Virus record (IMG/VR): IMGVR_UViG_3300021594_000960
Coordinates: 9,156 to 73,155 of that record
From: a virus
DNA: 64,000 nucleotides
Strand: one strand, 5' to 3'
A program made the translations under genes and the position numbers. The notes beneath the pieces are model-generated. The model did no database searches. It was given only the letters and a program-made list of their open reading frames with translations, and had not been told where the DNA came from. The number at the start of each line of letters is the position of its first letter. Positions within the stretch are counted from its first letter, which is position 1. Of this stretch, positions 1 through 64,000 are shown in pieces.

Positions 1-557
1 TCAGCATCTGTGAACCTTACTTGAAGTCCAAGTCTTGTATTAACTGTGTTTTTAACACCATCTTTGAGATTAACAGTCTCATCCTCTGATACTGAAAAAT
101 CATACACCTCAATTGTAACAAAATAGTGAGCAAGTCTAATCTTACCTCTACCATCAAGTTTGTCTTGTGATATTCCTGCTTGAGATGCTTGGAATTGTTT
201 AACCATTCTGTTTTTAATCTCGGTTTTGTCCTCAGTAAACGTGAATCTATTGAGCTCAGAAAGATATTCTAACACAATGTTAGCAACACCAAGACCAACT
301 TTTTTCTCTTTAAGTTCAGGATATTGTTCGTAAACCTCATCACTTATACCAATTGTTAAAATTTGAATTGGGATTTGAGGTCCATCGTAATCCATAAGAG
401 AATCAATGTTTATTTTGGTTTCAAAACTTGCTTTGTAAGATTCTGTTTTTGTTGTACCAACAGTTTGAGCAGTTACCCTTACCGCAAATAGAAACAACAA
501 AGTGAACCATAAAATTGTAATGATGATTCCTTTTTGTGTTGTAGATAATTTGTTCAT
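1..557 (-). CDS. CsgG-like secreted/outer-membrane protein (runs off window)
   Basis: Read manually: MNKLSTTQKGIIITILWFTLLFLFAVRVTAQ... signal peptide; GLGVANIVLEYLSELNRFTF and RLGLQVRFTDA segments resemble the CsgG fold. Confidence 0.6.
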   Translation of the reverse strand, partial: MNKLSTTQKGIIITILWFTLLFLFAVRVTAQTVGTTKTESYKASFETKINIDSLMDYDGPQIPIQILTIGISDEVYEQYPELKEKKVGLGVANIVLEYLSELNRFTFTEDKTEIKNRMVKQFQASQAGISQDKLDGRGKIRLAHYFVTIEVYDFSVSEDETVNLKDGVKNTVNTRLGLQVRFTDA

Positions 558-558
558 A

Positions 559-1095
559 TTAGTCTTGTTTTATTAAACCACATTTAAGACATTCTTCTTC
601 ACCATCACCATCTTTATCACCCCATACATGTTCACATTGACGATGTTCAAAATACATGTCGATTATACCATCACCATCTTCATCTATCCCATCCATTACA
701 CCATCACCATCTTCATCGATTTCTACACCGACTTGGGGGATGACTTGGGGGGTGACTTGGGGGGTAATTGATTGTTGCTGAGGTGATTGAACACTACCAT
801 CTTGGGTATTAGAAAACGATACACCATCTTCTTCGTCCATTTTCTGAACCAACATTTTGTCTTTGTCGGTGTCGCTGAACCAATAGTCGATAATTTTACC
901 ATAAGACCCAATAAACGCTCCTAGTAAAAGGAGTAATAATTCTTTCCATTCACCACTAATTGCGCTTTGTTCAAAGATGGCCATAAAAATGGCACCCATT
1001 ATAACAACAAATCCACCCAAAACTAAGAAGGTAATCCACCACCTTCTTTTCATCATGGAGTTTAATAACTCTTTAAATCCTGTGTTTGGTTGCAT
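559..1095 (-). CDS. Membrane protein with Ca-binding DxDxDG repeats
   Basis: Two N-terminal TM helices; DEDGDGVMDGIDEDGDG repeats; C-terminal CxH..CxxC. Confidence 0.7.
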   Translation of the reverse strand: MQPNTGFKELLNSMMKRRWWITFLVLGGFVVIMGAIFMAIFEQSAISGEWKELLLLLLGAFIGSYGKIIDYWFSDTDKDKMLVQKMDEEDGVSFSNTQDGSVQSPQQQSITPQVTPQVIPQVGVEIDEDGDGVMDGIDEDGDGIIDMYFEHRQCEHVWGDKDGDGEEECLKCGLIKQD

Positions 1096-1098
1096 AAA

Positions 1099-1422
1099 TT
1101 ACCATTTTGGTTCCTCTTGGAAAGGTTTCTCTTTCTTCACAGGTTCTGCTGGTTTTGCTACTGGTTTTTCTACAACACGTTCAATGACTTTTGTTGTACC
1201 ACCTGCAGGTGCTGCCTGTTGTTGTTGAGAGTTGTTTATGACGATTGTCGGTTGAGGTTGTGCTTGTACTGGTTCTGCGGCCTTTTCATCGTGACCACCA
1301 AACAATAGTGTACTTAACCATACACCACCTCCAGCTACTACGGTACCCAAAGTACCTACGATTGTTTTTTTGAGACCTGACCATGTTCCGTCATTTGTCT
1401 CTTGAATTTGTTCTTCAGACAT
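1099..1422 (-). CDS. Single-TM low-complexity protein
   Basis: ORF track; one hydrophobic segment, Q/P-rich tail; 3-4 bp spacing within operon. Confidence 0.7.
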   Translation of the reverse strand: MSEEQIQETNDGTWSGLKKTIVGTLGTVVAGGGVWLSTLLFGGHDEKAAEPVQAQPQPTIVINNSQQQQAAPAGGTTKVIERVVEKPVAKPAEPVKKEKPFQEEPKW

Positions 1423-1426
1423 TTTT

Positions 1427-3334
1427 TTAAATTTTTATAAATTGTTTAGTTGTTTTATTACGGGAATCAAAAACTACTAATTGGTATAATCCACCAGGGA
1501 GACCTCTAACATCGAGTCTTTTGATAATTTTCGAGTCGAAATCTTGTGGTTGAATTTTACCCAAATTAATAACTTCCTTACCGCCCATATCATAAATAGA
1601 TGCATATAATACAGTTTGTTTTGGTAAACCAATTTCCATGTTGATAATCCCTTCAGTCGGGTTAGGGAACAATTTGATTGTTATTTGTTCATTTGGTGAT
1701 GGTGTAACAACCATCATGGCTCTGTAGGTCAAGACTGTAACGTCTGAGGCTAAACTAATATTGAAATGTTCTCCCATGGAATTTGATGCATCCATAAGTT
1801 TTCTTACATACACTGATGTGGAAATATCCTCGCTTGGATTAATGGCTGTGAATTTTAAATTAAACGGGGTCACCGCTCCAATCAGTGCCCCCGTTTTTTG
1901 ATTGTTCATTCCTCCGAATCGAACAACACCTTTTTGGGGGTCGTGGTTTACATACTGTAACCACGGCCCACCCAAATTGGATTGTATTCCTTCGAATTTA
2001 ACTTTATTGATATCATAGGACATCTCAAACTGTAAACCTGTATTTTGGAGACCATTTGTCTGTAATCTAAATGGAACATTGAGAGGTTGACCTACAACAT
2101 ATTGGTTTGGTATTTCTATGTTCATGTTACCGATAAAATTGTATGCTAAAACCTCACTACCTTGTCCATCAAATACAGGAGATGAGTGTGTTCTGTCGAC
2201 ATCCCCAAGTATAAAATACTTTAAGTCTAATGTTAGGTTTTCAGTACCAACAGAATCCGTTACGATTATACCTCTGTTAGATTTGGATGCCCAAGTTGAC
2301 CAAGTTGTGTTAGATAAAACTAAACTGTCGTATTCTTCTTTTTTGAATACGTTGATTAATTTAGTTAAATCGATTGGTTTTAAACCTGAAACTGATGCGT
2401 AGATACCATAAGGGTCACCACCATCTAATGTACCTGTAAGGTTAATATCACCTATTAGATATGATAATGGGTGTTTTAAGTACTGACGACCATATCCTAA
2501 GTTAACATCAGTTGATGTAAACTCATTGAACGATTTTACCGCATCGGTTATTGTAACAGCTCTGTCTCTCAGAGATGCCAAACTATCTTGAGGGAATTTT
2601 AACTCGATTTTGTATCTTGTATTTTCCTCAATGTTAGTTAGTGTATAAAGACCTGTTGATGCGTTTGGTACAGTTGATGAAACTAACTGATTTGTATTAA
2701 AGTCGTAACAATTAATCGTTGGTAATAAACCACTAGAAGTTACTGAGTTAGGTAAGAAAACTTTACCTGAAATGGTAAGGTTCCCTAATAACTTCACTGC
2801 CATTTTTTTATACGACAGATTAGCAACGTTATCGCCAATTGACGTACCATCTTGTTTTATCATCCTTACCCAGTTAACGGTAATGGAATCTGAATCGTAG
2901 TTTGGACCTACGTTGTTAATTTTGTACTTGTTGTGAATAACATAACCATTGGAACTAACAGCAGCACCGTTAGATAGAATCAAATAGTTTCTACCAATTG
3001 TCCAGTCTGTGTTTGATACGTAGTTATAATTCCCATTGGAGTAAGAATCATATTTGTAGTCGTTCCAAGTTTTGTAATCTACAACAGGTGTGTTGCCGTT
3101 CACTGCAACATCTACCGTGGTTGAAAGATGGGTAAATAGGGTTTTCTTAAATTGCCAGTCGACTTGGAAACCGCGGATGTCTACACCTGGTGCTGGTTTG
3201 TAATACCACGCAACATCTAACGTATCCCCCCTTCTGACTGTTGCAAGTTGTTGAAAGTGACCTATTTCTGGGGTTTGTGCAAAACTACTAATACCACATA
3301 TTAGTAGAAGCAACCCCAAAAGGGTTTTTTTCAT
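1427..3334 (-). CDS. T9SS type A sorting-domain protein with dockerin/cohesin-like modules
   Basis: Signal peptide; GDINLTGTLDGGD dockerin-like; GLQFEMSYD cohesin-like; C-terminal FPNP..IYDMGGK..LPGGLY..KQFIKI. Confidence 0.8.
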   Translation of the reverse strand: MKKTLLGLLLLICGISSFAQTPEIGHFQQLATVRRGDTLDVAWYYKPAPGVDIRGFQVDWQFKKTLFTHLSTTVDVAVNGNTPVVDYKTWNDYKYDSYSNGNYNYVSNTDWTIGRNYLILSNGAAVSSNGYVIHNKYKINNVGPNYDSDSITVNWVRMIKQDGTSIGDNVANLSYKKMAVKLLGNLTISGKVFLPNSVTSSGLLPTINCYDFNTNQLVSSTVPNASTGLYTLTNIEENTRYKIELKFPQDSLASLRDRAVTITDAVKSFNEFTSTDVNLGYGRQYLKHPLSYLIGDINLTGTLDGGDPYGIYASVSGLKPIDLTKLINVFKKEEYDSLVLSNTTWSTWASKSNRGIIVTDSVGTENLTLDLKYFILGDVDRTHSSPVFDGQGSEVLAYNFIGNMNIEIPNQYVVGQPLNVPFRLQTNGLQNTGLQFEMSYDINKVKFEGIQSNLGGPWLQYVNHDPQKGVVRFGGMNNQKTGALIGAVTPFNLKFTAINPSEDISTSVYVRKLMDASNSMGEHFNISLASDVTVLTYRAMMVVTPSPNEQITIKLFPNPTEGIINMEIGLPKQTVLYASIYDMGGKEVINLGKIQPQDFDSKIIKRLDVRGLPGGLYQLVVFDSRNKTTKQFIKI

Positions 3335-3335
3335 T

Positions 3336-3833
3336 TTACTTGAAAAGGTTTTGGATTAATGCCTCTGAGGACTTTTTTATTACATTCGAAACGGATTGTT
3401 GATTGATTGTGCCTGCTTCAGAAATAATAATTGTGGACATGGAAATCTCGGACGATTTCCCTGTGGATAGATATTCCTTGATTTTTTTACCAGATGGAGA
3501 ATAAAGTGTTCCTCTCATTCTAAGGATTGTTTCGCTATTGTCTTTGTGAAAAACAGAAACACCCGTATTGGTTTGCAGGATGTCGAAATATATAAGTTCA
3601 ACTTTTAGTGAGTAGTCGGAATTGTTAAGTGAATCTGCAAGTGTGTAATCCATTTCTTGTAGACTCTCTAATATTATGTTTTTTACCCCAAAAGTAAGAT
3701 TTCGATTCTTAACCATTGGACCAATTTGAATCTTGTTCTCAATTGGATGAATATAAATCCTTTTTGGGTCTTGTTTTTCACTATATGAAACAAAACATAA
3801 TAAGGTCAGTATGAATGATAGTAATATCTTCAT
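3336..3833 (-). CDS. Secreted protein, possibly CsgG/lipoprotein-like fold
   Basis: Signal peptide; first gene of the minus-strand operon. Confidence 0.6.
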   Translation of the reverse strand: MKILLSFILTLLCFVSYSEKQDPKRIYIHPIENKIQIGPMVKNRNLTFGVKNIILESLQEMDYTLADSLNNSDYSLKVELIYFDILQTNTGVSVFHKDNSETILRMRGTLYSPSGKKIKEYLSTGKSSEISMSTIIISEAGTINQQSVSNVIKKSSEALIQNLFK

Positions 3834-3905
3834 TTATAAAGTATCTTGGTATCTATAAATACAGATTTTTACATTAAATTAGTATTTATTAATAAAGAAT
3901 TTTGG

Positions 3906-4241
3906 ATGTCTATATTAAATGAAATAGGAAGAATACGTGCGGTTATGGGTTTCCTAACAGAACAAGAGGAAATCGGAGGTCAAAAAATGAACGTAAACCT
4001 TAAAAGTTTTGTTGAAACTTTGCAGTTTCTAAAACTTCACAGTAATAAGATTGATAAAATCTTAATGGACATATCTGATTATTCAAACAATCAGATTATA
4101 GACTTCGACATGATGAATAGAGGTCTAAGAAAGACTCTTCTGAAAAAAGGAGATAAGAAAAAAAATGTTGAAGGAACCATCAATTGTACCAAAGAAAGTT
4201 TTCAGAAAAGAACTTTACGAATTACAAGTAGAACTACTTAA
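3906..4241 (+). CDS. Probable N-terminal part of the PPK2 gene, out of frame
   Basis: ATG 3906 follows TATTTAT; overlaps the PPK2 ORF in another frame near an A8 run (4158-4165). Confidence 0.5.
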   Translation: MSILNEIGRIRAVMGFLTEQEEIGGQKMNVNLKSFVETLQFLKLHSNKIDKILMDISDYSNNQIIDFDMMNRGLRKTLLKKGDKKKNVEGTINCTKESFQKRTLRITSRTT

Positions 4242-4917
4242 ACTCCAAGAGTGGTTGAAAAAAACCAACAAAACAGTAATCATCGTTTTTGAGGGTAGAG
4301 ATTCAGCAGGTAAAGGGTCAACAATCAAAAAATTCATCGAAAATTTGAATCCGAGGTATTACAATGTAATTGCCTTAGGGGTACCCACACCTGAAGATAG
4401 AAAAGATTGGTGGGGTAGATATCGTAAACAAATAAGACCTGGAATGATTAACCTTTTTGATAGAAGTTGGTACAATAGAGGTCTTATTGAACCTGTGATG
4501 GGTTATGGCTCACCCGAAGAGTACGAAGACTTTATGGAAAACGTTGAGGATTTTGAAAGTGATTTGGTAAAAGAGGGTGACTATCTTTTTAAGTTGTGGT
4601 TTTCCATAGACAAAGACACACAAGCAAGAAGATTCAAAATGAGACAACAATCCCCGTTAAAATATTGGAAATATTCACCAAACGATTCCAAAATGCAGGA
4701 TTTATGGGACAGATTCACTGAGTTCAAAGAAAAATTATTCGATAAAACATCTACACTTAATCACCCATGGGTTATTATTGATGCTGAGGATAAAAGAGTA
4801 TCAGGTTTAAATGCGATTAGATACGTACTTCAGAATATTCCTTATGAAGGTAAAAATGAAGCCGTTCTTGATAAAGAATACCCTGAGGTATTAACAGTAC
4901 TCAAACCAAATTTATAA
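4165..4917 (+). CDS. ppk2: Polyphosphate kinase 2
   Basis: FEGRDSAGKG Walker A, FDRSWYNR, PLKYWKYSPND motifs. Confidence 0.95.
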   Translation: MLKEPSIVPKKVFRKELYELQVELLKLQEWLKKTNKTVIIVFEGRDSAGKGSTIKKFIENLNPRYYNVIALGVPTPEDRKDWWGRYRKQIRPGMINLFDRSWYNRGLIEPVMGYGSPEEYEDFMENVEDFESDLVKEGDYLFKLWFSIDKDTQARRFKMRQQSPLKYWKYSPNDSKMQDLWDRFTEFKEKLFDKTSTLNHPWVIIDAEDKRVSGLNAIRYVLQNIPYEGKNEAVLDKEYPEVLTVLKPNL

Positions 4918-4920
4918 TAT

Positions 4921-5538
4921 ATGAGAAATTTAAAACAAATTATTAAAGAGGCTTTAGAAAAACAATTAAATCAAACTTTGATTCTTATAGATAAAGTAGA
5001 GATTTCAGAGGCTTTAAAATATCATATAGATAACGAGTTATCATTGACTGATAATGTGTTTAGAGTGTACTCAAAGGGTTATTTTGGCTTGGTTAATGAA
5101 GTAAGAAATCTTTGGGAACAAGGTAAAATAAAATTGAATGAAGAGGATACTTTAATGGTTGAATCTGACTTAGGTAAAAGAGTTAAAATTGGAGAGGAAA
5201 TTGTTTACTTAGACGCCCCATTTGAATTGGATGATGAAGAAGTTTTGGAAGAAGCAAAACACAGAGGTAAAAATGTTAAATTAGGTAAACCATTCAGAAC
5301 ACCTGGTGGACCAAAGAAGTTTGCAGTATATGTTAAATCAAAAGGGGGTGGTGTTAAAAAGGTTACTTTTGGTGACCCGAAATTGAAAGTTAGAAACAGA
5401 AATAAAGGGGCTGCAAAATCTTTCAGAGCAAGACACAGATGTGACCAAAAGAAAGACAGAACAACTGCAGGATATTGGTCTTGTAATGTCGGAAGATATG
5501 CCAAGCAGTTGGGATTATCATCCTCAAACTCTTGGTAA
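4921..5538 (+). CDS. Conserved phage protein, basic C-terminal domain
   Basis: KKVTFGDP..KSFRARHRC..AGYWSC motif seen in large phages. Confidence 0.75.
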   Translation: MRNLKQIIKEALEKQLNQTLILIDKVEISEALKYHIDNELSLTDNVFRVYSKGYFGLVNEVRNLWEQGKIKLNEEDTLMVESDLGKRVKIGEEIVYLDAPFELDDEEVLEEAKHRGKNVKLGKPFRTPGGPKKFAVYVKSKGGGVKKVTFGDPKLKVRNRNKGAAKSFRARHRCDQKKDRTTAGYWSCNVGRYAKQLGLSSSNSW

Positions 5539-5855
5539 TGGAAATCAAGAAGGGTATGGAATTCGATAGAATCAAAGAATTTCTCCAAGATTACTTAGAT
5601 ACAGTTGTTTTACCAGCGTCGAATAGTGAACGTAGTGAACCCCTTTCTATGAATGTAAAAAGTATTCTCAAGGGTAGCTATCAACCACCGATTATTCATG
5701 TTTTTATAGAAGTTGAACCGCATTGGACCCCGAGAATGTCTTTAAGTGGAATTGAAAGAGACATAAGTAATTTCTTTCAAATTTTTTCAATAAATTTTAG
5801 GGTAAAAATACATTGGAATAAATCACCCAATCTCAAAGGAGTTATGGAACTATGA
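5538..5855 (+). CDS. Hypothetical protein
   Basis: ORF track; TAATG coupling to the upstream gene. Confidence 0.6.
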   Translation: MEIKKGMEFDRIKEFLQDYLDTVVLPASNSERSEPLSMNVKSILKGSYQPPIIHVFIEVEPHWTPRMSLSGIERDISNFFQIFSINFRVKIHWNKSPNLKGVMEL

Positions 5856-6121
5856 ACTACCCATTTCAACAAGAAATAATAGATAACAAACTTAGAAGAG
5901 TTTTTACTCCTGACGTTGAGTCCGAGGAGTTAAAATGGCATCAAGACTTGAAGGACAGAAAAGTAACTGTAATTGAAGGAGGTGGTTGGGAATTTCAAAT
6001 GGAAGATTCATTGCCAAGCAAATTAGAAGATGCGAGACAACTTTATATTCCGAAATTTGTTTGGCATAGAGTTATAAAAGGAAAAGGGACATTAGTTGTC
6101 GAAATTGAAGAGTTAACATGA
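5852..6121 (+). CDS. Small cupin-fold protein
   Basis: WHQD...IPKFVWHRVIKG. Confidence 0.7.
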   Translation: MNYPFQQEIIDNKLRRVFTPDVESEELKWHQDLKDRKVTVIEGGGWEFQMEDSLPSKLEDARQLYIPKFVWHRVIKGKGTLVVEIEELT

Positions 6122-6690
6122 TTTTAAATTCTGATTTTATACCACATGAAAATTTTCACAAAGGTTTCTGGTTGAAAACAGAAAAGTGCCCGTGGTTTTT
6201 CTTTTATGAATCACCGAGAGATTTTAAGTTACCAAACAACAAAAATTTCTACAATACTTTAGATGAAGATTTGAAAGATATTGTTATTAGCCTTCATTCA
6301 AAAAAAATCCCAACGACCCCATCTTGCTCAGGTCATATCAAAAATGACGACCATTATGAAAAGATATTCAAAACGTTAGCCCACACAAAAAATAAAATTA
6401 GAAAGGATGGAATCGAGTTAATTAATCCTGAGACAGATAGAAGATTCTTTTATAAAAATCAGAATTATAAACTCCCCTACACAAAAGATGACTTTTTAAA
6501 AAAGCTTAGAAAATACCAAACAAAAGGTGTTTTGGGTATGGTGGACGAAGGAAATATTTACGAAAAACTCAAAGGTAAAGTACCTGTTAAAAAAAACGAC
6601 GGTGTAACATTAATATTAACTGAAGGAAAAACCCCAAAGGAAATAACAAGAAAGTGGAAGGAAATTGAGAAAATTTTGAAAGACGTTTAA
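6118..6690 (+). CDS. Hypothetical protein
   Basis: ORF track; TTPSCSGH motif. Confidence 0.7.
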   Translation: MILNSDFIPHENFHKGFWLKTEKCPWFFFYESPRDFKLPNNKNFYNTLDEDLKDIVISLHSKKIPTTPSCSGHIKNDDHYEKIFKTLAHTKNKIRKDGIELINPETDRRFFYKNQNYKLPYTKDDFLKKLRKYQTKGVLGMVDEGNIYEKLKGKVPVKKNDGVTLILTEGKTPKEITRKWKEIEKILKDV

Positions 6691-7454
6691 ATTAAATCTT
6701 TCAAATCAAATTTCTCAACAAATTTAGGGAAGGCTTCTTTATAAGATTTCTGTGTCTCGTCAGAAATTTTGTTTGTGAACTGCCAATTCCAATAGAAGTT
6801 ATCATTCGGTCTAAATCCATAATATGTATGTACTCTTTTCTGAGTATCTACGACATCGATACCTTTCCAGTTTTGTCCTACACATATAAATCCACTTTGA
6901 ATGTCTTTGATAATATTAGACTCACCCAAAGTTGTGTGTCTATTTTCTAACCATGTAAGTCTTTCAATCAATTTCTGATAAAACATGTTTGCTTGACCCC
7001 ATCTCACAGATGAGAAAAATATAACAGCATCAGATTCCAAAAGTTCCTTTGATATTTTCCAAAGTTCGTCGTCTTTGTTGTTTAGACTAGCCCAACATCT
7101 GTGTTCCCCTGATGGGTTTTTTGTTTTGTCCTTTAGCATGGCTTTTTTAAGTCCACAAGAATTACCCTCGGCTCTTGATACATTTCCCTCACATGGATAA
7201 ATCTTTAGTTCTGGCACATCAATCAAAACAGACTTGTCTCCAAGGTACTCGTCAATGACCATCGCCAAAATTGTAGACTTTGGGATGTCCATTTTACCCA
7301 AATCCCAATTGTATCTGTTCGAACAAGGTAAAAGTAGAACTTTGTCTAACTTTTCAAGTTCTTCGATAGTTTTCTTCAGTGCTTTCAAATTACCTGAAGA
7401 ACCATTTTTCTCAGATACATTGTATTTGTCTAATATTTCGTTGAGTGTCCTCAT
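6687..7454 (-). CDS. Flavodoxin-like NAD(P)H-dependent oxidoreductase
   Basis: IYPCEG..C..C cluster; ESDAVIFFSSVRWG; KLIERL. Confidence 0.8.
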   Translation of the reverse strand: MRTLNEILDKYNVSEKNGSSGNLKALKKTIEELEKLDKVLLLPCSNRYNWDLGKMDIPKSTILAMVIDEYLGDKSVLIDVPELKIYPCEGNVSRAEGNSCGLKKAMLKDKTKNPSGEHRCWASLNNKDDELWKISKELLESDAVIFFSSVRWGQANMFYQKLIERLTWLENRHTTLGESNIIKDIQSGFICVGQNWKGIDVVDTQKRVHTYYGFRPNDNFYWNWQFTNKISDETQKSYKEAFPKFVEKFDLKDLI

Positions 7455-7512
7455 ATTATGATAAATACCTAACTATTGTAATTAAAAACCCACCAAATAG
7501 GTGGGTTCAATA

Positions 7513-8514
7513 TTATCCTCTAATAGGGATTACAGGGATTTCAGGTTGCTCGAATATAGGTACGGCAGTCATGGTCCTATATCTTTGTGCGGCATCTCTT
7601 AAAGTTTGATTGGGTTCTTCCATTGGTTCTAAAACATCGCCACCCGCTAATTCTGCTAATTGTGGAAGTTCTGCAACTAATATCTCTTTTTTCTCATATG
7701 CGTCTATACATTCTTTATGTACCAAATCCTGAATTTCATCTGAAGAAAGGTTTTTGTTTGTGAATTCAGATGAAAATATTTTTCTTATGTTTTGGAACAT
7801 ATAGTCATCAATTTCCAAATCCAAATAATCTACACGATTATCCGCTGCATTCCAAAAACTCATTTCTCTATCGGGTAAACTTCTGTAACCAGCAAATTTA
7901 TATCCTGTTTTTTTGTTGATGAAATAACAAAGAATCCCACCTCTCCAATATCTTTCGAAATAATTTTTTTCAGCCTGATACGTGGTACACCATCTTGTAC
8001 CTGCTCCATATTTCACTGAAGCTTGGAATGTTAAAGGTCTAACTGCCACCCACACATCGTCCTCGTATTCTTTAATAACCTGACCCTCAAGTTCTTTGGT
8101 AAGTTCTTTCATCGATGCTAAAGTAATCGCACCTCTAATTTCATCGATGGTTGAATAAGAAGTAACATCATTATTTTCAATTTGATTCCTATCCATAAAA
8201 TACATGAACTCTTTGATTGTAGAAAAAATTTCGCTAGGGAAATATTCCATAATCATATTGTAAACGTACAACTCGTTATCAGTCAGATTTATAATAGAAA
8301 TACCTCTGTTTATAAGACTAGATTCATATCTTAGTTTTACATCACTGTAAACTTCCCCGACAGAGTTATTTTTCAAATTCAATCTTTTTGCGATTAGTTT
8401 ACATAAAAGTGGGGTATATTTGTAAGTTTTCGATGTGTCCAAATTTACAATTATGTCTAATATAGACACATTCAATTCAGGATATTGTTTTTTCATTTCA
8501 TCAATTCGAGACAT
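7513..8514 (-). CDS. Hypothetical protein with YG-x-T-x-WCT (PcfJ-like) domain
   Basis: ASVKYGAGTRWCTT; shares this domain with 38980..40458. Confidence 0.7.
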   Translation of the reverse strand: MSRIDEMKKQYPELNVSILDIIVNLDTSKTYKYTPLLCKLIAKRLNLKNNSVGEVYSDVKLRYESSLINRGISIINLTDNELYVYNMIMEYFPSEIFSTIKEFMYFMDRNQIENNDVTSYSTIDEIRGAITLASMKELTKELEGQVIKEYEDDVWVAVRPLTFQASVKYGAGTRWCTTYQAEKNYFERYWRGGILCYFINKKTGYKFAGYRSLPDREMSFWNAADNRVDYLDLEIDDYMFQNIRKIFSSEFTNKNLSSDEIQDLVHKECIDAYEKKEILVAELPQLAELAGGDVLEPMEEPNQTLRDAAQRYRTMTAVPIFEQPEIPVIPIRG

Positions 8515-8560
8515 AACTTTTTTTTTTAAAACATAGTTTAAATTGAATTTTTAGTCAAAT

Positions 8561-8590
8561 AAAAAAAGGTGGATTAGTTATCCACCTTTT
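8561..8590. terminator. Intrinsic terminator downstream of tRNA-Ser
   Basis: AAAAGGTGGAT-tagtt-ATCCACCTTTT. Confidence 0.75.
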
Positions 8591-8591
8591 G

Positions 8592-8666
8592 CGGAGGCTC
8601 AGGGATTCGAACCCCAGTTACAGTTTCCCGTAATTCAGTTTTCAAGACTGACGCATTCAACCGCTC
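8592..8666 (-). tRNA. tRNA-Ser(TGA), 5' acceptor strand missing
   Basis: tcagt-CTTGAAA-actga, long variable arm, GGTTCGAATCC; no 5' strand to pair with the 3' GCCTCC. Confidence 0.8.
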
Positions 8667-9002
8667 GTTACTTACAATAGTGATATAAACGGGGTAGGAT
8701 TTTACCTCGGTGGATATCTACTCACATCTTTTCCTACTCCCTACATTTACACCACACCAATGAGTAGATTTAACAGAATGGGATTATCCATAACTAATCA
8801 TAGAATATCTTTGATGGCGGGTGGTTTCGTTGAATCTTTCAGAGATAGTATCTCCGTTAAACCAGACATTTGGGTTAAAATTTACCCACTTAGAATTCTA
8901 ACAAAAACTGAAAAAGGTTTAGATTTTACTTTTGGTGTAAATTACATGGAAGGATTTAGATACGGAGTTGGTTTATCAATCCCATTCAGAGGTATTTATT
9001 AA
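8664..9002 (+). CDS. N-truncated beta-barrel-like protein
   Basis: Frame of the 8760 ORF stays open upstream to the tRNA junction (LVTYNSDINGVGFYLGGY...); alternating aromatic/Gly strands. Confidence 0.5.
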   Translation, partial: LVTYNSDINGVGFYLGGYLLTSFPTPYIYTTPMSRFNRMGLSITNHRISLMAGGFVESFRDSISVKPDIWVKIYPLRILTKTEKGLDFTFGVNYMEGFRYGVGLSIPFRGIY

Positions 9003-9004
9003 TA

Positions 9005-9589
9005 ATGAAGAAACTAATATTAGAGGATAAATTGGATAATGTTGTAAGAACAATCGTTAGAGATATTATAACGATTGTTAAAAAGGAAAAAGACGGTGAG
9101 TACGGTCTTCCTGAAGATTTATACGAAGACCAAATGGAATATGAATTTCCCCAATTGGGCAATTCTTTTTCAATTTTTTTAGAGATTTCCTCTGACGAAT
9201 CAGTTGATGGATTCGATGTAGATGCAGAATACTACAATGATGATGATGTAATTTATGTGGAAATTATAACTAACCCAAGTTATGGTCAAGAAATATTACA
9301 ACCCTTGGTTGGTGAGTTAAATGAAGTAATTAGACACGAATTGGAACACATAAAACAACATCAAAAAGGTTATAAGTTTCCGAGTCGAGAACCTAAAAGT
9401 CCTGAAAAATATTACACACAACACCATGAATTGGAGGCTCAAAGAGCTGGTTTCAAAAGGAGGTCAAAAGGTGAAAGGGTTGATTATGAAACATTGGTTA
9501 GAAGATGGTTCGACGAAAACATACATAAACACAGAATGAATAAAGACCAAGCCGAAAGAGTAATTCAAAAAATACTCAGTGAAAAATGA
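9005..9589 (+). CDS. Putative zincin metallopeptidase-like protein
   Basis: HELEH...HELEA motif. Confidence 0.7.
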   Translation: MKKLILEDKLDNVVRTIVRDIITIVKKEKDGEYGLPEDLYEDQMEYEFPQLGNSFSIFLEISSDESVDGFDVDAEYYNDDDVIYVEIITNPSYGQEILQPLVGELNEVIRHELEHIKQHQKGYKFPSREPKSPEKYYTQHHELEAQRAGFKRRSKGERVDYETLVRRWFDENIHKHRMNKDQAERVIQKILSEK

Positions 9590-10341
9590 ATGAATTACAA
9601 GGGATATTAAAATTTCTACAAAAGTATTTCAAGGACCCAATTGAATTTGAGGGAATTATATTTCAATACTTTGATATTGAGATTGAAGAAGGGTTCGCCG
9701 ATGCTTTCAGATTCAACGTAAACGTTATTCTTCCTAAAGAAAATCAATCTTACATAGCTCAAGTGTTGGATAGTTTAATTCAAGACCAAATTTACGAAGC
9801 CTACAAATTTATCGGAAAAACGTATTCGTATACTATCGTTATGGATGTTAACGATAAAGAGCTATTCAACAATACTTTTACATTTATTAATAAAGAATCA
9901 CTAAGTGAAATTATCAAAAAATGTAACGATGAATTCGGAAGGATTGGCATAACAGTTTTCGAGGGTGAAAAGACTTTGGATATGAGTTGTAGATTAAGTT
10001 GGGATAAAGTTCCTTATGATGGAATTCATGAAAACGTAAATTTTTATATGAAAATGGAACTTTCCGACTTCGAATTAGATAAAACACCCGTAATACCAAA
10101 TCCTGAAAAACTAAATGATGTGGCTGGAACTCTTTGGAGTCTTTTAGTTGATAGAGATTGGTTTCTTCCTAAAATGGAAGACTATATATATGAAGTAATT
10201 TCACCTGAAACAAAAATTGATAAAGTTGAGGACGTATATGCTCAAGTTTTTATCAGAGTGAATAGACTAAATGGGATTAGAGTTAAACAAGAAGAAAGAT
10301 ACGGCAAGATTCAACCCGATTTTTTTATAACAGCCTCTTAA
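9586..10341 (+). CDS. Hypothetical protein
   Basis: ORF track. Confidence 0.7.
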   Translation: MNELQGILKFLQKYFKDPIEFEGIIFQYFDIEIEEGFADAFRFNVNVILPKENQSYIAQVLDSLIQDQIYEAYKFIGKTYSYTIVMDVNDKELFNNTFTFINKESLSEIIKKCNDEFGRIGITVFEGEKTLDMSCRLSWDKVPYDGIHENVNFYMKMELSDFELDKTPVIPNPEKLNDVAGTLWSLLVDRDWFLPKMEDYIYEVISPETKIDKVEDVYAQVFIRVNRLNGIRVKQEERYGKIQPDFFITAS

Positions 10342-10948
10342 TTAGTTTTTTGAACAAAGAAATTAAAATCTCTTTGGATAATAAAACAGCACCTGATGCT
10401 ATTAGTCTCTCAGCTATCAAGACCGCGGACTCTGTGATATTCGTTGCCCCATATGCAATATCTTGAATATCTCCAATTATTGGAATCAAAAATGCGTATG
10501 AAACAATTTCCAAAACCTGACTTGTTATAACTTTGGTTGAATTTAAAAATTTTGTGAAAGAGTCTTTGAGTTGGTAGGCTTTCAATAAAGCAACATCAAA
10601 TGCTTCTTCCAAACCATTTTCTTTGATTGTGTTCATGACTTTAATAAACCCTCTCTTACCTTCAAAAAATATTAAAAAGGCGATACCCGACAACACAAGA
10701 TATCTTTCACTTTCATTCAATTGAAAATCACCTGATTTCAAAAATTCGTTCAAAGGCATCACCAATCCTGCAATTGAGGTACCCCAAGTTAAAAACATCT
10801 TAAGGTTGATGTCGTACGTTTTCAAAACTCTACCAACCATGTTATTGGTAAACGACTTCATTTTTTTCAATGAACTAGAAAGATTATCATCATTTCTTTG
10901 TTCATTCAATATTAATTGAAACTGTGATTGACTTATGATAAATTCCAT
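10325..10948 (-). CDS. Hypothetical protein, possibly virion-associated
   Basis: MEFIISQSQFQLILNEQ N-terminus; TATTTAT upstream. Confidence 0.7.
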   Translation of the reverse strand: MEFIISQSQFQLILNEQRNDDNLSSSLKKMKSFTNNMVGRVLKTYDINLKMFLTWGTSIAGLVMPLNEFLKSGDFQLNESERYLVLSGIAFLIFFEGKRGFIKVMNTIKENGLEEAFDVALLKAYQLKDSFTKFLNSTKVITSQVLEIVSYAFLIPIIGDIQDIAYGATNITESAVLIAERLIASGAVLLSKEILISLFKKLIKRLL

Positions 10949-10981
10949 ACGATTATAAATACTCCAGTTATATTTATTAGT

Positions 10982-11605
10982 ATGAAAGGTCCGCTTAATC
11001 CTGATTTAAAAGTTGGAGATGTAGTAATGTTACTACACATGGAAAAAGAAACTGCGGTTCCGCCAGGAACTATTGGTGTTGTTACTAATATAACGAGAGA
11101 CCCTTTTGAGTCTCCTGACGAAAAGATTATTTCAGTGAAATGGGAAAATGGAAGTACGTTGAGTATGATTACATCAACAGATGCTTGGAAAAAAATAAAG
11201 TCTGAAGAAAATATCCAAGAACAACGTGATAGTGCTTGGGATTATATGACTCAAAATGCGGATGTTTTTGAAAATTTCGATTGGAGATGGTTAGAACAAT
11301 TTCTATATAAAGTGAGAGACAGTGGTATAATCAACATGTATGCGGCATATCCGTTACTTTATTCGGGAAGCGAACACATAGACCGTTATTACGGTGAAGG
11401 TAGAGAAGATGAAGAGGAATTCCAAGCGGTTTTAGAAGATGCTGACGAGTCAAAAAACAAAATTATCCAAGGTGTTATAAAATATATGGAAAAAAATAAC
11501 AAAGACCTTGATAACATGGACCAAGTCAACAGATACGCACAACATTTTGCTCAAAGAATATTGGGTCTATATATTGCTTTATCCTCGTTAGGTGGAAGAA
11601 ATTAA
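10982..11605 (+). CDS. DUF4314-like domain protein
   Basis: PPGTIGVV..VKWENGSTLSMI; C-terminal VRDSGIINM. Confidence 0.7.
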   Translation: MKGPLNPDLKVGDVVMLLHMEKETAVPPGTIGVVTNITRDPFESPDEKIISVKWENGSTLSMITSTDAWKKIKSEENIQEQRDSAWDYMTQNADVFENFDWRWLEQFLYKVRDSGIINMYAAYPLLYSGSEHIDRYYGEGREDEEEFQAVLEDADESKNKIIQGVIKYMEKNNKDLDNMDQVNRYAQHFAQRILGLYIALSSLGGRN

Positions 11606-12699
11606 TTACTCAAAGGTGCCTTGATAGAAGGGTGGGAGGTGTAGTTCATTAACTGGATATCATCAACACCGATTTTTTCCCAATCAACAATATAACCATC
11701 TCTGAACTTAAAATCGAAATTTAATTTTACGTTCGGAAGTTCGAAAGATTTTCTTTCGATTTGTTCCCTTGCTTGGTCAATATGATTAAGATACAAATGA
11801 GTGTCCCCCAAATTACCAATTAACTCGTCGGGAACCATATTGGTTAATTTGCCGAGCAAAGTAAGTAGTAATCCATAGGATGCAATATTGAAAGGCAAAC
11901 CTAAAAACGTATCAACAGACCTCTGATTCCACATTAAAGATATTGCTCTTGTAGGTGTCTTGCAGTAGTACTCATTATCAAAATCAGGAATTATTGTTTC
12001 ATCGTATTCCATCCCCGTTTCGTAATTTTTGGAAAACCACAAACTATATCTTTCCCTGTATGTAAGTTCTCTTGTATATATTTGAAACCCGTAATGGCAT
12101 GGAGGTAATACCATTTCATCTAATTCACCAACATTCCAAGCATTAACCATAAGCCTTCTTGAATCAGGTTCTGTTCTTAACATGTGAACTAATCTTTGAA
12201 TTTGGTCGAACCACAATGAGCCCATTTCACCTTTAGAAGTGGTCATCCAACCTTGCCATTGTCTCCATTGTTTACCGTATATAGGACCTAATTCACCATA
12301 TTCTTTGGCAAATTTCTTATCAGTTTTGATTTTATCTATGAACTCATCTACAGATTTGAGGTTGAAATGAGGATGACCCGACATCGCTGAATTTAGTTCA
12401 AACTCACGTTTAGTAATGTTCAAATAATTTTTATAAGCATCACCATTCCAAATGTTACAACCATTATCAACCAAATACTTGATGTTAGTATCACCACGTA
12501 AAAACCAAAGTAATTCAGTTACCATAGTTTTCCATGCCATTTTTTTTGTTGTGAGTAAGGGAAACCCCTCTCTCATGTTATGACGAATTTGATAACCAAA
12601 GATTGATTTGGTTCCCGTACCTGTTCTATCTTTTTTTTCTACCCCATCACGAAGGATGTGGAGTAGTAGGTCTTGATATTTTTTGTCTATAGTATTCAT
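11602..12699 (-). CDS. thyA: Thymidylate synthase
   Basis: DRTGTGT, LGPIYGKQWR, LPPCH, QRSVDTFLGLPFNIASY. Confidence 0.98.
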   Translation of the reverse strand: MNTIDKKYQDLLLHILRDGVEKKDRTGTGTKSIFGYQIRHNMREGFPLLTTKKMAWKTMVTELLWFLRGDTNIKYLVDNGCNIWNGDAYKNYLNITKREFELNSAMSGHPHFNLKSVDEFIDKIKTDKKFAKEYGELGPIYGKQWRQWQGWMTTSKGEMGSLWFDQIQRLVHMLRTEPDSRRLMVNAWNVGELDEMVLPPCHYGFQIYTRELTYRERYSLWFSKNYETGMEYDETIIPDFDNEYYCKTPTRAISLMWNQRSVDTFLGLPFNIASYGLLLTLLGKLTNMVPDELIGNLGDTHLYLNHIDQAREQIERKSFELPNVKLNFDFKFRDGYIVDWEKIGVDDIQLMNYTSHPSIKAPLSN

Positions 12700-12908
12700 G
12701 ATAAAACTATTATTTCACCAGGGTTGTGAGCTGGTATGTCGTAGGTAAATTTATGTTTATTAAGAATGTTTACAGTTAAATTTCTCATTCTAAGTGAGTC
12801 TCCTGTGATAATTCTAACAGGTAATTCAGTAGAGTGTAAGAGAACAAAATTTTCTACCTTGTCTCTTACATCTCTATGAAATATACCGTGTAAATCTAAT
12901 TCTTTCAT
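12696..12908 (-). CDS. Smr-domain protein
   Basis: LDLHG...IITG motifs. Confidence 0.75.
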   Translation of the reverse strand: MKELDLHGIFHRDVRDKVENFVLLHSTELPVRIITGDSLRMRNLTVNILNKHKFTYDIPAHNPGEIIVLS

Positions 12909-13069
12909 TTTACCCATTCTTGAAAAGCTAGTTCGTAAGCGGAAACTCGGTCTAAGTTTGGAGACTCCTCTAAAATTTGTTTAGCTGTATCTATGACTTC
13001 TTTTCTCAAATCATACTTACTGGCTTCATGTAAAATTTCATCAATTATCTCTTCGCTAGTGATACTCAT
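12905..13069 (-). CDS. Small hypothetical protein (54 aa, not in ORF track)
   Basis: MSITSEEIIDEILHEASKY...AFQEWVK; fills the operon gap with ATGA overlap. Confidence 0.7.
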   Translation of the reverse strand: MSITSEEIIDEILHEASKYDLRKEVIDTAKQILEESPNLDRVSAYELAFQEWVK

Positions 13070-13071
13070 TT

Positions 13072-13269
13072 TTAATTTTTCTGATTTTGAAATTCTTCAA
13101 TTAGATAATTTATGTTATCGGACAGATGGTCGTTTTTTTTCAACCATTCCAAAACGTCATCTACACCCAACTTGTAGGATTGATACATGCAACTCTTGAT
13201 AGCACTTTCACTTAAGAAAGAACTATGAGGTATTGTGTTTTCAAATATTTCAGTGAGTCTGATGTCCAT
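13072..13269 (-). CDS. Hypothetical protein
   Basis: ORF track; tight operon spacing. Confidence 0.65.
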   Translation of the reverse strand: MDIRLTEIFENTIPHSSFLSESAIKSCMYQSYKLGVDDVLEWLKKNDHLSDNINYLIEEFQNQKN

Positions 13270-13270
13270 A

Positions 13271-13486
13271 TTATTTTGTTATTACCATGTTTGTGTTTGA
13301 AATTGGTAGACGAAGGACAGGATATTTTTTTTCAAATTCATCACTTTGGATTACCTCATAAAATCCTTCACAAACCTTCACGGTCGGAATGCTAGACATT
13401 TCCATTAAAATTTTTTGATTTTCAGAGGTGTAGTTCTCGTAAACTTTGATTGATTTTGTAGTTGTGTTGAAAATAAGTGTTTGCAT
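13271..13486 (-). CDS. Hypothetical protein
   Basis: ORF track; TATATTTG promoter at 13507-13514. Confidence 0.7.
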   Translation of the reverse strand: MQTLIFNTTTKSIKVYENYTSENQKILMEMSSIPTVKVCEGFYEVIQSDEFEKKYPVLRLPISNTNMVITK

Positions 13487-13528
13487 GATTTAATTTGTTT
13501 AGAATACAAATATACAAAAAAATGGCAT

Positions 13529-13605
13529 AAAAAAAACAGGTCAGTTTTATTGGGCGATAAGTAAATTACCAAGATACTTTATCAATAGAATTAAACTGAA
13601 CCTGT
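13529..13605 (-). ncRNA. Candidate small hairpin RNA ending in a U-tract
   Basis: ACAGG-T-TCAGTTT...AAACTGACCTGT closing stem, internal stems, T8 tail. Confidence 0.55.
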
Positions 13606-13619
13606 CTACAGAATATTAA

Positions 13620-13638
13620 ACATTGTCCAAGACAATGT
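13620..13638. promoter_or_regulatory. Perfect inverted repeat, candidate operator
   Basis: ACATTGTC-caa-GACAATGT between divergent units. Confidence 0.5.
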
Positions 13639-13687
13639 AAAATAGAAAAATGGAAATTATTTGGTATTTATAAGAAACAATTCTTTT

Positions 13688-14857
13688 ATGAACGCATACT
13701 TTGCTGCAAGTAGAATGAGTCAAGATGAGAAGAATGATATCTTGGCAAAACACAGAACACTATACGATGGATACAGAACGATGCAATCCTCGGTATCTAA
13801 CGAACAACCATTATATGTACAAGACTTTGCAAAAGACAAAGTTGGTGCAGTAGTAAACAACAAAGGTGTTGTAAAACCTTATACCAACATGGGAATAAAC
13901 GAACAAGTTCAGAAAGAGGTTTGTGACGAATGCGGAGCGATGCAAATGAGTGAAGGTGAATGTATGGAGTGTGGGTGGAAAGGTGAGGTTGGTGCAATGG
14001 AAGAGGCAAAAGAACTTATGTGTTCTGAATGTGGTGGAGCAATGAACGAAGGTGAGTGTTCCGAGTGTGGTTACAAAATGGAAGAATTGGATGAAACAGG
14101 ACATTTAGATGATATCTATAATGTTGAAGATTTGGGTGACGCAGAATTTGATTATGTTCAAGGAGGAGGTAACAAATACGGTACATTTGAAAAAATGCAT
14201 CACATGAAAGGAATAAAAAGAGAACAAGTAGAAGATGATTATGTCGACAATTTTGAAGACCCAGACAACGAAGATGACGAAGTTGTGGGAACAGATGACT
14301 TGGAAATTGATTCAAGTGAAATGTATGAACAAGGGTATACTGGCGGTGGAAACGCTCCTGATATGGACATCAGTAATGTTGAACCAGCCTACGATTTTGT
14401 TAGTAATGGACCCATGGATGTCTACCCTGAAGGAGAAATGGAAGAACAAGATTGTTTAGATTGTGACGATGAAACTGCGTACGAGACAATGGAGTCAGCT
14501 TGGTCTGATGAGTTAGAAGAGACCGATATTTCAGGAGTACAAGGAATTTATGGTGATATGGAACCAGCATTTGATTTTGATTCAAAAGGACCAGGAAGTG
14601 CTGGACCTTACCAAACATCAAGTTGGGGAGGTTCATCTAACGATGATACCGCTGAAGACGATGTTTATTGGCAAAAAGATTTGGCACCAAATGAATTAGA
14701 CTTGGATTTAGAAAAATTCAACCCTGAGGATTCTACGTGGGAAGAAATTAAAGCCCATACAGGTAATTGGGACGAAATTGATGAAGATTTGAAAGAGTCT
14801 TTCGAAAAACAAAAAAATAAGATAACAGAAATGATGATTAGAATGAAAGTTCTTTAA
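13688..14857 (+). CDS. Highly acidic protein with repeated CxxC knuckles
   Basis: CDECG/CMECG/CSECG repeats; internal PAYDF-x-S-x-GP repeat. Confidence 0.75.
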   Translation: MNAYFAASRMSQDEKNDILAKHRTLYDGYRTMQSSVSNEQPLYVQDFAKDKVGAVVNNKGVVKPYTNMGINEQVQKEVCDECGAMQMSEGECMECGWKGEVGAMEEAKELMCSECGGAMNEGECSECGYKMEELDETGHLDDIYNVEDLGDAEFDYVQGGGNKYGTFEKMHHMKGIKREQVEDDYVDNFEDPDNEDDEVVGTDDLEIDSSEMYEQGYTGGGNAPDMDISNVEPAYDFVSNGPMDVYPEGEMEEQDCLDCDDETAYETMESAWSDELEETDISGVQGIYGDMEPAFDFDSKGPGSAGPYQTSSWGGSSNDDTAEDDVYWQKDLAPNELDLDLEKFNPEDSTWEEIKAHTGNWDEIDEDLKESFEKQKNKITEMMIRMKVL

Positions 14858-14861
14858 TAAC

Positions 14862-14889
14862 AAAAACCCCTCATAAAGAGGGGTTTTTT
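14862..14889. terminator. Bidirectional intrinsic terminator
   Basis: AAAAACCCCTC-ataaa-GAGGGGTTTTT between convergent genes. Confidence 0.8.
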
Positions 14890-15824
14890 ATTTCATGATA
14901 CTTTAATTTTTTCACTTGTTCATCAATAAATATTTCTATATCATCCTCGTCTTTGCAGTCGAAAATCGAGATAATCCTTTTAATTTCGTTTATTTTATAA
15001 ACATTGTTAAAAGATTGTGTATCAGAACCATACAAATTATATTCAGGTACAAATATTTTTAAAAAATTTTCAGATTTATTCAAATCAATTTTTGTTTCTT
15101 CAGGAAACTTATTTGTAGATTTTATTTCAAAACGGTAATCCGACGCACAATCTTTCATTGGAGTATCAATGAAAAAAACAAATTTTCTTTTTTCTCTTTT
15201 ATAATGGTATTCAACTAAATTTTTTGATACAGGACACTCATAGAATTTTGATTGAATATCATTTGTTTTTTTATAGTTTAAAATTTTAAAACCGTTTCGT
15301 ATATGGGTGTCTTGGTTTCTTTTACTCTTTTTGATTTGCATAACACCAGAAAAAAAATTTTTTTTATTTTTCAGGATATGACTAAAATTTACTAAGACAG
15401 GCCCAACTTCAGGATATTTTCTTTTTCTTTCCGAATCGTATTCGTAGACATCATTCAATAAGACGGTAACTTCTTTGGAATTTAATTGTTCCTCAGTTAG
15501 TGATTCAATGTCTGGAATTTCATTATCGTAAGATATAAAAACATAGTCTTCAAAGGTTTTATAAAGTTTTTCTAACGTGGATTGTATTGAAATTGAAATA
15601 AATTTATTGTTTTCGAGCGAATCGATATAGTTTTTGTGTAGTGTAAAGGTTTTGATTTTGTGGTCAATCACACCATAAAATTCTTTCAATTTTTCTAAAC
15701 TTTCTTGGTCACCGAAAATTAAAAAATAATCAACGATTTCATATAACTTTTTGAACCTTATCTCAAAAACGTCAACATCATCTCCAATCAAGACCACGTC
15801 AAAAATCAATTTTTTTCCAATCAT
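14871..15824 (-). CDS. Degenerate GT17-like glycosyltransferase
   Basis: FEIRFKKLYEIVDYFLI and SYDNEIPD resemble GT17 motifs (LEIRL.EL...VD.FVI, SDxDEIP). Confidence 0.55.
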   Translation of the reverse strand: MIGKKLIFDVVLIGDDVDVFEIRFKKLYEIVDYFLIFGDQESLEKLKEFYGVIDHKIKTFTLHKNYIDSLENNKFISISIQSTLEKLYKTFEDYVFISYDNEIPDIESLTEEQLNSKEVTVLLNDVYEYDSERKRKYPEVGPVLVNFSHILKNKKNFFSGVMQIKKSKRNQDTHIRNGFKILNYKKTNDIQSKFYECPVSKNLVEYHYKREKRKFVFFIDTPMKDCASDYRFEIKSTNKFPEETKIDLNKSENFLKIFVPEYNLYGSDTQSFNNVYKINEIKRIISIFDCKDEDDIEIFIDEQVKKLKYHEIKNPSL

Positions 15825-15877
15825 ACTATTGAAAATATATGAAAAGCGGGTTAAACTTAAAGTAATAAAATTACAAC

Positions 15878-16477
15878 ATGGCATCTAACAACAAATTTGT
15901 TTCGAATCAAAGAAATAACGTCAATCATTTCAATTACTATTATTTCACTAATGTTTTTACAGACCAAGAAATTGAAAATATTATTGAAGTTGGGGAATCT
16001 CAACCAAAAATTAAAGCTACTACTGTAGGTGAAGATATCGGTCAAAGTGTGTCTGAATACAGAGTAAGTGATATTGCTTGGTTGTCTAATAACCAAAAAA
16101 CAAGTTGGCTTTACGATAGAATTGCTGATTTGGCAATAAAGGCAAATAATGAAATGTGGAATTTTGATATTTGGGATTTCCAAGATGATTTACAATATAC
16201 ATCATATTACGGTAACGGAGGTCATTATGATTGGCACGCTGATTTAGGTGTAGGTATCTCAAATAGAAAACTATCCATAGTCTTACAACTTTCAAATGCA
16301 GATGAGTACGAGGGAGGTGAACTACAAATGAATACAGGTGGAAGCATCATCAATGTCCCCAAAGAAAAAGGCTTAATTTGTTTTTTCCCTTCGTTTCTTT
16401 TACACAGAGTTACGCCACTATCATCAGGATTAAGAAGGTCATTAGTTACTTGGTTGTGTGGTGCTAATTTGAGATGA
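15878..16477 (+). CDS. 2OG-Fe(II) oxygenase (prolyl-4-hydroxylase-like)
   Basis: YDWHAD, RKLS, YEGGEL, FPSFLLHRVTP, RRSLVTW. Confidence 0.92.
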   Translation: MASNNKFVSNQRNNVNHFNYYYFTNVFTDQEIENIIEVGESQPKIKATTVGEDIGQSVSEYRVSDIAWLSNNQKTSWLYDRIADLAIKANNEMWNFDIWDFQDDLQYTSYYGNGGHYDWHADLGVGISNRKLSIVLQLSNADEYEGGELQMNTGGSIINVPKEKGLICFFPSFLLHRVTPLSSGLRRSLVTWLCGANLR

Positions 16478-16893
16478 TACGACACGAATACATATCAGTT
16501 CAAGATTATAGGAGAGTTGGTCTAGCCAATGAATATTGGTTGTGGCATTTTACTGCATCTAAACCATTACCAGCACAACAAATTCAGTCACTTATGGGAC
16601 CAACGGATGAAATAGGATTTCATCCTTTTAGATACATTGTAGACCAAATGTCTATTCCTGTTTTTGAAAGTGAATCTTCTAAATCTTACGACTTCTTGTT
16701 ATCATTAGACCCACATATTACAGCGAATAAGCTCTATCAAAGAGACCATTTTTTTACTTTGGTATTGGGATTCAATTACATGAGATTAGTCACCTCAACA
16801 TTTCATCCAAATAAATGTTATTGTGCAGAAGGAATTATAAGCGTAGTTGCAGACCTTAATCCGAATTTACTTAAAGATTTCAAATTTGATTAA
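16474..16893 (+). CDS. Hypothetical protein
   Basis: ATGA overlap; CYC motif. Confidence 0.65.
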   Translation: MIRHEYISVQDYRRVGLANEYWLWHFTASKPLPAQQIQSLMGPTDEIGFHPFRYIVDQMSIPVFESESSKSYDFLLSLDPHITANKLYQRDHFFTLVLGFNYMRLVTSTFHPNKCYCAEGIISVVADLNPNLLKDFKFD

Positions 16894-17486
16894 CGTTCAG
16901 TATTGAAGAAAAATACCTGAAATAATCTTCCATCGTACATATCCCTTCCGAAATAATCCAAGGATACGTGATAGTTGTCTGCTCTATACATGATAAGACG
17001 ATTAAAAACATTTCCAACTCTATCGACTAATTCCCATTTTGTATAATCTCTACAATCAATACCAGGAGGTGCAGACTCTTTGTAGCCTGGTTCATTTTCT
17101 CTTTTATAATCGTAGTGCATCCACCCTGTTGCTTTATGTCGAAAAATACCCGTTCCCGAACTAAGAGGAGCGTCGGGTGTTAGGTAACAAACCGCGGCCC
17201 AATCAGTTGTGGAGTCAGCGTGAATCCATGACCTGTCTTCTGCTACCGTATATTGAAAAGAACCAGTATAATTGTTTTCAGGGTCGTCACTACCCCAATA
17301 GGTAATTTCTCCAGCAAATGGATAAAGAATATCTCTTAATTTCTTTTTAAGTCCGTCATTTAAAAATGACCTTGTTCTTTGACCTGGATAATTTCCTCTA
17401 ACTTTAAATTCTTGTTTGAGTGCGAATTCTCTAACATCCATTGGGTTTGCGTAGAAATCGTCAATTGTAAGTGAATTAAATCTCAT
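16890..17486 (-). CDS. DUF6445-like 2OG-Fe(II) oxygenase
   Basis: IDDFYANP..VR, YPGQRT, IHAD, FNRLIMY..H, RLFQVFFF. Confidence 0.85.
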   Translation of the reverse strand: MRFNSLTIDDFYANPMDVREFALKQEFKVRGNYPGQRTRSFLNDGLKKKLRDILYPFAGEITYWGSDDPENNYTGSFQYTVAEDRSWIHADSTTDWAAVCYLTPDAPLSSGTGIFRHKATGWMHYDYKRENEPGYKESAPPGIDCRDYTKWELVDRVGNVFNRLIMYRADNYHVSLDYFGRDMYDGRLFQVFFFNTER

Positions 17487-17599
17487 AAAATTTGTCTTTA
17501 GTAAAAAGTAACCATAAATACACAGAAAAAAAATGGTAAAAGAAAAATTTTGAAATGACTTTTACCTTACTTTATAATATTTGTTATATAAAATTGCTT

Positions 17600-17932
17600 A
17601 TGGAAATTAAAGAAATTGTGTCCTACTTCATGAACAGTGATAGCAACATCATGGAGGTTTCTTTTAGGACAATTGAGGACAACGATGAGGTTATTAGAGT
17701 AGACCAAATAGATTATTCAATAGTTGAAGAATACGGGTTTGATTTAGTCACAGAATCTTTCGATTTTTTTGACGAGGATGAAGATGATTCATTCGTTGAC
17801 GAAGACAAAGTTGAATTGGATGAGGATGAATTGATAACATTCTTAAATGAATATTATACAATTCACCCTAACTCTTTACCAAGTGCAGTTTCTAACAAGT
17901 CACTATCAACTTGGAACGTAATTCTTGCGTAA
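17600..17932 (+). CDS. Acidic hypothetical protein; 3' end probably altered by a junction
   Basis: ORF track; 70-bp convergent overlap with the next gene. Confidence 0.65.
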   Translation: MEIKEIVSYFMNSDSNIMEVSFRTIEDNDEVIRVDQIDYSIVEEYGFDLVTESFDFFDEDEDDSFVDEDKVELDEDELITFLNEYYTIHPNSLPSAVSNKSLSTWNVILA

Positions 17933-18339
17933 GAATTTCTATCTTTTGGTTTGTAGTCAAATTGAATTTTTCCTGTAGTATATGCATCAAAACTATATGG
18001 AACCCTCCAAAACATAATTTCGTTTGGTGACTCACCATACTCCCATCTATCCCTTTGACCATTTTGTTGTCTATTGAACCAAATCATTCTTATGGTTGAG
18101 TAATCAAAATGCAGATAGAAATTATCTACTTTGATTGAATCAAATGGGTCAGGAAGGTATGGAGTCATAAAAGTAGAACCTGAAAGGAAGGTTGTATCTT
18201 TTGTGGTTGCCTGTGATGTTTGAATCAGAGTAACTTTGGAAACAACATACTTTCCACTCAAAGTCAGGTCACTGACTTCAGTAACATATTTTTCACATGA
18301 TATGAGAAATGGGAGTAAGAAAATAATATATTTTTTCAT
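17863..18339 (-). CDS. Lipoprotein; 3' end probably altered by a junction
   Basis: MKKYIIFLLPFLISC-EK lipobox; TACCTTTG promoter at 18345-18352. Confidence 0.75.
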   Translation of the reverse strand: MKKYIIFLLPFLISCEKYVTEVSDLTLSGKYVVSKVTLIQTSQATTKDTTFLSGSTFMTPYLPDPFDSIKVDNFYLHFDYSTIRMIWFNRQQNGQRDRWEYGESPNEIMFWRVPYSFDAYTTGKIQFDYKPKDRNSYARITFQVDSDLLETALGKELG

Positions 18340-18386
18340 AATCCCAAAGGTATGAAATTTTACCAAACCAAAAAATATTTATTTAT

Positions 18387-18635
18387 ATGATTTTAGACGT
18401 AGATATTTTAATAACACTATTCGAAAAGTACTCGGATAAGAAAACATCAAGTGAAATTGGAGAACAAGAAGCGGCAGCTGCACCTTCAGGAGGTTCTACA
18501 GGGGGTGGTAAAGTACCACCAAAATGGGCCGATATTCACGGTGGACCTAAAAGAGGGAAAGCCAACATGTTAAGTAAAGGTGGCGAAAAATGGGAAACAG
18601 GTATGAATAGAGGCGTCGCAAATCAAATTTGGTAA
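18387..18635 (+). CDS. Small conserved phage protein
   Basis: Repeated W...RG.AN motif; TATTTAT upstream. Confidence 0.7.
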   Translation: MILDVDILITLFEKYSDKKTSSEIGEQEAAAAPSGGSTGGGKVPPKWADIHGGPKRGKANMLSKGGEKWETGMNRGVANQIW

Positions 18636-18668
18636 AATCAATATATTTATAACAAAAAACAGATTTAT

Positions 18669-20006
18669 ATGGTACATCCTAAATACAGCCCAGAAGAGGC
18701 TCTACAGAGAATGAAACTAATGATGGAGTATGATTCTTCAAAAACTCTTAGTGAAAATGAAAAACTATTAAAAGAAGATTCCACAGGATGGGAAAGAGGT
18801 CTTGCTGGTGCAGGAACTGTTGGTGCAACCGCTGGTGGAGCATTTGGTGGATTTAAGGCAGGTGCTGCTATCGGTTCGGCAGGAGGTCCTTTGGGTGCCG
18901 TAATTGGTGGTGGTCTCGGGGCTATCTTGGGAATTTTAGGTATGAATGCGTGGTTAAGTGGGGATGCTACAGAGGAGAAAAAAATTCAAGAATTTTTGAA
19001 AGCGTGTGATAGCACTGACGCAAGAGCAAAAAAATATATTACAAAATCTAGTATGAATCCAACTGACCAAGCTGCATTAGCTAAGGTTTTTGCTAAGGCG
19101 GTGAACTATCAAACTCTTTGGATTTTTGGTGGTACAGACGATTCTGAAGAAACAGGATGGAGAGCAATGACCAGTAAATTAGAAAAAGACGGTTCATTTG
19201 GTGATGTTTGTGCAATAAGACAAATGTATGGTGGAGACAAATTTGAAGATAGAGTAATATCAGAATTAGATGATGAAGAACAAGCGGATTTTGCTGGTTC
19301 ATTGGGTGTTGTTTTAGCAAGAACTCTTAAAGGTGACTTGAAAGTTCAAGATGCTGAGGCTTTAGGTTCAAACTGGTGGTTAGACAACTTCGAATGTATG
19401 AGAATTACAAACTCATTTGTTGATGGTTGGGAACCTCTTTTAGACCCTAAGTATCAAACGAACTATGTTCAGGTTCAGTTTAAAACAAGAGGCGTAGTTA
19501 AGGTTTACAATATGGACAACAAAGGAAGAATTTATGTACCAACAGGTTCAGGTTTAGGAAGAGCAACAGGAAAAGCAGTTGTCTGCCAAGGTGATAAAGT
19601 AACTATAGCAAATACTGTATCTGAGTCAGTTCAAAAAAAAAAGTTGAGAGAACAAGCTGATTTAGGAAACATAAGTTTGGATGGTAGTGAAGTTGATTTA
19701 GACCCGCAACCTACACCAAACCCTACTAGTACGGGTGGTGGAGGAACACCAAGACCATCTTACATGGATTGTGTTGGTGTTTACAGAAAAGGATGTAAGT
19801 CTGACGTTATCAAAAAGGTACAAGGATGTTTAGGAGGATTAAGTCAAGACGGAAAATTCGGAAGTAAAACCGAGCAAAAATTAAAAGAAAAATTCCCTGA
19901 TTTAAACGGGATTTTCAGAGATAGTGAAGTTGATAAAATATGTGGTTCTAACACTCAGAATGTGCAAAACGACCCATTCTTAGATTTTGACCCAAACACA
20001 CATTAA
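18669..20006 (+). CDS. Gly-zipper membrane protein with C-terminal peptidoglycan-binding-like domain
   Basis: GAAIGSAGGPLGAVIGGGLG; IKKVQGCLG...DGKFGSKTE. Confidence 0.7.
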   Translation: MVHPKYSPEEALQRMKLMMEYDSSKTLSENEKLLKEDSTGWERGLAGAGTVGATAGGAFGGFKAGAAIGSAGGPLGAVIGGGLGAILGILGMNAWLSGDATEEKKIQEFLKACDSTDARAKKYITKSSMNPTDQAALAKVFAKAVNYQTLWIFGGTDDSEETGWRAMTSKLEKDGSFGDVCAIRQMYGGDKFEDRVISELDDEEQADFAGSLGVVLARTLKGDLKVQDAEALGSNWWLDNFECMRITNSFVDGWEPLLDPKYQTNYVQVQFKTRGVVKVYNMDNKGRIYVPTGSGLGRATGKAVVCQGDKVTIANTVSESVQKKKLREQADLGNISLDGSEVDLDPQPTPNPTSTGGGGTPRPSYMDCVGVYRKGCKSDVIKKVQGCLGGLSQDGKFGSKTEQKLKEKFPDLNGIFRDSEVDKICGSNTQNVQNDPFLDFDPNTH

Positions 20007-20015
20007 AATATTTTT

Positions 20016-21032
20016 ATGAAAAATTTTCTAGTAACCGAACAAGAAAGAATTAACATACTTAAAAAACATCGTTCTCTCCTTAACGAAGGACCTCAAGACG
20101 ATTACAAGAAATTACAAGCTGGTTATAATGCGGGTTGTTTTGGAAATCCTCCACCAGCATTGAATAACACTACTAAGTTTCTACCAACACCTCAAGGTTC
20201 TTACATTTTTAGAAAACCTAGTGTTAGACAACCAGGAAAATTCGTTCATTACACGACGAATAATGAATATTACTTTTTTGACCCAAAAAACGGTCAATAC
20301 TCCAACTTGTTCAAAAATCAACCATGTCCAGCGATGGAAAATTATGGTGTCCCAACTACTCAAGAGAAAAATAACCAATATGAAATCCAATATTGGAGAG
20401 GACAAAATTACAAGACATTACAAGAATTACAAGCAGCTAAGGAAAATGTAACAGGAATTGATAATAACCCTTCGTGGGATAGAAAGCAGTTCGGTGATGT
20501 AGTTTTGTATAGAAGAAAAGATAACAAAGCTGGTGGTTTGAGTACAACAGATGACCCAAATGATGCATTGAGAAAGGCTGCTTTAGCGTCAATTAAGGCT
20601 GCGGGATATGAGATTGAACCTACAATTGAACAAAAAAGAACTTTAAGACCATACAAATTGTATGAATTGGGAATCCAAGGAGTAGAGCCAGGAATGTTCC
20701 CACCAGACCAAGTAGTTTATTACGATAAGGCAGCAAATAGAAACCGAGTTGACCTCGCAATTCAACAACAACAAACCGACGTTACTAAAGATGTTTGTAA
20801 ACAAAGAATTGAAGCTTTCTATCAAGAGTATATGAACAACAGAGGAGAAGATTATATAACTGATATAGGTGGTTTGAGAATCAGAAAAAATGAAGTTAGA
20901 TTCTGTGTGAATAGATGGGAAGGAAAGTGGGGATTATTTGGTGGAAAAATTAAAGATATGGTTGAAACTCTTAAAGGTAATACTGCAGAGTCACCATCAA
21001 GCTCAGGTGTAGACTCAATTTTCAGACTCTAA
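20016..21032 (+). CDS. Hypothetical protein, possibly virion-associated
   Basis: MKNFLVTEQERINILKKH..LLNE N-terminus. Confidence 0.7.
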   Translation: MKNFLVTEQERINILKKHRSLLNEGPQDDYKKLQAGYNAGCFGNPPPALNNTTKFLPTPQGSYIFRKPSVRQPGKFVHYTTNNEYYFFDPKNGQYSNLFKNQPCPAMENYGVPTTQEKNNQYEIQYWRGQNYKTLQELQAAKENVTGIDNNPSWDRKQFGDVVLYRRKDNKAGGLSTTDDPNDALRKAALASIKAAGYEIEPTIEQKRTLRPYKLYELGIQGVEPGMFPPDQVVYYDKAANRNRVDLAIQQQQTDVTKDVCKQRIEAFYQEYMNNRGEDYITDIGGLRIRKNEVRFCVNRWEGKWGLFGGKIKDMVETLKGNTAESPSSSGVDSIFRL

Positions 21033-21036
21033 AATT

Positions 21037-21717
21037 ATGATTAAGAAAGAAATAAGAAAAAAACTTTTAGAGGAAAAAAAGAGAAAAGAATCACAACTTA
21101 TTGAGAATAGAATAGTTGAAAATAGACTTTCTCTTGTTTTGGGCTCTAAAAACAATTTTATGTCTTTAGATGAAGAAAAAAGACTTAGGGTTATTTTCGA
21201 GTTTCTTAGTGAAGTTAGAAGTTTGAATGAACAAGGATTAGTTAATGAACAATTCGGAGAGATTTTAGGAAAATTATTTGGGCAAGCTCCAAGTGGAATT
21301 ACTCAAGCATTTGTTGAACCGTTGGTTGGTTCAATATTGGGATGGTTCGGATTAGGTGGTTACTTCAAAGATTTTGTAACATCTTTCATAGTTTCAGACC
21401 CAGCAAGATTAGCGAAGGCAACTAAAGATTGTAGAGAATTAACTAAATTAATTGCAGAATCATTAGCTGAGGCATTAGCAATAATGTTACAGACATCTCA
21501 AGGTCTTGATGGTAAGGGACATTCAATATTAAGAAACGTATTGGGCGGTGCAATCAAAGAAACTTCGTTCGTTTCTAATCTAGAGGAAAAATTATCCGAT
21601 GGTGTTTGTAGTTTGTTTGATAAGTACTCGGGCAATGCCGAGAATGTCTTAGATAAGATTAAAGGTAAAGGAAGTGATATTTTAGATAAAGGTAAAGAGC
21701 TGGTAGGAGCAACATAA
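21037..21717 (+). CDS. Hypothetical protein, possibly virion-associated
   Basis: ORF track; LLEE/LNEQ motifs. Confidence 0.7.
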   Translation: MIKKEIRKKLLEEKKRKESQLIENRIVENRLSLVLGSKNNFMSLDEEKRLRVIFEFLSEVRSLNEQGLVNEQFGEILGKLFGQAPSGITQAFVEPLVGSILGWFGLGGYFKDFVTSFIVSDPARLAKATKDCRELTKLIAESLAEALAIMLQTSQGLDGKGHSILRNVLGGAIKETSFVSNLEEKLSDGVCSLFDKYSGNAENVLDKIKGKGSDILDKGKELVGAT

Positions 21718-21760
21718 ACCTACATAAATCTAAAGAGCAAAAGGGGGTGTTCTAAGGTCT

Positions 21761-21791
21761 AAAAAAAAGAAGGGTTTAACCCTTCTTTTTT
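21761..21791. terminator. Bidirectional intrinsic terminator
   Basis: AAAAAGAAGGGTT-t-AACCCTTCTTTTT. Confidence 0.7.
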
Positions 21792-22453
21792 GTTTTAACA
21801 ATGGTATCAATAATACCATATTCCAAAGCTTGTTCTGAATCTAACCACAAATCCCTAGTAGCATCCTGTTTAACTTGTTCAGGGTCTTTCCCACAGTATT
21901 CTCCTAAAAGATTGAATAAAATATCATTCAACTTATGCCACTCTTTCATACTGATTTCAGCGTCTTGAATGTTGCCACCAAATCCACCTGATGATTGATG
22001 TAACATTGTCCTCGAAAATCTCAATGAGCTTCTTTTACCTTTGGTACCTGCTCCTAATAGAATTGAACCCATAGAAGCAGCCATTCCTGTGTTTACTGTT
22101 ATGATATCACATGATACATAATTCATAACATCTACCATTGAAAGTCCTGACTTTACAGAACCCCCTGGTGAATCAATATGCATCGTAATGTCTGTTTTTT
22201 CTGTGTTGTCCAAAAACATAAGTTGTGCTTGAACGATAGTGGACATTCTATCGTCGACTCCACCTGCAACCCATATAATCCTGTCCCTCATTAAACGAGA
22301 AAAGATATCAATTTGCGTTGCTCTCATTTCTCTTTCTTCTAAAATGTAAGGGGTCATCGATGATTGGATTTGCTGACCAAAATAATGAAGGTCTAATGAA
22401 CCTTTTCCTAAATGTTTTGTGTAGTAAGATGAAAATTCTTTTCCGATATCCAT
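21776..22453 (-). CDS. clpP: ATP-dependent Clp protease proteolytic subunit
   Basis: DIFSRLMRDRII, SPGGSV, GMAASMG, MLHQ. Confidence 0.97.
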   Translation of the reverse strand: MDIGKEFSSYYTKHLGKGSLDLHYFGQQIQSSMTPYILEEREMRATQIDIFSRLMRDRIIWVAGGVDDRMSTIVQAQLMFLDNTEKTDITMHIDSPGGSVKSGLSMVDVMNYVSCDIITVNTGMAASMGSILLGAGTKGKRSSLRFSRTMLHQSSGGFGGNIQDAEISMKEWHKLNDILFNLLGEYCGKDPEQVKQDATRDLWLDSEQALEYGIIDTIVKTKKKG

Positions 22454-22490
22454 AGTTTATATTGTTTGTAACAAAACTATGAAAAAAAAG

Positions 22491-23132
22491 TTACAAACCC
22501 AAAATATCGTTGGCGATTTCTTCTGATGAGAGATTTTTCCAAAGTCTCGGGTGTTGGTAAGACCATATTGTTTTCCAATATCCGAACCAAATCATCCCCT
22601 CTTTCCTTGGGTCAATTGTTTTCCAATCAGAACTATTTTTAGGGAATCTACCTATCCTATAAGTTTTGTACGGTGATATATCTCTTGTTTGATATCTTGT
22701 GTCTGACTCAGAATCGACATCTTCAAATTTTGAGAATATTTGAATTTTACAGTAATTTTTCCTTTTGTATTCTTTGATTTTTTTCAACCATAACTCGGCA
22801 TCATCACGGTTTTCCGTTTCAATTATGAACCTCACAACTTGGTCATAATCATTATACCTATGATTAAAAATCAATTTCAATCCATAAATTGGGTCAAACT
22901 TATAAATCCTCAACTCGAAATCCATGTAAAATTCTATGGGTATTCTGAATTCTTTATAAGGCCAATCACAATTACTTGTTACATGAAAGCTTTCTAACAT
23001 GACTGGTTGATGGTCGTTATTTCGATACTCAACACATTCAACGAAATAAGTTAAATCAGGTCCACCAACTCTAACTGTAATTCCATTGTTGAAATCAATT
23101 AAAATTTTCTCACTTCCTACTTGAAAAAACAT
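22491..23132 (-). CDS. Hypothetical protein
   Basis: ORF track; overlaps the end of the carbamoyltransferase. Confidence 0.7.
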   Translation of the reverse strand: MFFQVGSEKILIDFNNGITVRVGGPDLTYFVECVEYRNNDHQPVMLESFHVTSNCDWPYKEFRIPIEFYMDFELRIYKFDPIYGLKLIFNHRYNDYDQVVRFIIETENRDDAELWLKKIKEYKRKNYCKIQIFSKFEDVDSESDTRYQTRDISPYKTYRIGRFPKNSSDWKTIDPRKEGMIWFGYWKTIWSYQHPRLWKNLSSEEIANDILGL

Positions 23133-24705
23133 ATTCTCCGATTATAAGTTTATCTAATGTTCCGTCCATAAGTTTTGGAAATGCGTGGTCAGGATTATCA
23201 ATTATTGGTTCATTGTGGGTATTGAATGACGTATTCAACAAAACAGGTATACCTGAAATTTTATGGTACTCATTCAGTATTTCCCAAAATAAAGAGTTAT
23301 TTTCTTTCTTTACAAGCTGTGGCCTTGCAGTCTTATCCGATTTTTGAATTACTGCTGGAATTTTTTCAATCCATTCGTCTTTAGTTTGAAAACACAAAGT
23401 CATAAATTCAGACGTATATTTAGATTTTTTTTCTACGAAAATATCGTCAAAAAACTCCTCCATAACAATCGGTGCGAAAGGCATTGAATCATGTCTTTTG
23501 AGACGAGAATTAAGTTTTCTGTGTGTTTCATAATCAGTGGGTCTAACCAAAATACTTCTTGCACCTAAAGCCCTTGGACCATATTCGAAACCATGTTGGA
23601 ACCAACCGATAATTTCACCATTGTGTAATAATTTTGCAATTTCAGATGGGTTGTATTTTTCGTATTGAACATGGTATTTTTCTGAAGATTCAATAATTTG
23701 TTTGTTTGAATATTTTTTACCAAAAAAAACATTTTTTAATTTAAATGGTTTAGTGATTTCACCTAATTGGTGTGCTTTTATTATACACGCACCCAAGCTC
23801 AAACCCTCATCACCCATAGCGGGAAATATATAAATTTCCTCAACCCATGGAAGATTATTAATTTTTTGATTCAATTTAACATTTGCAAACAAACCACCTG
23901 AAAGACATAGTTTGGTATAATCAGGAAACCTATTGTGTAAGTCATTGAAGAAATTTAACATTAAATCCTCAGTGATTTTTTGTAAATTATATGAAAACCT
24001 TTCGATTGATTTATTGTCTTGAAACCAACCTAATCTGTGCATTGTTTCAACTATAAATCTTGTTTTGTTACCAGTATCTATCGGAAAAAATCGTAAGTCT
24101 TTGTAATCAATTAAAGACTTTAGTATTCTATATATATTTTCGTCATACTCCCCATCAGGAGCCATTCCCATTAGTTTACCTTCATCCTTACACATTTTCC
24201 AAACACTCTCACCTTCGTGGTCATATCCTTTGATTGTACTAACTGAAAACGCCCAAAGATGTGATAAACTACCTGTGCTGCACATATCATAGGAATATGC
24301 TAGAGTCATTTTTCCATCTTCACATAAGTAAACTTTCATTACTGATTTGTCTCCACCACCGTCGTATGATATACTAAGAGCTTTACCTTCCATACCACTA
24401 GTAAAATAAGCACCATAACAATGTGCGTCGTGATGACTTACTCTATCATAATTAAAATCCGTAAGTCTGTTAGCAAAAGCTTCGGTGACTGGCTCAACGA
24501 AAACCCTGTAATCGGCTTCTTTGATTTTTATACCTGAAATTTTTTCTACCTCCGCTGAACTTAATTGTGCCACACAATCGAAATTATCACCAGCTTTTTT
24601 TCTTGTAAGTCTTTCTTCTTCTATACAACAAATTATTTCGCCATCTTTAATAAAAGAAGCCGAAGGACTGTGTGAACCACCATAAAAACCAAATATTGTA
24701 CTCAT
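23110..24705 (-). CDS. Carbamoyltransferase (NodU/CmcH family)
   Basis: EERLTRKK, HHDAH, DGGGD, EGKLMGMA, GPRALGARS, LLNTSFN. Confidence 0.95.
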   Translation of the reverse strand: MSTIFGFYGGSHSPSASFIKDGEIICCIEEERLTRKKAGDNFDCVAQLSSAEVEKISGIKIKEADYRVFVEPVTEAFANRLTDFNYDRVSHHDAHCYGAYFTSGMEGKALSISYDGGGDKSVMKVYLCEDGKMTLAYSYDMCSTGSLSHLWAFSVSTIKGYDHEGESVWKMCKDEGKLMGMAPDGEYDENIYRILKSLIDYKDLRFFPIDTGNKTRFIVETMHRLGWFQDNKSIERFSYNLQKITEDLMLNFFNDLHNRFPDYTKLCLSGGLFANVKLNQKINNLPWVEEIYIFPAMGDEGLSLGACIIKAHQLGEITKPFKLKNVFFGKKYSNKQIIESSEKYHVQYEKYNPSEIAKLLHNGEIIGWFQHGFEYGPRALGARSILVRPTDYETHRKLNSRLKRHDSMPFAPIVMEEFFDDIFVEKKSKYTSEFMTLCFQTKDEWIEKIPAVIQKSDKTARPQLVKKENNSLFWEILNEYHKISGIPVLLNTSFNTHNEPIIDNPDHAFPKLMDGTLDKLIIGEYVFSSRK

Positions 24706-24710
24706 CTAAA

Positions 24711-26381
24711 TTACCTCTTGATAAGAATATTTCCTATAACAAGAAAGTCCAATTTGCATCTGAACATAGAGTTAATCGCGTCTGTAGGAGACTCAACTAT
24801 TGGCTCGTGGGGACCATTAAAACTTGTGTTCAAAAGAACAGGGACTCCAGTCTTGTCGTAGAAATTTTTAATTAATTTATAAAATCTAGGGTTTGACTCT
24901 TCAGTCACTGACTGATGTCTAGCAGAATTGTCGATGTGTGTTACCGCAGGTATTTTACTTCTCCACTCCTCTTTAACTGTAGTTGTTACTAACATGTAAG
25001 GTGAATAAACATCTGATTCGAAAATCTCTGACTGATGTTCGAATAATACAGCTGGTGCGAATGGCCTATACCACTCTCTTTTTTTGATATCGGAGTTGAT
25101 ATAACCCGTCATCCATGAGTTAATTGGTGATGCTAATATTGAACGGTTACCTAACGCTCTTGGACCTATCTCAGAGCCATTTTGGAACCATCCAATAACA
25201 CGATTCTGTGATAATTGATGAGTGACTTCCGAAACCAATTCATCAAAATTTTCGTATCTAATGAACTCCAAATCAGGAAATTCATTTATAGACTTTGTTA
25301 CTTCAGAATCTGAATATACTTTACCTAAGTAAGGAGACAATTTTTTTGTTTCTTTGATTGGACTTATTTGTTGATATCCGTACCAAGCACAACCTAAGGG
25401 GATTCCTGAGTCATCCGATGGAGGTAAAAAATAACAATCTTCATAGAGACCCGAGTTCAAAATCTGCTCATTAGAGTTACAATTAAGAAAAGAACCACCA
25501 GCAACACAAATGTTTTTTGACTCCGATAATTTCTTTCCAAGTTCTGCTAACATCACAGAAACTCTTTCTTGTTCTCTTTGATAAATTCCTGCAACACATG
25601 CTCTTGAAAAAAAGTCCGAGTCGTGTGTTACTCTTGGATATATCAAATTATTTGGGATAAATATATCTCCATCCTCCGTCCAAACATTGTAAAATGGCGC
25701 TTCTGCAACTATGTCCTTGTCGGCATAAGAAGCAAGTCCCATAAGTTTTCCTGCTGGCCAAGTATGACTTTGGGGTTCATAAATTAATTGAAGAGAACCC
25801 GTCGAATAAACGGTACCGACCGATACACATTCATTAGTATCAATTGGTACAGGGTATTTAATCCATTTTTTATAGACTTCCTTATATTCGGATTTTGTGA
25901 AATGATATATTGAAATACCTTCAGTCCACGCTTCATTATCTTTCAAACCCTCTCTTGTTTTTTCAGGATACCATTCAGATAGCCTATTTCTATCGTCTAA
26001 TATACTTCCTGACGCATCTGCAACAACAACCACAGAGTCATCAAAGCCCGAGCTAAAAAATGTAGAATAAGCGTGCGCTAGATGATGAGGTAAGAATTCA
26101 TGTTTTTGTGTTATATCGTATTTCAATTCTTTCTTGAATTTGAAAACAACATCATCAATTTCTTCAGTTGTACTATACACCCAAAGGTCAATATCTTTGA
26201 ATGTGAGAGAAGTGTTATCCAAACAATATCTGATTGACTCAACAGGAATTTCTCCTCCAACGTGTGCGCCGTCATGCTTTACCCTTGAAAGTCTTTCTTG
26301 GGTAATTCCGATAAGTATTTTTCCGTTTTCAATAATAACAGCTCCCTTGTCGTGACCGACAGAAAAACCTAAAACTCTCAT
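24711..26381 (-). CDS. Carbamoyltransferase (NodU/CmcH family)
   Basis: GHD, ERLSRVKH, HHLAHA, GKLMGLASY, GPRALGNRS, RPFAP, LLNTSFN. Confidence 0.95.
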   Translation of the reverse strand: MRVLGFSVGHDKGAVIIENGKILIGITQERLSRVKHDGAHVGGEIPVESIRYCLDNTSLTFKDIDLWVYSTTEEIDDVVFKFKKELKYDITQKHEFLPHHLAHAYSTFFSSGFDDSVVVVADASGSILDDRNRLSEWYPEKTREGLKDNEAWTEGISIYHFTKSEYKEVYKKWIKYPVPIDTNECVSVGTVYSTGSLQLIYEPQSHTWPAGKLMGLASYADKDIVAEAPFYNVWTEDGDIFIPNNLIYPRVTHDSDFFSRACVAGIYQREQERVSVMLAELGKKLSESKNICVAGGSFLNCNSNEQILNSGLYEDCYFLPPSDDSGIPLGCAWYGYQQISPIKETKKLSPYLGKVYSDSEVTKSINEFPDLEFIRYENFDELVSEVTHQLSQNRVIGWFQNGSEIGPRALGNRSILASPINSWMTGYINSDIKKREWYRPFAPAVLFEHQSEIFESDVYSPYMLVTTTVKEEWRSKIPAVTHIDNSARHQSVTEESNPRFYKLIKNFYDKTGVPVLLNTSFNGPHEPIVESPTDAINSMFRCKLDFLVIGNILIKR

Positions 26382-26386
26382 GTAAA

Positions 26387-26656
26387 TTAGTTTTCTTCAG
26401 ATGGTTGCTCAGTATTGGACATTCTTACAGCAGTACCCTCAACTAAGTCATCTTCGCATTTATATATGTGTACTTGGTCTTGATGTCTGAAAACAATTAC
26501 CTTTTCAACATCAGAACCAACTTCAATACCTTTTTGGAGGTCTACTACGATACCCTGACTATCTTCTAAGATGAGACTAAGAGCTCTCGCAAATATTAAG
26601 GATGCGTTTAATAAATCCTGTGGATTTTCGGTTGGGTTTGATTGATTTTCTTCCAT
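26387..26656 (-). CDS. Hypothetical protein
   Basis: ORF track; operon spacing. Confidence 0.7.
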   Translation of the reverse strand: MEENQSNPTENPQDLLNASLIFARALSLILEDSQGIVVDLQKGIEVGSDVEKVIVFRHQDQVHIYKCEDDLVEGTAVRMSNTEQPSEEN

Positions 26657-26660
26657 ATTT

Positions 26661-26975
26661 TTATTCTGTTTCTTCTGAAATTATGTCTCCATATTGAGAC
26701 GCGGCTTTTGGATTTCTTTCCATAAAAATCTGATATGCAATTTGATATCTTCCAAGCTCGACTTGGCAAGGAAAGTTTTCTGCGTGAAGTGAATCTACTA
26801 AGTTTTGTAATGAATCTATTGTTTGAGATTTTGCAATATCTCCACCACCCAAAACTTCAATAGGTGGTTTTTCACTCAAACTTTTATACTGTTGCATACG
26901 AATAAGTGCCCATAACAATACTAAAACTGTTATTGTGAAAGCAATTCTTATTTTTTTCTCTGAGTCCATTTTCAT
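26661..26975 (-). CDS. Single-TM hypothetical protein
   Basis: N-terminal TM helix. Confidence 0.7.
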   Translation of the reverse strand: MKMDSEKKIRIAFTITVLVLLWALIRMQQYKSLSEKPPIEVLGGGDIAKSQTIDSLQNLVDSLHAENFPCQVELGRYQIAYQIFMERNPKAASQYGDIISEETE

Positions 26976-26992
26976 AATTATAGATTGTTTTA

Positions 26993-27481
26993 TTAATAAA
27001 TGAATGATTTTTGGAAGTCATCCCAAACTTTACTCACAATAACATTTTCACCCACCAATGTCGGTGCAAAAGGTTTGTGTCTCATGGACATTCTTGCCTC
27101 CTCAGGGGTTCTATCGGCTTTTTTCAGATTACATTTGAAACAAGAAGTTACAAGGTTGTGCCAATCATTTTTACCACCACGAGACTTTGGGATTACGTGG
27201 TCTAAAGTTAGGTGTTTTGATGACCCACAATAAACACACTGATGGTTATCTCTTTTATAGATTCTATTTCTGTTTGCACGAAGGTTTCTTGTGAAATGTT
27301 TGATATATTTCAGTAGTCTGATGATGACTGGACGAACATAGGTTTTAAATCCAGCAACTATTGGGGAGTCATCTGACTTAACAATTTCAGCCTTTCCTTT
27401 ATCAACCAAAACAAATCCTCGTCGAATAGTCGTCACATTCAACGGGGTGTAATCAAAATTCAATACTAATACATCTCCCAT
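26993..27481 (-). CDS. HNH endonuclease (McrA-like)
   Basis: RDNHQCVYCG..LTLDHVIPKSRGG..NLVTSCFKCN. Confidence 0.93.
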   Translation of the reverse strand: MGDVLVLNFDYTPLNVTTIRRGFVLVDKGKAEIVKSDDSPIVAGFKTYVRPVIIRLLKYIKHFTRNLRANRNRIYKRDNHQCVYCGSSKHLTLDHVIPKSRGGKNDWHNLVTSCFKCNLKKADRTPEEARMSMRHKPFAPTLVGENVIVSKVWDDFQKSFIY

Positions 27482-27515
27482 AGGAATTTTTTTGCAAAGA
27501 TAATTTATTTTATTT

Positions 27516-27544
27516 AAAAAACAAAAGGGGTCTAATGACCCCTT
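27516..27544 (-). terminator. Intrinsic terminator after the 35-aa ORF
   Basis: AAGGGGTC-atta-GACCCCTT then TTGTTTTTT. Confidence 0.75.
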
Positions 27545-27559
27545 CGAATATACAATGCT

Positions 27560-27667
27560 TTAGCAATAGTTTATGGTTCGGGGTATCCTACGTTTCATCA
27601 CCCAAAGGTTCTCATATGAACTTGAAGTTCCCAAAAGACACGTTATTGTATTGTCTAAAATCATCAT
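27560..27667 (-). CDS. Putative leader peptide (35 aa)
   Basis: MMILDNTITCLLGTSSSYENLWVMKRRIPRTINYC*; TATTTAT at 27671-27677; terminator follows. Confidence 0.5.
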   Translation of the reverse strand: MMILDNTITCLLGTSSSYENLWVMKRRIPRTINYC

Positions 27668-27734
27668 GAAATAAATATCATAAATTTTTTTCTTAAATCA
27701 AACTTTTTTGTAACTTTGTTGAAACAAAAAAATT

Positions 27735-28007
27735 ATGCCAAACATAGATTTAGATATAGAAGTATATGAGTTTGTCCGAGCTTGCTCTAAAAGAGACATC
27801 AAAGAATTGATTAAAGAGTTGGTAGATGAGGGACATCTTCCCAAAGACTTGTATTTTAAAAATGGTGAATTAAAAAAAGAAATGAATAGAAAACTCTCAA
27901 GTGAAATTGACTTTGAGGAAAAATTAGATAAACTTAAAACGAAATACTTTTCTTTGAATAAAGATGAAGAAGATTCTTTGGAAAAGATATTTAAGAAACA
28001 TTTATAA
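27735..28007 (+). CDS. Hypothetical protein
   Basis: ORF track; TAACTTTG promoter at 27711-27718. Confidence 0.7.
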   Translation: MPNIDLDIEVYEFVRACSKRDIKELIKELVDEGHLPKDLYFKNGELKKEMNRKLSSEIDFEEKLDKLKTKYFSLNKDEEDSLEKIFKKHL

Positions 28008-28029
28008 ACTGGTATATATTTATAGAAAT

Positions 28030-28125
28030 ATGAAAACTTTGAATCTAAATACGAGAACAAATGCGACAACACCGAATGGTGATGCAGGTGGATTATGCTT
28101 AGGTTCAGAGGCAAGTGGTTGGTAA
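28030..28125 (+). CDS. Leader peptide 1 (31 aa) of tRNA cluster
   Basis: MKTLNLNTRTNATTPNGDAGGLCLGSEASGW*; TATTTAT at 28017-28023; attenuator hairpins. Confidence 0.7.
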   Translation: MKTLNLNTRTNATTPNGDAGGLCLGSEASGW

Positions 28126-28147
28126 TTAAAAACAAAGCCAATAAAAA

Positions 28148-28181
28148 ACCCTGAACCTTGAAAGTTCGGGGTTTTTTTTTT
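28148..28181 (+). terminator. Attenuator terminator 5 nt before tRNA-Pro
   Basis: ACCCTGAAC-cttgaaa-GTTCGGGGT followed by T-tract. Confidence 0.85.
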
Positions 28182-28186
28182 GAATA

Positions 28187-28261
28187 TAGAGTAGTTGACC
28201 AATAGGTAGGTCCCTTGCTTTGGGAGCAAGTGTGTGCAGGTTCGACCCCTGTCTACTCTAC
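28187..28261 (+). tRNA. tRNA-Pro(TGG)
   Basis: TAGAGTA/TACTCTA acceptor; cttgc-TTTGGGA-gcaag. Confidence 0.9.
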
Positions 28262-28273
28262 TTAATTTTAAAA

Positions 28274-28359
28274 ATGCTTCGTTGCCGTAGTGGCCGAACG
28301 GTCCAGACTGTTAATCTGGTGTGTAAAAACCATCGTAGGTTCGAATCCTACCGAAGCAG
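28274..28359 (+). tRNA. tRNA-Asn(GTT) with long variable region
   Basis: TGCTTCG/CGAAGCA acceptor; ccaga-CTGTTAA-tctgg. Confidence 0.88.
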
Positions 28360-28406
28360 CTTTTTTTGAACTCAACAATACTTATAATTAACAACATTTG
28401 TTAATC

Positions 28407-28946
28407 ATGAGTAAGTATTGCGAAAAAATTTTAGAATTGAGGAAAAATGGAATGACGTACAAAGAAATTTCCAATGAATTGAATTGTGCGTTATCCACAG
28501 TCTCTTATCATTGTAAACTTCATAAATTGGGGGGCTCAGATGGTAGGTTGACCGAAGAAGAAAAAATGAGACTACAGAAACTTTATGACCAATTTGGTTC
28601 AATAAAAAAAGTATCTGAAATCACCAAAAATTCTTCGGAAACAATTCTCAAGTATGTGAAAACAAAAAGGAAGAATAAAAAATTAACCGGTTCTGAATCT
28701 GTAATTTTATGGAGAAAAAGAACAAAATTGAAATTGATAGAGTACAAGGGAGGAAAATGTGAGATTTGTGGTTATGATAGATGTGTGAGAGCTTTACAGT
28801 TTCATCATAAAAATCCTGAAACAAAAGATTTTTCTATTTCAGGAAAAAGTCATAGTTTTGTTAAACTGAAATCGGAAGTTGATAAATGTATATTAGTTTG
28901 CTCAAATTGCCATTCAGAAATACATGACGGAATGATTGAAATTTAG
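28407..28946 (+). CDS. HTH + HNH free-standing (homing-type) endonuclease
   Basis: N-terminal HTH; KGGKCEICGY..LQFHH..KCILVCSNCHSEIH; inserted between tRNAs. Confidence 0.85.
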   Translation: MSKYCEKILELRKNGMTYKEISNELNCALSTVSYHCKLHKLGGSDGRLTEEEKMRLQKLYDQFGSIKKVSEITKNSSETILKYVKTKRKNKKLTGSESVILWRKRTKLKLIEYKGGKCEICGYDRCVRALQFHHKNPETKDFSISGKSHSFVKLKSEVDKCILVCSNCHSEIHDGMIEI

Positions 28947-29016
28947 GTCTTATAGTTAATCGGTATAATATCGGCTTGTCGCGCCGAGGTGCGGGGTTCG
29001 ATTCCCCGTGGGACCG
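28946..29016 (+). tRNA. tRNA-Asp(GTC)
   Basis: tcggc-TTGTCGC-gccga; GGTTCGATTCC. Confidence 0.88.
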
Positions 29017-29069
29017 CTGATAGGGTTTGTAGGTTGTAAAACACATTATTGTGTACCCGTATTCAAATT

Positions 29070-29142
29070 GCCTCCTTAGCTCAGCAGGTAGAGCAACTGA
29101 TTTGTAATCAGTAGGTCGTTGGTTCGATTCCGACAGGAGGCT
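29070..29142 (+). tRNA. tRNA-Thr(TGT)
   Basis: GCCTCCT/AGGAGGC; actga-TTTGTAA-tcagt. Confidence 0.95.
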
Positions 29143-29157
29143 CTAAAATTTTAATTT

Positions 29158-29391
29158 ATGCAAGTTTTTTGGACTTATTATTTGATTTGTTTTGCCTATT
29201 GTCTTTTCATGTCTGTTAGAAGATGGAATAGAGATGCAATGGCTGGTGGTCTTGGTATCTCACCTGGTTTGGATACTTTGGGACTTTTAATTATGTGTTG
29301 GATTTTAGCTCCTGTGGATATATTTCTCACATGGGTAAGAGTGTATAAAGAAGCTGAAGAAGCAAGACGAAATAATACAAAAGTATTCTAA
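29158..29391 (+). CDS. Small membrane protein
   Basis: Two hydrophobic segments. Confidence 0.7.
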   Translation: MQVFWTYYLICFAYCLFMSVRRWNRDAMAGGLGISPGLDTLGLLIMCWILAPVDIFLTWVRVYKEAEEARRNNTKVF

Positions 29392-29993
29392 TGACGTACT
29401 CGGACGAATTGAAAGTTTGTTGGTATACACCACAAAGAACCGCCACAAGGACAACACATGTTCTACTCAATGCCATGGGTTTTGTGGGTTTAGGAGCGCA
29501 CTTTTTTAATTTTCCAGAATCAAAAAAAGATTATTTTTTAATTTCTAATATTAGAAATCCGTACACGAGAGTTGTTTCTTTGTTTTCTTTGTATTCGATT
29601 CATAAAAATGATTTCAATTTGAATTTTGAAAAATGGTGTGAATATGCCCTAACAGATAAAAAGTTTGACGGTGATTATCAACTTAGGTATGAGAAAAAAA
29701 TATTAAGTTTGAATAAAAAATTCGATAAGTTTATAAGAGTAGAAAAATTGGACGAAGATTTAAAATCTTTAGGTTTTATCAATTTTGAGGAACCAAAAAT
29801 TCAAGATATTTGGAAAAATAACATCATGAATAATAGGTACACATATGAATTCAAAAATATTGAAAATACCACAAGGACACATTGGTCTGATTTCTACACA
29901 GAAAAACTAGCTGACTTCGTTTACGAAAACTTAAAGGAACAATTTGATTTATTTGGTTACGAAAGAAACTCTTGGAAAAATGGCACATCCTAA
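29391..29993 (+). CDS. Sulfotransferase family 2-like protein
   Basis: PQRTATRT, IRNPYTRVVS, IRVEKLDED, FDLFGY. Confidence 0.8.
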   Translation: MTYSDELKVCWYTPQRTATRTTHVLLNAMGFVGLGAHFFNFPESKKDYFLISNIRNPYTRVVSLFSLYSIHKNDFNLNFEKWCEYALTDKKFDGDYQLRYEKKILSLNKKFDKFIRVEKLDEDLKSLGFINFEEPKIQDIWKNNIMNNRYTYEFKNIENTTRTHWSDFYTEKLADFVYENLKEQFDLFGYERNSWKNGTS

Positions 29994-30333
29994 TTTACAT
30001 GCAAAAAGTTCGGCAAAGAAGTTTGGAGGTAAACCCGAAGATTATATTCATCTACATGAATGGTTAGATGAAACCAAAGGTTGGTTTGGTGATTCTTTAC
30101 ATCGTATGTTTAGACACCATTCAGAAGGTATTTTCGAAATGGAAAAAAGGTTTGGAAAAGAGTTCAAAAACAGCGATGGTAAAACGGTTTATACTAGGTA
30201 TGTTGGAGAACAACATGTGAAGGAGGATTGTAATAATTATATCCCATCAGCCAAAGAATGGGTAAATAATATAACAAGTAACACACGACCAAGTTGGATG
30301 ATTAAAACAATAAAATTAGAGTTTGAAGACTGA
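29980..30333 (+). CDS. DUF6915-like protein
   Basis: MAHPNLHAKSSAKKFGGKPEDY..HRMFRHH..GEQHVKED. Confidence 0.8.
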   Translation: MAHPNLHAKSSAKKFGGKPEDYIHLHEWLDETKGWFGDSLHRMFRHHSEGIFEMEKRFGKEFKNSDGKTVYTRYVGEQHVKEDCNNYIPSAKEWVNNITSNTRPSWMIKTIKLEFED

Positions 30334-30346
30334 TATTTATAACATT

Positions 30347-31057
30347 ATGAGCAAAATACTAACATCAGAAGAAAAAAAATACTTACAGAGAATTTGTAGA
30401 TACTTGGGTTCATTAGGAATGAACCATGGTAGTATTGATTTCGAAATGGAATATGGTGAATTTGATACTAATGACTATAATTGGAACCGTATTACTCATT
30501 TCTCTAACAATTATACTGCGGAAATTCCTGACGGATTAAAAGAAATCTGTAAAAAACTGCTCAAGTATGTTGAAGAAAACGATTTAATTAATAATCCAGA
30601 TGTCGAAAATTTAAACTGGGAACGAATTGAAATCGATGTTGATTGTGACGAGTCAACAATCTCTGTTGTTCATGATTATAATTACTTCGAAGCTAGTGAT
30701 ACTGAGTCAGTCACAAGAAGTTTGGAAGAAGATGGTGACGATGAAAGCTTAATGGAAGTGTTTGATGTTTTGGAAAATGATGATGAAATTGATGAAAGAG
30801 TTCTAAGAATTGATTATAACGGTAGTGGTGATAGCGGATACTTAGAAGACGCCTTTGATAATATAGGGGTCGATGTGCCAGCACAAGTTCAAGATTACTG
30901 TTATGGTATTTTAGAAAGTAATTTTGGTGGTTGGGAAATTAACGAAGGCTCACAAGGATATTTTGAAATTGATTTAGATAGAAAAGAAATTACTCTCTAT
31001 CACACATCCAATCTTGATGAAACAGGAAGAGATACTGTTTTTGAAGAAGACTTCTAA
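30347..31057 (+). CDS. DUF6878-like protein
   Basis: YNGSGDSG...GWEINEGSQG. Confidence 0.75.
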   Translation: MSKILTSEEKKYLQRICRYLGSLGMNHGSIDFEMEYGEFDTNDYNWNRITHFSNNYTAEIPDGLKEICKKLLKYVEENDLINNPDVENLNWERIEIDVDCDESTISVVHDYNYFEASDTESVTRSLEEDGDDESLMEVFDVLENDDEIDERVLRIDYNGSGDSGYLEDAFDNIGVDVPAQVQDYCYGILESNFGGWEINEGSQGYFEIDLDRKEITLYHTSNLDETGRDTVFEEDF

Positions 31058-31099
31058 ATTATTTGTTTTTTTAATCCAAATCCCTTATTTTTGTATTAT

Positions 31100-31186
31100 A
31101 CCTTGGTGGCGAAATCGGTATACGCGCAAGACTTAAAATCTTGTGGACAGAAAATGTCCGTGTGGGTTCAAGTCCCACCTGAGGTA
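31100..31186 (+). tRNA. tRNA-Leu(TAA)
   Basis: caaga-CTTAAAA-tcttg; variable arm; TATTTTTG promoter at 31086-31093. Confidence 0.9.
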
Positions 31187-31262
31187 GGCGTAACGGTAGC
31201 CGCGTTGGTCTTAGGAACCAATGACTTCGGTCGTGAGAGTTCGAGTCTCTCTTGGGGTACCA
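31187..31262 (+). tRNA. tRNA-Leu(TAG), 5' acceptor strand missing
   Basis: ttggt-CTTAGGA-accaa; ends in ACCA; D-arm begins right after the previous tRNA. Confidence 0.8.
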
Positions 31263-31271
31263 ATAGAACAT

Positions 31272-31985
31272 ATGTATATTCAAAGTCCATTAGTCCCAAC
31301 GGGTGTTAATAACATTTATCATTTAGCACCAATCCCTGTATTCATGAAAGTCTTTAATGACCATGAATTACATGATGAAGTTTTTCAATTAGGTTTAGAT
31401 GTCCTGAGTCCCGCTCAGAAAAAAATGGGTCAAGAACTACCTGAGGTCTATGATGCTCAGAGACAAGAAAAATATGAAGTAAATTATAACCGTCAGGATA
31501 TGTGGGTTGAACCAACTGAGTACAACCCCATCGGTAGTCGATTTTGGACCCCGCCAAACGATTTTCTCGATAGACCTGATACTTGTGTACAAATTATAAA
31601 AGACAGGTGTAAAAACGGTTATATGGAGTTATTAGACTCCTTAAATTTTGTACACAAAAGAAACCCAAAAATAACTGAGTCTTGGATTCAATATTACAAC
31701 CCCACAGAAGGTAGAGGTCATAACCAACATAATCATTGTCGTTGGTCTCCTGATGAAGAAACTGTATTGAATTTTGTGGGTGGTTATTATCTTTCAGACG
31801 GTAACCCAATAAAAGACCATCCTTACAGTGGTGTTTTTACGTTTCACATCAGAGGTATGTCTTATTTCATTCGACCGAAAAAAGGTATGCTCATGATTTG
31901 GCCTTACGATATTGTACATTCTGTGAAACCATTTTATGGTGAAACACAGAGATGTGTTATCAATTTCAATATTCAGGACATATAA
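31272..31985 (+). CDS. Putative 2OG-Fe(II) oxygenase (TIGR02466-like)
   Basis: ESWIQYY..HNQHNH..GGYYL..PKKGMLMIWPYDIVHSV..RCVINFN. Confidence 0.85.
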   Translation: MYIQSPLVPTGVNNIYHLAPIPVFMKVFNDHELHDEVFQLGLDVLSPAQKKMGQELPEVYDAQRQEKYEVNYNRQDMWVEPTEYNPIGSRFWTPPNDFLDRPDTCVQIIKDRCKNGYMELLDSLNFVHKRNPKITESWIQYYNPTEGRGHNQHNHCRWSPDEETVLNFVGGYYLSDGNPIKDHPYSGVFTFHIRGMSYFIRPKKGMLMIWPYDIVHSVKPFYGETQRCVINFNIQDI

Positions 31986-32036
31986 ATTATTTGTTTTTAA
32001 AAAACTTTTACTATATTTGTAGTAATTATAATAACA

Positions 32037-32117
32037 ATGAGAACACAGGTGCAACATATTGTCTACAGTCATCAACAAGAGATTTGTTGGATTAAGACAC
32101 GCCCTGTAGTCTCGTGA
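32037..32117 (+). CDS. Leader peptide 2 (26 aa) of tRNA cluster
   Basis: MRTQVQHIVYSHQQEICWIKTRPVVS*; TATATTTG promoter at 32012-32019; attenuator hairpins. Confidence 0.7.
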   Translation: MRTQVQHIVYSHQQEICWIKTRPVVS

Positions 32118-32150
32118 GAAGCCTATAATTCCTGAAGAGTTATATATAAG

Positions 32151-32191
32151 ACCTCGAACTACAGAAATGAAGTTCGGGGTTTTTTCTTTTT
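32151..32191 (+). terminator. Attenuator terminator
   Basis: ACCTCGAACT-acagaaatga-AGTTCGGGGT followed by T-tract. Confidence 0.85.
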
Positions 32192-32201
32192 GGGACTTTT
32201 G

Positions 32202-32217
32202 GTTCTTTGAAGTATTG
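32202..32217 (+). promoter_or_regulatory. boxA-like antitermination element
   Basis: GTTCTTTGAAGTATTG resembles rrn boxA (TGYTCTTTRA). Confidence 0.55.
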
Positions 32218-32321
32218 CTGAACATGTTTTGAGTCAATATGGTTTATTGATTTCTAAGGGAGGGTATGAAAGAGAAGTGAATTGGGATAGGTTAGAAGAA
32301 TTAAAAAAAGAAATTAAATAA
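32214..32321 (+). pseudogene. C-terminal gene fragment without a start
   Basis: IAEHVLSQYGLLISKGGYEREVNWDRLEELKKEIK* fused directly to the boxA-like element. Confidence 0.5.
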
Positions 32322-32335
32322 AGTAAGATTATTAG

Positions 32336-32410
32336 GGTCAGTTGGTCGAGTGGTTTAGGCGGTAGTCTGCAAAACTATTTACACAGGTTCGATTCCTGTA
32401 CTGACCTCCA
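32336..32410 (+). tRNA. tRNA-Cys(GCA)
   Basis: gtagt-CTGCAAA-actat; U73 then CCA. Confidence 0.93.
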
Positions 32411-32413
32411 CAA

Positions 32414-32486
32414 TGGAATGTAGCTCAGCTGGTAGAGCACTATTCTGATACGATAGTTGTCGGCGGTTCGAGCCCGCCCATTCCAA
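32414..32486 (+). tRNA. tRNA-Ile(GAT)
   Basis: TGGAATG/CATTCCA; ctatt-CTGATAC-gatag. Confidence 0.9.
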
Positions 32487-32500
32487 CAAAATAAAATGTT

Positions 32501-33025
32501 ATGAGACGTAAAATCATTTTTATCGATGTAGATGGACCACTGGCATGGGGAACATGGGGTGACGGTAGAGTTACGCTCAACGAAGCTTCTAAGACCTTCA
32601 CAATCCCTTATCCATGGGTTCAGGAGGACTGCCAAGCATTACAAAAAATTTGTAACGAAACAAATGCGTCTTTGGTTGTAAGTTCAGATTGGAGAAAACA
32701 CTTTAGTATAATTCAACTCAAAAGAATTTTTCAATACTATGGTGTAACCGCACCGATTGTAGACATTACAACTCATCAGTACCTTTGGAACAAAATGAGT
32801 AGACCATCTATAGAATGGGAGAGAGCCGCAGAAATCACAAAGTGGGTTAAGGACAACAAAATCACCAATTGGATTTCAATTGATGATATGAAACTTGATG
32901 AACAATACAAGTGGTTGAAACCAAGAATTCCAATGTGGAGACACGTACAGGTAGATGGTGATTGGGGTCACGGCGGAAGACTAAGAGACAAAATTGATGA
33001 ATGTATAAAAAAATTAGAACGATGA
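32501..33025 (+). CDS. HAD domain protein (Swiss Army Knife RNA repair type)
   Basis: IFIDVDG, VVSSDWR, ERAAEI, ISIDD. Confidence 0.85.
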   Translation: MRRKIIFIDVDGPLAWGTWGDGRVTLNEASKTFTIPYPWVQEDCQALQKICNETNASLVVSSDWRKHFSIIQLKRIFQYYGVTAPIVDITTHQYLWNKMSRPSIEWERAAEITKWVKDNKITNWISIDDMKLDEQYKWLKPRIPMWRHVQVDGDWGHGGRLRDKIDECIKKLER

Positions 33026-33309
33026 AAAAAAGATTATCATTAGAACAGAAGAGAGAAAAAATGGTCGTTGATATGATTAATAAAATGTTCGAAATCGCAG
33101 GACATTCAGTAACATACGATGATGTTAAAGACCGTAAAGATGATTGGTATACTCAATGGACTATGACTGTCGAACAAAACGATGAGTGGAAAGATTGGGG
33201 TCAGAAATACCTCATCAAAGAACTCAAAATGAATAAGAAGTATGCTGAAACTCAAATGGGGATGATTTCCTTAATGTGGGGATTAAAGTTTAGTAATTTC
33301 AATTTATAA
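33022..33309 (+). CDS. Hypothetical protein
   Basis: ATGA overlap. Confidence 0.7.
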   Translation: MKKRLSLEQKREKMVVDMINKMFEIAGHSVTYDDVKDRKDDWYTQWTMTVEQNDEWKDWGQKYLIKELKMNKKYAETQMGMISLMWGLKFSNFNL

Positions 33310-33325
33310 AGCGTAAATTTGTGAT

Positions 33326-33880
33326 ATGAAAATCAATAGAGCGGATTTGTTATGGTTCCTGAGTAACATCCGAAGAAAACAAGAAGGAAAAGAACTTACT
33401 GACGAAATGCTAGTTGACCATATGGCACATTATATGGAGGCAAATCCGAGATGTGTTGATATGCAAGGTGTTAGTACACCAGGTAGGTTCAGTTATTCTA
33501 CTGTTGGATATGGTGTATTCAGTTTGATGGGTGAGAAGTATAGAATGGGTAGGATTGAAATATTCGACAGAGAAAGTGATAGCGGATATCAAGTGTCTGA
33601 GGGAATCTATACAATGCCTTATGAAGCGGCAAGTCAATTTGAAGATTTTATCGAATCTTTGGAAACTGACCTACCAATAAACATCGAAATAGGTTCTCAT
33701 GGATGGTGTGAAGAGGAATGCGCAAAATCTTTGGGTTTTGAAAACACTGAAGCTATGAGAGACCCTGAAAACGTAAAAAAGTATCAAAGAATGAAAAACG
33801 ATGAATATGCACGTGAACAAGGGTATGAAGATTGGGACGACCTATTAGCTAAAAGTAAGTGGACAAAAAAACAAGGATAA
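33326..33880 (+). CDS. Hypothetical protein
   Basis: ORF track; TAAATTTG at 33314-33321. Confidence 0.7.
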   Translation: MKINRADLLWFLSNIRRKQEGKELTDEMLVDHMAHYMEANPRCVDMQGVSTPGRFSYSTVGYGVFSLMGEKYRMGRIEIFDRESDSGYQVSEGIYTMPYEAASQFEDFIESLETDLPINIEIGSHGWCEEECAKSLGFENTEAMRDPENVKKYQRMKNDEYAREQGYEDWDDLLAKSKWTKKQG

Positions 33881-34293
33881 TGAAAGTTGTAATCGTAAGT
33901 GGATATTTCAATCCTGTCCATAAAGGACATATTGAATACTTTATCAAATCAAAAGAACATGGAGACAAACTCTATGTGATTGTGAATAACGATTTTCAAC
34001 GTGAGTTGAAAGGAAGTAAAAAGTTCCAAGATGAGGACGAGAGATTGGTAATTATCGATAGTTTAAAGATGGTAGATAAAACTATACTATCTATCGATAA
34101 AGACAGAACGGTTCGTGAGACGTTAAGAATGATTGCCTCTGAGGTTGAAGAAAACGTAGAGTTGTTTTTTGCAAACGGAGGAGACCAAAATAACGACACA
34201 ATACCTGAAAAACCAATCTGTGATGAATTGGGTATCAAACTGGTTGACGGTTTGGGAGACAAGATTCAGTCCTCATCTTGGTTATTAAAATAA
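33880..34293 (+). CDS. Cytidylyltransferase-like (HIGH family)
   Basis: SGYFNPVHKGH, FANGGD, KIQSSS. Confidence 0.9.
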   Translation: MKVVIVSGYFNPVHKGHIEYFIKSKEHGDKLYVIVNNDFQRELKGSKKFQDEDERLVIIDSLKMVDKTILSIDKDRTVRETLRMIASEVEENVELFFANGGDQNNDTIPEKPICDELGIKLVDGLGDKIQSSSWLLK

Positions 34294-34299
34294 TAAAAA

Positions 34300-34372
34300 G
34301 CGTGCGTAGCTCAATTGGTAGAGTACTAGTCTCCAAAACTAGGAGTTTCAGGTTCGAGTCCTGACGTGCGTG
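34300..34372 (+). tRNA. tRNA-Trp(CCA)
   Basis: ctagt-CTCCAAA-actag. Confidence 0.92.
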
Positions 34373-34374
34373 CA

Positions 34375-34464
34375 AAATGTAAACTTCAGTACCCACACAG
34401 TGGTGAGACGGGCTAAGTTAGATACGATTCCTCGGAGCTGGGAGTAGAATGCTGAAGAACATTT
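34375..34464 (+). ncRNA. Unknown structured RNA A
   Basis: AAATGT..CTTCAGTA / TGCTGAAG..ACATTT closing stem; GC-rich interior. Confidence 0.5.
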
Positions 34465-34465
34465 A

Positions 34466-34601
34466 TAGGTTGATTGGGGAATGGTGAAACTAATGACTCG
34501 AGAGTGTATTTCGGTCAGTTTCATCGGAGTTGGGAGAAATACACCTGAGTAATGCCAATCGTAAAAGGAGTTGTCCACGCAACCATCTTCTCCTTTCCTT
34601 A
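34466..34601 (+). ncRNA. Unknown structured RNA B with possible pseudoknot
   Basis: GATTGG/CCAATC, GTGTATTTC/GAAATACAC, GGTGAAACT/AGTTTCATC, AAGGAG/CTCCTT. Confidence 0.6.
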
Positions 34602-34605
34602 ATTT

Positions 34606-34687
34606 GGGAGTATCGCCTAGTGGCAATGGCAGAAGACTGTAAATCTTCCCTCTTTCGAGTTCGTTGGTTCGAGTCCAGCTACTCCCA
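34606..34687 (+). tRNA. tRNA-Tyr(GTA)
   Basis: gaaga-CTGTAAA-tcttc; variable arm. Confidence 0.93.
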
Positions 34688-34690
34688 CAA

Positions 34691-34750
34691 AATGATTGAA
34701 GTCCTGAGTGGTATCGGGAGGAAGTAACACAACCAAGTGTAACAATCATT
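34691..34750 (+). ncRNA. Unknown structured RNA C (three-way junction)
   Basis: AATGATTG/CAATCATT enclosing TCCTGA/TCGGGA and ACAC/GTGT hairpins. Confidence 0.5.
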
Positions 34751-34753
34751 TAT

Positions 34754-34827
34754 GGACCCCTAGCTCAGTAGGTTAGAGCAAATGACTCATAATCATTAGG
34801 TCCACGGTTCGAGCCCGTGGGGGTCCA
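34754..34827 (+). tRNA. tRNA-CAT (probably Ile2, or elongator Met)
   Basis: aatga-CTCATAA-tcatt; paired 1:72; no initiator GGG/CCC. Confidence 0.9.
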
Positions 34828-34829
34828 CA

Positions 34830-34904
34830 AGACAGACACACGCTTCCCATGGTGTTAAAGTACAAGGATAATGAAGAGAATAATACGTCTCCTTAGGTCT
34901 GTCT
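34830..34904 (+). ncRNA. Unknown tRNA-sized RNA D
   Basis: AGACAGAC/GTCTGTCT 8-bp terminal stem, 75 nt, no T-loop. Confidence 0.45.
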
Positions 34905-34909
34905 GAAAT

Positions 34910-34980
34910 TGTCGTATGGTGTAACGGTAACACAACAGATTTTGGTTCTGTTTTTCAAGGTTCGAATCCTTGTGCGACAA
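34910..34980 (+). tRNA. tRNA-Gln(TTG)
   Basis: acaga-TTTTGGT-tctgt. Confidence 0.92.
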
Positions 34981-34985
34981 CATAT

Positions 34986-35059
34986 GGTGGACGTAGCTTA
35001 GTTGGTAGAGCACTAGCTTGTGGCGCTAGTTGTCGTGGGTTCGAATCCCACCGTTCACA
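34986..35059 (+). tRNA. tRNA-His(GTG)
   Basis: ctagc-TTGTGGC-gctag; encoded G-1, A73. Confidence 0.92.
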
Positions 35060-35064
35060 CACGA

Positions 35065-35149
35065 GGAGAGTTGCCTGAGTGGTTAAAGGAGCGGTTTACT
35101 AAACCGTGGTCGGGTAACTGACCCGCTGGTTCGAATCCAGCACTCTCCG
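35065..35149 (+). tRNA. tRNA-Ser with ACT anticodon
   Basis: GGAGAGT/ACTCTCC-G; gcggt-TTACTAA-accgt; long variable arm. Confidence 0.9.
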
Positions 35150-35189
35150 CACTTTTTTTAACCTACTAGTTGACGATTTAGAAAACTTG

Positions 35190-35240
35190 GCGGCTGTTGT
35201 TGTAGACACTACTGCTGTTAAGGTAGAAGAAGTTAAATAA
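35190..35240 (+). pseudogene. C-terminal gene fragment
   Basis: AAVVVDTTAVKVEEVK* with high-expression codons, no ATG, followed by a terminator. Confidence 0.45.
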
Positions 35241-35262
35241 TATTACTTTTTCTTACAAAACT

Positions 35263-35290
35263 AAAAACCCATCTTTCGATGGGTTTTTTT
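35263..35290. terminator. Bidirectional terminator closing the tRNA cluster
   Basis: AAAAACCCATC-tttc-GATGGGTTTTT. Confidence 0.85.
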
Positions 35291-36608
35291 ATTTTAATAA
35301 TCTTTTAATTTTCTCGATATTCTCATTAAGTTTTTCATCTTCTTCATTTCTTTCTTTTTTGAAAAACTTTGCAACTTTTTTAAAAGGAGCTTTAATTGCG
35401 TCTATAACGAATGGGTCGGTTTGTTTTTTCTCACCTGTTTCTGCCCATCTTTTTTGAGTCATTTCCCCTGTTTTTTTATCGTATCTATTTTTGAATATTT
35501 CAAAAGGTGCTAAAATTAATGATGCCATAGCAGGGTCAGTATAAGACCTTGTGTTAGTTTGGGTTACATTTTCTACTTCATCATCTCCTCTGTATGTTGG
35601 TTTTTTTCTTTTTGTTTTTTTCTCAGAATAACTTCTCTCAAATTCTTTAGTATTCAAATTTTCTCTATGATATGAGCGATTCAACAACAAAACTTCAGCA
35701 ATATCATTTTTATCCATAGAACCTATCACTTGTCCTTCAGACACCGATTCACCGTCTCTAACTCTTGGCTTTGTAACTCCACAATATTGTAAAAAATACC
35801 CCATCTCAACAGATTCGATTGTAATTTGATTTTTACAACCTGATATTTTTTTCATGTTATTAATCACCCCATCAACAGGACTTTTTATTACTGAATTTGA
35901 TGAACCAGGTATTGATATTGTTCCATATCTTCCTGATACATTACTTCCGAAAGATTCATTCAATCCGATTAATTTACCAAGACCCAAAGCAGCTTTGAAC
36001 AATTCAGGGTCCGAGTTATAACTACTACTACCCCCACCGTAAGGCTTAGAACCTTTTTTTTCTTTATCAGAAGTATTTGTCTCGGTTGAAGAATCAGTTT
36101 GTGTTGTAGAATCTGAACTTGAGTTCTGAATAGGGTCTACACTATAGTTTCCACCTGAGTATTTTTCTACAGTCCATTTTATCAATTCCGTGATAGTGTT
36201 TTTGTCTCCACTTATATCTACACCAGCACCTACAGGAGGCTCTCCTTCAAAGGTTTTGTAGTGAAAACTGTGTTTTGTGTGAACATCATCAACTTTACCA
36301 TTTGGGTCTCTTTTAGCATAAGGGTTTTCTGTTGTTCTCAAACCCATTTCGTGGGCTTTATCAATAACGTCCATAGCAACATCTCGATTTGTGAAACCGA
36401 TGTGTAAGTGGTTATCATGGTTATTCCAAGTTATACCATCTACTTTTCTACCACCATCAAAACCAAAACCTACGGTTCCGCCTTTTTTTGTTGCGGGGTT
36501 ATAAACTAATTCGTCGATACCTGAGATGTCGGCTTCAGAAAATACCATTTTCTTATTCTCAAGAATGATATCGTAAATTCTGTTTATGTTTTTTAGTTCT
36601 CTACTCAT
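35289..36608 (-). CDS. Protein with degenerate M23 peptidase-like domain (probably virion-associated)
   Basis: IKSPVDGVI, VRDGESVSEGQVIG; N-terminal HDNHLHIGF and HTKHSFH..GVDI. Confidence 0.65.
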   Translation of the reverse strand: MSRELKNINRIYDIILENKKMVFSEADISGIDELVYNPATKKGGTVGFGFDGGRKVDGITWNNHDNHLHIGFTNRDVAMDVIDKAHEMGLRTTENPYAKRDPNGKVDDVHTKHSFHYKTFEGEPPVGAGVDISGDKNTITELIKWTVEKYSGGNYSVDPIQNSSSDSTTQTDSSTETNTSDKEKKGSKPYGGGSSSYNSDPELFKAALGLGKLIGLNESFGSNVSGRYGTISIPGSSNSVIKSPVDGVINNMKKISGCKNQITIESVEMGYFLQYCGVTKPRVRDGESVSEGQVIGSMDKNDIAEVLLLNRSYHRENLNTKEFERSYSEKKTKRKKPTYRGDDEVENVTQTNTRSYTDPAMASLILAPFEIFKNRYDKKTGEMTQKRWAETGEKKQTDPFVIDAIKAPFKKVAKFFKKERNEEDEKLNENIEKIKRLLK

Positions 36609-36656
36609 TAGTTATAAATATTGATGGTGGAATAAAAAAAACCGAGAATATCTCGG

Positions 36657-36986
36657 TTATCTGTTTGAACTATAATTCAATACTTTTTTACCCGTAGTTT
36701 CAACTTCTTTTTTTTCAACTATAGGTTTTGGTTCGATAGGAAGTACTACTTTTTTCTTTTTTTCAACTTCTTTTACTAATCCGAATTTAACCCATTTATA
36801 CCAAACTCTTTCATGAATATAATATTGAATTGGTTTATACAACAATTCAACTACACCAAATGCTGCACCAACTTTCACACTTCCTGATGCCCACCACATA
36901 GCGAGAAAACCTATACCTGTACTTACTACTCTGTAACTTATTGTTTTTGCTAAGTGTCTTTTGTACGAAACTTTAATTTGACTCAT
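36657..36986 (-). CDS. DUF2061 membrane protein
   Basis: RHLAKTISYR...YYIHERVW. Confidence 0.85.
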   Translation of the reverse strand: MSQIKVSYKRHLAKTISYRVVSTGIGFLAMWWASGSVKVGAAFGVVELLYKPIQYYIHERVWYKWVKFGLVKEVEKKKKVVLPIEPKPIVEKKEVETTGKKVLNYSSNR

Positions 36987-37368
36987 ATTTGTCTATCTTA
37001 GGAGGACCATCGAGGGTTTTAAATCCCATGTTCCTTTCTAAATTTATTCCAACAGCCCTATCAAGTTCAGGTTGCTCGGGGTCTTTATCATTAAGAATAA
37101 CTCTCGTTCCCCTACCACAATCCATAACAAGTTGATGATATTGGACTCCAATTTTTTTCAACTCATCAATGGTGTAGTCTCTGTAAGATTCTGGACGTGC
37201 TGTAGTTATAATTATCACAGCACCAGATTTGTGCTGTTCGTTGATGTAATCAACAACTTCTTTGATTGGAGTCAGAATTGCTGTTGCCAACTCATTAAAT
37301 TTCCTGTATACAACCAATGTTCCATCAATATCGACGAAAAAGGTAGGGTTTTTTGTTACTTTGCTCAT
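36973..37368 (-). CDS. HAD-superfamily phosphatase-like protein
   Basis: FVDIDGTL, ITTARP, LND. Confidence 0.85.
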   Translation of the reverse strand: MSKVTKNPTFFVDIDGTLVVYRKFNELATAILTPIKEVVDYINEQHKSGAVIIITTARPESYRDYTIDELKKIGVQYHQLVMDCGRGTRVILNDKDPEQPELDRAVGINLERNMGFKTLDGPPKIDKYESN

Positions 37369-37372
37369 ATTG

Positions 37373-37445
37373 AGCGGAAGACCAGGTTCGAACTGGCTAC
37401 CCCCGACTTGGAAGGACGGTGCTCTACCAAATGAGCTACTTCCGC
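37373..37445 (-). tRNA. tRNA-Gly(TCC)
   Basis: GCGGAAG/CTTCCGC; CTTCCAA loop. Confidence 0.92.
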
Positions 37446-37450
37446 TTAGG

Positions 37451-37639
37451 TTATTCGGGTTCTTTTTCCATCAGAATCCACAACATAAGATAGGTGAAAA
37501 TAACTGGAAGTGGACTCCATATTGCAGCGAAACATAAAATTTTGACCAATAGTGGTTCAATTTCAAAATAATTGGCAAGACCTGTACATACGCCAGCCAA
37601 TGTTCCATTTTTACTTCTGTATAATTTTTTCTTTTCCAT
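37451..37639 (-). CDS. PspC domain protein
   Basis: LYRS...LAGVCTGLANYF...YLMLWILM. Confidence 0.9.
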   Translation of the reverse strand: MEKKKLYRSKNGTLAGVCTGLANYFEIEPLLVKILCFAAIWSPLPVIFTYLMLWILMEKEPE

Positions 37640-37644
37640 AGTTC

Positions 37645-37732
37645 AAAAAAAAGTGGTCAGGGACTGATGGGATGCTATACCTCGGAGTCGACTTCTTTTC
37701 ACCGCTGCAGTCAGTTACATCAGTATGACCAC
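37645..37732 (-). ncRNA. Unknown structured RNA E ending in a U-tract
   Basis: GTGGTCA-t-ACTGATG ... CATCAGT-ccc-TGACCAC-T8. Confidence 0.55.
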
Positions 37733-37738
37733 CACTCG

Positions 37739-37831
37739 TTAAAATGTAACATTATCGCCAGGTTCCCATTCTTCTTCTTCCTTGGGAATATTTGGGTCAA
37801 GTTCTACCTCAACATTCAAAAAAAACGACAT
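37739..37831 (-). CDS. Small acidic ORF (30 aa), possibly a fragment
   Basis: MSFFLNVEVELDPNIPKEEEEWEPGDNVTF*. Confidence 0.4.
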   Translation of the reverse strand: MSFFLNVEVELDPNIPKEEEEWEPGDNVTF

Positions 37832-37872
37832 GAATTTTAACGTTTTATTATTTTTTCAAATATAATACAATT

Positions 37873-38064
37873 TTAAGTATTCTCAAAATTGATTTTGTTC
37901 ATTTCTTCGATTGATAATCTTTCCATCTTCCATTCTAACCACACATTCATATCTTTGAGTTGTTCCAAAGTGTTTTCATGAATTAAAATAAAACCTTCGG
38001 GTGCCACACCATCAAACTTTGAAATTGTACCACGTTCTTGAAGGATTTTTTTGATATCAACCAT
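37873..38064 (-). CDS. Hypothetical protein
   Basis: ORF track; TACATTTG at 38069-38076. Confidence 0.65.
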   Translation of the reverse strand: MVDIKKILQERGTISKFDGVAPEGFILIHENTLEQLKDMNVWLEWKMERLSIEEMNKINFENT

Positions 38065-38082
38065 AAAACAAATGTAAAAAAA

Positions 38083-38709
38083 TTACTTTTCATAACCAAA
38101 AAGTTCGAATTGATTTTTCATAAAATTATAAATTAATTCTTTATTCCTTTCAGTCAAGAATTTTTCTTTTTCTACTTTGAATCTATTTTCGTTTATTTTT
38201 TTTTGTAGAATTTCTTGTAATACTCCTGATTTATTCAAATTCGAGTCTTTCACAAATGGAATTTTCATATAATCATCATAAAGGTTCTCTAAATGAATTA
38301 TATAAGTTGGATTGATGTCTTCAGGTATTATGTACATTGGGTTCAATTTTTCAATTGATATAGTTACGTGATTATAAAAATCTTCAGGTGTGGGGGGTTC
38401 TTGTTTTGTCCAAGTAAATAAAAATCTCGATAAGAACCTATCATAAGGGTTTCTTATGGTCATTATTATTTTGGGTTCATTTGTATTGGGTGGTAAATAA
38501 AAACTATGAACTGTTGATATAGCAGGATTGGCAAACTCAGTGTTCGTTTCTAAATTTCTTGTGTATGTTTGAAAATCAAAATAAGTGAATATCCAAGAAG
38601 CTGTTACGGTTCCAGACTTCATTGGTAGTATCAAATAAAAATCAAAAGTTTTTGAATATATATAATTTTCCCACCTCATATTTATATCTATATAATTTTC
38701 CCCCCTCAT
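38083..38709 (-). CDS. Sulfotransferase family 2-like protein
   Basis: PMKSGTVT, IRNPYDRFLS, IHLENL, FELFGY. Confidence 0.8.
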   Translation of the reverse strand: MRGENYIDINMRWENYIYSKTFDFYLILPMKSGTVTASWIFTYFDFQTYTRNLETNTEFANPAISTVHSFYLPPNTNEPKIIMTIRNPYDRFLSRFLFTWTKQEPPTPEDFYNHVTISIEKLNPMYIIPEDINPTYIIHLENLYDDYMKIPFVKDSNLNKSGVLQEILQKKINENRFKVEKEKFLTERNKELIYNFMKNQFELFGYEK

Positions 38710-38729
38710 ATTTATATCTATATAATTTT
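38661..38729. repeat. 30-bp tandem duplication (2.3 copies) over a gene start
   Basis: TATAATTTTCCC(A/C)CCTCATATTTATATCTA. Confidence 0.9.
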
Positions 38730-38768
38730 AGTCGAAAGACATAAATTTTAAACCCAAATATATGGACG

Positions 38769-38993
38769 ATGCAAATAAACAGGGAAACGTGGCAGAAAAC
38801 TCTAAAAGAAAATCTGTCTCAAATATTTTTAATGTTGGCTCTGTTCTTCAATCCGTTTGGATTCGATGCCGTTCAATATTCCCTAATACTTTGGACAGGA
38901 AGTTTATGGAAAGCGAACTTCGTTTTGTATTGTATTGCGGGGCTTTTCTTTGGTTTATATATATACTTTCGAAGATTATCTAAAGTGCCTTGA
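38769..38993 (+). CDS. Small membrane protein
   Basis: Hydrophobic; FFNPFGFD motif. Confidence 0.7.
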   Translation: MQINRETWQKTLKENLSQIFLMLALFFNPFGFDAVQYSLILWTGSLWKANFVLYCIAGLFFGLYIYFRRLSKVP

Positions 38994-40458
38994 GCTTCCC
39001 CTCTTTGAAGGCATTGAAGTTTGGACCTTTTATTAAAAGGAAATCTTTTCCAACTTTTCTATAACCTAAAATTCCTGCGTTTTTTGCAGCCGCGAAGAAT
39101 GACGAGTGTTGACCTCTCAAATCACGAGGTTTCATTACAAATCCGTCTTTAGTTCTTTTGTACATTGTCTTACCATCTTTAGTAATTTTGTTTAAAAATC
39201 CTATATCTGTAAGGAAATCAAGTTTTGTTCCTATTTTACCTGATTCTAAGAACTTCACAAGTTTTTCAATCCAACCTTTTTTCCTACCAAAAGTGTAACC
39301 ATACGATGGTCTAAAAAAACTTGATGTACCAACAATCTTTTCTCTGAGTTTGGTACTTTTTTTAACTTCATCTAAACACCTACTCGAAATGTAAGACCTA
39401 ACTCCCTCTGCAGTGCTTCCTATTGTGTCCATTATTTTAAACTTTACATCAATTCCAAAATTTTCCAAACCCAAATCGATAAAATAGTCTTCCTCGATGT
39501 GATTGTCTAAACCCATGAAACCAATACTCGCTTCAAAATATTCTTTATTAGTTGACTTGAAAGTTACAAAAACCTGATATTCGTCAATCAGAACGTTATC
39601 CAATACTACAGCCAAACTTGCTTCAGTGTGGCCTGGTCCCAAATCGTTTATACCTTGAAAACCCTCAATAACTACACTTAATTCTGATTCAGTTCCAAAT
39701 AGTTTTTTATCACTTCTTTTTGTTACACCGAATGAATTGAAAATTTCATTTAAACGTTTTTCTTCAGCTGAGACTTTAAAAGTTTTATAATTTTCTTCTA
39801 TGGCATCTATAATCTCAGGAAATGCGTATTTGAATATTGCGATTTCTCTTTCTCCCATCGGAGAATCTTTGGAATCCCAAAATTTGGGATAACCTGAATT
39901 ATCAAAATGAATTGCAACTTTCGAATAATCTTTGTCTGTTGAATTAGCTTTATTGATTATGTAATACAAAGCCTGACTTCCTGACGTGTAACGCTGAAAA
40001 TGGTCAGGTGATTGAGCTGTGGTACACCATTTAGTGTTGGAACCGTACTTACAAGACGCACCGTGAGATTTCGGTAAAACAACCAAAAATTTATCGTCCT
40101 CGTAAACTTTTTCTACCTGATTTTCTGATTCCTTTTTTTTCTTTTTTTCTCTGATGTATAGAATAACTTTCTCAAGTTCATTTAAAGACACGTATTGATT
40201 TATATCTTTTTTCGGAAGTTGAGATTGGTATTTGTCGAAATCCTTTATTAAATCAACTAGTTTTTCTAATTCGAAAGTGTCTAGTTCTCCATCACCGTCT
40301 GTATTTTTTAATACAAAGTCAGTGTATTTGTGGTTGAAATCTTGTAAATCGGAAATGTTAAGAATAAACTCTAAATCCTCTTCATTGAATTTAGTTGAAT
40401 ATTTTTTTCTTAAATCTTCTTTACGACCTTCCTTTAATAAAATTGAGAAAAACTTCAT
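38980..40458 (-). CDS. Hypothetical protein with YG-x-T-x-WCT (PcfJ-like) domain
   Basis: KDINQY, ASCKYGSNTKWCTT, LYYII. Confidence 0.75.
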   Translation of the reverse strand: MKFFSILLKEGRKEDLRKKYSTKFNEEDLEFILNISDLQDFNHKYTDFVLKNTDGDGELDTFELEKLVDLIKDFDKYQSQLPKKDINQYVSLNELEKVILYIREKKKKKESENQVEKVYEDDKFLVVLPKSHGASCKYGSNTKWCTTAQSPDHFQRYTSGSQALYYIINKANSTDKDYSKVAIHFDNSGYPKFWDSKDSPMGEREIAIFKYAFPEIIDAIEENYKTFKVSAEEKRLNEIFNSFGVTKRSDKKLFGTESELSVVIEGFQGINDLGPGHTEASLAVVLDNVLIDEYQVFVTFKSTNKEYFEASIGFMGLDNHIEEDYFIDLGLENFGIDVKFKIMDTIGSTAEGVRSYISSRCLDEVKKSTKLREKIVGTSSFFRPSYGYTFGRKKGWIEKLVKFLESGKIGTKLDFLTDIGFLNKITKDGKTMYKRTKDGFVMKPRDLRGQHSSFFAAAKNAGILGYRKVGKDFLLIKGPNFNAFKEGKLKAL

Positions 40459-40474
40459 ATGGTATAAATACCAA

Positions 40475-40825
40475 TTATTTCCAAAACAACTGAATAAGTA
40501 AGATGGTCAAACTTAGGACCAAACAAACAATTGTTTTGAGAGACAAAGGCTCTTTCAACATAATCCAAGCCATAATTGAAAAAATCAAAACACCGATAGA
40601 AAACCCAATAATACGATTTGGCCAGGTTTGACCATCATATAGGTGTACCATTTCTCTACTTGCAAGAATTACAAAATAACCAATTGGTACTCCAATTAAA
40701 GACATTAAAAAAGGATGGTCTTTAATCCATTTATTCCACAAATGACCTTGTAGTTGATAGAAAGTGAAAATCTGTGAAAGTATGTATACTGAAAATATAA
40801 AAAATATGGAACCTAATTTACTCAT
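40475..40825 (-). CDS. Four-TM membrane protein (DMT-like)
   Basis: Four hydrophobic helices; LKEPLS. Confidence 0.7.
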   Translation of the reverse strand: MSKLGSIFFIFSVYILSQIFTFYQLQGHLWNKWIKDHPFLMSLIGVPIGYFVILASREMVHLYDGQTWPNRIIGFSIGVLIFSIMAWIMLKEPLSLKTIVCLVLSLTILLIQLFWK

Positions 40826-40903
40826 GTCTAAATTATAATAAAAATTAAGTAAATAAAAAACCCCCATCCGAAGATGAGGGTTAATTAATTTTATTGATAG
40901 AAA

Positions 40904-43900
40904 TTATCTACCGAAAATATATCTCAATCCGAGTTGAGCTTGCCAAACATCAAATACAGATGTGTTCCACTGATAAGTGTCTCTGATAAGACCTACAGTA
41001 GTTGTACCATTTGCATTTAACACTGGTTGCGTTGATAATCTGTAAACAGGTTCACCTGCTGTGTTAGTTGATGAGTAACTGAGAATTGCTGGGTTTGTAG
41101 CTCTTTGAGATACACCCCAATCAGAGTTAACCATATTACCAAAGTTTAAGATATCCAATCTAAGTTGGAATGTGTTTCTTTGACCTTTGATATCTACAAA
41201 GAAATCTTGTTGTATGGAGATATCAAATCTGTGTAACATAGGGATTACTGAAGCGTTCCTTTCAGCGTATTGACCTCTTCTTGTTGAAAGATATTTGTCT
41301 TGGTCAATGTAAGCATCGAATGCCGCTTGTTGTTGTGCTTCAGTGAAAGTTACACCACCTGAAGTGAATGAAGCAAATCTGATGTCTGTAGCTTTGTTAG
41401 GAACAAAGATAAGTTCATTGTTGTTTACTCTATCACCGTTAAGGTCACCTGCTACGAAGTAGCTGAAAGGATTACCTTGTTGACCTACATAACCTAAAGT
41501 GATTGTTGTTGCACCAGCACCTTTCTTAGCACCATTTTCTAACTTATATCCTACAAGTCCTACGACTCTGTTTGGAATCCAGTTATCCGCGAAAGCTAAT
41601 GGTAAATCATTATTACCGTTAATAGCTCTTGCTGACTGCCAAGAACCTGAAGCAATTGAACCCGCACTCATATAATCTTTTGATAAAGATGTAGTCCAAG
41701 CTAAAGAACCCCAAAGTCCTTTTTGAGCTGGATATTTTAACTCAAAAGTTGCAGATGTATTATAAGCACCTTCTCTGTTAGTTAATACCGCACCCATTGA
41801 TACGTTATCATTAACTCTAACTCCTGCGTCATTTCTTGCGAATACCGCTCTTTTATCAGGACCGTTAAATGCACCTACAGGAGCATCTAAGTTTGAATTA
41901 TAGTAATGAACTGCGTTAAGGAATCTGTTGTACATAAGTTCCACAGTACCTATAAAACCTAAAGGTAACTTTTTGTCTGCTGCTAAGTTTGTTTTCCATA
42001 CTTGTGGAAATTTGTAATTAGGGTCTGTGAATGCTAAGTCAAATGTAGAAGGTAATGTTGGAGTCTGAGGGATGAAGTATTGATTAGGATTAGCAGTGAA
42101 ACCGTAGTTTGCAGCTGCAGCACCCGATACATCAATAAATCCTGTTAGAACACCATTGTTACCTACTTGGTTAGAAACGAATACATATGGAGGTCTTCCT
42201 GTGAATACACCTGAACCACCTCTAACCTGTAAATCGTTTTTACCTTTGTGATTGTAATTGAAACCAATTCTTGGTTCGAACAATACTTGAGTCTTAGGAA
42301 GAACTCCTGTATTGAATTTTTCACCACCAGCAAAAGTCATTGCTGTTACTGCTTTGTTCTCTAAAGCTGTGTTTTCAAAACCGATAACAGCAACTCTAAG
42401 ACCTCCTGTGATTTTCAAATTCTCATTGTGTTGATATTCATCTTGAGCATATAAGTCAAGACGTGAAGTTTTCAAAACTTGCATTGGTTCAATTCCACCA
42501 GGTAAAGCTGAGTAACGAAGTTGGAATCTTGCAGGTGCAAGAGTTGAAGGTCTTCCACCGTTAGCAATCGATTGATTTGCTGCTGTGTAGAAGTCATTAA
42601 GAGAATTGAAGATATAAACACCATTAGATGCAGGATAAAATAAGTTGTTAGAACGGTACTTTTCGAAGTTAACACCTGCTACTATTGTATGTTTGTCCAA
42701 AAATTTGGTCAAGTTATTAGTAACGTGGAATGTGTTGTAATCTAACTTATTACCAGGTGTGAATGGGTCAAAACCTACTGAAGCGTATGTTGCAGTACCA
42801 TTCATAATATCAATAGTTGGAAACATCTGTGAAAGATATCCTCTATTTTCAATCTGAACATCATAACCAACAATCAAGTTGTTGTGTAATGTGTTTGAGA
42901 ACTTGCTGTTGAGTTCTAATACAGAGGAACGAGTGTTATCTTGAATAATATAACCACTGTTCTTGAAACTCATTGCATTGAACTGAGTAGTTCTGTTACC
43001 AGCACCTGCTGATTGTGAGTTTGAGATATTAATCTCAGCTGATGAGTTGTGGTGTACATAACGACCAGTCAATTTATGCTTGTCGTTTATGTTCCAATCC
43101 AATCTAACCAAGAATTTCTCAGAAGTGTTTGCGTTATTATAGTTTTCCCATGGACCTGTTTCATAGTTGAAATTTGTTCTCATGAAATCAGATAGAGTCT
43201 TCATATCTGAATAAAGTACTCTTGAGATTTGAGAACCTGCTAAAGGTGAACCTTGAGAAATCCAAGTAGTTCCTGGTTCGGTTTTCTCCAAACTTTCGTA
43301 GTTACCAAAAATGAATAATTTGTTTTTGATAATCGGAGCACCTAATCTGAAACCTCTGATTGACTCTTCAAATTTTGAAGCAGTCACTGTTGTTCCTTTA
43401 GCGTTGTTACCTACGTAACGTTGATTGTCTCTGTTGAACTGATAATAAGAACCTTCAACTTTGTTTGAACCACTTCTTGTAACTGCGTTGATACCAGCAC
43501 CAACGAAACCACTTTGACGGATGTCGAAAGGAGCTACGTTGATTTGAAGTTGGTCAATCGCATCCAAGGAAATAGCACTTGAACCTGTTCTACCACCCGC
43601 TTGAGCTGAAGAACCAAGTCCAAAACCATTATTAAACTGAGAACCGTCGATAGTGAAATTGTTTAATCTACTATCCGCTCCACCGAACGAACGACCATCA
43701 CCCATTGGATTGTACTTGGTGATTCCGTCGATTGTTCTCGCACCTGTAATGGGAACAGAAGTTAATTCTCTTCTACCAAACTGCTGAGACGCACCTGTTC
43801 TGTCGATACTAAAAGTGTTGTTTCTATTGAAACTAACAACAACTTCCTGTAGGGACTTGATATCTTCAATCAAAATAACCTCTAAAGTAGTTGTAATACC

Positions 43901-44191
43901 CAAAGAGGTGTTGATATCAGATAGTTCCTTCATTTTGTAACCCACGAAAGATACATGGACTACGTAAGGACCACCAGGACGAACAGCGGGAATGGTAAAA
44001 TTACCAACTTTGTTTGTGGATGCACGATATTCAGAACCCGTAGGTTGATGAACAACGTGAACCGATGCTCCCACTAAAGCATCTCCTTTTTCATTTTTCA
44101 CAACACCAGACAGGGCAGATGTAGTTATTTGCCCGAAAGATGTTAGAGTCACTAACAAGGATAAAAGCGACGCGAAAATTGCTTTTTTCAT
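40904..44191 (-). CDS. TonB-dependent receptor, Oar-like, with carboxypeptidase regulatory-like N-domain
   Basis: Signal peptide; GGPYVV; NNFTIDG; APFDIRQSGFVGAGINAVTRSGSN; C-terminal QAQLGLRYIF. Confidence 0.93.
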   Translation of the reverse strand: MKKAIFASLLSLLVTLTSFGQITTSALSGVVKNEKGDALVGASVHVVHQPTGSEYRASTNKVGNFTIPAVRPGGPYVVHVSFVGYKMKELSDINTSLGITTTLEVILIEDIKSLQEVVVSFNRNNTFSIDRTGASQQFGRRELTSVPITGARTIDGITKYNPMGDGRSFGGADSRLNNFTIDGSQFNNGFGLGSSAQAGGRTGSSAISLDAIDQLQINVAPFDIRQSGFVGAGINAVTRSGSNKVEGSYYQFNRDNQRYVGNNAKGTTVTASKFEESIRGFRLGAPIIKNKLFIFGNYESLEKTEPGTTWISQGSPLAGSQISRVLYSDMKTLSDFMRTNFNYETGPWENYNNANTSEKFLVRLDWNINDKHKLTGRYVHHNSSAEINISNSQSAGAGNRTTQFNAMSFKNSGYIIQDNTRSSVLELNSKFSNTLHNNLIVGYDVQIENRGYLSQMFPTIDIMNGTATYASVGFDPFTPGNKLDYNTFHVTNNLTKFLDKHTIVAGVNFEKYRSNNLFYPASNGVYIFNSLNDFYTAANQSIANGGRPSTLAPARFQLRYSALPGGIEPMQVLKTSRLDLYAQDEYQHNENLKITGGLRVAVIGFENTALENKAVTAMTFAGGEKFNTGVLPKTQVLFEPRIGFNYNHKGKNDLQVRGGSGVFTGRPPYVFVSNQVGNNGVLTGFIDVSGAAAANYGFTANPNQYFIPQTPTLPSTFDLAFTDPNYKFPQVWKTNLAADKKLPLGFIGTVELMYNRFLNAVHYYNSNLDAPVGAFNGPDKRAVFARNDAGVRVNDNVSMGAVLTNREGAYNTSATFELKYPAQKGLWGSLAWTTSLSKDYMSAGSIASGSWQSARAINGNNDLPLAFADNWIPNRVVGLVGYKLENGAKKGAGATTITLGYVGQQGNPFSYFVAGDLNGDRVNNNELIFVPNKATDIRFASFTSGGVTFTEAQQQAAFDAYIDQDKYLSTRRGQYAERNASVIPMLHRFDISIQQDFFVDIKGQRNTFQLRLDILNFGNMVNSDWGVSQRATNPAILSYSSTNTAGEPVYRLSTQPVLNANGTTTVGLIRDTYQWNTSVFDVWQAQLGLRYIFGR

Positions 44192-44210
44192 GTTTTTTTT
44201 GTTTATTGGT

Positions 44211-44330
44211 TTATAAATAAAAAAATCCCGTGGGTATAAGCCGACGGGACTTTGCTATTCGCGAAGTTAAGTTCGTGTACAGGTAATAAAAATTTTTCAT
44301 AAAATTCCTCTCCAAAAAATAAGTATTCAT
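44211..44330 (-). other. Possible leader ORF running through a terminator upstream of the TonB receptor
   Basis: MNTYFLERNFMKNFYYLYTNLTSRIAKSRRLIPTGFFYL*; hairpin TCCCGT..ACGGGA-T7 at 44219-44249. Confidence 0.35.
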
Positions 44331-44382
44331 AGACTCACACAAAACTTTAAAAGTATATTAAGAAATCTTTGAGAAGTCAAAC

Positions 44383-44409
44383 AAAAAACCCCAAGTTAGA
44401 CTTGGGGTT
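44383..44409 (-). terminator. tmRNA terminator
   Basis: AACCCCAAGT-cta-ACTTGGGGTT-TTTT. Confidence 0.8.
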
Positions 44410-44413
44410 AATC

Positions 44414-44806
44414 TGGTGGAGAAGACGGGATTCGAACCCGTGTCTTGTTCGCGATAACTATAAATGACTACACGTTTATTACAACATTGTTTCTCAATGT
44501 TCCGAAATATTAGGTTTGATATTTGTGAGAACCCCACCTACAAACAACTTGGTCTCAGAATTATTTTAAACGAGCTCTGACCTGTGACCCGTAAATTGGA
44601 CTTCTGTTCCTAGGTTAATGTCCTAACCGACCCGAGTAGTTGTGTCTTAATTAAGCAACAACTGTAGCTTCTTCAGCGATTAAACCGATAGCAGCCATTT
44701 TAGCAAAAGTATTGCCGTTTGTGTTTCAAATCAGTTTTTAAGGAGTTAATTCAGCTCCTACGTGCCACTTATACCTACACACGCCAATCAATGCCATGTC
44801 TTCCCC
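44414..44806 (-). ncRNA. ssrA: tmRNA
   Basis: 5' GGGGAAGA, 3' GGTTCGAATCCCGTCTTCTCCACCA; tag GNTFAKMAAIGLIAEEATVVA* at 44716-44651; TATATTTG promoter at 44827-44834. Confidence 0.92.
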
Positions 44807-44878
44807 AATAATTTCAATGAACAAAGCAAATATAGGTATAAATATTCTATTTCCAAACCTAACTTCTATTTATTTAAT

Positions 44879-45922
44879 ATGGAATTAGGTGACTCGTTTT
44901 ATGGTTTAAGAAATTTCGTTAAGGGTAGAATATCCAAATATGAATTGGAGGGTATTGACCCTGCAATTGATAGAATCATCTTGAATTCTACAAACCCTGC
45001 ACAATCCACTGTAATACTTGACTTCGAATCATTTGAAAAATTAGGTAAATTGATAGGATTGAGTGACGATGATATTTGGTTTTATCAAATGGTTACATCA
45101 CCATACCAACGATATGAGGCGTATGATTTCTACACGGCTGACGATGATTGGAAACAAGGTTATGGTGCTTGGTATGATATTAGTGATGAAAATATGGAGT
45201 TGATGGAAAAAATTGCGAAATATTACTTCAATACCGTAATTGATTGGAATGATAATGATAGTATGGGAGAGTTTGGTGCAAAATTGGACAAATTTTTCCC
45301 AAAAAGTGTTACTAGTATTGTTCAAGATTGGACACATGAAAAAAACCGAGAAATGAATTATGTCGCACGTGAACATGTAGAAAAAGAACTCGACAATTTT
45401 TTGAAAAATTTTGGATTGGATTTATATGGCGGAGACAAAATAAAAAGCACTGTGGCTGATTTAATTTCATTGTATCTACAATTCGGAGTACCCCACCTTT
45501 CTTTAACAAAACTTTTTAAGGAAGTTTTTAAGGGCTCGGATAGAACGATAGGTGGTTGGGACGAAGATAGGTACGAATATCAAGATGATGAACATTTTGA
45601 TAAAACCTCTTATAATAGAACGGTGGAAAAAGAATTAGAAGATATACTTGAGGAACTTGAAGAAAAGGAGGATGGGAACTCACTTCAAGACTTTGTAAAA
45701 ATGGTTGATAAAGTATCAAACAAATATAAAATAAATGTTTGGTATGATTTACCCAAAGATGATAAGGTTATTTTTAAGATTAGAGGGTTTGATAGAAAAG
45801 ATGGAAAAATTGATGTAAGTTTGAAAAGAAGGGGAACTAATGATTTCAAAGATTTTGCTGTTACAGAAGAAACTTTTTACAGATTACTATACCAACCAGA
45901 ATTATTTCGTTTGGAATTTTGA
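44879..45922 (+). CDS. Hypothetical protein
   Basis: ATG after TATTTAT; the longer ORF-track start overlaps the tmRNA. Confidence 0.75.
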   Translation: MELGDSFYGLRNFVKGRISKYELEGIDPAIDRIILNSTNPAQSTVILDFESFEKLGKLIGLSDDDIWFYQMVTSPYQRYEAYDFYTADDDWKQGYGAWYDISDENMELMEKIAKYYFNTVIDWNDNDSMGEFGAKLDKFFPKSVTSIVQDWTHEKNREMNYVAREHVEKELDNFLKNFGLDLYGGDKIKSTVADLISLYLQFGVPHLSLTKLFKEVFKGSDRTIGGWDEDRYEYQDDEHFDKTSYNRTVEKELEDILEELEEKEDGNSLQDFVKMVDKVSNKYKINVWYDLPKDDKVIFKIRGFDRKDGKIDVSLKRRGTNDFKDFAVTEETFYRLLYQPELFRLEF

Positions 45923-45945
45923 GGAATAATTCGTACTTTTGTTTA

Positions 45946-46785
45946 ATGACTAAAAATATAGAATTACTAAAACAAGTTTTGAGTATCCCAACTAAGACTT
46001 ACAAAGAGGATATGATGATTTCATATCTTTCTAAATGGTTGGCTGCTAATAATATTGAATTTTATTTAGACGATAAAAGAAATATCTACGCAACAAAAAA
46101 ACCCCAAGGAGAATTACCAAAAGATTTTTATTTTCCTTGTGTAATCTCACACACAGACACCGTTCATAGTTTGGATGTTATCAATGTTATTGAAGAACAA
46201 CTCCCGAATGCACAAGACGAATTGAAATTATCTCTCAAAGGTTATAATGACTTAGGAAGACCTACAGGTATTGGTGGTGACGACAAATGTGGAGTTTTTG
46301 CTTGTATGACCTTACTTCGTGAATTGCCTTATCTCAAAGCGGCGTTCTTTGTTTCTGAGGAAACAGGATGCCACGGTTCTCGTAGTGCAGACCCAAAGTT
46401 TTTTGAGAACGTGGGTTATGGGATTCAGTTCGATGCCCCTGAAAATTGGATGATTACTGAGAAATGTTTTGGTCAAGTTTTATTTGACCGTGATTCTGAA
46501 TTTTTTAAATCTTGTGATGAAGTTTTAACTGAAGGTATGGTGAAAGAAAACATGCAATATATGGTACATCCATATACTGATGTTTATGCTTTGAGAGGTA
46601 AGTTCGATTTTTCTTGTATCAATTTTTCAATTGGATACTACAACTATCACACAGCTAATGAATATGTTGTTGTCGATGACGTTTTCAACGGAATTGAAAT
46701 GGGGAGAAAAATGATTGAAAAATTAGGGTATAATCTACACTATAAAAAGTCACAAGATTATGTTCAAAGGTCTTATATTTTTTAA
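45946..46785 (+). CDS. Zn peptidase (M20/M28/M42 clan)
   Basis: SHTDTV, GGDDKCG, EETG, YTD, GYYNYHT. Confidence 0.88.
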   Translation: MTKNIELLKQVLSIPTKTYKEDMMISYLSKWLAANNIEFYLDDKRNIYATKKPQGELPKDFYFPCVISHTDTVHSLDVINVIEEQLPNAQDELKLSLKGYNDLGRPTGIGGDDKCGVFACMTLLRELPYLKAAFFVSEETGCHGSRSADPKFFENVGYGIQFDAPENWMITEKCFGQVLFDRDSEFFKSCDEVLTEGMVKENMQYMVHPYTDVYALRGKFDFSCINFSIGYYNYHTANEYVVVDDVFNGIEMGRKMIEKLGYNLHYKKSQDYVQRSYIF

Positions 46786-47390
46786 ATAAAGTCTTCTAAC
46801 TGACTTATATATTTTTTAACCATCGGGTGGTCTTGTATATCATTATATCTGACCCCCGATTTTTTCATTTCTTTCACTTGATTCATAATTTGTGAAAGTT
46901 GAAATATAACACCCTGAGACATCATTGGGTAATTTTCTATATAACTTGAAAGTCTGAATTGTTGTTTTGCAAATTCTATGGGGATATCTAATTTGATGAT
47001 TAGTTTTGCCACCATGTTTTTAGCGAATTGGTCTGCATCCAATTCCATTTCCCAATAGTGTTCATATAATTTTTCCAAATTATCCAAATCGAAATCCGTG
47101 AATGGATTTGGCATTTTAATGTCTCTGACTTGTTGGTCGTGCCTGATTTCGTGGAAAATTGTATATAAAAAATCACCAATAGTTCTCATGTTCATTGGTG
47201 AACAAATTATAACTTGGTCTCTTGTCCTTACACCTGAGAAACCCGTTGAACATGAATTTAGAAACTTTACATTAACCTTATGTTTTTTGATGTAATTTTT
47301 TATAAAGGTTTCAATTACATCAACCTTAGATTTATATTGGTTCGGAAAATTTTCTTTGAAGTGATTTAAAAGTCTTGAGAGATTACTCAT
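46782..47390 (-). CDS. Putative zincin metallopeptidase-like protein
   Basis: HEIRH...ELDAD. Confidence 0.7.
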   Translation of the reverse strand: MSNLSRLLNHFKENFPNQYKSKVDVIETFIKNYIKKHKVNVKFLNSCSTGFSGVRTRDQVIICSPMNMRTIGDFLYTIFHEIRHDQQVRDIKMPNPFTDFDLDNLEKLYEHYWEMELDADQFAKNMVAKLIIKLDIPIEFAKQQFRLSSYIENYPMMSQGVIFQLSQIMNQVKEMKKSGVRYNDIQDHPMVKKYISQLEDFI

Positions 47391-47415
47391 TCTTATAAAT
47401 ATAAAAAAAAGGGAC

Positions 47416-49428
47416 TTATCGTCCCTTTTTTTCTACAACTACATTTTCACCATCAACTTTTAACTTGTAGTTTTTATTTTCTAACATTTTTCCTGTTAGT
47501 ACTTCCTCTGAGAGTAAATCCTCGATTTTATCTTGGATTGCTCTTTTTAGAGGACGAGCACCATATAGTTCATCAAACCCGACTTTGGAAAGATACTCAA
47601 CCAATGTCTCGTCATAAGACACTTTATAGTTCATGTCCTCGAGTCTACCAATCAACTTCTTAAGTTCGATTTCAGTAATCTTCTTGATATCCTCTTTACT
47701 CAAACTGTTAAAGACAATAGTGTCGTCAATACGGTTTATGAATTCAGGAGAGAAGAAATTTTTCATTTCTTTCATCAATACCTGTTTTTTTGCTTCTTCG
47801 TTTCCGTAAGCACTTGTACCAAAACCAATACCTGTTCCGAAATCTTGAAGTTTTTTAACACCCAGGTTTGAAGTAAGAATAATCAATGTGTTTTTGAAAT
47901 TAATCTTACGTCCCAAACTGTCTGTAACGTGACCGTCATCCAAAATCTGAAGTAAAACAGTGAATACATCTTTGTGAGCTTTTTCAACCTCATCGAAAAG
48001 GATTACAGAATATGGTTTGTTCTTTACCTTTTCAGTAAGAAGACCACCTTCTTCATATCCAACATAACCAGGAGGAGCCCCCACCAATTTTGAAACAGTG
48101 TGTTTCTCTTGGTATTCGGACATATCCACACGAATGAGCGAGTCTTCTGAACCAAACATCTCTTTCGCTAATTGTTTAGCTAAGTGAGTTTTACCAACAC
48201 CTGTTGAACCCAAGAATACGAATGAACCGATTGGACGATTTGGGTCTTTGATACCGAGACGGTTTCTTTTAATTGCTTTAGCAATTTTCTTAACAGCTTC
48301 GTCTTGTCCAATAACCTTACCCATAAGTTCTTTGTCCAAGTTCAAAAGAGCCTTTGTATCGTCAACACTCATTTTGTTAACTGGAATTTTGGTCATATTT
48401 GAAACAACATCATAAACATCCTCCAAAGAAATTTGTTTTTTGTTGTTAATCATTTCTTCCTCGAACTTCTTTTTTTCAGCATCCAATTTGTCCAAAAGTT
48501 TTTTCTCTTTGTCTCTGAGTTGTGCCGCTTGTTCGTAGTTCTGTTTTTTTACAACTTCAATTTTTTGATTACGGATTTCAGCCGCTTTCTTTTTCAACTC
48601 TTCGATTGAAGGGGGAACTTTAAGTTCAGTTTGCATTCTTGCACCAACCTCATCCATAATATCAAATGCTTTATCAGGGAACTCACGGTCAGTAATGTAA
48701 CGGTCAGCGAGTTTCACACAAGTTTCAATTACTTCATCAGAATAAGATACTTTGTGATAAGTTTCATATTTGTCTCTGATGTTTTTAAGGATTTGAATTG
48801 TCTCAACAACAGAGGATGGGTCAACCATTACTTTTTGGAATCTACGTTCCAAGGCTCCGTCTTTCTCAATATTCTTACGGAACTCATCTAAAGTTGTTGC
48901 TCCGATAATTTGAATTTCACCACGAGATAGAGCTGGTTTGAAAATGTTAGAACCGTCCATAGAGCCAGCAGAGTTACCTGAACCAACTAAAGTATGAACC
49001 TCATCAATGAATACAATGATGTTGGGATTAGCTTGAAGTTCTTCGATGATAACTTTCATTCTTTCCTCAAATTGTCCACGGTATTTCGTACCCGCCACAA
49101 CTGAAGTCAAATCTAAATTGACCAATCTTTTGTCTATCAAATTTCTCGGACATTCCCCACTTACAATCTTCATTGCAAGACCTTCAACAATTGCAGTTTT
49201 ACCACAACCAGGCTCACCAATGATGATTGGATTGTTTTTCTTTCTACGAGATAAGATTTGAGCAATCCTCAGAATCTCACGGTCTCTTCCAATTACAGGG
49301 TCGAGTTTACCTTGTTCTGCTAACTTATTTAAGTCTCTACTGAAGTTATCCAAAACAGGAGTACTACTGTCTGAGTTCTGTTTTTGTTTTTTACTCATTT
49401 TTTCGTCGTCGTCCATTAAATCATTCAT
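47416..49428 (-). CDS. clpC: ClpC/ClpA-type AAA+ ATPase lacking the N-terminal Clp-repeat domain
   Basis: GEPGCGKT, GSTGVGKT, UVR-like coiled coil, IGF loop, GARPL. Confidence 0.93.
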   Translation of the reverse strand: MNDLMDDDEKMSKKQKQNSDSSTPVLDNFSRDLNKLAEQGKLDPVIGRDREILRIAQILSRRKKNNPIIIGEPGCGKTAIVEGLAMKIVSGECPRNLIDKRLVNLDLTSVVAGTKYRGQFEERMKVIIEELQANPNIIVFIDEVHTLVGSGNSAGSMDGSNIFKPALSRGEIQIIGATTLDEFRKNIEKDGALERRFQKVMVDPSSVVETIQILKNIRDKYETYHKVSYSDEVIETCVKLADRYITDREFPDKAFDIMDEVGARMQTELKVPPSIEELKKKAAEIRNQKIEVVKKQNYEQAAQLRDKEKKLLDKLDAEKKKFEEEMINNKKQISLEDVYDVVSNMTKIPVNKMSVDDTKALLNLDKELMGKVIGQDEAVKKIAKAIKRNRLGIKDPNRPIGSFVFLGSTGVGKTHLAKQLAKEMFGSEDSLIRVDMSEYQEKHTVSKLVGAPPGYVGYEEGGLLTEKVKNKPYSVILFDEVEKAHKDVFTVLLQILDDGHVTDSLGRKINFKNTLIILTSNLGVKKLQDFGTGIGFGTSAYGNEEAKKQVLMKEMKNFFSPEFINRIDDTIVFNSLSKEDIKKITEIELKKLIGRLEDMNYKVSYDETLVEYLSKVGFDELYGARPLKRAIQDKIEDLLSEEVLTGKMLENKNYKLKVDGENVVVEKKGR

Positions 49429-49480
49429 AGTAATTAATTTTTGTAAAGATGTATCAAATTTTGGACTTAACCAAACTTTG

Positions 49481-49551
49481 AGACAAAATGTCTTATAGTT
49501 TATTTATCAACTGACTTTTTGTCGTGATTAGTCTCACGGCACAAAAGTTGA
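49481..49551 (+). promoter_or_regulatory. Putative sigma54-type promoter with two upstream GAC-N5-GTC sites
   Basis: CGGCAC-aaaag-TTGA at 49537-49551; GACaaaatGTC at 49482 and GACtttttGTC at 49513, 31 bp apart. Confidence 0.5.
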
Positions 49552-49597
49552 CTATCACAAAGATAAATAATAAACTTCAAAAACAAAAATTAAAAAC

Positions 49598-49993
49598 ATG
49601 ATGTACGCTTCAGAATTTAATGACCTATTCGACACATTCTTTAACAACAGAGGTCGTAACAATTTTAATTACAGCACAACAGTCTTGAAAAATGGTTCAG
49701 ACGAAACTTATGAAATTAATCACACAAAAGATGGTGCATACCTATTCTTTGAGGCACCAGGTTTCAACAAAACCAATTTGAAGGCTGAAATGGAAGACGG
49801 AGTCCTCTACATTAATGGTAAAAGAACCTACAAATTAAATGGTGAAGAAAAAACAAAAACAATTAACAAGGAATTCAAAATCGGTGATGGTTATAATGCA
49901 TCTTCAATCGAAGCAACTATCGAAGATGGTATGTTAACTGTGTTTGTACCAAACTACAAAAAACAAGATAAGAAAAGAATTAGTATTCTTTAA
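49598..49993 (+). CDS. Small heat-shock protein (Hsp20)
   Basis: EAPGFNK..DGVLYING..ATIEDGMLTVFVP. Confidence 0.9.
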   Translation: MMYASEFNDLFDTFFNNRGRNNFNYSTTVLKNGSDETYEINHTKDGAYLFFEAPGFNKTNLKAEMEDGVLYINGKRTYKLNGEEKTKTINKEFKIGDGYNASSIEATIEDGMLTVFVPNYKKQDKKRISIL

Positions 49994-50055
49994 GATTCAA
50001 TAATGGACATCCGTAAAACCCTCATCATTTTGGTGGGGGTTTTGTATTTATAAAT

Positions 50056-50397
50056 ATGAAACCATATTTTGAATTAATTCAAGACAGTTTAGCCCTTAGA
50101 AATTTATTGGACGTTTATTTGGAGATGAGAAAACACTTTCAAGAGTTGGGTTTTAGTGAATCTGATTTGGATGACCCTCCAACATATACAATGAAGATGA
50201 TGCGTTTACACGATAGATTTACTGATAGATTAAATTCTTTACATCGTATGATTAGTGATTATGGATTTAATATTGAACGTGATGAATTGGTAAATTATGT
50301 ACATCCATTACTTTTAAAAATTAACGAAATAACACCTTTAAAAAATGGCGATAACAAGGGAAACAATACAGGGGACGAAGATAATCAACGAGATTAA
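50056..50397 (+). CDS. Hypothetical protein
   Basis: ORF track; TATTTAT upstream. Confidence 0.7.
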   Translation: MKPYFELIQDSLALRNLLDVYLEMRKHFQELGFSESDLDDPPTYTMKMMRLHDRFTDRLNSLHRMISDYGFNIERDELVNYVHPLLLKINEITPLKNGDNKGNNTGDEDNQRD

Positions 50398-50587
50398 ATC
50401 TTCCAATATTAAATCTGCAGAATACGATACAGAGTCAAAGAAACTCATTGTTGAATTTAACAACGGATTCAAATATGAGTATGACGAAGTACCCCATCAG
50501 ACATACACCAAATTTAGGATGGCAGAATCTCAAGGTAAGTTTTTCACAACAGATATTTCCAAAAAGTTCAAATACAAAAAACTATAA
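50345..50587 (+). CDS. KTSC domain protein
   Basis: SSNIKSAEYD..LIVEF..YEYDEVP..AESQGKFF. Confidence 0.9.
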   Translation: MAITRETIQGTKIINEIKSSNIKSAEYDTESKKLIVEFNNGFKYEYDEVPHQTYTKFRMAESQGKFFTTDISKKFKYKKL

Positions 50588-50608
50588 CACTCTGACTATT
50601 TATTTAGG

Positions 50609-51358
50609 ATGAGTATTACAAAAAAAATTCTTGATAGTTTTTCAATTAGGGATACCTTGAACCCAAAAGTTTGGGAAAATCCTGAAGACCCAAAAAAAGC
50701 AATTTTGAAAGACAAAGTTCAAAAGGCTTTACTACGCATTGCCGAAGAATTTATCGATGATTTGGGTGATGATATTTTTGTTGAAGACATATACCTTATG
50801 GGTTCTTTAGCCAATTACAATTGGTCAGAATATTCAGATTTTGATTTACACGTTATTGTAGATATGGAAAGATACGGTAAAGAAAAAGAATTATATGTTG
50901 AACTTTTTGATTTGAAGAAGAAGTTATTTAATTCCAAGCACGATATTAAGATTTATGGATACGATGTAGAGTTGTACGCACAAGGTTCAACTGATGAACA
51001 TCATAGTGATGGTGTATATTCTATAATGGACAATGAGTGGATTCATAGACCAACAAAAACACATCTAAAATTGAATATGGATGTTTTGAAGAAAAAAATT
51101 GATTCTTGGACAAGCAAGATAGATGATACCATTGAAGATGCTAAATCTAGCGGTAATGTTGAAAGTTTAAAAAAACTTAAAGACAAACTAAAAGACTATA
51201 GACAGTCGGGATTGAATAAAGAAGGAGAATTCTCGTACGAAAATCTTGTTTTCAAATATTTGAGAAGGTCAGGTTATATTGGAAAACTTTTTGATGAAAA
51301 AACAAAAATCAAAGACAAAGAGTTATCTATTGAAAGAAAATTAGAGGAATCAATCTAA
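50609..51358 (+). CDS. Pol-beta-superfamily nucleotidyltransferase
   Basis: GSLANYNWSEYSDFDLH; VELY. Confidence 0.85.
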   Translation: MSITKKILDSFSIRDTLNPKVWENPEDPKKAILKDKVQKALLRIAEEFIDDLGDDIFVEDIYLMGSLANYNWSEYSDFDLHVIVDMERYGKEKELYVELFDLKKKLFNSKHDIKIYGYDVELYAQGSTDEHHSDGVYSIMDNEWIHRPTKTHLKLNMDVLKKKIDSWTSKIDDTIEDAKSSGNVESLKKLKDKLKDYRQSGLNKEGEFSYENLVFKYLRRSGYIGKLFDEKTKIKDKELSIERKLEESI

Positions 51359-51433
51359 GTTTAGTATTTATTGTATTGTGATAGGCAAAATTTAATTATT
51401 TGCTGTAATCGTATATTTATAAAGAAAAAATAA

Positions 51434-52450
51434 ATGGCTTTAGTAACATATCTCGTAGGTTCGTGTTCTGGTGGTCCTGCAATACTTGTTGATTTCGATA
51501 GTAGCAATTTACCAGCAGTAAACGGAAATTATTATCTAACTTTCACAGGGGCAACAAGTGAAGGTTGTTATGATATAATTGATAACGCTGAACCTGCAAC
51601 AGGTGTTGATATGGTTGCAACATTATCATCAGATTATGGAGATTGTGCCACTTGCCTAGCGGTCGTTACTCCTACTCCTACATCAACAGCTACACCAACT
51701 AAAACTCCAACACAAACAGCAACACCTACAGATACTCCATCAGTTACTACAACACCTACAGATACACCAAGTGTTACTCCAACACCATCAGTTACTACAT
51801 CAGCAACTCCTACAGGTACACCTAGTGTTACTCCAAGTGTTACACCAACGGATACCCCTGGTAATACACCAAGTGTAACCGCTACCTCCACAGTGACTCC
51901 AACATTAACAGCATCAAACACACCAACACCATCAGTTACCGCAACTCAAACAGGAACACCAGCAGTTACACCAACTGCTACGGCAACAGCTGCGGTTACT
52001 TCAACCCCAACGCCAACAACTACAAAAACTCCAACACCGACACCAACACCTCCAGGGTTTTGGTTAATCACAGATTGTATCGGTACTTCGTGGAGTGTAG
52101 AAATTACGGGAGTGTCTCCAACAATTGGAGATATGTACATCTTCACATTTGATAATAATAATTTAGACTATAACTGTTACTTCGTCACTGATACCAGCTA
52201 TGGTCCAATAGTTGCAACAGCAACATTCCTAAGTGGTCCTTACGTAGACTGTGCCGAGTGTGGAGTTGTTTACACAGGTACATCAGTAAACCAATTCTAC
52301 GAGTATACCGCAGAAATGGAAGGTTCCTTCAGTGGAGGTACATTACCTCCAGGGACTCAAGTACCACATCCTGGATTTGCAACAGAGAACGGGATAGCAG
52401 TCCAACTAAACGCAGTACTCTTAGGAGGAGTAAACGGATTAAATAGTTAA
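51434..52450 (+). CDS. Cys-domain protein with long Thr/Pro linker (probably virion surface)
   Basis: Two related Cys domains (CY..YxDCxxC) flanking about 130 aa of TP repeats. Confidence 0.8.
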
Positions 52451-52470
52451 AAAAAACAATAGTTTATAAT

Positions 52471-53742
52471 ATGGCAGACTTAAAACCAATTGGAAGTGAA
52501 AAGCTCACAGGCCAAGACAAGATAAAAAGAATTATGGAAATTGCTCGTTTTAAAGAGAATATTCCTAATACATTGAATGAAACTAGTAGAAGCGAATACG
52601 GTATCAATCTTGCTGATGGGAAGTCCTATGAAATTGTAAAAGAAAGACAAGGATACATCATAAAGAAAGTTGTAACTGAAGGAGTTACAGAATATATTGA
52701 ACCAATGAAAAATAGAAAATACTATTCTTCATATTCACAAGCTTTCAAAAGATTGAATTTATTTGCTGCCGAGTTAAATAGATTAAACGAAAACGAAGAA
52801 GGTGTTTCACTTTTTGGAGAACAAAAGAAATTTGTTCTTAAAACTCCAAAACCAGCAGCGGAACCCGCTCCTGAAGCAATGGCGCCACCAATGGCTCCAC
52901 CACCAGTTCCTTCACCTGAACTTCCTCCTTCACCTGATGCTATACCTCCTTCACCTGAAGGTGGTGACCCAGGTATGGGTGCAGAAATGCCGATGGATAT
53001 GGGAATGGATATGCCTGATGAAGGTATGGGTGCTCCTGAAGGTGAGGAAATTTCAATGGATGCTGAAGTAGATACAGAAATGGGTGGTGATGTAGAAGAA
53101 AAAGTAACATTCAAAACAATTCAAAAACTTACAGGAAAACTAACTCAGAAAATTAGAACTCTCGATAATGAAGAAGGCATGACTTCTGAAAATATTAAGT
53201 ATGTTATCAACATGGTATTATCATCACTTGATTTGGGTTCTCTTTCTGAAGAAGATAAAGAGGACATCATGTCGAAATTTGACGAGGTTGAATCAGAAGA
53301 CGAAATGGGTGGAATGGAAGATATGGGACCTGAAGAGGACATTACATCAGATACAGAAGTAGAAGATATTCAAGCTGATATGGACGTACCTGTTGAAGGT
53401 GAAATGCAAGAGAGAATGGGTAACGGTGCAATTTTTGATAGTATTTTTGGAGAATCAAAAGTAGATAAAGTAATTTCAAAGTATTTTGAAGTAAGTAAAA
53501 AAGAAATCCTTGAAAACAGAGAGAAATTTGTACAGAAGAAAAGACAAAGCACTATTTCGGTTAAAAGACAAATGGTGGAGGTTCAAAGATTGGTTGAGAG
53601 TGTTGAACAAAAATTGGCGGCTCAAAAGTTTTTGGAAGAAAACACTAAAGCAACTATTGTTGGGAAAACTAATAAGAAAAATTTAGTTTTTGAAAACAAA
53701 GGTAAACAAGTTAAAATTTCACCTGAAGGATTGTTAGTATGA
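52471..53742 (+). CDS. Acidic/Pro-rich protein of the head gene module
   Basis: ORF track; context. Confidence 0.75.
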   Translation: MADLKPIGSEKLTGQDKIKRIMEIARFKENIPNTLNETSRSEYGINLADGKSYEIVKERQGYIIKKVVTEGVTEYIEPMKNRKYYSSYSQAFKRLNLFAAELNRLNENEEGVSLFGEQKKFVLKTPKPAAEPAPEAMAPPMAPPPVPSPELPPSPDAIPPSPEGGDPGMGAEMPMDMGMDMPDEGMGAPEGEEISMDAEVDTEMGGDVEEKVTFKTIQKLTGKLTQKIRTLDNEEGMTSENIKYVINMVLSSLDLGSLSEEDKEDIMSKFDEVESEDEMGGMEDMGPEEDITSDTEVEDIQADMDVPVEGEMQERMGNGAIFDSIFGESKVDKVISKYFEVSKKEILENREKFVQKKRQSTISVKRQMVEVQRLVESVEQKLAAQKFLEENTKATIVGKTNKKNLVFENKGKQVKISPEGLLV

Positions 53743-54058
53743 GTAAATTGATATACGTAAATGGATTAGGACCTAACTATAAGGGAGATAATCTTTACGA
53801 ATTCATTTTCTCGGATACTACGGACGTATGGGGAGATTCTTGGGAGAGTAAACCATCAAACGGTTATCCAACTCCACCCGAGTTAAAATATATCAAAAAG
53901 GTGGGAGTTCTGAGAAATACCGATATAAAGTTGGAATTGATTCAGAACTCCGATTTTTTTTCTATGATAGACGCAATGGATGACAAGAAATAAAAGATAA
54001 ACTCTATGAAAGAGATTTAATCTTAGAATTTGAAAAGAAAGAGGTTTATGAAAAATAA
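53739..54058 (+). CDS. Hypothetical protein broken by a frameshift near 53984
   Basis: Another frame continues QEIKDKLYERDLILEFEKKEVYEK* and overlaps the next start. Confidence 0.6.
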
Positions 54059-54875
54059 CGTTAAAGCTTACGAATTGATTGAGAAAGGCTTATCAGCCAA
54101 AACTGTTTCAAAATTGAATGAATCACAAATTGAAACACTTTATAAAAAATTGGTGATTTCTGAGCAAGTAACAGAAGTACCAACAAAGAAAACATTTAAA
54201 GTAGGTCCTAAGGGAGGTAAAGTTGGTAATGTTATGGTTTCCACTGACCCAAACACGAAAGAAGTTATAGTAACTACTGAAACTGAAATGACTGAGGATG
54301 AAACAGATGATGTTACAGACAAGAACGCTTTGGGTGCAGACGCACTCCAAAATCTTACAGGTCAGGAAGCACCACATGATGCTAATGATATGGCACCTGA
54401 TGGTATGGATGATGATTCAGATAACAACAGAAAAATGATGGGAATGTCTGAAGAAAAAAACAAACCGAACCCATGGGCTATTTGCCATTCTCAAGTTGGA
54501 CCGAAAAAATCAAGAAAATGGGAAAGATGTGTAAAAGAAGTAAAAAAACAGTTGGGAGAAGGAAAAAATCCAGTATCTTTGTTTCTTGAAAACGAAATTA
54601 TGAAAATTGTGGAAAAAAACTTACCTCCAAGAATAACTAAAGGTGATTTAGTTAAGTATCTTTCAGAAGCTGGTCCAGCCACAGCACCAACCAAACCTGC
54701 ACCTGGTACAAAGCCAGGAACGAAACCTGGTAAACCTGACCCAAGACCAAGACCTAAACACCCTGGTAAGAATCCAAATCCTGGTGAAAACCCTGCACCA
54801 AAAGCAAAAAAGGTTTCTCCTGAAGTTGCAAAAGATGAAGTAATGGATTTGATTATGAAATTATTAGAAAAATAA
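54048..54875 (+). CDS. Hypothetical protein of the head gene module
   Basis: NPWAIC..ERCV motif; Pro/Lys-rich tail. Confidence 0.75.
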   Translation: MKNNVKAYELIEKGLSAKTVSKLNESQIETLYKKLVISEQVTEVPTKKTFKVGPKGGKVGNVMVSTDPNTKEVIVTTETEMTEDETDDVTDKNALGADALQNLTGQEAPHDANDMAPDGMDDDSDNNRKMMGMSEEKNKPNPWAICHSQVGPKKSRKWERCVKEVKKQLGEGKNPVSLFLENEIMKIVEKNLPPRITKGDLVKYLSEAGPATAPTKPAPGTKPGTKPGKPDPRPRPKHPGKNPNPGENPAPKAKKVSPEVAKDEVMDLIMKLLEK

Positions 54876-54876
54876 G

Positions 54877-56184
54877 ATGGCAAAGAAATTAAAAGAACAA
54901 ATCAATTACGGGGATAGACCCGAGAGAATGGACCCGAATTTGGAAAGAAAACTTGGGGACCCTGAAAGTTTATATGCCAAGAACCCATCGATGAAAAAAG
55001 GAGTGTCCGATGTTCAAAGATTGGTGAGCTCCCGTTTTGGTAAAGTCGCTGATAAATTGAAACAAGTTACAGGAAATCAGAATATTGGTTCAAGACAAGT
55101 TCAACAAATGATTTATCAAGAAATGATGAGTCGTTTACCGAACATTATGAGAATTGAAGGTAGACATAGAGATGAACTTGAACAATTAGCGGTTGAGGCT
55201 TCTTTGGAAGAATTGCAGGTACCTGAAGATTGGTTTACAATTGAACCCTACTTAAATAGAGCCCCAATAGACACATCAAATTTCAGATACGAGCCAGATG
55301 AAGATGATGAAGAGGAAGAAGATGATGAGAAACCAAAATTATCTATTCCATCTTTTGATGTCGAAGATTTGACTGATGAAGAAATTTTAGAACTCGAAAA
55401 ACATAAGAGAAATATTATCAATGCAATCATCCAAGGGGCAGCGAAAAAAGGTCATTACCTTTTCCAAAAACCTGAGGTCAAGGCTAGATTAGATGCTATC
55501 GACCCATCTCTATATAGAGATTATTTGGGTATTATGGCAATCAACGATTTCCTTTATTTCACAATGGAACAAATGATTGAGATGATGAGTCAAACAGGTC
55601 AAGGAGTTGCAGGTAAAGTTGAATTGAGTGATAGCGGCCCTGATGACGAAGAAGAAGGTGGAGAAGAGTTTGAAGAAAAACCTGATACTGTAATCAAAGC
55701 TTTTGGTATGATGTTTCCAATCCTCTGCCATGAGATTATTAAAGGTGTTGAAGAAGCCAAAGGTAGATATGGTTTACCTCAAGACCAAGGAATGAGACAA
55801 AAGGTTCAAGGTCAGGTAGATTTACTTTCCAACGAACCAATGCAGTTAAGAATAGGTCCTGAAATTGTTGAAAAAATTAGATTTGCATTACCCGATGCAA
55901 TGTTTGACGACGAAAACAAAGGTCTGATAAACTGGTTTCACATTCAGTTATACCAAATACCTGCCGAAGAATTTTTAGAGATTATAGGAAATGCTATTTC
56001 CGAAGACCAATCCAAAGTCAAAAAGGCTACACAAAGATTCGATGAAATTATGAAAGAAGCTCAAGAACTCAAAAGAGAGTATGATGACTATAAGGAAGAA
56101 AATGGTACAGACTCTGAAGATGAGGACGATGAGGATGATTTGGATGATTTCTTAGGTGGTTTAGGTATATCGATGCCTAAATAA
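54877..56184 (+). CDS. Conserved protein upstream of terminase
   Basis: KRNIINAIIQG; FPILCHEIIKG. Confidence 0.75.
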   Translation: MAKKLKEQINYGDRPERMDPNLERKLGDPESLYAKNPSMKKGVSDVQRLVSSRFGKVADKLKQVTGNQNIGSRQVQQMIYQEMMSRLPNIMRIEGRHRDELEQLAVEASLEELQVPEDWFTIEPYLNRAPIDTSNFRYEPDEDDEEEEDDEKPKLSIPSFDVEDLTDEEILELEKHKRNIINAIIQGAAKKGHYLFQKPEVKARLDAIDPSLYRDYLGIMAINDFLYFTMEQMIEMMSQTGQGVAGKVELSDSGPDDEEEGGEEFEEKPDTVIKAFGMMFPILCHEIIKGVEEAKGRYGLPQDQGMRQKVQGQVDLLSNEPMQLRIGPEIVEKIRFALPDAMFDDENKGLINWFHIQLYQIPAEEFLEIIGNAISEDQSKVKKATQRFDEIMKEAQELKREYDDYKEENGTDSEDEDDEDDLDDFLGGLGISMPK

Positions 56185-56192
56185 CCCCAAAA

Positions 56193-57950
56193 GTGACTAA
56201 AGAACAATTAATTATAGAGGTTACAAAATGCATGAGGAGTACTCCTTATGCATTAAAAACCTATTTACAAACTTACGATAACACAGTTCAGAAATATGTC
56301 CCTTTGGATTTGTTTCCCGACCAAGTTTCTTTGATTGAGGACTACGATAACTACAACGAAAATATTGCATTAAAATATAGACAGGCTGGTGTATCTACAG
56401 TCACCGCAGCTTGGGCTTCAAAAAAACTTGTATTTGCCAAGAAAAACAAACCAGAAAAAATTCTGATTATTGCCAACAAATTGGATACCTCCGTTGAGAT
56501 GGCAAACAAAGTAAGGGGTTTCACTGAACAGTGGCCTTCTTGGGTTGGTGTAGGTTTTTCAGCGGAAAAAAACTCACAAAGACATTTCAAGTTAACTAAT
56601 GATTGTGAAGTAAAAGCGGTTGCGACTTCAAAAGACGCACTTCGTGGTTATACTCCAACTATATTGATTTTTGATGAGGCGGCGTTCATCGAGGCAGATA
56701 ATGATTTCTGGTCTGCTTGTATGGCCTCACTTTCTACAGGTGGTAAAGTTATAGTAATATCCACACCAAACGGATACGACGCAATTTATTACGACATCTA
56801 CGACCAAGCCTTAAGAAACATGAATGAGTTTAAAATCTCTGAAATGTTTTGGTATCGTGACCCACGTTATACTCGTGATTTGTATATGGTCAAAACTAAT
56901 GATTTGGTACATTTCCTTTTGAATAGAGAAGATTATCCCTCAGATACCATTGTAGATTTATCTATAGATAATCCATATGATAGAGACCATTCAATAACAA
57001 CTGATTATATTGAAAAGGGTTACAAACCTTGTTCAGCTTGGTTTGAAGGGATGGTAAAAAAACTCAAGTTTGATAGAAGAAAAGTTGCACAGGAATTGGA
57101 ATGTAATTTCTTGGGTTCAGGTGATAACGTTTTTGAATCCGAATTAATGCAAACAATTGCTAAGAACCAACTCAGAGAACCATCCGCAAAACTGATGGGA
57201 GGTTCCCTTTGGATTTTTAAAGAACCTGAGAACAGTCATAAGTATGTGATGGGTGTTGACGTATCAAGGGGAGACTCAGAAGATTTTTCATGTATTGAAA
57301 TAATTGACTTTGATGAAAGAGAGCAGGTTTTAGAATACGTTGGAAAAGTTCCCCCTGATGTAATTGCTGAAATAGCCTTCAAATGGGGGTCAATGTATAA
57401 TGCTTTTTGTGTTATTGATATTACAGGTGGAATGGGTGTTTCTACTGCAAGGAAAATGCAGGAAATGTCTTATCCCGCAGGTCTATATGTTGATAACGTT
57501 GACCCATCCAAAAAATGGAAATGGGACCCAAAATTGAATGAGAAAATCCCAGGTATAAATTTCAATTCCAAAAGAGTACAAATTATATCCGCTTTCGAAG
57601 AAGCAGTCAGACATGGATTCAAAACCTATTCTCACCGCCTATACAATGAAATGAATACTTTCATTTACGTAAATGGAAGACCAGACCACCAAAAAGGTCA
57701 TCACGACGATTGTATAATGGCGATGTCCATGGCTATATATATTGCTGAAAAATCATTCCAGTCATTACAAAAAGTTGTAAATCACACTAAAGCCATGTTG
57801 AATTCCTGGTCAACAGCAATCAACGAAAACAAAAACACATCTGAATTTTTCAACCCAATGGTTCCTCAAATGGGTAGACAAAATCCAAATTCACAAGGTC
57901 CAACCAAACAGGACTACCAAAAATATGGATGGTTATTTGGTGCAAAATAA
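56193..57950 (+). CDS. terL: Terminase large subunit (T4 gp17-like)
   Basis: KYRQAGVST, LIFDEAAF, ISTPNG, QELEC, GVDVSRG, HDD. Confidence 0.95.
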   Translation: MTKEQLIIEVTKCMRSTPYALKTYLQTYDNTVQKYVPLDLFPDQVSLIEDYDNYNENIALKYRQAGVSTVTAAWASKKLVFAKKNKPEKILIIANKLDTSVEMANKVRGFTEQWPSWVGVGFSAEKNSQRHFKLTNDCEVKAVATSKDALRGYTPTILIFDEAAFIEADNDFWSACMASLSTGGKVIVISTPNGYDAIYYDIYDQALRNMNEFKISEMFWYRDPRYTRDLYMVKTNDLVHFLLNREDYPSDTIVDLSIDNPYDRDHSITTDYIEKGYKPCSAWFEGMVKKLKFDRRKVAQELECNFLGSGDNVFESELMQTIAKNQLREPSAKLMGGSLWIFKEPENSHKYVMGVDVSRGDSEDFSCIEIIDFDEREQVLEYVGKVPPDVIAEIAFKWGSMYNAFCVIDITGGMGVSTARKMQEMSYPAGLYVDNVDPSKKWKWDPKLNEKIPGINFNSKRVQIISAFEEAVRHGFKTYSHRLYNEMNTFIYVNGRPDHQKGHHDDCIMAMSMAIYIAEKSFQSLQKVVNHTKAMLNSWSTAINENKNTSEFFNPMVPQMGRQNPNSQGPTKQDYQKYGWLFGAK

Positions 57951-57987
57951 CTATTTATATTATCAAGGTAAGAAGTAAAATTGTAAT

Positions 57988-59829
57988 ATGGCTGAAAAGA
58001 ATTTAACGGTTTGGCAGAGGTTGTCGCAAACATTTGGTCCTAACTCATTACTCGGACAAGATTATCCAACATTCAAGTTTGATAAAAAGGAATTACTACG
58101 TACTAAAAGTAGAGAAGAGTATGAGATGGAAAAGTTGCAAGCGCAACAAACTTACTATCTTACAAATCAATGGGCGAAAGTAGAGAATAATCTTTATTCT
58201 CAAGCAATTTATTATGAGCCAACTCGTTTATCTGCACAATATGATTACGAGTCAATGGAATATACCCCTGAAATTTCAGCAGCTTTAGACATTTATGCTG
58301 AAGAGTCTACTACAACAAATGAAGATGGATTCATACTTCAAATTTATTCGGAATCCAAGAGAATCAAAGGAGTTTTAGCCGATTTATTCAACAACAATTT
58401 AGATATTAACACTAACTTACCGATGTGGACAAGAAACACTTGTAAGTACGGTGATAATTTTGTGTACTTGAAATTAGACCCTGAAAGAGGTGTTGTTGGA
58501 TGCCAACAGTTACCAACAATCGAAATAGAAAGACATGAGGTTGGGGTTAGTGCAAAAATTTCTGTCGATATAACTCAGGAATTGGACAAAGACAAAAAAG
58601 CTCTTCATTTCACATGGAAGAATAAAAACATGGAATTTCAATCATGGGAAATTGCTCACTTTAGACTTTTAGGTGATGATAGAAAACTTCCTTATGGAAC
58701 GTCTATGTTAGAAAAAGCAAGACGTATTTGGAAACAACTTCTGTTGTCTGAAGACGCGATGTTAATCTATCGTACATCAAGAGCACCTGAAAGAAGAATG
58801 TTCAAAGTGTTCGTTGGTAACATGAATGATGATGATGTTGAAGCATACGTACAACGTGTTGCCAATAAGTTCAAGAGAGAACAAATAGTAGACTCTAAGA
58901 CAGGTAATGTTGATATGAGATTCAACCAAATGGCGGTTGACCAAGATTATTTCATTCCTGTACGTGACCCAGCGGCACCTGACCCAATTACAACTTTACC
59001 AGGTGCAACAAACTTATCTGAGATTGCGGATATTGAATATATTCAAAAGAAACTATTGACGGCTCTTCGTGTACCTAAAGCATTTTTAGGTTTCGAGGAA
59101 GTAGTTGGTGATGGTAAAAACTTATCTTTACAGGATATCAGATTTGCAAGAACGATTAACAGAATCCAAAAAAGTATGTTGGCAGAACTTAATAAAATTG
59201 CCATCGTACACTTATTCCTTTTAGGTTTTGAAGATGAATTACAAAACTTCACATTAGGATTAACGAACCCGTCTACACAAGCCGACCTTCTTAAAATTGA
59301 CGTTTGGAAAGAAAAAATATTGTTATACAAAGATTTGGTAGCAGACCCTGGAAATGGTATTCAAGCAACATCTTCTACTTGGGCTAAAAAACATATTTTC
59401 GGATGGTCAGATGAAGAAATTAGACTTGATTTACAACAACAAAGAATCGAGAGAGCTGTAGGTGAAGAACTGAAAGCAACACCAACAGTAATCAGTAAGA
59501 CAGGGTTGTTTGATAACATCGATAAATTATACGGAAATACTTCAGGAGGAACACCTACCGCAGGAGCGGCAACCACACCAGGAGGAACTGAAGAATTAGG
59601 AGGAGCAGCACCACTACCACCACCTCCACCAGGTGGTGAGGAACCACTACCACCACCTCCACCAGGAGGTGAAGCACCTGCGGGAGTAACACCTGAGTCA
59701 ACCAAAAAGGACATGAACATTTTATTAGAAAATAACCTTTTTGAGAAGTCTAAAGCTATTGATTTAAGTAATGCCCAACAATCTTTGGGAGAAATTGAAA
59801 AAGAACTTGAAAAGTTGTTGAACTCATAG
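57988..59829 (+). CDS. Portal protein (T4 gp20-like)
   Basis: PEISAALD, YGTSMLE, EDAMLIYRTSRAPERR, DYFIP, ITTLPG, ALRVP. Confidence 0.95.
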   Translation: MAEKNLTVWQRLSQTFGPNSLLGQDYPTFKFDKKELLRTKSREEYEMEKLQAQQTYYLTNQWAKVENNLYSQAIYYEPTRLSAQYDYESMEYTPEISAALDIYAEESTTTNEDGFILQIYSESKRIKGVLADLFNNNLDINTNLPMWTRNTCKYGDNFVYLKLDPERGVVGCQQLPTIEIERHEVGVSAKISVDITQELDKDKKALHFTWKNKNMEFQSWEIAHFRLLGDDRKLPYGTSMLEKARRIWKQLLLSEDAMLIYRTSRAPERRMFKVFVGNMNDDDVEAYVQRVANKFKREQIVDSKTGNVDMRFNQMAVDQDYFIPVRDPAAPDPITTLPGATNLSEIADIEYIQKKLLTALRVPKAFLGFEEVVGDGKNLSLQDIRFARTINRIQKSMLAELNKIAIVHLFLLGFEDELQNFTLGLTNPSTQADLLKIDVWKEKILLYKDLVADPGNGIQATSSTWAKKHIFGWSDEEIRLDLQQQRIERAVGEELKATPTVISKTGLFDNIDKLYGNTSGGTPTAGAATTPGGTEELGGAAPLPPPPPGGEEPLPPPPPGGEAPAGVTPESTKKDMNILLENNLFEKSKAIDLSNAQQSLGEIEKELEKLLNS

Positions 59830-59852
59830 TATTTATAGGATAAATAAATAAA

Positions 59853-60551
59853 ATGACTTTCGGCCAAATCAAATCCCTCATCGAAAAAAACCTTCTCGAG
59901 TCTTACAAAAATGAGAATGAGTTTAAGAAAAGACTACGCGAATTCAAACATAATGTTTTGAATAATAAATCAATTTCTAAAGTTTATAACCTTTACGACC
60001 AATTAAGTACACCACAAGGACTAAGTGAGTCTGACGCCAAAGAATTTATTGACGAAGGAGTAAATCTACTCCAAAGAATTTTACCTTCAATCAAACTTCC
60101 GAAGTCATTAGAAGAAGAAGTAGAAAACAATTACAAACACATTGATACTTTAGTTTATACAAAGAATACAAGTATAAAAGATAGAATTAATGCGAAGAAG
60201 AATATTGAATCAGTTCTGAAAGAACAAAAAAGTTCGATGAAGGAGTCAATCAACATACCCGTAACTTCAATGGTAAAAATTGCAAATCAGACTCTGAGGA
60301 ATTACATTGAAACTATGGATGAAAATTCTAAAAAAGAATTTTTCCAAATTGTTTCTGAAGATAACAAAAACTTAGAGGGTAAGTTTGAAGAGTTGAAAAC
60401 CAGTGCAATTTCCAAATTACAATCTATTTTGGAAAATGAGAATGAAGGCGACGTAAAGACAAAAATTAACGAAACTATCAATAAGTTAAAAGATGAAAAA
60501 TTCGACCAATTGAATTTTTTGAAACTTAAAAACTTAGAAAGCTCTCTCTAA
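59853..60551 (+). CDS. Hypothetical protein of the head gene module
   Basis: ORF track; TATTTAT upstream. Confidence 0.75.
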   Translation: MTFGQIKSLIEKNLLESYKNENEFKKRLREFKHNVLNNKSISKVYNLYDQLSTPQGLSESDAKEFIDEGVNLLQRILPSIKLPKSLEEEVENNYKHIDTLVYTKNTSIKDRINAKKNIESVLKEQKSSMKESINIPVTSMVKIANQTLRNYIETMDENSKKEFFQIVSEDNKNLEGKFEELKTSAISKLQSILENENEGDVKTKINETINKLKDEKFDQLNFLKLKNLESSL

Positions 60552-60733
60552 GAATTCTTAACTTTATTTGTATAAATCGCTTTTAAAAGATTTTTTCTTT
60601 TTTTAACCGAAGGTTTTACGTATTCCTTTCTATAAAGAAGCTCCTGATTTTGCTTTGTTTTAATTACCTTTGACTTCAAAGTTTTTAAAGCTCTCTCAAG
60701 ATTATCAGTATTTTGAATGTTGACTATTAGCAT
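60548..60733 (-). CDS. rpsU: Ribosomal protein bS21
   Basis: NLERALKTLKSKV...ELLYRKEYVKPSVKKR. Confidence 0.88.
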   Translation of the reverse strand: MLIVNIQNTDNLERALKTLKSKVIKTKQNQELLYRKEYVKPSVKKRKNLLKAIYTNKVKNS

Positions 60734-60827
60734 ATATTACAAATATCTCAAATTTACAAGAAAATTTTGACTATCATGATTATATGTGGTATTTTTTATA
60801 AAAATAAACTACATAACATGAAAATTA

Positions 60828-61277
60828 ATGAAGAAGGGAAAAAGTGTAAAGTTAAAGCTATTCACTCCAATCAAATCTAGTTACGGAACGGTAGATTCCA
60901 AAAATTTAAAATCATTATACATAAACATACAATCTTGGGTAACACCTAAATATGATACAGACAATTGGAACAGAGTTGTTGGTATCTTGAGTAGAGAAAT
61001 CAAACATTCGGTTTTCAGCTCAATAAATACTGAGTATTTCAGAGAACAAAGCATCGTAGATTTAGACTTGAGAACAAGTGGTATTGCGTCAGGGAAAAAG
61101 TCTTTTTTCAACTTAGAAGTAAATTTATATGTAAAGACACAAATGGATTTTAAATCCAAAGAGGTTAAAGATTCAGTCAAAAATATTGTGAAATCTATTT
61201 TCAAAGATAATATTTCTAACAACAAGTACTTCGAATTTTCTCTAACCAAGAAGACAGAGCTCAATAAAGTTGAATAA
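60828..61277 (+). CDS. Conserved hypothetical protein
   Basis: YGTVD..KSLYI; DLDLRTSGI. Confidence 0.75.
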   Translation: MKKGKSVKLKLFTPIKSSYGTVDSKNLKSLYINIQSWVTPKYDTDNWNRVVGILSREIKHSVFSSINTEYFREQSIVDLDLRTSGIASGKKSFFNLEVNLYVKTQMDFKSKEVKDSVKNIVKSIFKDNISNNKYFEFSLTKKTELNKVE

Positions 61278-61303
61278 CCAATATATTTATCTAAAAAAGC
61301 TTA

Positions 61304-62023
61304 ATGAAAAATTTGAGAATATTAGAGGCGAATGAACTTGGTCATGGAATTTTAATTGAAATGGATGCGGGGTTTGTTTCACCTAAAGATGAAAAAAATA
61401 TAAAAGTTTTACAAGAAGCCGCAAATTTAGATTATAGAAATCCTTTTGAATTCTACGCGGTTCTTCAGAAATACGACACACCAAACAGAAATGGTAGATT
61501 TTATCCTGAAAAAATCCTAAAGAGAGAAGCTGATAATTACAAAAAAATTATATCCAAAGGACTTTCAACTTCAGAACTAAATCACCCTGAATCATCCTTG
61601 ATAGATTTGGATAGGGTTTCACATCTTATAACAGACATATGGTGGGATAAAAATATCCTAATGGGTAAATTAAAATTATTAACGACACCAGGATTTCATG
61701 AAAGAGGTATAGTTTCATCCAAAGGAGATGTTGCAGCAAACTTGATGAGACAAGGAGTTACACTTGGTATATCCTCGAGGGGTGTAGGTTCACTTAAAAA
61801 AGTAGGAGAAAGAAACGAAGTACAAGACGATTTTGAATTAATTTGTTTTGACTTAGTGTCTTCACCGTCCACACCTGGGGCTTACCTTTTTACCAATCCT
61901 GACGATAGGTCAAAGTATGAAGAAAATTTAGAAGAAGAAAAAAAGAACCGTGAAAAACAAACTGAGCCAATGGAGAAATCTATTGACTTGATGAAAAAAC
62001 TTACTCATTATTTAGGAAAATAA
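61304..62023 (+). CDS. Prohead protease (T4 gp21-like)
   Basis: NRNGRFYP, ELNHP, VSH, GISSRGVGS, DLVSSPS. Confidence 0.95.
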   Translation: MKNLRILEANELGHGILIEMDAGFVSPKDEKNIKVLQEAANLDYRNPFEFYAVLQKYDTPNRNGRFYPEKILKREADNYKKIISKGLSTSELNHPESSLIDLDRVSHLITDIWWDKNILMGKLKLLTTPGFHERGIVSSKGDVAANLMRQGVTLGISSRGVGSLKKVGERNEVQDDFELICFDLVSSPSTPGAYLFTNPDDRSKYEENLEEEKKNREKQTEPMEKSIDLMKKLTHYLGK

Positions 62024-62027
62024 TTAT

Positions 62028-62240
62028 ATGGACGAGAAATATTTTGTTGCAAAAATTCAGTATGAACTTCCTGATGATAATACAGGAAAAATTAAAAAAA
62101 TTAGAGAAGAGAAACTTGTAAAAGGTTTTTCTGTAACAGATGTTGAGGCTAAGGTTACAAAAAGATATGAGTCTTTTTCATACGATTGGAGAATAACATC
62201 AGTCTCGGAGAGTAAAATCGACGAAGTAATAGAAAAGTAA
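62028..62240 (+). CDS. DUF4494-like protein
   Basis: YFVAKIQY..KKIREEKLV..SVTDVEA..SKIDEV. Confidence 0.75.
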   Translation: MDEKYFVAKIQYELPDDNTGKIKKIREEKLVKGFSVTDVEAKVTKRYESFSYDWRITSVSESKIDEVIEK

Positions 62241-62264
62241 AAGTGGTCATCGACCACTTTTTTT
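62239..62264 (+). terminator. Intrinsic terminator
   Basis: AAAAGTGGTC-atc-GACCACTTTTTT. Confidence 0.8.
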
Positions 62265-62294
62265 GTTTAATAACATATTTATAAGAAAAAAAAT

Positions 62295-62621
62295 ATGTTA
62301 TTCAACTTAGTATATAAAAACAGTTCAGACGACCAATTTTACATCACATTGAGTGGTGCTAATATGTCTTCTGCAATATTATATTGTGACGCAAATAATT
62401 TTGTTCCTCAACAAATTCTACTTCAGAATTTTGATTTGTTGTTGAATAACCCATCCCAATCTACTTGTTTTTTAGTTGGACTTAAAGATAATTCAACAGG
62501 AAATCCAAGCACAACCATGATTTACGACAGCTACTCAAACGTGAATTCTTGGATTCAATCACAATCAAATAAGACATTAGTTAACTTGGCTTTATTAAAT
62601 AGACCATTTGTACAAGCCTAA
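62295..62621 (+). CDS. Hypothetical protein
   Basis: ORF track; TATTTAT upstream. Confidence 0.65.
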   Translation: MLFNLVYKNSSDDQFYITLSGANMSSAILYCDANNFVPQQILLQNFDLLLNNPSQSTCFLVGLKDNSTGNPSTTMIYDSYSNVNSWIQSQSNKTLVNLALLNRPFVQA

Positions 62622-62676
62622 AATAAACTTTTTCTCTATTAGACACTATTTATAGAGTAAAATAATTAATTTTTTC

Positions 62677-64000
62677 ATGCAAGAAACTAAAAACGTAGTT
62701 GAAGAGGCGCTCATTCAAATGAAAAATGTTGAAGAGGCTATCGCCGAAAATGCAAAAGGAATACTTGCTTCTACAATGAAGGAAGATGTTTAAGGCAATG
62801 GGAGAAGAAGATGGTATCATCGTAAAAAAAGACGGTGAAGATATTCATCTTTCTGATACTAACGCAGACACTGAATACCTTGTTAAGCTTGGTGAGTCTG
62901 AAGAAGACAAAAATTTAGAAGAAATGCAAATGGACGAAATGGACGACGTTGATACACAGAGTGTAATCGACGCAATTTTTTCAAATGATGGTAACATCGA
63001 AGACGACCAAGAAATGGAAGACGACGAAGAAGTTATGTACGAAATCGAATTCGAAGATGATGACGATGATGAAGACATGATGGACGAATCTGACGACATG
63101 CTAGATGAAGAAGATGACGAAGACCAAATGGACGAGTCTGACGACATGCTAGATGAAGAAGATGATGAAGACATGATGGACGAGTCTGACGACATGTTAG
63201 ATGAAGAAGATGACGAAGACATGATGGATGAAGATGATGATATGTTGGATGAAGCATACAACCACAAAAAGGCAAAAAAATCCGAAACGAAAGAGGGTAA
63301 AATGTCTGTAAAACCTAAAGGTGTTGGAATTGGTAGCGGTCCTAAATTCAAATATAAGGACAAAGCAGCTGGTGGATTCAAAGAGGACAAAAAAGAAGGT
63401 CCTAAAATGATGGGAACTGGCAAACCTAAATTCGAATACAAGAAGGGTGAAAATATGGCTGGAAAATCCAAAGTTGTAAAGAAGGCAGAAACTAAAGAAG
63501 CTGCAAGAACTTATGGAAATGGTTCAAAAGAAGGTAGAGGTTTGAGAAAAGGCATCAGCAATAACAGAAAATATGTTTATAGCAACAGTGGTGTTAAAGT
63601 AGAATCTTTAGAAGCTGAAATCGCAATGTTGAGAGAGAAAAATGAAGAGTACAGAAAAGCACTTAATGTATTCAGAGAAAAACTGAACGAAGTTGCAATC
63701 TTCAATTCAAACTTAGCATATGCTACAAGATTGTTCACAGAACATTCAACTACTAAGAAAGAGAAAATTAACATCTTGAGAAGATTTGACGATGTTGAAT
63801 CTTTAAAAGAATCAAAATCTCTTTATAAATCAATGAAAGATGAGTTATCAAAAACTGAAACAAAATCTATCAATGAGTCGGTTGAAAAGAAAATCAACAA
63901 TACTGTATCATCAGGTTCAGCAGTAAACTTAATTGAATCTAAAACATACGAAAATCCTCAATTCTTAAGAATGAAAGACTTAATGTCTAAGTTGGGGTAA
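62677..64000 (+). CDS. Prohead core/scaffold protein, frameshifted near 62785
   Basis: MQETKNVVEEALIQMKNVEEAIAENAK... (62677-62793) then acidic repeats and coiled coil LNEVAIFNSNL; follows the protease. Confidence 0.75.
63065..63253 (+). repeat. 48-bp coding tandem repeat (about 4 copies)
   Basis: Units start at 63083, 63131, 63179, 63227; DESDDMLDEEDDEDMM. Confidence 0.9.

What the first reader, a model, noticed from the sequence alone, without database searches (positions are those of the whole stretch)
28017..35149. Phage tRNA clusters under codon-matched leader-peptide attenuation
Seen: two plus-strand tRNA clusters each open with promoter, short ORF and strong intrinsic terminator. The terminators share the 3' arm AAGTTCGGGGTTTTT. 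Leader 1 spends 15 of 31 codons on Pro, Asn, Asp, Thr and Leu, the tRNAs at 28187-31262, and has no Gln, His, Ile or Tyr. Leader 2 contains Cys, Ile, Trp, Tyr, Met, Gln, His and Ser(AGT) (14 of 26 codons), matching all eight tRNAs at 32336-35149, and has no Asn, Asp or Leu. Established: trp/his-type attenuators sense charged tRNA through ribosome stalling. Inference: the phage monitors supply of a tRNA set (starvation or host anticodon nucleases) and transcribes its own copies on demand. I know of no description of this for phage tRNA arrays. Caveat: internal TAnnTTTG promoters (31086, 33314) may drive parts of the clusters independently.
Basis: partly seen in the sequence, partly recalled or inferred. 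Interest (0 to 1): 0.93.

Follow-up and report, generated by a model that had tools for sequence, protein, structure and literature searches.

The report
Leader-peptide switches gating phage tRNA genes
This uncultured lake phage puts a tiny translated test gene and a switchable transcription stop in front of each block of its tRNA genes, written in the codons those tRNAs read, so it probably makes more tRNA when ribosomes read those codons slowly, a control I found in no paper on tRNA genes.

Summary
Two plus-strand tRNA blocks (28188-31262, 32336-35150) each follow a short ORF (28030-28125, 32037-32117) and a strong intrinsic terminator. Both ORFs, the terminators and an alternative anti-terminator helix are kept in dozens of related uncultured phages. 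In every phage tested with two or more modules, leader codons match the tRNAs of the leader's own block far better than shuffled tRNA partitions allow (window 29 of 55 against 17.9; a relative with three modules 57 of 84 against 29.1, 0 of 100000 shuffles). The match is specific to the reading frame, is concentrated between helix segments 1 and 2, and extends to the choice of arginine codon by isoacceptor. A third leader, rich in Leu and Arg codons, precedes a Leu-Arg-Leu block in relatives. The cultured Cellulophaga phage phi4:1 has two unrelated-looking modules of the same design (33 of 47 against 18.2, 0 of 100000). Best reading: leader-peptide attenuation that senses tRNA supply. Nothing is experimental. 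Most modules with a long spacer also carry a promoter box behind the terminator. The window's own blocks have lost tRNAs whose codons its leaders still hold. Seven literature searches found no description. This scan has reported the same device on other phage DNA before (AI notes).

The parts
28015..28022 (+). promoter-like -7 box of leader 1, one mismatch to the Bacteroidota consensus, 7 nt before the start codon
   Evidence: Read. It is not found by the exact-consensus scan. Near-identical boxes sit upstream of the leader-1 ORFs of relatives.
28030..28125 (+). leader 1 ORF, 31 codons plus stop
   Evidence: The ORF is kept in 22 of 22 unique leader-1-type stretches.
28037..28048 (+). segment 1 of leader 1 (5' strand of the 1:2 hairpin)
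   Evidence: MFE fold. In the family only the 5-bp core is kept, and covariation does not exceed shuffles.
28099..28110 (+). segment 2 of leader 1. It pairs with segment 1, and 28101-28108 pairs with 28151-28158 (anti-terminator, 8 bp).
   Evidence: duplex -14.2 kcal/mol, null mean -7.7, 1% of random windows as good. Family counts.
28143..28181 (+). terminator 1 (segments 3 and 4 plus T tract). tRNA-Pro starts 6 nt after the T tract.
28188..31262 (+). tRNA block 1: Pro(tgg), Asn(gtt), Asp(gtc), Thr(tgt), Leu(taa) and a doubtful Leu(tag), with protein ORFs between them
31086..31093 (+). perfect -7 promoter box with a -33 element, 5 nt before tRNA-Leu(taa). In some relatives a third leader module sits just upstream of this box; the window has none.
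32012..32019 (+). -7 box of the leader 2 promoter, with a -33 element 17-23 nt upstream
   Evidence: The same arrangement occurs in 19 of 40 unique leader-2 stretches, and a -7 box in 23 of 40.
32037..32117 (+). leader 2 ORF, 26 codons plus stop, lying inside a long hairpin spanning 32037-32115
   Evidence: The 1:2 helix of the family is 84.4% paired, with two-sided changes at 5 of 9 pairs.
32104..32114 (+). segment 2 of leader 2. It can form 10 bp with one bulge with 32155-32164 (anti-terminator).
   Evidence: duplex -12.9 kcal/mol, 3% of random windows as good. Relatives use the canonical segment 2 instead.
32152..32185 (+). terminator 2 (stem 32152-32160 with 32171-32179, then T tract)
32186..32335 (+). 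150-nt spacer holding the conserved post-terminator block of relatives, with the promoter box decayed. It is left over from the loss of the first tRNAs of block 2.
32336..35150 (+). tRNA block 2: Cys, Ile, Trp, Tyr, Met, Gln, His, Ser(act), with protein ORFs between them

Best explanation
Each module is a leader-peptide transcription attenuator whose regulated genes are tRNA genes. A promoter starts a short mRNA. Its ORF of 22 to 36 codons is written mainly in codons read by the tRNAs of the block behind it. The ORF lies inside a hairpin (segments 1 and 2). Segment 2 copies the 3' arm of the downstream terminator, so it can pair with the terminator's 5' arm (segment 3). If ribosomes run through the ORF, or none loads, hairpin 1:2 re-forms, the terminator 3:4 forms, and transcription stops before the tRNAs. 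If a ribosome stalls on a codon between segments 1 and 2 because its tRNA is scarce, segment 2 is free, pairs with segment 3, and RNA polymerase reads on into the tRNA genes. The result would be a negative feedback on the supply of each tRNA set. Shown here: the parts, their conservation, and the frame-specific, block-specific and isoacceptor-specific codon match. Inferred: translation of the ORF, the direction of the switch, and the trigger (codon-usage mismatch with the host, starvation, or host tRNA-cutting defences).
For: 1. ORF conservation. There are 64 unique ORF sequences of 22-43 codons. An ORF spans segment 2 in 22 of 22 leader-1-type and 36 of 40 leader-2-type unique stretches; of the other 4, two end just before segment 2 and two are cut by the locus end.
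2. Own-block codon match against 100000 shuffles of the tRNAs among the blocks of the same phage. L019: 57 of 84 against 29.1 +- 4.8 (0 shuffles). L074: 53 of 83 (0). L060: 42 of 83 (1). L002: 42 of 60 (17). L106, which has a differently split block: 37 of 59 (68). L045: 29 of 54 (120). Window: 29 of 55 (153). L091: 201 shuffles. L039: 568 shuffles.
3. A third leader, with 8 Leu and 4 Arg(AGA) codons of 22, lies 40 nt before a Leu(taa)-Arg(tct)-Leu(tag) block in 6 loci.
4. Frame control over codons 5-20. The ORF frame matches 565 of 672 codons, the other frames 249 and 209 of 672. With 11 automatically clustered representatives the figures are 147, 82 and 65 of 176.
5. Position. The match is 707 of 907 between codon 5 and segment 2, against 50 of 126 in codons 2-4 and 92 of 243 from segment 2 on.
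6. Arginine codons beyond codon 4. Blocks with only Arg(tct) have AGR 20 and CGN 2. Blocks with only Arg(acg) have CGN 20 and AGR 1. Neighbouring window genes use 62 AGR and 16 CGN.
7. Segment 2 is kept as nucleotides in three reading frames and even behind the stop codon: frames 48, 11 and 1, and 10 after or over the stop.
8. Helices. In leader 2 the 1:2 helix is 84.4% paired with 5 of 9 pairs changed on both sides. Its 2:3 helix is 98.3% paired, with the free column pair 99/174 at AU 24, GC 6, GU 2. In leader 1 the 2:3 helix is 89% paired, with free pairs at UA 8/GC 3 and AU 6/GC 2.
9. No room for a promoter: the tRNA starts 5-20 nt after the T tract in 14 of 27 unique leader-1 stretches, the window included, and about 8-10 nt after it in both modules of phi4:1.
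10. Independent replicate in Cellulophaga phage phi4:1, with a different tRNA partition and different terminators: 33 of 47 against 18.2 +- 3.6, maximum 31, 0 of 100000. Its leader Arg codons again follow the block's isoacceptor. A 46-nt promoter block, 98% identical, is repeated before both leaders.
Of leader 2's, 8 of 12 are Val, Glu, Lys, Arg(CGC) or Ser(TCG), the tRNAs that relatives have in block 2.
Against: Nothing is experimental. The RNA contigs laid on the window cannot show ends or levels.
A perfect -7 promoter box lies between terminator and first tRNA in 12 of 13 leader-1, 31 of 40 leader-2 and 8 of 8 leader-3 stretches with a spacer above 20 nt. There the tRNAs could be made without read-through.
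Perfect boxes upstream of the leader ORF are found in only 3 of 27, 23 of 40 and 0 of 8 stretches.
The leader-1 1:2 helix is only 61.8% paired in the family and shows no covariation above shuffles (221 of 500).
Taken one by one, the 2:3 duplex energy beats 95% of random windows in only 21 of 71 unique stretches (median -11.0 against a null mean of -7.8; terminator median -11.9).
My two pattern scans fixed segment 2 and segment 3, so the table of 35 G-C, 32 A-T, 3 G-T and 0 A-C is partly circular. Only the protein-anchored loci, the third leader and the free columns are unbiased.
Variable sites fall evenly on codon positions (61, 55, 63), so the usual coding signature is absent.
The window's leaders keep codons for tRNAs that the window lacks.
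The phages compared are related, so the permutation results are not independent of each other. I count a handful of independent events: leader 1 against leader 2, the third leader, the L106 split, the clade-specific moves of Pro, Asn and Gly, and phi4:1.
Confidence: 0.72

Rival explanations
1. The leader is translated and does sense tRNA supply, but the output is not gated read-through into the tRNAs. The tRNAs are made from the promoter box behind the terminator. The leader unit then tunes something else, for example interference with that promoter, stability or processing of the precursor, or insulation from upstream transcription.
For: A promoter box lies in the spacer in 51 of 61 unique stretches with a spacer above 20 nt. 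tRNA-Leu(taa) of the window has its own complete promoter 5 nt upstream.
Against: 14 of 27 leader-1 stretches, the window among them, and both phi4:1 modules leave 5-20 nt between T tract and tRNA, with no room for a promoter. A conserved anti-terminator makes little sense if read-through has no product.
Confidence: 0.1
2. The switch works in the opposite direction. Smooth translation of the leader opens the 1:2 hairpin and favours read-through, so the tRNAs are made when translation works (feed-forward), and stalling terminates.
For: The geometry alone does not fix the direction. In most leaders the stop codon lies 17 nt beyond segment 2, so a terminating ribosome does not fully cover segment 2.
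Against: A leader written in the block's own codons gives a useful signal only if shortage switches the block on. The matched codons lie inside the 1:2 loop (707 of 907), which is where a stalled ribosome keeps 1:2 apart. This layout is that of the classical attenuators (established knowledge, recalled).
Confidence: 0.07
3. The ORFs encode small functional peptides in their own transcription units, ended by ordinary terminators. Their position before tRNA blocks and their composition are coincidental.
For: The ORFs are conserved and parts of the peptides are similar across clades.
Against: Block-specific, frame-specific and isoacceptor-specific codon matches. The peptides change freely in amino acid while keeping the codon repertoire, and site variation shows no third-position excess. 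Segment 2 is read in different frames or lies outside the ORF. The tails of leader 1 and leader 2 are exchanged between phages.
Confidence: 0.04
4. The units are small non-coding RNAs (a 5' hairpin plus a terminator), and the ORFs are incidental.
For: Strong folds with z near -4.9. Weak sub-threshold resemblances to sRNA families in Rfam.
Against: The frame stays open in 64 unique sequences, while the other two frames hold 38 and 92 stops within codons 5-20. The codon match is seen in the ORF frame only.
Confidence: 0.03

Closest known systems
Multivalent leader-peptide attenuators of enterobacterial amino-acid operons (thr leader for Thr and Ile; ilvGMEDA leader for Ile, Leu and Val). Recalled knowledge; Rfam RF00506 was tested.
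   Same: A short ORF with several kinds of regulatory codons, an intrinsic terminator, and mutually exclusive 1:2, 2:3 and 3:4 helices, with segment 2 overlapping the 3' part of the ORF.
   Different: The regulated genes are tRNA genes of a phage, not biosynthetic enzymes. Five to thirteen amino-acid kinds are each sampled one to a few times rather than in runs. The signal would be tRNA supply rather than amino-acid supply. There is no membership by sequence: Thr_leader scores 33.9 bits against a gathering score of 55.
pheM leader of the pheST (phenylalanyl-tRNA synthetase) operon of E. coli (recalled, not tested)
   Same: Leader-peptide attenuation applied to a gene of the translation apparatus that serves the sensed codon.
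   Different: It regulates a synthetase, for a single amino acid, in a cellular genome.
T-box riboswitches (recalled; no match at Rfam gathering scores)
   Same: A terminator/anti-terminator switch that reads the state of a specific tRNA and controls translation-related genes.
   Different: A T-box binds uncharged tRNA directly and needs no ribosome or ORF. Here a translated ORF is the sensor, and many tRNAs are read by one element.
tRNA genes pheV and pheU of E. coli K-12, which I recalled as having an attenuator-like leader
   Same: None was found.
   Different: The 200 nt or so upstream of both genes in NC_000913.3 hold a promoter. Upstream of pheV there is no short Phe-rich ORF with terminator; the pheU upstream was read by eye only, no ORFs were listed. 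I rejected the recalled lead.

Membership tests
Leader-peptide transcription attenuator (trp/his/thr/ilv type) | Short ORF directly upstream of the regulated genes, conserved as an open frame | tested here: met
   28030-28125 and 32037-32117. 64 unique ORF sequences in relatives.
Leader-peptide transcription attenuator (trp/his/thr/ilv type) | Leader enriched in the codons whose supply is sensed | tested here: met
   Permutations (window 29 of 55 against 17.9; L019 57 of 84 against 29.1), frame control, Arg isoacceptor test, phi4:1.
Leader-peptide transcription attenuator (trp/his/thr/ilv type) | Intrinsic terminator between the leader ORF and the regulated genes | tested here: met
   The consensus terminator is 96% paired in 33 and in 24 sequences.
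Leader-peptide transcription attenuator (trp/his/thr/ilv type) | Anti-terminator (2:3) that excludes the terminator | tested here: met
   8 bp (leader 1) and 10 bp with a bulge (leader 2) in the window. 98.3% and 89% paired in the families, with two-sided changes at free columns. The energy is significant on its own in only 21 of 71 stretches, and the core columns were fixed by my search patterns.
Leader-peptide transcription attenuator (trp/his/thr/ilv type) | Anti-anti-terminator (1:2) overlapping the translated region | tested here: inconclusive
   Leader 2 family: 84.4% paired, with 5 of 9 pairs changed on both sides. Leader 1 family: 61.8% paired, no covariation above shuffles, only a 5-bp core kept. 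The window's own leader 1 has 12 bp.
Leader-peptide transcription attenuator (trp/his/thr/ilv type) | Read-through rises when ribosomes stall in the leader | not testable with these tools
   Needs reporter fusions, Term-seq or coupled in vitro transcription-translation.
Leader-peptide transcription attenuator (trp/his/thr/ilv type) | Regulated genes are amino-acid biosynthesis or aminoacylation genes | tested here: not met
   tRNA genes come first downstream, 6 nt after the T tract for leader 1. This is the point of novelty.
Rfam Thr_leader (RF00506) | Score at or above the gathering threshold of 55 bits | tested here: not met
   33.9 bits over the whole model at 28022-28180. The alignment rests mostly on the terminator.
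T-box riboswitch | Match to the Rfam T-box model (specifier loop, T-box sequence) | tested here: not met
   No such match among the 15 gathering-level matches of the window, nor among matches up to E 10 in 27900-32400.

The most novel reading that the evidence does not exclude
Phages of Bacteroidota run a modular tRNA homeostat. Each block of tRNA genes is gated by a leader peptide that serves as an inventory of that block. The inventory is rewritten when tRNA genes move between blocks, and modules are duplicated, split and recombined. This lets the phage switch on exactly the tRNA set that is short, whether from a codon-usage mismatch or from host anticodon nucleases. It would be the first case of ribosome-mediated attenuation controlling tRNA genes, and it can be tested in the cultured Cellulophaga phages phi4:1 and phi17:2.
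Probability: 0.55. Interest if true: 0.92.

Novelty: new variant of a known kind. Interest (0 to 1): 0.88.

Why it matters
How phages regulate their own tRNA genes is largely unknown. Current debate on why phages carry tRNAs (codon compensation against escape from tRNA-targeting defences; PMC10264068 and PMC11555353, of which I saw only the search listing and the start of the abstract) treats them as constitutively expressed cargo. A ribosome-read sensor in front of each tRNA block would mean the phage measures decoding speed codon by codon and answers with the matching tRNAs. That is a feedback loop on the translation apparatus built from a classical bacterial device. It would also extend leader-peptide attenuation to non-coding target genes and to leaders that sample up to thirteen amino acids. 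It gives a sequence rule (leader codons equal the downstream anticodon set) that can be used to annotate tRNA operons in viral metagenomes. Because the same design is present in a cultured phage-host pair, the question can be tested directly.

Tried and rejected
Recalled lead rejected. I remembered an attenuator-like leader before the E. coli tRNA-Phe genes. The upstream regions of pheV and pheU in NC_000913.3 show none (ORFs listed for pheV only; pheU read by eye).

Rfam. There is no family match for the leaders at gathering level. Sub-threshold Thr_leader, His_leader and Leu_leader matches rest mainly on the terminator.

RNA evidence. Four runs labelled RNA or possibly RNA were laid on 27700-35200. 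They are contigs of relatives, mostly 90-95% alike, and of other organisms' tRNAs. One metatranscriptome contig of X17 (1512 nt) lies on 32216-33360, and its depth also appears at insertions listed at 32119 and 32148, so it may cross terminator 2. DNA carry-over cannot be excluded and contigs show no ends. I draw no conclusion from it.

Anti-terminator energy as a stand-alone statistic is weak: 21 of 71 stretches beat 95% of random windows.

Codon-position test for coding: flat at 61, 55 and 63. It is confounded by frame-shifted tails and overlapping RNA structure, and gives no support for selection at the peptide level.

A middle helix that I specified for leader 2 (columns 26-31 with 84-89) was mis-registered, at 13% paired. 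I dropped it.

RNAalifold on the 33 leader-2 sequences predicted only the terminator.

Searching IMG/VR with the protein upstream of the phi4:1 array found only phi4:1 itself, so that family has no comparative data.

Other tRNA run heads. Of 296 unique regions upstream of tRNAs that follow a gap of 250 nt or more, 76 have the family's terminator and 25 have some other hairpin with a T run. Most of those 25 follow ordinary protein genes. One, in L098, has a further candidate leader with a different terminator that I did not analyse.

The small ORF, structured RNA and terminator on the minus strand upstream of tRNA-Gly (37650-37860) is not of this design.

Supplementary files of papers were not consulted.

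Full report
What is there. The window belongs to a 73-kb fragment of an uncultured virus estimated at 24% complete. Sequencing runs labelled freshwater or lake water hold most of the sampled words of the 7.5-kb stretch 27700-35200 (share up to 0.93). ARAGORN finds 14 plus-strand tRNA genes between 28188 and 35150, one tRNA-Gly on the minus strand and a tmRNA. Rfam confirms all but Leu(tag) at 31177-31262. The record holds no further tRNA outside the window. The tRNAs are interspersed with protein ORFs, among them an HNH/HTH protein, a 2OG-Fe(II) oxygenase, a HAD domain of RNA-repair proteins and a cytidylyltransferase-like protein. Each of the two blocks is headed by a short ATG ORF (28030-28125, 31 codons; 32037-32117, 26 codons) and a strong hairpin with a T tract. 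The terminators share their 3' arm exactly. Both leader RNAs fold far better than shuffles, with z near -4.9.

Relatives. Searching IMG/VR with the oxygenase between the blocks gave 40 loci. Of these, 23 carry the same tRNA arrays and 17 have no or one tRNA nearby. In all 11 unique versions of each leader region the ORF is intact. The relatives' blocks are larger. Block 1 is Pro, Asn, Gly, Asp, Thr, Ala, Leu, Arg(tct), Leu. Block 2 is Glu, Val, Phe, Lys, Cys, Trp, Tyr, Met, Gln, Arg(acg), His, Ser, Ile, Ser. The window has therefore lost tRNAs, and its leaders still carry the codons of the lost ones: 9 of 15 unmatched leader-1 codons and 8 of 12 unmatched leader-2 codons are explained by the extra tRNAs that relatives hold in the same block (hand count). 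Two pattern scans added 33 and 68 loci. A generic scan for the terminator type over all loci gave 83 unique stretches.

The third leader. That scan turned up a leader type I had not looked for. In 6 loci, 40 nt before a Leu(taa)-Arg(tct)-Leu(tag) sub-block, lies a 22-codon ORF with 8 Leu and 4 Arg codons. All the Arg codons are AGA, and the same segment 2, segment 3 and terminator follow. The window has no such unit. There a protein ORF ends 40 nt before tRNA-Leu, which has its own complete promoter.

Codon match. For each phage with two or more modules I shuffled its tRNAs among its blocks 100000 times and counted leader codons readable by the leader's own block. All nine such phages exceed the shuffles:
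- L019: 57 of 84 against 29.1 +- 4.8, 0 shuffles
- L074: 0 shuffles
- L060: 1
- L002: 17
- L106: 68
- L045: 120
- the window: 153 (29 of 55 against 17.9 +- 4.2)
- L091: 201
- L039: 568
L079, with a single module, is not significant.
These phages are related, so the tests are not independent. The architectures do differ, however. L106 splits block 2 in two, each half with its own leader, and the two leaders divide the amino acids accordingly. Clades in which Pro, Asn or Gly tRNAs sit behind the leader-2-type element have those codons in the middle of that leader.

Three controls speak for translation as the thing that matters:
- The match is 84% in the ORF frame and 37% and 31% in the other two frames.
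- It is 78% between codon 5 and segment 2, but about 40% before and after.
- Arginine codons follow the block's isoacceptor, 20 to 2 and 20 to 1, against a background of 62 AGR to 16 CGN.

RNA switch. A segment in or just behind the 3' part of every leader ORF copies the terminator's 3' arm and can pair with its 5' arm. In the window this gives 8 bp for leader 1 (28101-28108 with 28151-28158) and 10 bp with a bulge for leader 2 (32104-32114 with 32155-32164). The segment is kept as nucleotides although it is read in all three frames or lies behind the stop codon, so the constraint is on the RNA. On tool alignments the 2:3 helix is 98.3% (33 sequences) and 89% (24 sequences) paired, with two-sided changes at columns that my search patterns did not fix. 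The 1:2 helix of leader 2 shows two-sided changes at 5 of 9 pairs.

There are weak points:
- The core of 2:3 was fixed by my patterns.
- Single-sequence energies are significant in only 21 of 71 stretches.
- The 1:2 helix of leader 1 has no covariation support.

Independent replicate. The only cultured phage that shares a near-identical tRNA with the window, Cellulophaga phage phi4:1, has a 22-tRNA array. Two of its blocks are each preceded by a 46-nt promoter block 98% identical between the two copies, a short ORF, and a terminator that ends about 8-10 nt before the first tRNA. The partition of tRNAs differs from the window's family and the terminators look unrelated. Even so, the leaders match their own blocks at 33 of 47 codons against 18.2 +- 3.6 (maximum 31, 0 of 100000 shuffles), and the Arg codon of each leader is the one read by its block's Arg tRNA. 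A third small annotated ORF in that array does not fit the design.

Mechanism. The layout is that of classical attenuators (recalled knowledge). With no ribosome, or after a ribosome has run through, 1:2 forms and leaves 3:4 to terminate. A ribosome stalled inside the 1:2 loop frees segment 2 for segment 3, and polymerase reads on. The matched codons lie exactly in that loop. I hold this direction at about 0.7.

The main complication is a perfect promoter box between terminator and first tRNA in 51 of 61 stretches with a spacer above 20 nt. There attenuation would add to a basal level rather than gate. In the window, leader 1 (6-nt spacer) must gate Pro and Asn. Behind leader 2 the box has decayed.

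Known and new. Seven full-text searches found no description of leader-peptide control of tRNA genes. I read only the listings and abstract starts, plus passages of PMC3082878, which proved irrelevant. My recalled E. coli precedent failed its check. The device works like a multivalent thr or ilv attenuator but is not a member of any Rfam leader family, and its targets are tRNA genes. I class it as a new variant of a known kind.

This scan has already reported the same device on other phage DNA, including cultured Cellulophaga phages (AI notes). I reached phi4:1 before reading those notes, and I count them as agreement, not as evidence.

Noticed in passing
window 31099-31262: tRNA-Leu(tag) overlaps tRNA-Leu(taa) by 11 nt and matches only positions 9-63 of the tRNA model (27.9 bits). 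Relatives have tRNA-Arg(tct) between the two Leu genes. A deletion seems to have removed Arg(tct) and the 5' end of Leu(tag).
   Followed up: partly
window 35065-35150: tRNA-Ser is called with anticodon ACT, where relatives have GCT at the same place in the array. Leader 2 holds one AGT codon.
   Followed up: no
window 37650-37860, minus strand: A promoter box, a 30-codon ORF, an 80-nt structured stretch with a terminator, then a PspC-like small membrane ORF and tRNA-Gly(tcc). It differs in design from the leaders and has no Rfam match at gathering level.
   Followed up: no
window 32501-33025 and 33859-34293: A HAD domain of 'Swiss Army Knife' RNA-repair proteins (PF18143, E 8.8e-20) and a cytidylyltransferase-like protein lie inside tRNA block 2. 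An HNH/HTH endonuclease-like ORF (28398-28946) lies between tRNA-Asn and tRNA-Asp.
   Followed up: no
window 32202-32230 and relatives: A conserved block behind terminator 2 is kept in the window although its promoter box has decayed. Not tested.
   Followed up: no
loci L060, L019, L066, L015: The C-terminal tails of leader 1 in some phages equal the tails of leader 2 in others. The segment 2-to-terminator chassis appears to be exchanged between modules by recombination.
   Followed up: no
locus L098, upstream of an Asp-Met-Gly-Asp-Glu block: A 23-codon ORF with a different terminator. By eye 15 of 22 codons fit the block behind it, so it is possibly a further leader type.
   Followed up: no
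loci L006, L007, L052, L071: Where the third leader is absent, a terminator of the same family still stands 38-40 nt before tRNA-Leu(taa), directly after the upstream protein gene. The leader has been lost, or was never inserted.
   Followed up: no
window 44414-44806, minus strand: A phage-encoded tmRNA (83.6 bits) with an 8-residue tag peptide.
   Followed up: no

What the first reader, a model, noticed from the sequence alone, without database searches (positions are those of the whole stretch)
28030..28186. Leader 1 has complete 1:2 / 2:3 / 3:4 attenuator helices
Seen: segment 1 CTTTGAATCTAA (28037-28048) pairs with segment 2 TTAGGTTCAGAG (28099-28110), 12 bp with 2 G-U. Segment 2 AGGTTCAG (28101-28108) also pairs perfectly with CTGAACCT (28151-28158), the terminator 5' arm. 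tRNA-Pro starts 5 nt after the T-tract, leaving no room for a promoter, so it needs read-through. The Thr/Asn/Leu codons overlie segment 1. The P-N-G-D order mirrors the tRNA order Pro, Asn, Asp. Leu codons TTA/TTG/CTA match tRNA-Leu(TAA) and (TAG).
Basis: partly seen in the sequence, partly recalled or inferred. Interest (0 to 1): 0.85.

Follow-up and report, generated by a model that had tools for sequence, protein, structure and literature searches.

The report
Leader-peptide switch before phage tRNA genes
A 31-codon mini-gene, a stop signal and an RNA fold that can mask it sit in front of this lake phage's tRNA genes, so it may make more tRNA when ribosomes stall, though most relatives also have a separate tRNA promoter.

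Summary
The helices lie at the stated coordinates. In 1000 dinucleotide shuffles, 4 reached the 12-bp 1:2 helix, 10 the 8-nt match to the terminator arm, and 0 both overlapping.

The window is a fragment of a T4-like jumbo phage of Bacteroidota. The module is phage promoter motif, 30-34 codon ORF, hairpin, terminator, tRNA-Pro. It recurs in 13 sequence variants from lake metagenomes.

Best reading, confidence 0.55: a trp-style ribosome-mediated attenuator. In the window the anti-terminator state equals the terminator state in energy (-19.2 vs -19.1 kcal/mol). Of the leader's 30 residues, 19 are amino acids whose tRNAs follow it in relatives (p=8e-4).

Against this, 12 of 15 junction variants carry a host-type promoter (TTG, 19-20 nt, TAnnTTTG) overlapping the terminator. 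"No room for a promoter" is therefore wrong as a general claim. In the window that promoter is degenerate. Covariation is thin, and in most relatives the terminator is the more stable state.

Nothing is experimental. Earlier notes of this scan describe the same kind of unit on other phage DNA, and a second unit in this window. Six literature searches found no published account.

The parts
28017..28023 (+). Phage promoter-like motif TATTTAT (P1), 6 nt before the leader ATG
   Evidence: The window holds 40 copies. 23 lie within 60 nt upstream of a kept ORF start against 1.4 expected, mostly 4-6 nt before the ATG and often just after terminators. Read by eye, the exact motif is present in 12 of 13 leader variants.
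28030..28125 (+). Leader ORF 1, 31 codons plus stop
   Evidence: The ORF is kept at 30-34 codons in 13 of 13 variants. All length changes are multiples of three, and the stop lies 23-27 nt before the terminator core. No PHROG family matched.
28037..28048 (+). Segment 1, the 5' arm of the 1:2 helix, over codons 3-7
   Evidence: It shares a register in 7 of 13 variants. In the others a different upstream stretch pairs with segment 2.
28066..28083 (+). Conserved core codons Thr-Thr-Pro-Asn-Gly-Asp, which also form an apical hairpin (28070-28073 with 28078-28081)
   Evidence: The RNAalifold consensus keeps this hairpin, with one pair changed on both sides in 2 of 13 rows.
28099..28110 (+). Segment 2. 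It pairs with segment 1, or through 28101-28108 and 28110-28111 with segment 3
   Evidence: The six-base core 28103-28108 is invariant in 13 of 13 variants, although the codon before it encodes Gly, Asp, Ser or Arg.
28118..28142 (+). Helper hairpin (28118-28123 with 28137-28142) nested inside the anti-terminator; it uses the conserved spacer after the stop codon
   Evidence: A nested hairpin of this kind is predicted in the nascent fold of 13 of 13 variants.
28143..28181 (+). Intrinsic terminator. Segment 3 is 28149-28156, segment 4 is 28164-28171, flanked by an A-tract and a run of 10 T
   Evidence: Of 14 stem pairs, 8 never vary and none changes on both sides.
28158..28182 (+). Remnant of host-type promoter P2: loop TTG at 28158-28160 and a degenerate -7 box at 28175-28182
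   Evidence: The window has 5 of 6 box positions and a spacer of 14. Relatives have 6 of 6 in 11 of 15 junctions and a spacer of 19-20 in 12 of 15.
28188..29143 (+). Putatively gated block: tRNA-Pro, tRNA-Asn, an inserted ORF resembling annotated HNH endonuclease genes (28407-28946), tRNA-Asp, tRNA-Thr
   Evidence: No further terminator-like site lies on the + strand before 31625.

Best explanation
Leader 1 is a ribosome-mediated (leader-peptide) transcription attenuator. It sets how much transcription from the phage-type promoter P1 (28017-28023) continues past the terminator (28143-28181) into tRNA-Pro, Asn, Asp and Thr.

Inferred sequence of events:
1. RNA polymerase starts a few bases before the ATG, giving a near-leaderless mRNA.
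2. With no ribosome on the leader, segment 1 pairs with segment 2. Segment 3 is then free to pair with segment 4, and transcription stops.
3. A ribosome that runs quickly to the stop codon has the same outcome. Its footprint, roughly 28108-28137, covers the 3' end of segment 2 and the helper hairpin, so transcription also stops.
4. A ribosome held up at codons about 3-20 changes the outcome. These codons are rich in Thr, Asn, Pro, Gly, Asp, Ala and Leu. The stalled ribosome covers segment 1 or separates it from segment 2. Segment 2 and the helper hairpin then pair with segment 3 before segment 4 is made, and polymerase reads into the tRNA genes.

The output tRNAs read the codons being tested, so this would be a negative-feedback gauge of tRNA supply. 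In most relatives a host-type promoter P2 overlapping the terminator also drives the tRNAs independently. In the window P2 has decayed.

What is shown: the sequences, their pairing potential, their conservation and the statistics. What is inferred: transcription, translation, stalling and read-through.
For: Geometry and chance. The 12-bp 1:2 helix and the overlapping 8-nt 2:3 match occurred together in 0 of 1000 shuffles. The fold has z=-4.19.

Switch energetics in the window. With the ribosome A site at codons 1-11, P(anti-terminator) is 0.89-0.98; without a ribosome, P(terminator) is 0.99. If pairs spanning a ribosome are forbidden, the anti-terminator is favoured for 20 of the 21 stall positions up to codon 21 (P 0.76-0.99; 0.48 at codon 14) and falls to 0.04 or less from codon 22. 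The nascent 2:3 state is -19.2 kcal/mol and the best terminator state -19.1.

Family conservation. The ORF is kept in frame in 13 of 13 variants. The 2:3 helix forms in the nascent fold of 13 of 13. It is more stable than 300 shuffles at p of 0.10 or less in 11 of 13.

Nucleotide-level rather than peptide-level constraint. The segment 2 core is invariant while the amino acids around it vary. The peptide tails differ radically (ending in Trp, Gly or Leu). A five-base motif that pairs with the conserved spacer sits in two different reading frames.

Covariation. One double change links segment 2 to segment 3 (GC to AU, 2 of 13 rows). One double change lies in 1:2 (CG 5 rows, AU 3 rows).

Segment 1 moves, segment 2 does not. 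In 8 of 13 variants, pairing of the segment 2 core with the N-terminal part exceeds shuffles at p of 0.01 or less. This fits a second partner holding segment 2 fixed.

Codon content. 19 of 30 leader residues fall in the set Pro, Asn, Asp, Gly, Thr, Ala carried by the ancestral block (background 0.335, p=8e-4). A second, non-homologous leader at 32037-32117 has 14 of 25 residues in the set of its own block (p=0.0025). The reciprocal Fisher test gives p=7e-5.

Promoter. P1 is the phage's usual gene-start motif.

Decay of P2. P2 is degenerate in 2 of the 4 junctions that carry the window's type of tRNA-Pro, yet the tRNA gene is intact. This suggests that supply through the terminator is enough.

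Host capability. Passages of PMC9723704 report clues for leader-peptide attenuation in a flavobacterium.
Against: P2. In 11 of 15 junctions the TAnnTTTG box is complete, and in 12 of 15 it lies 19-20 nt from the loop TTG although the T-run length varies. It ends 5-12 nt before tRNA-Pro. The tRNAs therefore need no read-through in most relatives.

Loss of the leader. One lineage (L002, L017, L021, L035; one sequence) has lost the leader ORF entirely and keeps promoter motif, terminator and P2.

Energetics elsewhere. At equilibrium the terminator state is more stable by 2-7 kcal/mol in 8 of 13 variants and by 1.3 in one more. In the model that forbids pairs spanning a ribosome, the anti-terminator is clearly favoured in only 3 of 13.

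Weak covariation. No terminator pair changes on both sides, and the 2:3 helix has one double change from a single clade. RNAalifold recovers only the apical hairpin and the terminator. The 1:2 pairing is not above shuffles in L003, L018, L020 and L028 (p 0.2-0.3).

Recoding test. Synonymous recoding is only mildly significant per variant (p 0.00-0.29 for the fold, 0.03-0.31 for the duplex).

Confounded core. The conserved core codons are also the two arms of a hairpin, so their conservation has two possible causes.

Own block. Against the window's own four-tRNA block the enrichment is 11 of 30, p=0.056. L022 lacks tRNA-Asp but its leader keeps Asp codons.

Sensor design. The test codons are mostly single, not long runs.

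No expression data of any kind.
Confidence: 0.55

Rival explanations
1. A stand-alone mini-gene with an ordinary terminator. P1 drives a small peptide gene whose transcript always ends at 28181. The tRNA block is transcribed from the overlapping host-type promoter P2, or from its remnant in the window. The 1:2 and 2:3 complementarities serve mRNA stability or are by-products. The match between codons and tRNAs is coincidence.
For: P2 is conserved with compensated spacing in 12 of 15 junctions. The same promoter geometry stands directly before tRNA-Leu in the window, at 31062-31093. A third unit on the minus strand has the same layout in front of non-tRNA genes: promoter motif, a 35-codon ORF at 27560-27667, a terminator at 27545-27524, then a host-type -7 box. 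The lineage without the leader keeps the terminator and P2. In most relatives the terminator is thermodynamically dominant.
Against: The peptide is not conserved as a protein would be. Its tail changes radically, its N-terminal third varies freely, and the invariant positions track base pairs, not residues. No family matched. The joint helices occurred in 0 of 1000 shuffles. Two non-homologous leaders each mirror their own tRNA block (Fisher p=7e-5). P2 has decayed in the window and in L033 while the tRNA gene stays intact.
Confidence: 0.27
2. A small structured RNA about 155 nt long, running from P1 to the terminator, that acts in trans or is co-processed with the tRNAs. The open frame would be secondary, as with attenuator-derived sRNAs.
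For: The fold is strong (z=-4.19). The apical hairpin, the spacer motif and the terminator are conserved. The abstract of PMC6614838, seen in a search listing, describes an attenuator RNA acting in trans.
Against: No Rfam family reaches its threshold. The frame is kept through at least four separate length changes, all multiples of three, with a fixed stop position. The start context is the same as that of real genes. No target is known.
Confidence: 0.08
3. Mainly a DNA-level element. The conserved hairpin region would be conserved because it is the -33 to -7 stretch of P2 and an insulator against upstream transcription, with no regulated switching.
For: The loop sequence with its TTG is invariant in 13 of 13 leader variants, which is unusual for a terminator loop. 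Spacing to the -7 box is kept.
Against: This does not explain the ORF, the 1:2 helix, the invariant segment 2 core, or the double change between segments 2 and 3. In the window the spacing to the -7 box is broken, yet the hairpin is intact.
Confidence: 0.05

Closest known systems
Leader-peptide transcription attenuators of amino-acid operons (trpL, hisL, leuL, pheL; multivalent thrL and ilvL). Textbook knowledge, recalled.
   Same: A short translated leader, then three helices: 1:2 (anti-anti-terminator), 2:3 (anti-terminator) and 3:4 (intrinsic terminator with a T-run). The test codons lie so that a stalled ribosome ends just before segment 2. As in thr and ilv, several amino acids are sampled.
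   Different: The genes behind it are tRNA genes of a phage, not biosynthetic enzymes. The codons tested are read by the products themselves. The test codons are mostly single. The mRNA is probably near-leaderless and starts from a phage promoter motif. In most relatives a second promoter overlaps the terminator.
Rfam RF00506 Thr_leader
   Same: It is the best sub-threshold Rfam match over the whole element, 28022-28180, covering model positions 1-118 of 118.
   Different: The score is 33.9 bits against a gathering score of 55. The matching letters are mostly in the terminator, and many pairs are non-standard. The element is not a member.
T-box leaders (recalled)
   Same: A terminator/anti-terminator choice that reports the state of a tRNA.
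   Different: A T-box binds uncharged tRNA directly and has no leader ORF. No T-box match appeared at either threshold.
Anabaena trn operon of 26 tRNA genes (PMC10272220, abstract read; PMC8421152, term search only)
   Same: An accessory tRNA array that is switched on when translation is impaired.
   Different: It is controlled by a protein repressor, TrcR (abstract). The words attenuat-, leader peptide and terminator occur 0 times in the main text of PMC8421152.

Membership tests
Ribosome-mediated leader-peptide attenuator | A short ORF with its own start, upstream of the controlled genes | tested here: met
   The ORF is 28030-28125. It is kept in frame in 13 of 13 variants. Its start context matches that of other genes in the window. 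Translation itself is not shown.
Ribosome-mediated leader-peptide attenuator | An intrinsic terminator between the leader ORF and the controlled genes | tested here: met
   The stem has 14 pairs, of which 5 are G-C, and is followed by 10 T. The core stem is invariant in 13 of 13 variants.
Ribosome-mediated leader-peptide attenuator | An anti-terminator (2:3) that excludes the terminator and can compete with it | tested here: met
   In the window the two states are -19.2 and -19.1 kcal/mol, and P(anti-terminator) is 0.89-0.98 with segment 1 masked. Across the family the helix forms in 13 of 13 nascent folds, but the terminator state is the more stable one in most variants.
Ribosome-mediated leader-peptide attenuator | An upstream partner (1:2) that sequesters segment 2 when the leader is not occupied | tested here: met
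   In the window the helix is 12 bp, matched by 4 of 1000 shuffles. It is above shuffles at p of 0.01 or less in 8 of 13 variants and not in L003, L018, L020 and L028. RNAalifold does not recover it.
Ribosome-mediated leader-peptide attenuator | Leader codons enriched for what the controlled genes supply | tested here: met
   19 of 30 residues fall in the ancestral block's set (p=8e-4). For the window's own four tRNAs the count is 11 of 30 (p=0.056). The reciprocal test with leader 2 gives p=7e-5.
Ribosome-mediated leader-peptide attenuator | Controlled genes depend on read-through, with no promoter of their own after the terminator | tested here: inconclusive
   A host-type promoter overlaps the terminator in 12 of 15 junctions. 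In the window it is degenerate.
Ribosome-mediated leader-peptide attenuator | Read-through responds to the decoding speed of the leader codons | not testable with these tools
   No RNA run holds the stretch. The nearest cultured phage shares only 38% identity in the portal protein.
Rfam Thr_leader (RF00506) | Score at or above the gathering threshold | tested here: not met
   33.9 bits against 55.
T-box leader | A match to the Rfam T-box model | tested here: not met
   It is absent from the 15 matches at gathering score and from the 48 matches at E up to 10.
Known phage small-protein family | A match to a PHROG family | tested here: not met
   0 families at E up to 1 for both leader peptides.

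The most novel reading that the evidence does not exclude
Jumbo phages of Bacteroidota may run a tRNA-supply homeostat. Each main block of phage tRNA genes would be gated by its own short test reading frame written in the codons that block serves. A shortage of those particular tRNAs, from heavy phage translation or from host tRNA-cleaving defences, would stall the ribosome and switch on their transcription from a phage promoter. A host-type promoter overlapping the terminator would give an unregulated early supply.
Probability: 0.4. Interest if true: 0.85.

Novelty: new variant of a known kind. Interest (0 to 1): 0.68.

Why it matters
Phage tRNA genes are usually discussed in terms of codon usage or escape from host tRNA nucleases. 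How their expression is controlled is largely unknown. If it is real, a leader-peptide attenuator whose output is the very tRNAs it tests would extend the trp-operon logic to a new kind of target. It would give a sequence-readable mark of which tRNAs a phage treats as limiting. It would also make a clean prediction: inhibiting one aminoacyl-tRNA synthetase should open one leader and not the other.

Six searches of the paper library found no such account. The nearest case in print is a tRNA array in Anabaena that responds to translational stress, and it is controlled by a protein repressor.

Tried and rejected
Expression data. The look-up of sequencing runs listed no RNA holder. The one run guessed to be RNA (X20) gave a single contig from a diverged relative, less than 90% alike, which may be DNA. 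Neither result bears on expression.

More distant relatives. After filtering the new loci, 4 candidates remained and none was a leader. That scan was wasted.

GenBank phages. blastn of 27000-31000 matched only tRNA and endonuclease pieces covering 5% or less of the query. The portal protein finds nothing closer than 38% identity, so no cultured model is at hand. I listed the tRNAs of Flavobacterium phage immuto (3 matches) but did not inspect what lies upstream of them.

Co-variation of leader and tRNA array. L008 and L025 lack both the Asp codon and tRNA-Asp. L022 lacks tRNA-Asp but keeps Asp codons. That is one clade for and one against, so I rejected it as evidence.

pheU/pheV. I recalled that the E. 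coli tRNA-Phe genes might have an attenuator-like leader. A search and a look into PMC3082878 gave no support, so I dropped the idea.

L028. The L028 row was read out of frame because its locus holds fewer than 40 upstream bases. I ignore that row. The composition counts therefore stand for 12 of 13 rows.

Supplements. The supplementary files of PMC9723704 list its candidate flavobacterial attenuators. They were not open to me.

Full report
WHAT IS THERE

The window is 64 kb of a 73-kb IMG/VR virus record that CheckV rates 24% complete. It encodes a T4-like portal and large terminase. It also encodes a protein with a type IX secretion sorting domain and a SusC-like outer-membrane barrel. I therefore take the host to be a member of Bacteroidota; that the sorting domain is restricted to this phylum is recalled knowledge.

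The window holds 15 tRNA genes and a tmRNA. The finding lies just before the first tRNA block: Pro 28188, Asn 28275, an inserted endonuclease-like ORF, Asp 28946, Thr 29070.

THE OBSERVATION

- The MFE of 28010-28187 is the 1:2 hairpin plus the terminator (-46 kcal/mol, z=-4.19, 0 of 200 shuffles as stable).
- In 1000 dinucleotide shuffles of 28030-28142, a helix as long as 1:2 arose 4 times.
- An 8-nt complement to the terminator arm arose 10 times.
- Both together with overlap arose 0 times.

RELATIVES

Searches with the neighbouring 90-residue protein and with terminator patterns brought in 36 placements (counting the window and its copy L001), giving 22 distinct stretches. The records are named as freshwater or lake metagenomes where a name is given.

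- Thirteen distinct nucleotide variants carry the leader. They give 12 distinct peptides of 30-34 residues.
- Three more placements hold too little upstream sequence to judge (L010, L029, L033).
- One lineage has no leader ORF at all (L002, L017, L021, L035; one sequence). There the promoter motif runs straight into a weakened terminator.

The frame is kept through several length changes, all multiples of three. The stop codon stays 23-27 nt before the terminator core.

WHAT IS CONSERVED

The peptide is not conserved as a protein would be. Its first third varies freely. Its tail ends in Trp, Gly or Leu after point changes.

The invariant letters track base pairs instead. The six-base core of segment 2 is identical in 13 of 13 variants, while the codon before it encodes Gly, Asp, Ser or Arg. 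A short motif that pairs with the conserved spacer after the stop codon sits in two different frames.

That spacer had no explanation until the nascent RNA was folded. It forms a helper hairpin (28118-28123 with 28137-28142) nested inside the 2:3 helix, which shortens the loop of the anti-terminator.

THE SWITCH

For the window:
- With the A site at codons 1-11, the anti-terminator has probability 0.89-0.98.
- With no ribosome, the terminator has probability 0.99.
- If pairs that would enclose a ribosome are disallowed, the anti-terminator is favoured at 20 of the 21 stall positions up to codon 21 (0.48 at codon 14) and is at 0.04 or below from codon 22.
- The conserved core Thr-Thr-Pro-Asn-Gly-Asp (codons 13-18) lies at the 3' edge of that range.
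- The two states are equal in energy, -19.2 against -19.1 kcal/mol.

Across the family:
- The 2:3 helix forms in all 13 nascent folds.
- It beats 300 shuffles at p of 0.10 or less in 11 of 13 variants.
- The terminator state is more stable by 2-7 kcal/mol in 8 variants and by 1.3 in one more.
- Switching in those variants would have to be kinetic, as is said of trp (recalled).

COVARIATION

Covariation is thin.
- Structure A (1:2, apical hairpin, 3:4): 86% of cells paired, and 3 pairs with double changes, a count that 22 of 500 shuffles reach.
- The 2:3 helix: 80% of cells paired against 6-56% when slid. It has one GC-to-AU double change in 2 rows of one clade.
- RNAalifold recovers only the apical hairpin and the terminator.

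Segment 1 is not in one register. Seven variants share the window's register, and the others pair a different upstream stretch with segment 2. Pairing of the segment 2 core with the N-terminal part exceeds shuffles at p of 0.01 or less in 8 of 13 variants, at 0.075 in one, and not in L003, L018, L020 and L028.

A moving segment 1 opposite a frozen segment 2 is what a second partner (segment 3) would produce. This is an argument, not a test.

Synonymous recoding leaves the native ORF more stable than the recoded mean in 13 of 13 variants. Per variant this is weak (p 0.00-0.29), and the rows are related to each other.

CODONS AND tRNAs

In the complete 321-kb relative G001 the order along the transcribed strand is:
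- leader 1
- Pro Asn Asp Gly Gly Thr Ala
- Leu Arg Leu
- leader 2
- Glu Val Phe Lys Cys Ile
- Trp Tyr Met Gln Arg His Ser

Of the 30 residues of the window's leader 1 after the initial Met, 19 belong to the first block's six amino acids (background 0.335, p=8e-4). The longest unbroken run of such residues is 9-14 in 10 of the 12 rows read in frame.

Leader 2 (32037-32117) is unrelated in sequence. It has its own promoter box and its own terminator. 14 of its 25 residues lie in the set of its own block (p=0.0025). The reciprocal table [[19,4],[3,14]] gives p=7e-5.

Two caveats. Against the window's own reduced block (Pro Asn Asp Thr) the count is 11 of 30, p=0.056. The core codons are also the arms of the apical hairpin, so their conservation has two possible causes.

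PROMOTERS

The seven-base motif six bases before the leader's ATG occurs 40 times in the window. 23 copies lie within 60 nt upstream of an ORF start against 1.4 expected, mostly 4-6 nt before the ATG and often just after a terminator. It is the phage's own gene-start signal, and the leader has it like any other gene.

In 11 of 15 distinct terminator-tRNA junctions a full TAnnTTTG box begins in the T-run. In 12 of 15 it lies 19-20 nt after the TTG of the terminator loop. The T-run length varies, and extra bases make up the difference. The box ends 5-12 nt before tRNA-Pro.

TAnnTTTG at -12 to -5 is the sigma-A box of a flavobacterium (passages of PMC9723704). The window's tRNA-Leu has the same arrangement: TTTG at 31062-31065, 20 nt, then the box at 31086-31093.

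So most relatives can make these tRNAs without reading through anything. In the window the box has 5 of 6 positions and the spacer is 14. In L033 it has 4 of 6 positions. The tRNA genes are intact in both.

READING

I commit to an attenuator at 0.55: P1 drives a near-leaderless leader, and read-through is raised when codons 3-20 are decoded slowly. P2 supplies a separate, probably early, unregulated input that has decayed in this genome.

The chief rival, at 0.27, is a stand-alone mini-gene whose transcript simply ends, with the tRNAs made from P2. A third unit of the same layout in front of non-tRNA genes (27677-27524, minus strand) supports that rival, unless it too is an attenuator.

KNOWN FAMILIES

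Functionally the element looks like the multivalent thr and ilv attenuators. It is not a member of Rfam Thr_leader (33.9 bits against 55), of the T-box family or of any PHROG family.

Six searches found no paper on attenuators of tRNA genes in phages. For each I read the listing, and passages of only one paper. The nearest case in print is the Anabaena trn operon, which is controlled by a repressor (abstract).

Earlier notes of this scan make the same kind of claim for leader 2 of this window and for other phage genomes. I used them as leads only.

Noticed in passing
window, 40 sites, for example 47401 (-), 50045 (+), 36620 (-): A seven-base motif (TATTTAT) lies 4-6 nt before many start codons, often directly after terminators (23 of 40 copies near ORF starts against 1.4 expected). 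It looks like a phage-specific promoter giving near-leaderless mRNAs.
   Followed up: partly
window 27524-27677 (-): A third unit with the same layout: the promoter motif at 27677, a 35-codon ORF at 27560-27667, a terminator at 27545-27524, then a host-type -7 box before the gene at 26993-27481. The ORF is kept, with amino-acid changes, in L008.
   Followed up: partly
window 31062-31262: A canonical Bacteroidota promoter ends 5-6 nt before tRNA-Leu(taa). ARAGORN's second tRNA-Leu(tag), 31177-31262, overlaps the first by 11 nt and is not among the Rfam matches. Relatives have Leu-Arg-Leu here, so the window may have a deletion.
   Followed up: no
window 32037-32186: A second leader of 26 codons with its own terminator stands before tRNA-Cys and tRNA-Ile and the later Trp-Ser block. 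It is conserved in L008, L010, L020, L025 and L035. The L035 copy has Phe where others have Tyr, and its array holds tRNA-Phe.
   Followed up: partly
window 28407-28946 (+): An ORF with an N-terminal helix-turn-helix sits between tRNA-Asn and tRNA-Asp. At the nucleotide level it resembles genes annotated as HNH endonuclease in many unrelated phages, so it is probably a homing endonuclease. Relatives lack it at this place.
   Followed up: no
window 44414-44806 (-) and 35065-35150 (+): A phage-borne tmRNA with an unusual 8-residue tag, and a tRNA-Ser with anticodon ACT.
   Followed up: no
window 1427-3334 (-), 40904-44191 (-), 47416-49428 (-): Cell-like genes carried by the phage: a protein with a type IX secretion sorting tail, a 1094-residue SusC-like outer-membrane barrel, and a ClpB-like double AAA ATPase.
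   Followed up: no

What the first reader, a model, noticed from the sequence alone, without database searches (positions are those of the whole stretch)
32012..32217. Leader 2 attenuator followed by a boxA-like element; predicts missing tRNAs
Seen: CTACAG (32063-32068) pairs with CTGTAG (32104-32109). CTGTAGT-c-TCG (32104-32114) alternatively pairs with CGAACTACAG (32155-32164), invading the terminator. GTTCTTTGAAGTATTG follows the terminator and resembles rrn boxA. Inference: attenuation gates entry, then host Nus antitermination carries RNAP through the 3-kb cluster. The unmatched leader codons (Val x4, Arg x2, Glu, Lys) predict those tRNAs in sequence lost at the junction near 32217.
Basis: partly seen in the sequence, partly recalled or inferred. 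Interest (0 to 1): 0.8.

Follow-up and report, generated by a model that had tools for sequence, protein, structure and literature searches.

The report
Codon-matched leader attenuator before phage tRNAs
A short translated leader and a switchable terminator sit in front of a phage's tRNA genes, and the leader uses the amino acids whose tRNAs follow, which suggests that the phage gauges tRNA supply and makes more tRNA only when decoding is slow.

Summary
Every motif lies at the stated coordinates, and the 206-nt region folds better than all 200 shuffles.

- **Setting.** The window is part of a freshwater jumbo-phage contig that uses Bacteroidota-type promoters.
- **Attenuator: supported.** Comparison with relatives supports a ribosome-dependent attenuator. 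A consensus promoter, a conserved 26-codon ORF, an intrinsic terminator and a mutually exclusive antiterminator are all present. The antiterminator carries compensatory changes.
- **Leader matches the tRNAs.** Leader residues match the tRNAs encoded downstream. The window's two leaders divide the amino acids as its two tRNA clusters do (hand chi-square 13.5).
- **Independent case.** The cultured Cellulophaga phage phi4:1, whose leaders are unrelated in sequence, shows the same logic.
- **tRNA prediction: met.** Homology to relatives stops exactly at 32217. There the relatives carry tRNA-Glu, Val, Phe and Lys, and they carry Arg(acg) further down the cluster.
- **boxA: not supported.** The boxA-like stretch is the spacer of a -33/-7 promoter that all 10 aligned relatives keep. 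The boxA core itself is kept in only 7 of 11 sequences.
- **1:2 helix.**

All of this is comparative inference. There is no expression evidence.

The parts
31990..32019 (+). Bacteroidota-type promoter of the leader (TTTG, 18 nt, TATATTTG); predicted transcript start near 32024
   Evidence: The pattern TTTG-N17-21-TAnnTTTG has 13 matches in the window against 4.2 expected, and 0 of 100 shuffles reach 13. Other matches lie just before tRNA-Leu (31062-31093) and the tmRNA (44827-44857, minus strand). The consensus and the -12 to -5 position of the box come from passages of PMC6847099 and PMC9723704. The start site is inferred.
32037..32117 (+). Leader ORF, 26 codons, MRTQVQHIVYSHQQEICWIKTRPVVS
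   Evidence: Listed. The ATG is invariant in 11 aligned sequences. A stands at -3, -6, -12 and -13, which are the positive determinants of initiation in Flavobacterium (PMC6847099). Translation is inferred, not shown.
32063..32068 (+).
   Evidence: It can pair with 32104-32109. The pairing is kept in 4 of 9 aligned sequences, and 152 of 500 shuffles do as well. It is not in the minimum-energy fold.
32073..32089 (+). Inner hairpin CAACAA-GAGAT-TTGTTG (codons QQEICW); possible pause hairpin
   Evidence: The stem is invariant in 9 of 9 sequences. The loop varies (GAGAT, GAAAT, TCGAT). The pause role is a guess.
32104..32114 (+). Region 2, the antiterminator strand, in the last four codons before the TGA at 32115-32117
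   Evidence: It pairs with 32155-32164. On alignment A5 the helix (columns 68-78 with 120-130) has 93.9% of 99 cells paired. Two pairs changed on both sides, 0 of 500 shuffles reach the observed value, and slid controls give 23-38%.
32124..32144 (+). Small conserved spacer hairpin (UAUAAUUC-CUGAA-GAGUUAUA), role unknown
   Evidence: Seen in the folds. The segment TCCTGAAGAGTTATATATA is identical in 9 of 9 sequences.
32148..32191 (+). Intrinsic terminator (regions 3 and 4) with its T-run
   Evidence: It folds at -18.4 kcal/mol, z -4.66. It shares AGTTCGGGGTTTT with the leader-1 terminator. It is conserved in relatives.
32198..32217 (+). Remnant of a second promoter (-33 TTTG plus spacer); this is the 'boxA-like' stretch. 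Its -7 box is missing from the window.
   Evidence: All 10 aligned relatives have TTTG, 19-20 nt, then TAnnTTTG, ending 4-10 nt before tRNA-Glu or Val. The 18-mer is unique in the window.
32218..32335 (+). 118-nt stretch with no homolog in relatives. It replaces the -7 box and tRNA-Glu/Val/Phe/Lys.
32336..32487 (+). tRNA-Cys(gca) and tRNA-Ile(gat), the first genes after the attenuator
32501..35288 (+). Rest of the unit: four ORFs, then tRNA-Trp, Tyr, Met, Gln, His and Ser (34300-35150) and the terminator at 35263-35288
   Evidence: The ORFs include an RNA-repair-type HAD protein (HAD_SAK_2, E 8.8e-20) and a cytidylyltransferase-like protein. No strict promoter motif lies on the + strand between 32019 and 45910.
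28030..28180 (+). Sister module 'leader 1': ORF MKTLNLNTRTNATTPNGDAGGLCLGSEASGW (28030-28125) and terminator (28143-28177), before tRNA-Pro/Asn/Asp/Thr
   Evidence: The antiterminator GGTTCAG/CTGAACC has 41 of 41 cells paired, with 2 pairs changed on both sides. There is a sub-threshold Rfam Thr_leader match (33.9 bits, cut-off 55).

Best explanation
This is a ribosome-dependent transcription attenuator in front of a phage tRNA operon. Its leader peptide acts as a panel of test codons for the tRNAs encoded downstream.

**Proposed mechanism.**
1. Host RNA polymerase starts at the promoter 31990-32019.
2. A ribosome translates the 26-codon leader.
3. If every codon is decoded quickly, the ribosome reaches the stop codon and covers region 2 (32104-32114). 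The terminator 32148-32191 then forms and transcription stops.
4. If the ribosome stalls earlier because a needed tRNA is scarce, region 2 stays free and pairs with region 3. The terminator cannot form. Polymerase reads on into tRNA-Cys and tRNA-Ile, the RNA-repair genes and tRNA-Trp to tRNA-Ser.
5. The phage's own tRNAs would then relieve the stall and shut the gate again. This is feedback on tRNA supply.

**What is shown by the sequences.** The promoter motif, the ORF, the terminator, the alternative helix with covariation, and the match between leader residues and downstream tRNAs.

**What is inferred.** Translation of the ORF, stalling, conditional termination and feedback.

**State of the window.** The window's phage is a tRNA-poor variant. 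A replacement at 32217/32218 removed a second promoter's -7 box and tRNA-Glu/Val/Phe/Lys. The leader still carries their codons.
For: **1. Architecture kept with different sequences.**
- RNAalifold on 9 leader-2 sequences chose the antiterminator, with CG<->GC and UA<->CG exchanges between the two clades.
- On alignment A5, 93.9% of 99 cells pair, 0 of 500 shuffles reach that, and slid controls give 23-38%.
- The leader-1 antiterminator has 41 of 41 cells paired, and two pairs changed on both sides.
- Read by eye in the single-leader relatives, regions 2, 3 and 4 change together:
  - GTTAGAGG / CCTCTAAC / GTTAGGGG in L035, L030 and L037.
  - GTCAGGG / CCCTGAC / GTCGGGG in L012.
  - GTTAAGG / CCTTAAC in L017.
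  - CAGGGG / CCCCTG in L040.

**2. The ORF behaves as an ORF.**
- The ATG is invariant in 11 of 11 sequences.
- The frame stays open in 11 lineages.
- In L041 a 2-nt deletion shifts the frame, yet the region-2 nucleotides are kept.
- A stands at -3, -6, -12 and -13.

**3. Folds.**
- Window: 1:2 domain -24.0, 2:3 helix -15.8, terminator -18.4 kcal/mol.
- L010: -26.5, -19.9 and -19.5 kcal/mol.

**4. Match between leader residues and tRNAs (hand counts).**

Each leader's residues were sorted by whether their tRNA lies in cluster 1 or cluster 2. Chi-squares were computed by hand.

| Genome | Leader 1 (cluster 1 / cluster 2) | Leader 2 (cluster 1 / cluster 2) | Chi-square |
|---|---|---|---|
| Window | 15 / 4 | 3 / 14 | 13.5 |
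| L006 | 23 / 9 | 5 / 20 | 15.1 |
| L066 | 21 / 9 | 7 / 22 | 12.4 |
| L061 | 20 / 6 | 10 / 22 | 12.0 |

- In L004 leader 1, residues 6-23 are 18 of 18 from the eight amino acids of its cluster 1.
- Phe in leader 2 goes with a tRNA-Phe in the cluster in 10 of 12 distinct combinations of leader and tRNA set. The exceptions are L005 and L020.

**5. Independent lineage: cultured Cellulophaga phage phi4:1.**
- Two identical promoters each drive a short ORF and a terminator, and the first tRNA follows at once.
- Leader A is MKIQRLHLQELEQPIISGGTGV. Residues 4-14 cover all six amino acids of Pro, Glu, Gln, His, Leu, Leu, Arg(acg), and its Arg codon is CGT.
- Leader B is VQLTKTGITVIDKTKGARAYLGDTVIG. 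Of the 26 residues after the start, 23 are served by the tRNAs that follow it. Seventeen residues in a row cover all nine non-Met amino acids of the next 11 tRNAs. Its Arg codon is AGA, matching Arg(tct).
- Hand chi-square is 9.3.

**6. No way round the terminator in six modules.** In L035, L030, L027 and L012 and in both phi4:1 modules the first tRNA starts right after the T-run. There is no room for another promoter.

**7. The mechanism exists in the host phylum.** Leader-peptide attenuation is reported for amino-acid operons of Flavobacterium (passage of PMC9723704).
Against: - **No expression data.** The runs laid were assembled contigs, which cannot show RNA ends.
- **A bypass exists in the closest relatives.** All 10 aligned leader-2 relatives have a consensus promoter between the terminator and tRNA-Glu or Val. 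In them the attenuator can add to tRNA transcription but cannot fully gate it.
- **The module is dispensable.** L044 has lost the leader ORF but keeps that promoter. The L010 clade has no leader 1. L038 has no leader.
- **The match is imperfect.**
  - Tyr codons occur in the L010-clade leaders, which have no tRNA-Tyr.
  - Ala occurs in L061 leader 1, which has no tRNA-Ala.
  - L027's leader has many residues with no matching tRNA.
- **Low expected sensitivity.** Each amino acid appears only 1-4 times. Sensitivity to any one tRNA should be lower than in the trp or his leaders.
- **Statistics.** All were computed by hand on ORFs and sets chosen after seeing them. The relatives are not independent of each other.
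- **Weak points.**
  - 'All 20 amino acids in a 52-residue leader' is only mildly unusual. Fifteen control ORFs of 49-55 residues hold 14-19 kinds.
  - The start codon of phi4:1 leader B is uncertain. GTG at L107 4623 is the first canonical start after the predicted transcript start, while the record annotates a TTG upstream.
Confidence: 0.72

Rival explanations
1. The leader is a separate small gene with an insulating terminator. Promoter, short ORF (or small RNA) and terminator form their own unit. The terminator only shields the tRNA promoter behind it from upstream transcription, and the tRNAs are made from that second promoter.
For: A consensus TTTG, 19-20 nt, TAnnTTTG lies between the terminator and the first tRNA in all 10 aligned leader-2 relatives. 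TAnnTTTG also follows the leader-1 terminator in 4 of 6 sequences. L044 keeps the tRNA promoter after losing the ORF.
Against: It does not explain why leader residues follow the tRNA sets in two unrelated phage groups. It does not explain why an antiterminator covaries with the terminator. In six modules (L035, L030, L027, L012, phi4:1 A and B) no promoter can fit between the T-run and the tRNA. In the window itself the -7 box is gone.
Confidence: 0.12
2. GGTTCTTTG is a boxA that loads NusB/NusE on read-through transcripts and carries polymerase through the untranslated tRNA array.
For: The element matches 7 of 8 core positions of rrn boxA. The core was derived from passages of PMC3177189: the Aquifex 12-mer, with E. 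coli differing at positions 1, 6 and 9. It is transcribed only from the leader promoter. It is kept in 7 of 11 aligned sequences.
Against: The core is broken in L015, L020, L036 and L061, while the flanking -33 and -7 boxes are invariant. No such element exists after leader 1, in the single-leader relatives, or in phi4:1. The 9-mer with one mismatch allowed occurs 42 times in the window, mostly inside genes. My rough hand estimate for a 7-of-8 match somewhere in a ~35-nt stretch is a few percent.
Confidence: 0.12
3. The element is a structured RNA switch that is not translated. Some factor other than the ribosome, such as a protein or direct tRNA binding as in T-boxes, chooses between terminator and antiterminator, and the ORF is incidental.
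For: Much of the conservation is at RNA level. The hairpin stems are invariant, and region 2 is kept across a frame shift in L041.
Against: The ATG is invariant and the frame stays open in 11 lineages. The initiation context is favourable. The match of residues to tRNAs is a property of the reading frame. There is no T-box or other Rfam match at E<=1 over leader 2.
Confidence: 0.06
4. The ORF encodes a small functional peptide (conserved QQEICW), and the downstream hairpin is its ordinary terminator.
For: The QQEICW core is conserved in 9 of 11 sequences.
Against: That core is encoded by the two arms of a hairpin whose loop varies. The rest of the peptide varies freely. The C-terminus changes frame in L041. 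Leaders in phi4:1 and in the single-leader phages share no such motif.
Confidence: 0.03

Closest known systems
Ribosome-mediated attenuators of amino-acid operons (trp, his, thr, ilv leaders; Rfam Thr_leader RF00506)
   Same: A short leader ORF, an intrinsic terminator, a mutually exclusive antiterminator, and an upstream segment that sequesters region 2. The ORF's position lets the ribosome choose the fold. Leader 1 gives a weak full-length Thr_leader match (33.9 bits, E 0.0022). The multi-amino-acid leader recalls the multivalent ilv leader (recalled, not from a call).
   Different: The regulated genes are tRNAs and RNA-repair genes, not biosynthetic enzymes. The leader has no run of one codon. 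It holds a panel of 8-20 amino acids that mirrors the tRNA array. The product sensed, tRNA, is itself the operon's product. The element is viral. The score is below Rfam's cut-off, and leader 2 has no match.
pheST (phenylalanyl-tRNA synthetase) attenuator with its Phe-rich leader (recalled, not from a call)
   Same: A gene of the translation apparatus is controlled by leader-peptide attenuation that reads tRNA availability.
   Different: That attenuator senses one amino acid and controls a synthetase. Here many tRNA species are sampled and the tRNA genes themselves are controlled.
T-box riboswitches
   Same: They sense tRNA status and switch between terminator and antiterminator ahead of translation-related genes.
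   Different: A T-box binds one uncharged tRNA directly, without translation. There is no T-box match here, and the signal lies in an ORF.
rrn / lambda boxA with NusB-NusE antitermination
   Same: GGTTCTTT matches 7 of 8 core positions. It lies just downstream of a terminator, at the head of an untranslated RNA operon.
   Different: The core is not conserved among relatives (7 of 11). The stretch is the spacer of a conserved -33/-7 promoter. It is absent from the sister modules.
Bacteroidota sigma-A promoters (-33 TTTG, -7 TAnnTTTG)
   Same: There are exact matches at 31990-32019 and, in relatives, over the boxA-like stretch. The motif is enriched in the window, in L006 and in phi4:1. The consensus comes from passages of PMC6847099 and PMC9723704.
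   Different: None. This is ordinary host-type promoter use by the phage.

Membership tests
Ribosome-dependent (leader-peptide) transcription attenuator | Short ORF with a start codon in the transcribed leader | tested here: met
   The ORF spans 32037-32117. The ATG is invariant in 11 of 11 sequences. The promoter lies 18 nt upstream. A stands at -3, -6, -12 and -13.
Ribosome-dependent (leader-peptide) transcription attenuator | Intrinsic terminator between the leader ORF and the regulated genes | tested here: met
   The terminator spans 32148-32191, at -18.4 kcal/mol and z -4.66. It is conserved in relatives.
Ribosome-dependent (leader-peptide) transcription attenuator | Alternative antiterminator helix that excludes the terminator, supported by covariation | tested here: met
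   for leader 2 (93.9% of cells paired, 2 pairs changed on both sides, 0 of 500 shuffles). for leader 1. Three-way changes were read by eye in L035, L012, L017 and L040.
Ribosome-dependent (leader-peptide) transcription attenuator | Anti-antiterminator (1:2) helix | tested here: inconclusive
Another register (columns 12-18 with 70-76) has 77.8% of cells paired, and 1 of 500 shuffles reaches its covariation score. That register is poor in the window itself. Minimum-energy folds always pair region 2 with the 5' third of the ORF.
Ribosome-dependent (leader-peptide) transcription attenuator | Stop codon placed so that a terminating ribosome masks region 2 | tested here: met
   Region 2 ends 0-2 nt before the stop codon in both leader-2 clades. 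It ends 15-18 nt before the stop in leader 1, L035, L061 and L066, which is at the edge of a ribosome footprint.
Ribosome-dependent (leader-peptide) transcription attenuator | Regulatory codons that correspond to what the operon supplies | tested here: met
   Hand counts gave chi-squares of 12.0-15.1 in four genomes and 9.3 in phi4:1. This is a variant form: a panel of many amino acids rather than a run of one.
Ribosome-dependent (leader-peptide) transcription attenuator | Read-through depends on translation of the leader and on tRNA supply | not testable with these tools
   Only assembled contigs of RNA libraries were available.
boxA / Nus antitermination site | 8-nt core as bound by NusB-NusE | tested here: inconclusive
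   Seven of 8 positions match. U stands at position 3, where both the Aquifex and E. coli sites have C.
boxA / Nus antitermination site | Conserved in relatives that share the operon | tested here: not met
   The core is kept in 7 of 11 sequences. It is absent after leader 1 and in the single-leader and phi4:1 modules.
boxA / Nus antitermination site | Same sequence as the host's rrn boxA | not testable with these tools
   The host is unknown. A search for 16S genes returned no loci to read.
Rfam Thr_leader (RF00506) | Score at or above the gathering cut-off (55 bits) | tested here: not met
   Leader 1 scores 33.9 bits. Leader 2 has no match.
T-box riboswitch | Match to the T-box covariance model | tested here: not met
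   No T-box match at E<=1 in window 27500-36000.

The most novel reading that the evidence does not exclude
Phages of Bacteroidota control their tRNA arrays with 'codon-panel' leader peptides. Each array is preceded by a translated mini-ORF that samples the codon families the array supplies, coupled to a terminator/antiterminator switch. The phage would then measure the infected cell's decoding capacity, for instance after host tRNA decay or cleavage by anticodon nucleases. It would make tRNAs and RNA-repair enzymes on demand, with feedback from its own tRNAs. Leaders co-evolve with array content:
- two leaders divide the amino acids where the array is split;
- one leader holds 19-20 amino acids where the array is single and complete;
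- shorter leaders lack Cys and Phe, or Ala, Gln and Ser, where those tRNAs are missing.
Probability: 0.6. Interest if true: 0.9.

Novelty: new variant of a known kind. Interest (0 to 1): 0.82.

Why it matters
Why phages carry tRNA genes, and how they use them, is an open question. Their regulation is essentially undescribed.

- **A self-regulating circuit.** An attenuator that reads decoding speed for the very codons the array serves would make tRNA supply a self-regulating viral circuit. It would link tRNA arrays and RNA-repair genes to host tRNA depletion.
- **A wider reach for attenuation.** It would extend leader-peptide attenuation from amino-acid metabolism to tRNA genes themselves.
- **A predictive rule.** The rule predicted here which tRNAs a deleted array once held, and it could be used to annotate arrays and their losses.
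- **Testable now.** The same design is present in a cultured phage-host pair, Cellulophaga baltica with phage phi4:1.

Six full-text searches found no paper describing leader-peptide attenuation of phage tRNA genes. I saw only listings and abstracts for those. Supplements were closed and were not seen.

Tried and rejected
- **Script machine lost.** The planned permutation tests of the leader/tRNA match and a systematic scan of all loci were not run. All chi-squares are hand calculations.
- **Sequencing runs.**
  - Fifteen DNA runs hold 90% or more of the sampled words of 29400-34300.
  - The RNA-library runs hold only small shares and are kept as contigs, so no RNA starts, ends or levels could be read.
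  - One RNA-library contig of a relative (X16, record 5, 1512 nt) covers 32216-33360. By its variant letters it also covers the leader from about 32060, with about 200 extra letters at the junction.
  - That is at most a weak hint that leader and downstream genes occur on one assembled molecule, and DNA carry-over is possible.
- **Rfam.** Nothing matched over leader 2.
- **Host rrn boxA.** A 16S search in the window's own record returned no loci, so no comparison was possible.
- **The 118-nt filler.** It gave only chance-level hits in five relatives' records.
- **Cultured close relatives.**
  - megablast found only tRNA-sized matches.
  - tblastn with the HAD protein found only distant Shewanella and Vibrio phage hits below 35% identity.
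  - Phage C48C1 is a cyanophage with a single tRNA and is irrelevant.
- **No leader found.** phi4:1 gp076 (before tRNA-Ser) has no terminator behind it and was not counted as a leader. L038 has no leader.
- **Weak arguments.**
  - 'All 20 amino acids in the leader' was rejected as a strong argument. None of 15 control ORFs has all 20, but several have 19.
  - The exact 18-mer of the inner hairpin occurs in 17 viral contigs, all from records already found, so it adds no new lineage.
Full report
**What the window is.** The window is bases 9156-73155 of a 73-kb IMG/VR virus contig estimated at 24% complete. Relatives found through the neighbouring genes include contigs of 317-321 kb, so this is a jumbo phage. 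Fifteen freshwater or lake DNA runs hold 90% or more of the sampled words of 29400-34300.

ARAGORN finds 15 tRNA genes and a tmRNA. The Bacteroidota promoter pattern TTTG-N17-21-TAnnTTTG occurs 13 times against 4.2 expected, and 0 of 100 shuffles reach 13. Matches lie directly before tRNA-Leu (31062-31093), the tmRNA (44827-44857, minus strand) and the leader discussed here (31990-32019). The consensus and the -12 to -5 position of the -7 box come from passages of PMC6847099 and PMC9723704. The host is therefore probably a member of the Bacteroidota. That is inferred from the promoter type only.

**Check of the observation.**
- The ORF spans 32037-32117 and encodes MRTQVQHIVYSHQQEICWIKTRPVVS.
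- The 206-nt region folds with z -3.6, and 0 of 200 shuffles fold as well.
- The terminator alone folds at -18.4 kcal/mol, z -4.66.
There, region 2 pairs with the first ~16 nt of the ORF.

**The junction and the missing tRNAs.** I ran blastn of window 32012-32335 against the loci fetched up to then. Twenty-nine relatives' loci matched. Eighteen alignments end exactly at 32217, and none runs past it although the query continued for 118 nt.

In the closest relatives (L006-L009; neighbouring HAD protein 93% identical) the leader is followed by tRNA-Glu(ttc), Val(tac), Phe(gaa), Lys(ttt), Cys and Ile. After the four ORFs come Trp, Tyr, Met, Gln, Arg(acg), His and Ser. A direct alignment shows that the window lacks the stretch from just after GAAGTATTG to just before tRNA-Cys, and has 118 unrelated bases in its place. 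Those bases have no counterpart in five relatives' whole records.

All four predicted amino acids (Val, Arg, Glu, Lys) therefore have tRNA genes in the cluster behind leader 2 in syntenic relatives. Three of them, plus Phe, lie at the junction itself.

The caveat is that these phages tend to carry tRNAs for nearly all amino acids. The informative part is the location of the genes in cluster 2, not their mere existence. The window's phage has lost tRNAs elsewhere too:
- Arg(tct) between the two Leu genes. The second Leu gene is 5'-truncated by Rfam (27.9 bits, model positions 9-63).
- Arg(acg).
- Gly and Ala in cluster 1.

**The attenuator in relatives.** I aligned 11 representative leader-2 regions out of the 29 loci that matched. 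The others are identical or near-identical to one of the 11.
- The ATG is invariant and the frame stays open in all 11. L044, which was not aligned, has lost the ORF.
- RNAalifold on 9 sequences chose the antiterminator, not the terminator, as the consensus helix. Two pairs are exchanged on both sides between the window's clade and the L010 clade.
- On a cleaner alignment (A5) the 11-pair helix has 93.9% of 99 cells paired. None of 500 shuffles reaches that value, and slid controls give 23-38%.
- Region 2 lies in the last three or four codons in both clades.
- In L041 a 2-nt deletion shifts the frame while the region-2 nucleotides stay the same. That stretch is therefore constrained as RNA.
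- In the L010 clade, region 2 pairs instead with GAACUAC at codons 4-6.
- In every fold, the 5' third of the ORF sequesters region 2.

**The sister module.** Leader 1 (ORF 28030-28125, terminator 28143-28177) shares the terminator's 3' arm with leader 2. Its own antiterminator, GGTTCAG with CTGAACC, has 41 of 41 cells paired and two pairs changed on both sides. A third such change, in L066, is hidden by an alignment gap. Rfam gives leader 1 a full-length but sub-threshold match to the threonine operon leader.

**Leader residues follow the tRNA sets (hand counts, initiator Met left out).** Each leader's residues were sorted by whether their tRNA lies in cluster 1 or cluster 2 of the same genome.

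| Genome | Leader 1 (cluster 1 / cluster 2) | Leader 2 (cluster 1 / cluster 2) | Chi-square |
|---|---|---|---|
| Window | 15 / 4 | 3 / 14 | 13.5 |
| L006 | 23 / 9 | 5 / 20 | 15.1 |
| L066 | 21 / 9 | 7 / 22 | 12.4 |
| L061 | 20 / 6 | 10 / 22 | 12.0 |

- Arg was assigned by codon: AGA to Arg(tct), CGN to Arg(acg).
- These four genomes are related, so they are not four independent tests. Their leaders have diverged to roughly 30-60% identity.
- In L004 leader 1, residues 6-23 (DLTNLLRPTTPNTGDAGR) are 18 of 18 from the eight amino acids of its cluster 1.
- In L006 leader 2, residues 8-20 (KVYSKQQEICWFK) are 13 of 13 from its cluster 2.
- Phe in leader 2 goes with a tRNA-Phe in 10 of 12 distinct combinations of leader and tRNA set. 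L005 and L020 do not fit.
- L003, which lacks tRNA-Asp and tRNA-Ala in cluster 1, has NGGTG where its relatives have NGDAG.

**Single-leader relatives.** More distant relatives have one array and one leader.

| Locus | Leader length | Amino acids in the leader | tRNAs in the locus |
|---|---|---|---|
| L035 | 52 aa | all 20 | 20 of 20 amino acids |
| L037 | 52 aa | all 20 | 19 of 20 (no Val) |
| L012 | 38 aa | 19 | 20 of 20 |
| L030 | 30 aa | lacks Cys and Phe | lack Val, Phe, Lys, Cys, Ala |
| L040 | 27 aa | lacks Ala, Gln, Ser | see the first point below |

- In L040 all 12 amino acids with a tRNA called downstream are in the leader, and no tRNA for Ala, Gln or Ser lies downstream.
- L027 and L017 fit less well.
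- In these phages regions 2, 3 and 4 have different sequences but change together.
- In L035, L030, L027 and L012 the first tRNA starts right after the T-run.

**An independent, cultured case.** Cellulophaga phage phi4:1 came up only through a tRNA-sized match. It has two copies of one promoter (L107 3627-3658 and 4569-4600; the motif occurs 6 times against 0.56 expected). Each drives a short ORF and a terminator, and a tRNA sub-array follows at once.
- **Leader A** is MKIQRLHLQELEQPIISGGTGV. It precedes Pro, Glu, Gln, His, Leu(tag), Leu(taa) and Arg(acg). Residues 4-14 use only these six amino acids and use all of them. Its Arg codon is CGT.
- **Leader B**, read from GTG, is VQLTKTGITVIDKTKGARAYLGDTVIG. 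It precedes Ala, Lys, Ile, Gly, Met, Asp, Thr, Val, Arg(tct), Met and Tyr, and then Ser, Asn, Trp and Phe. Seventeen residues in a row use only, and use all, nine non-Met amino acids of the first eleven tRNAs. Its Arg codon is AGA.
- The hand counts are 11/10 for leader A and 3/23 for leader B, giving chi-square 9.3.
- With region 4 removed, the minimum-energy folds form an antiterminator in both modules.
- These leaders share no sequence with those of the window.

**The boxA-like element.** In the relatives the stretch lies between an invariant TTTG and an invariant TAnnTTTG, 19-20 nt apart, ending 4-10 nt before tRNA-Glu or Val.
- In L006 this site is one of only four strict promoter matches in 12.5 kb, against 0.72 expected.
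- Eight of the 10 -7 boxes also meet the stricter TAHHTTTG of PMC6847099.
- The core GGTTCTTTG is kept in 7 of 11 sequences and broken in L015, L020, L036 and L061.
- It matches 7 of 8 core positions of rrn boxA as given in PMC3177189.
- The resemblance is real, but the pattern of conservation is that of a promoter.
- The window has lost the -7 box. No strict promoter motif lies on the + strand between 32019 and 45910. In the window, the leader promoter is therefore the only recognisable source of transcription for Cys, Ile, the four ORFs and Trp to Ser. Weaker promoters cannot be excluded.

**Mechanism and its limits.** The best reading is classical ribosome-mediated attenuation, turned to a new use. 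The leader samples the codon families that the array serves. A stall frees region 2, and read-through makes tRNAs together with an RNA-repair-type HAD protein (HAD_SAK_2, E 8.8e-20) and a cytidylyltransferase-like protein. Leader-peptide attenuation is reported in Flavobacterium (PMC9723704).

Against a strict gate:
- The closest relatives have a second promoter behind the terminator.
- Some lineages have lost a leader.
- The match between residues and tRNAs is imperfect.
- No expression data could be obtained.

The statistics are hand-made and post hoc, because the script machine failed. Supplements of papers were closed and were not seen.

**Novelty.** Six full-text searches found nothing on leader-peptide control of phage tRNA genes. 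I saw listings and abstracts only for those searches, and passages of PMC3177189, PMC9723704 and PMC6847099. I rate this a new variant of a known kind of regulation, with high interest. The boxA part of the finding is probably a misreading of a promoter.

Noticed in passing
window 31099-31262: tRNA-Leu(taa) and tRNA-Leu(tag) overlap by 11 nt in ARAGORN's calls. Rfam matches the second only from model position 9 (27.9 bits). Relatives have tRNA-Arg(tct), and sometimes an ORF, between the two. The second gene is probably a 5'-truncated remnant of a deletion.
   Followed up: partly
window 35065-35150; also L011, L012, L035: tRNA-Ser with the unusual anticodon ACT (A at position 34), where most relatives have GCT. 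The leader's Ser codon AGT would be its exact cognate.
   Followed up: no
window 32501-33025 and 33859-34293: The operon behind the attenuator encodes a HAD domain of the 'Swiss Army Knife' RNA-repair type (E 8.8e-20) and a cytidylyltransferase-like protein. This suggests that tRNA repair is co-regulated with tRNA supply.
   Followed up: partly
window 28398-28946: An HTH plus HNH endonuclease-like ORF sits between tRNA-Asn and tRNA-Asp. Relatives have other small ORFs at varying places in the arrays. The arrays look like hot spots for mobile insertions and deletions.
   Followed up: no
L005 about 5755-5910: The 5' part of tRNA-Phe is joined to the 3' part of tRNA-Cys, with Lys deleted. This looks like recombination between tRNA genes, and ARAGORN calls the hybrid 'Cys'.
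   Followed up: partly
L040 about 4186-4260: A tRNA-like sequence lies right after the leader's terminator. ARAGORN does not call it. By eye it has anticodon GTT (Asn) and a poor T-arm. If real, it would account for the four Asn codons in that leader.
   Followed up: no
window 44414-44806 (minus strand): A phage tmRNA (tag AEEATVVA) with a consensus promoter directly upstream (44827-44857). Relatives place the tmRNA at the head of the tRNA array.
   Followed up: no
window 32124-32144: The segment TCCTGAAGAGTTATATATA between the leader's stop codon and the terminator is identical in 9 of 9 aligned sequences and forms a small hairpin. It is more conserved than the ORF, and no role is assigned.
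   Followed up: partly
L012, L027, L030, L035 upstream of the leader: A conserved ~45-nt stretch (ending ...GACTTGACGTGGCGTATTTTGAA) precedes the leader in four single-leader phages. In L027 it follows a tRNA-like T-arm. It may be the 3' end of another RNA gene.
   Followed up: no
L107 (phi4:1) 6608-6877: ARAGORN reports a doubtful permuted tmRNA over 6517-7178, and the record annotates a 33-codon ORF (gp076) before tRNA-Ser. There is no terminator, and the stretch looks structured.
   Followed up: no
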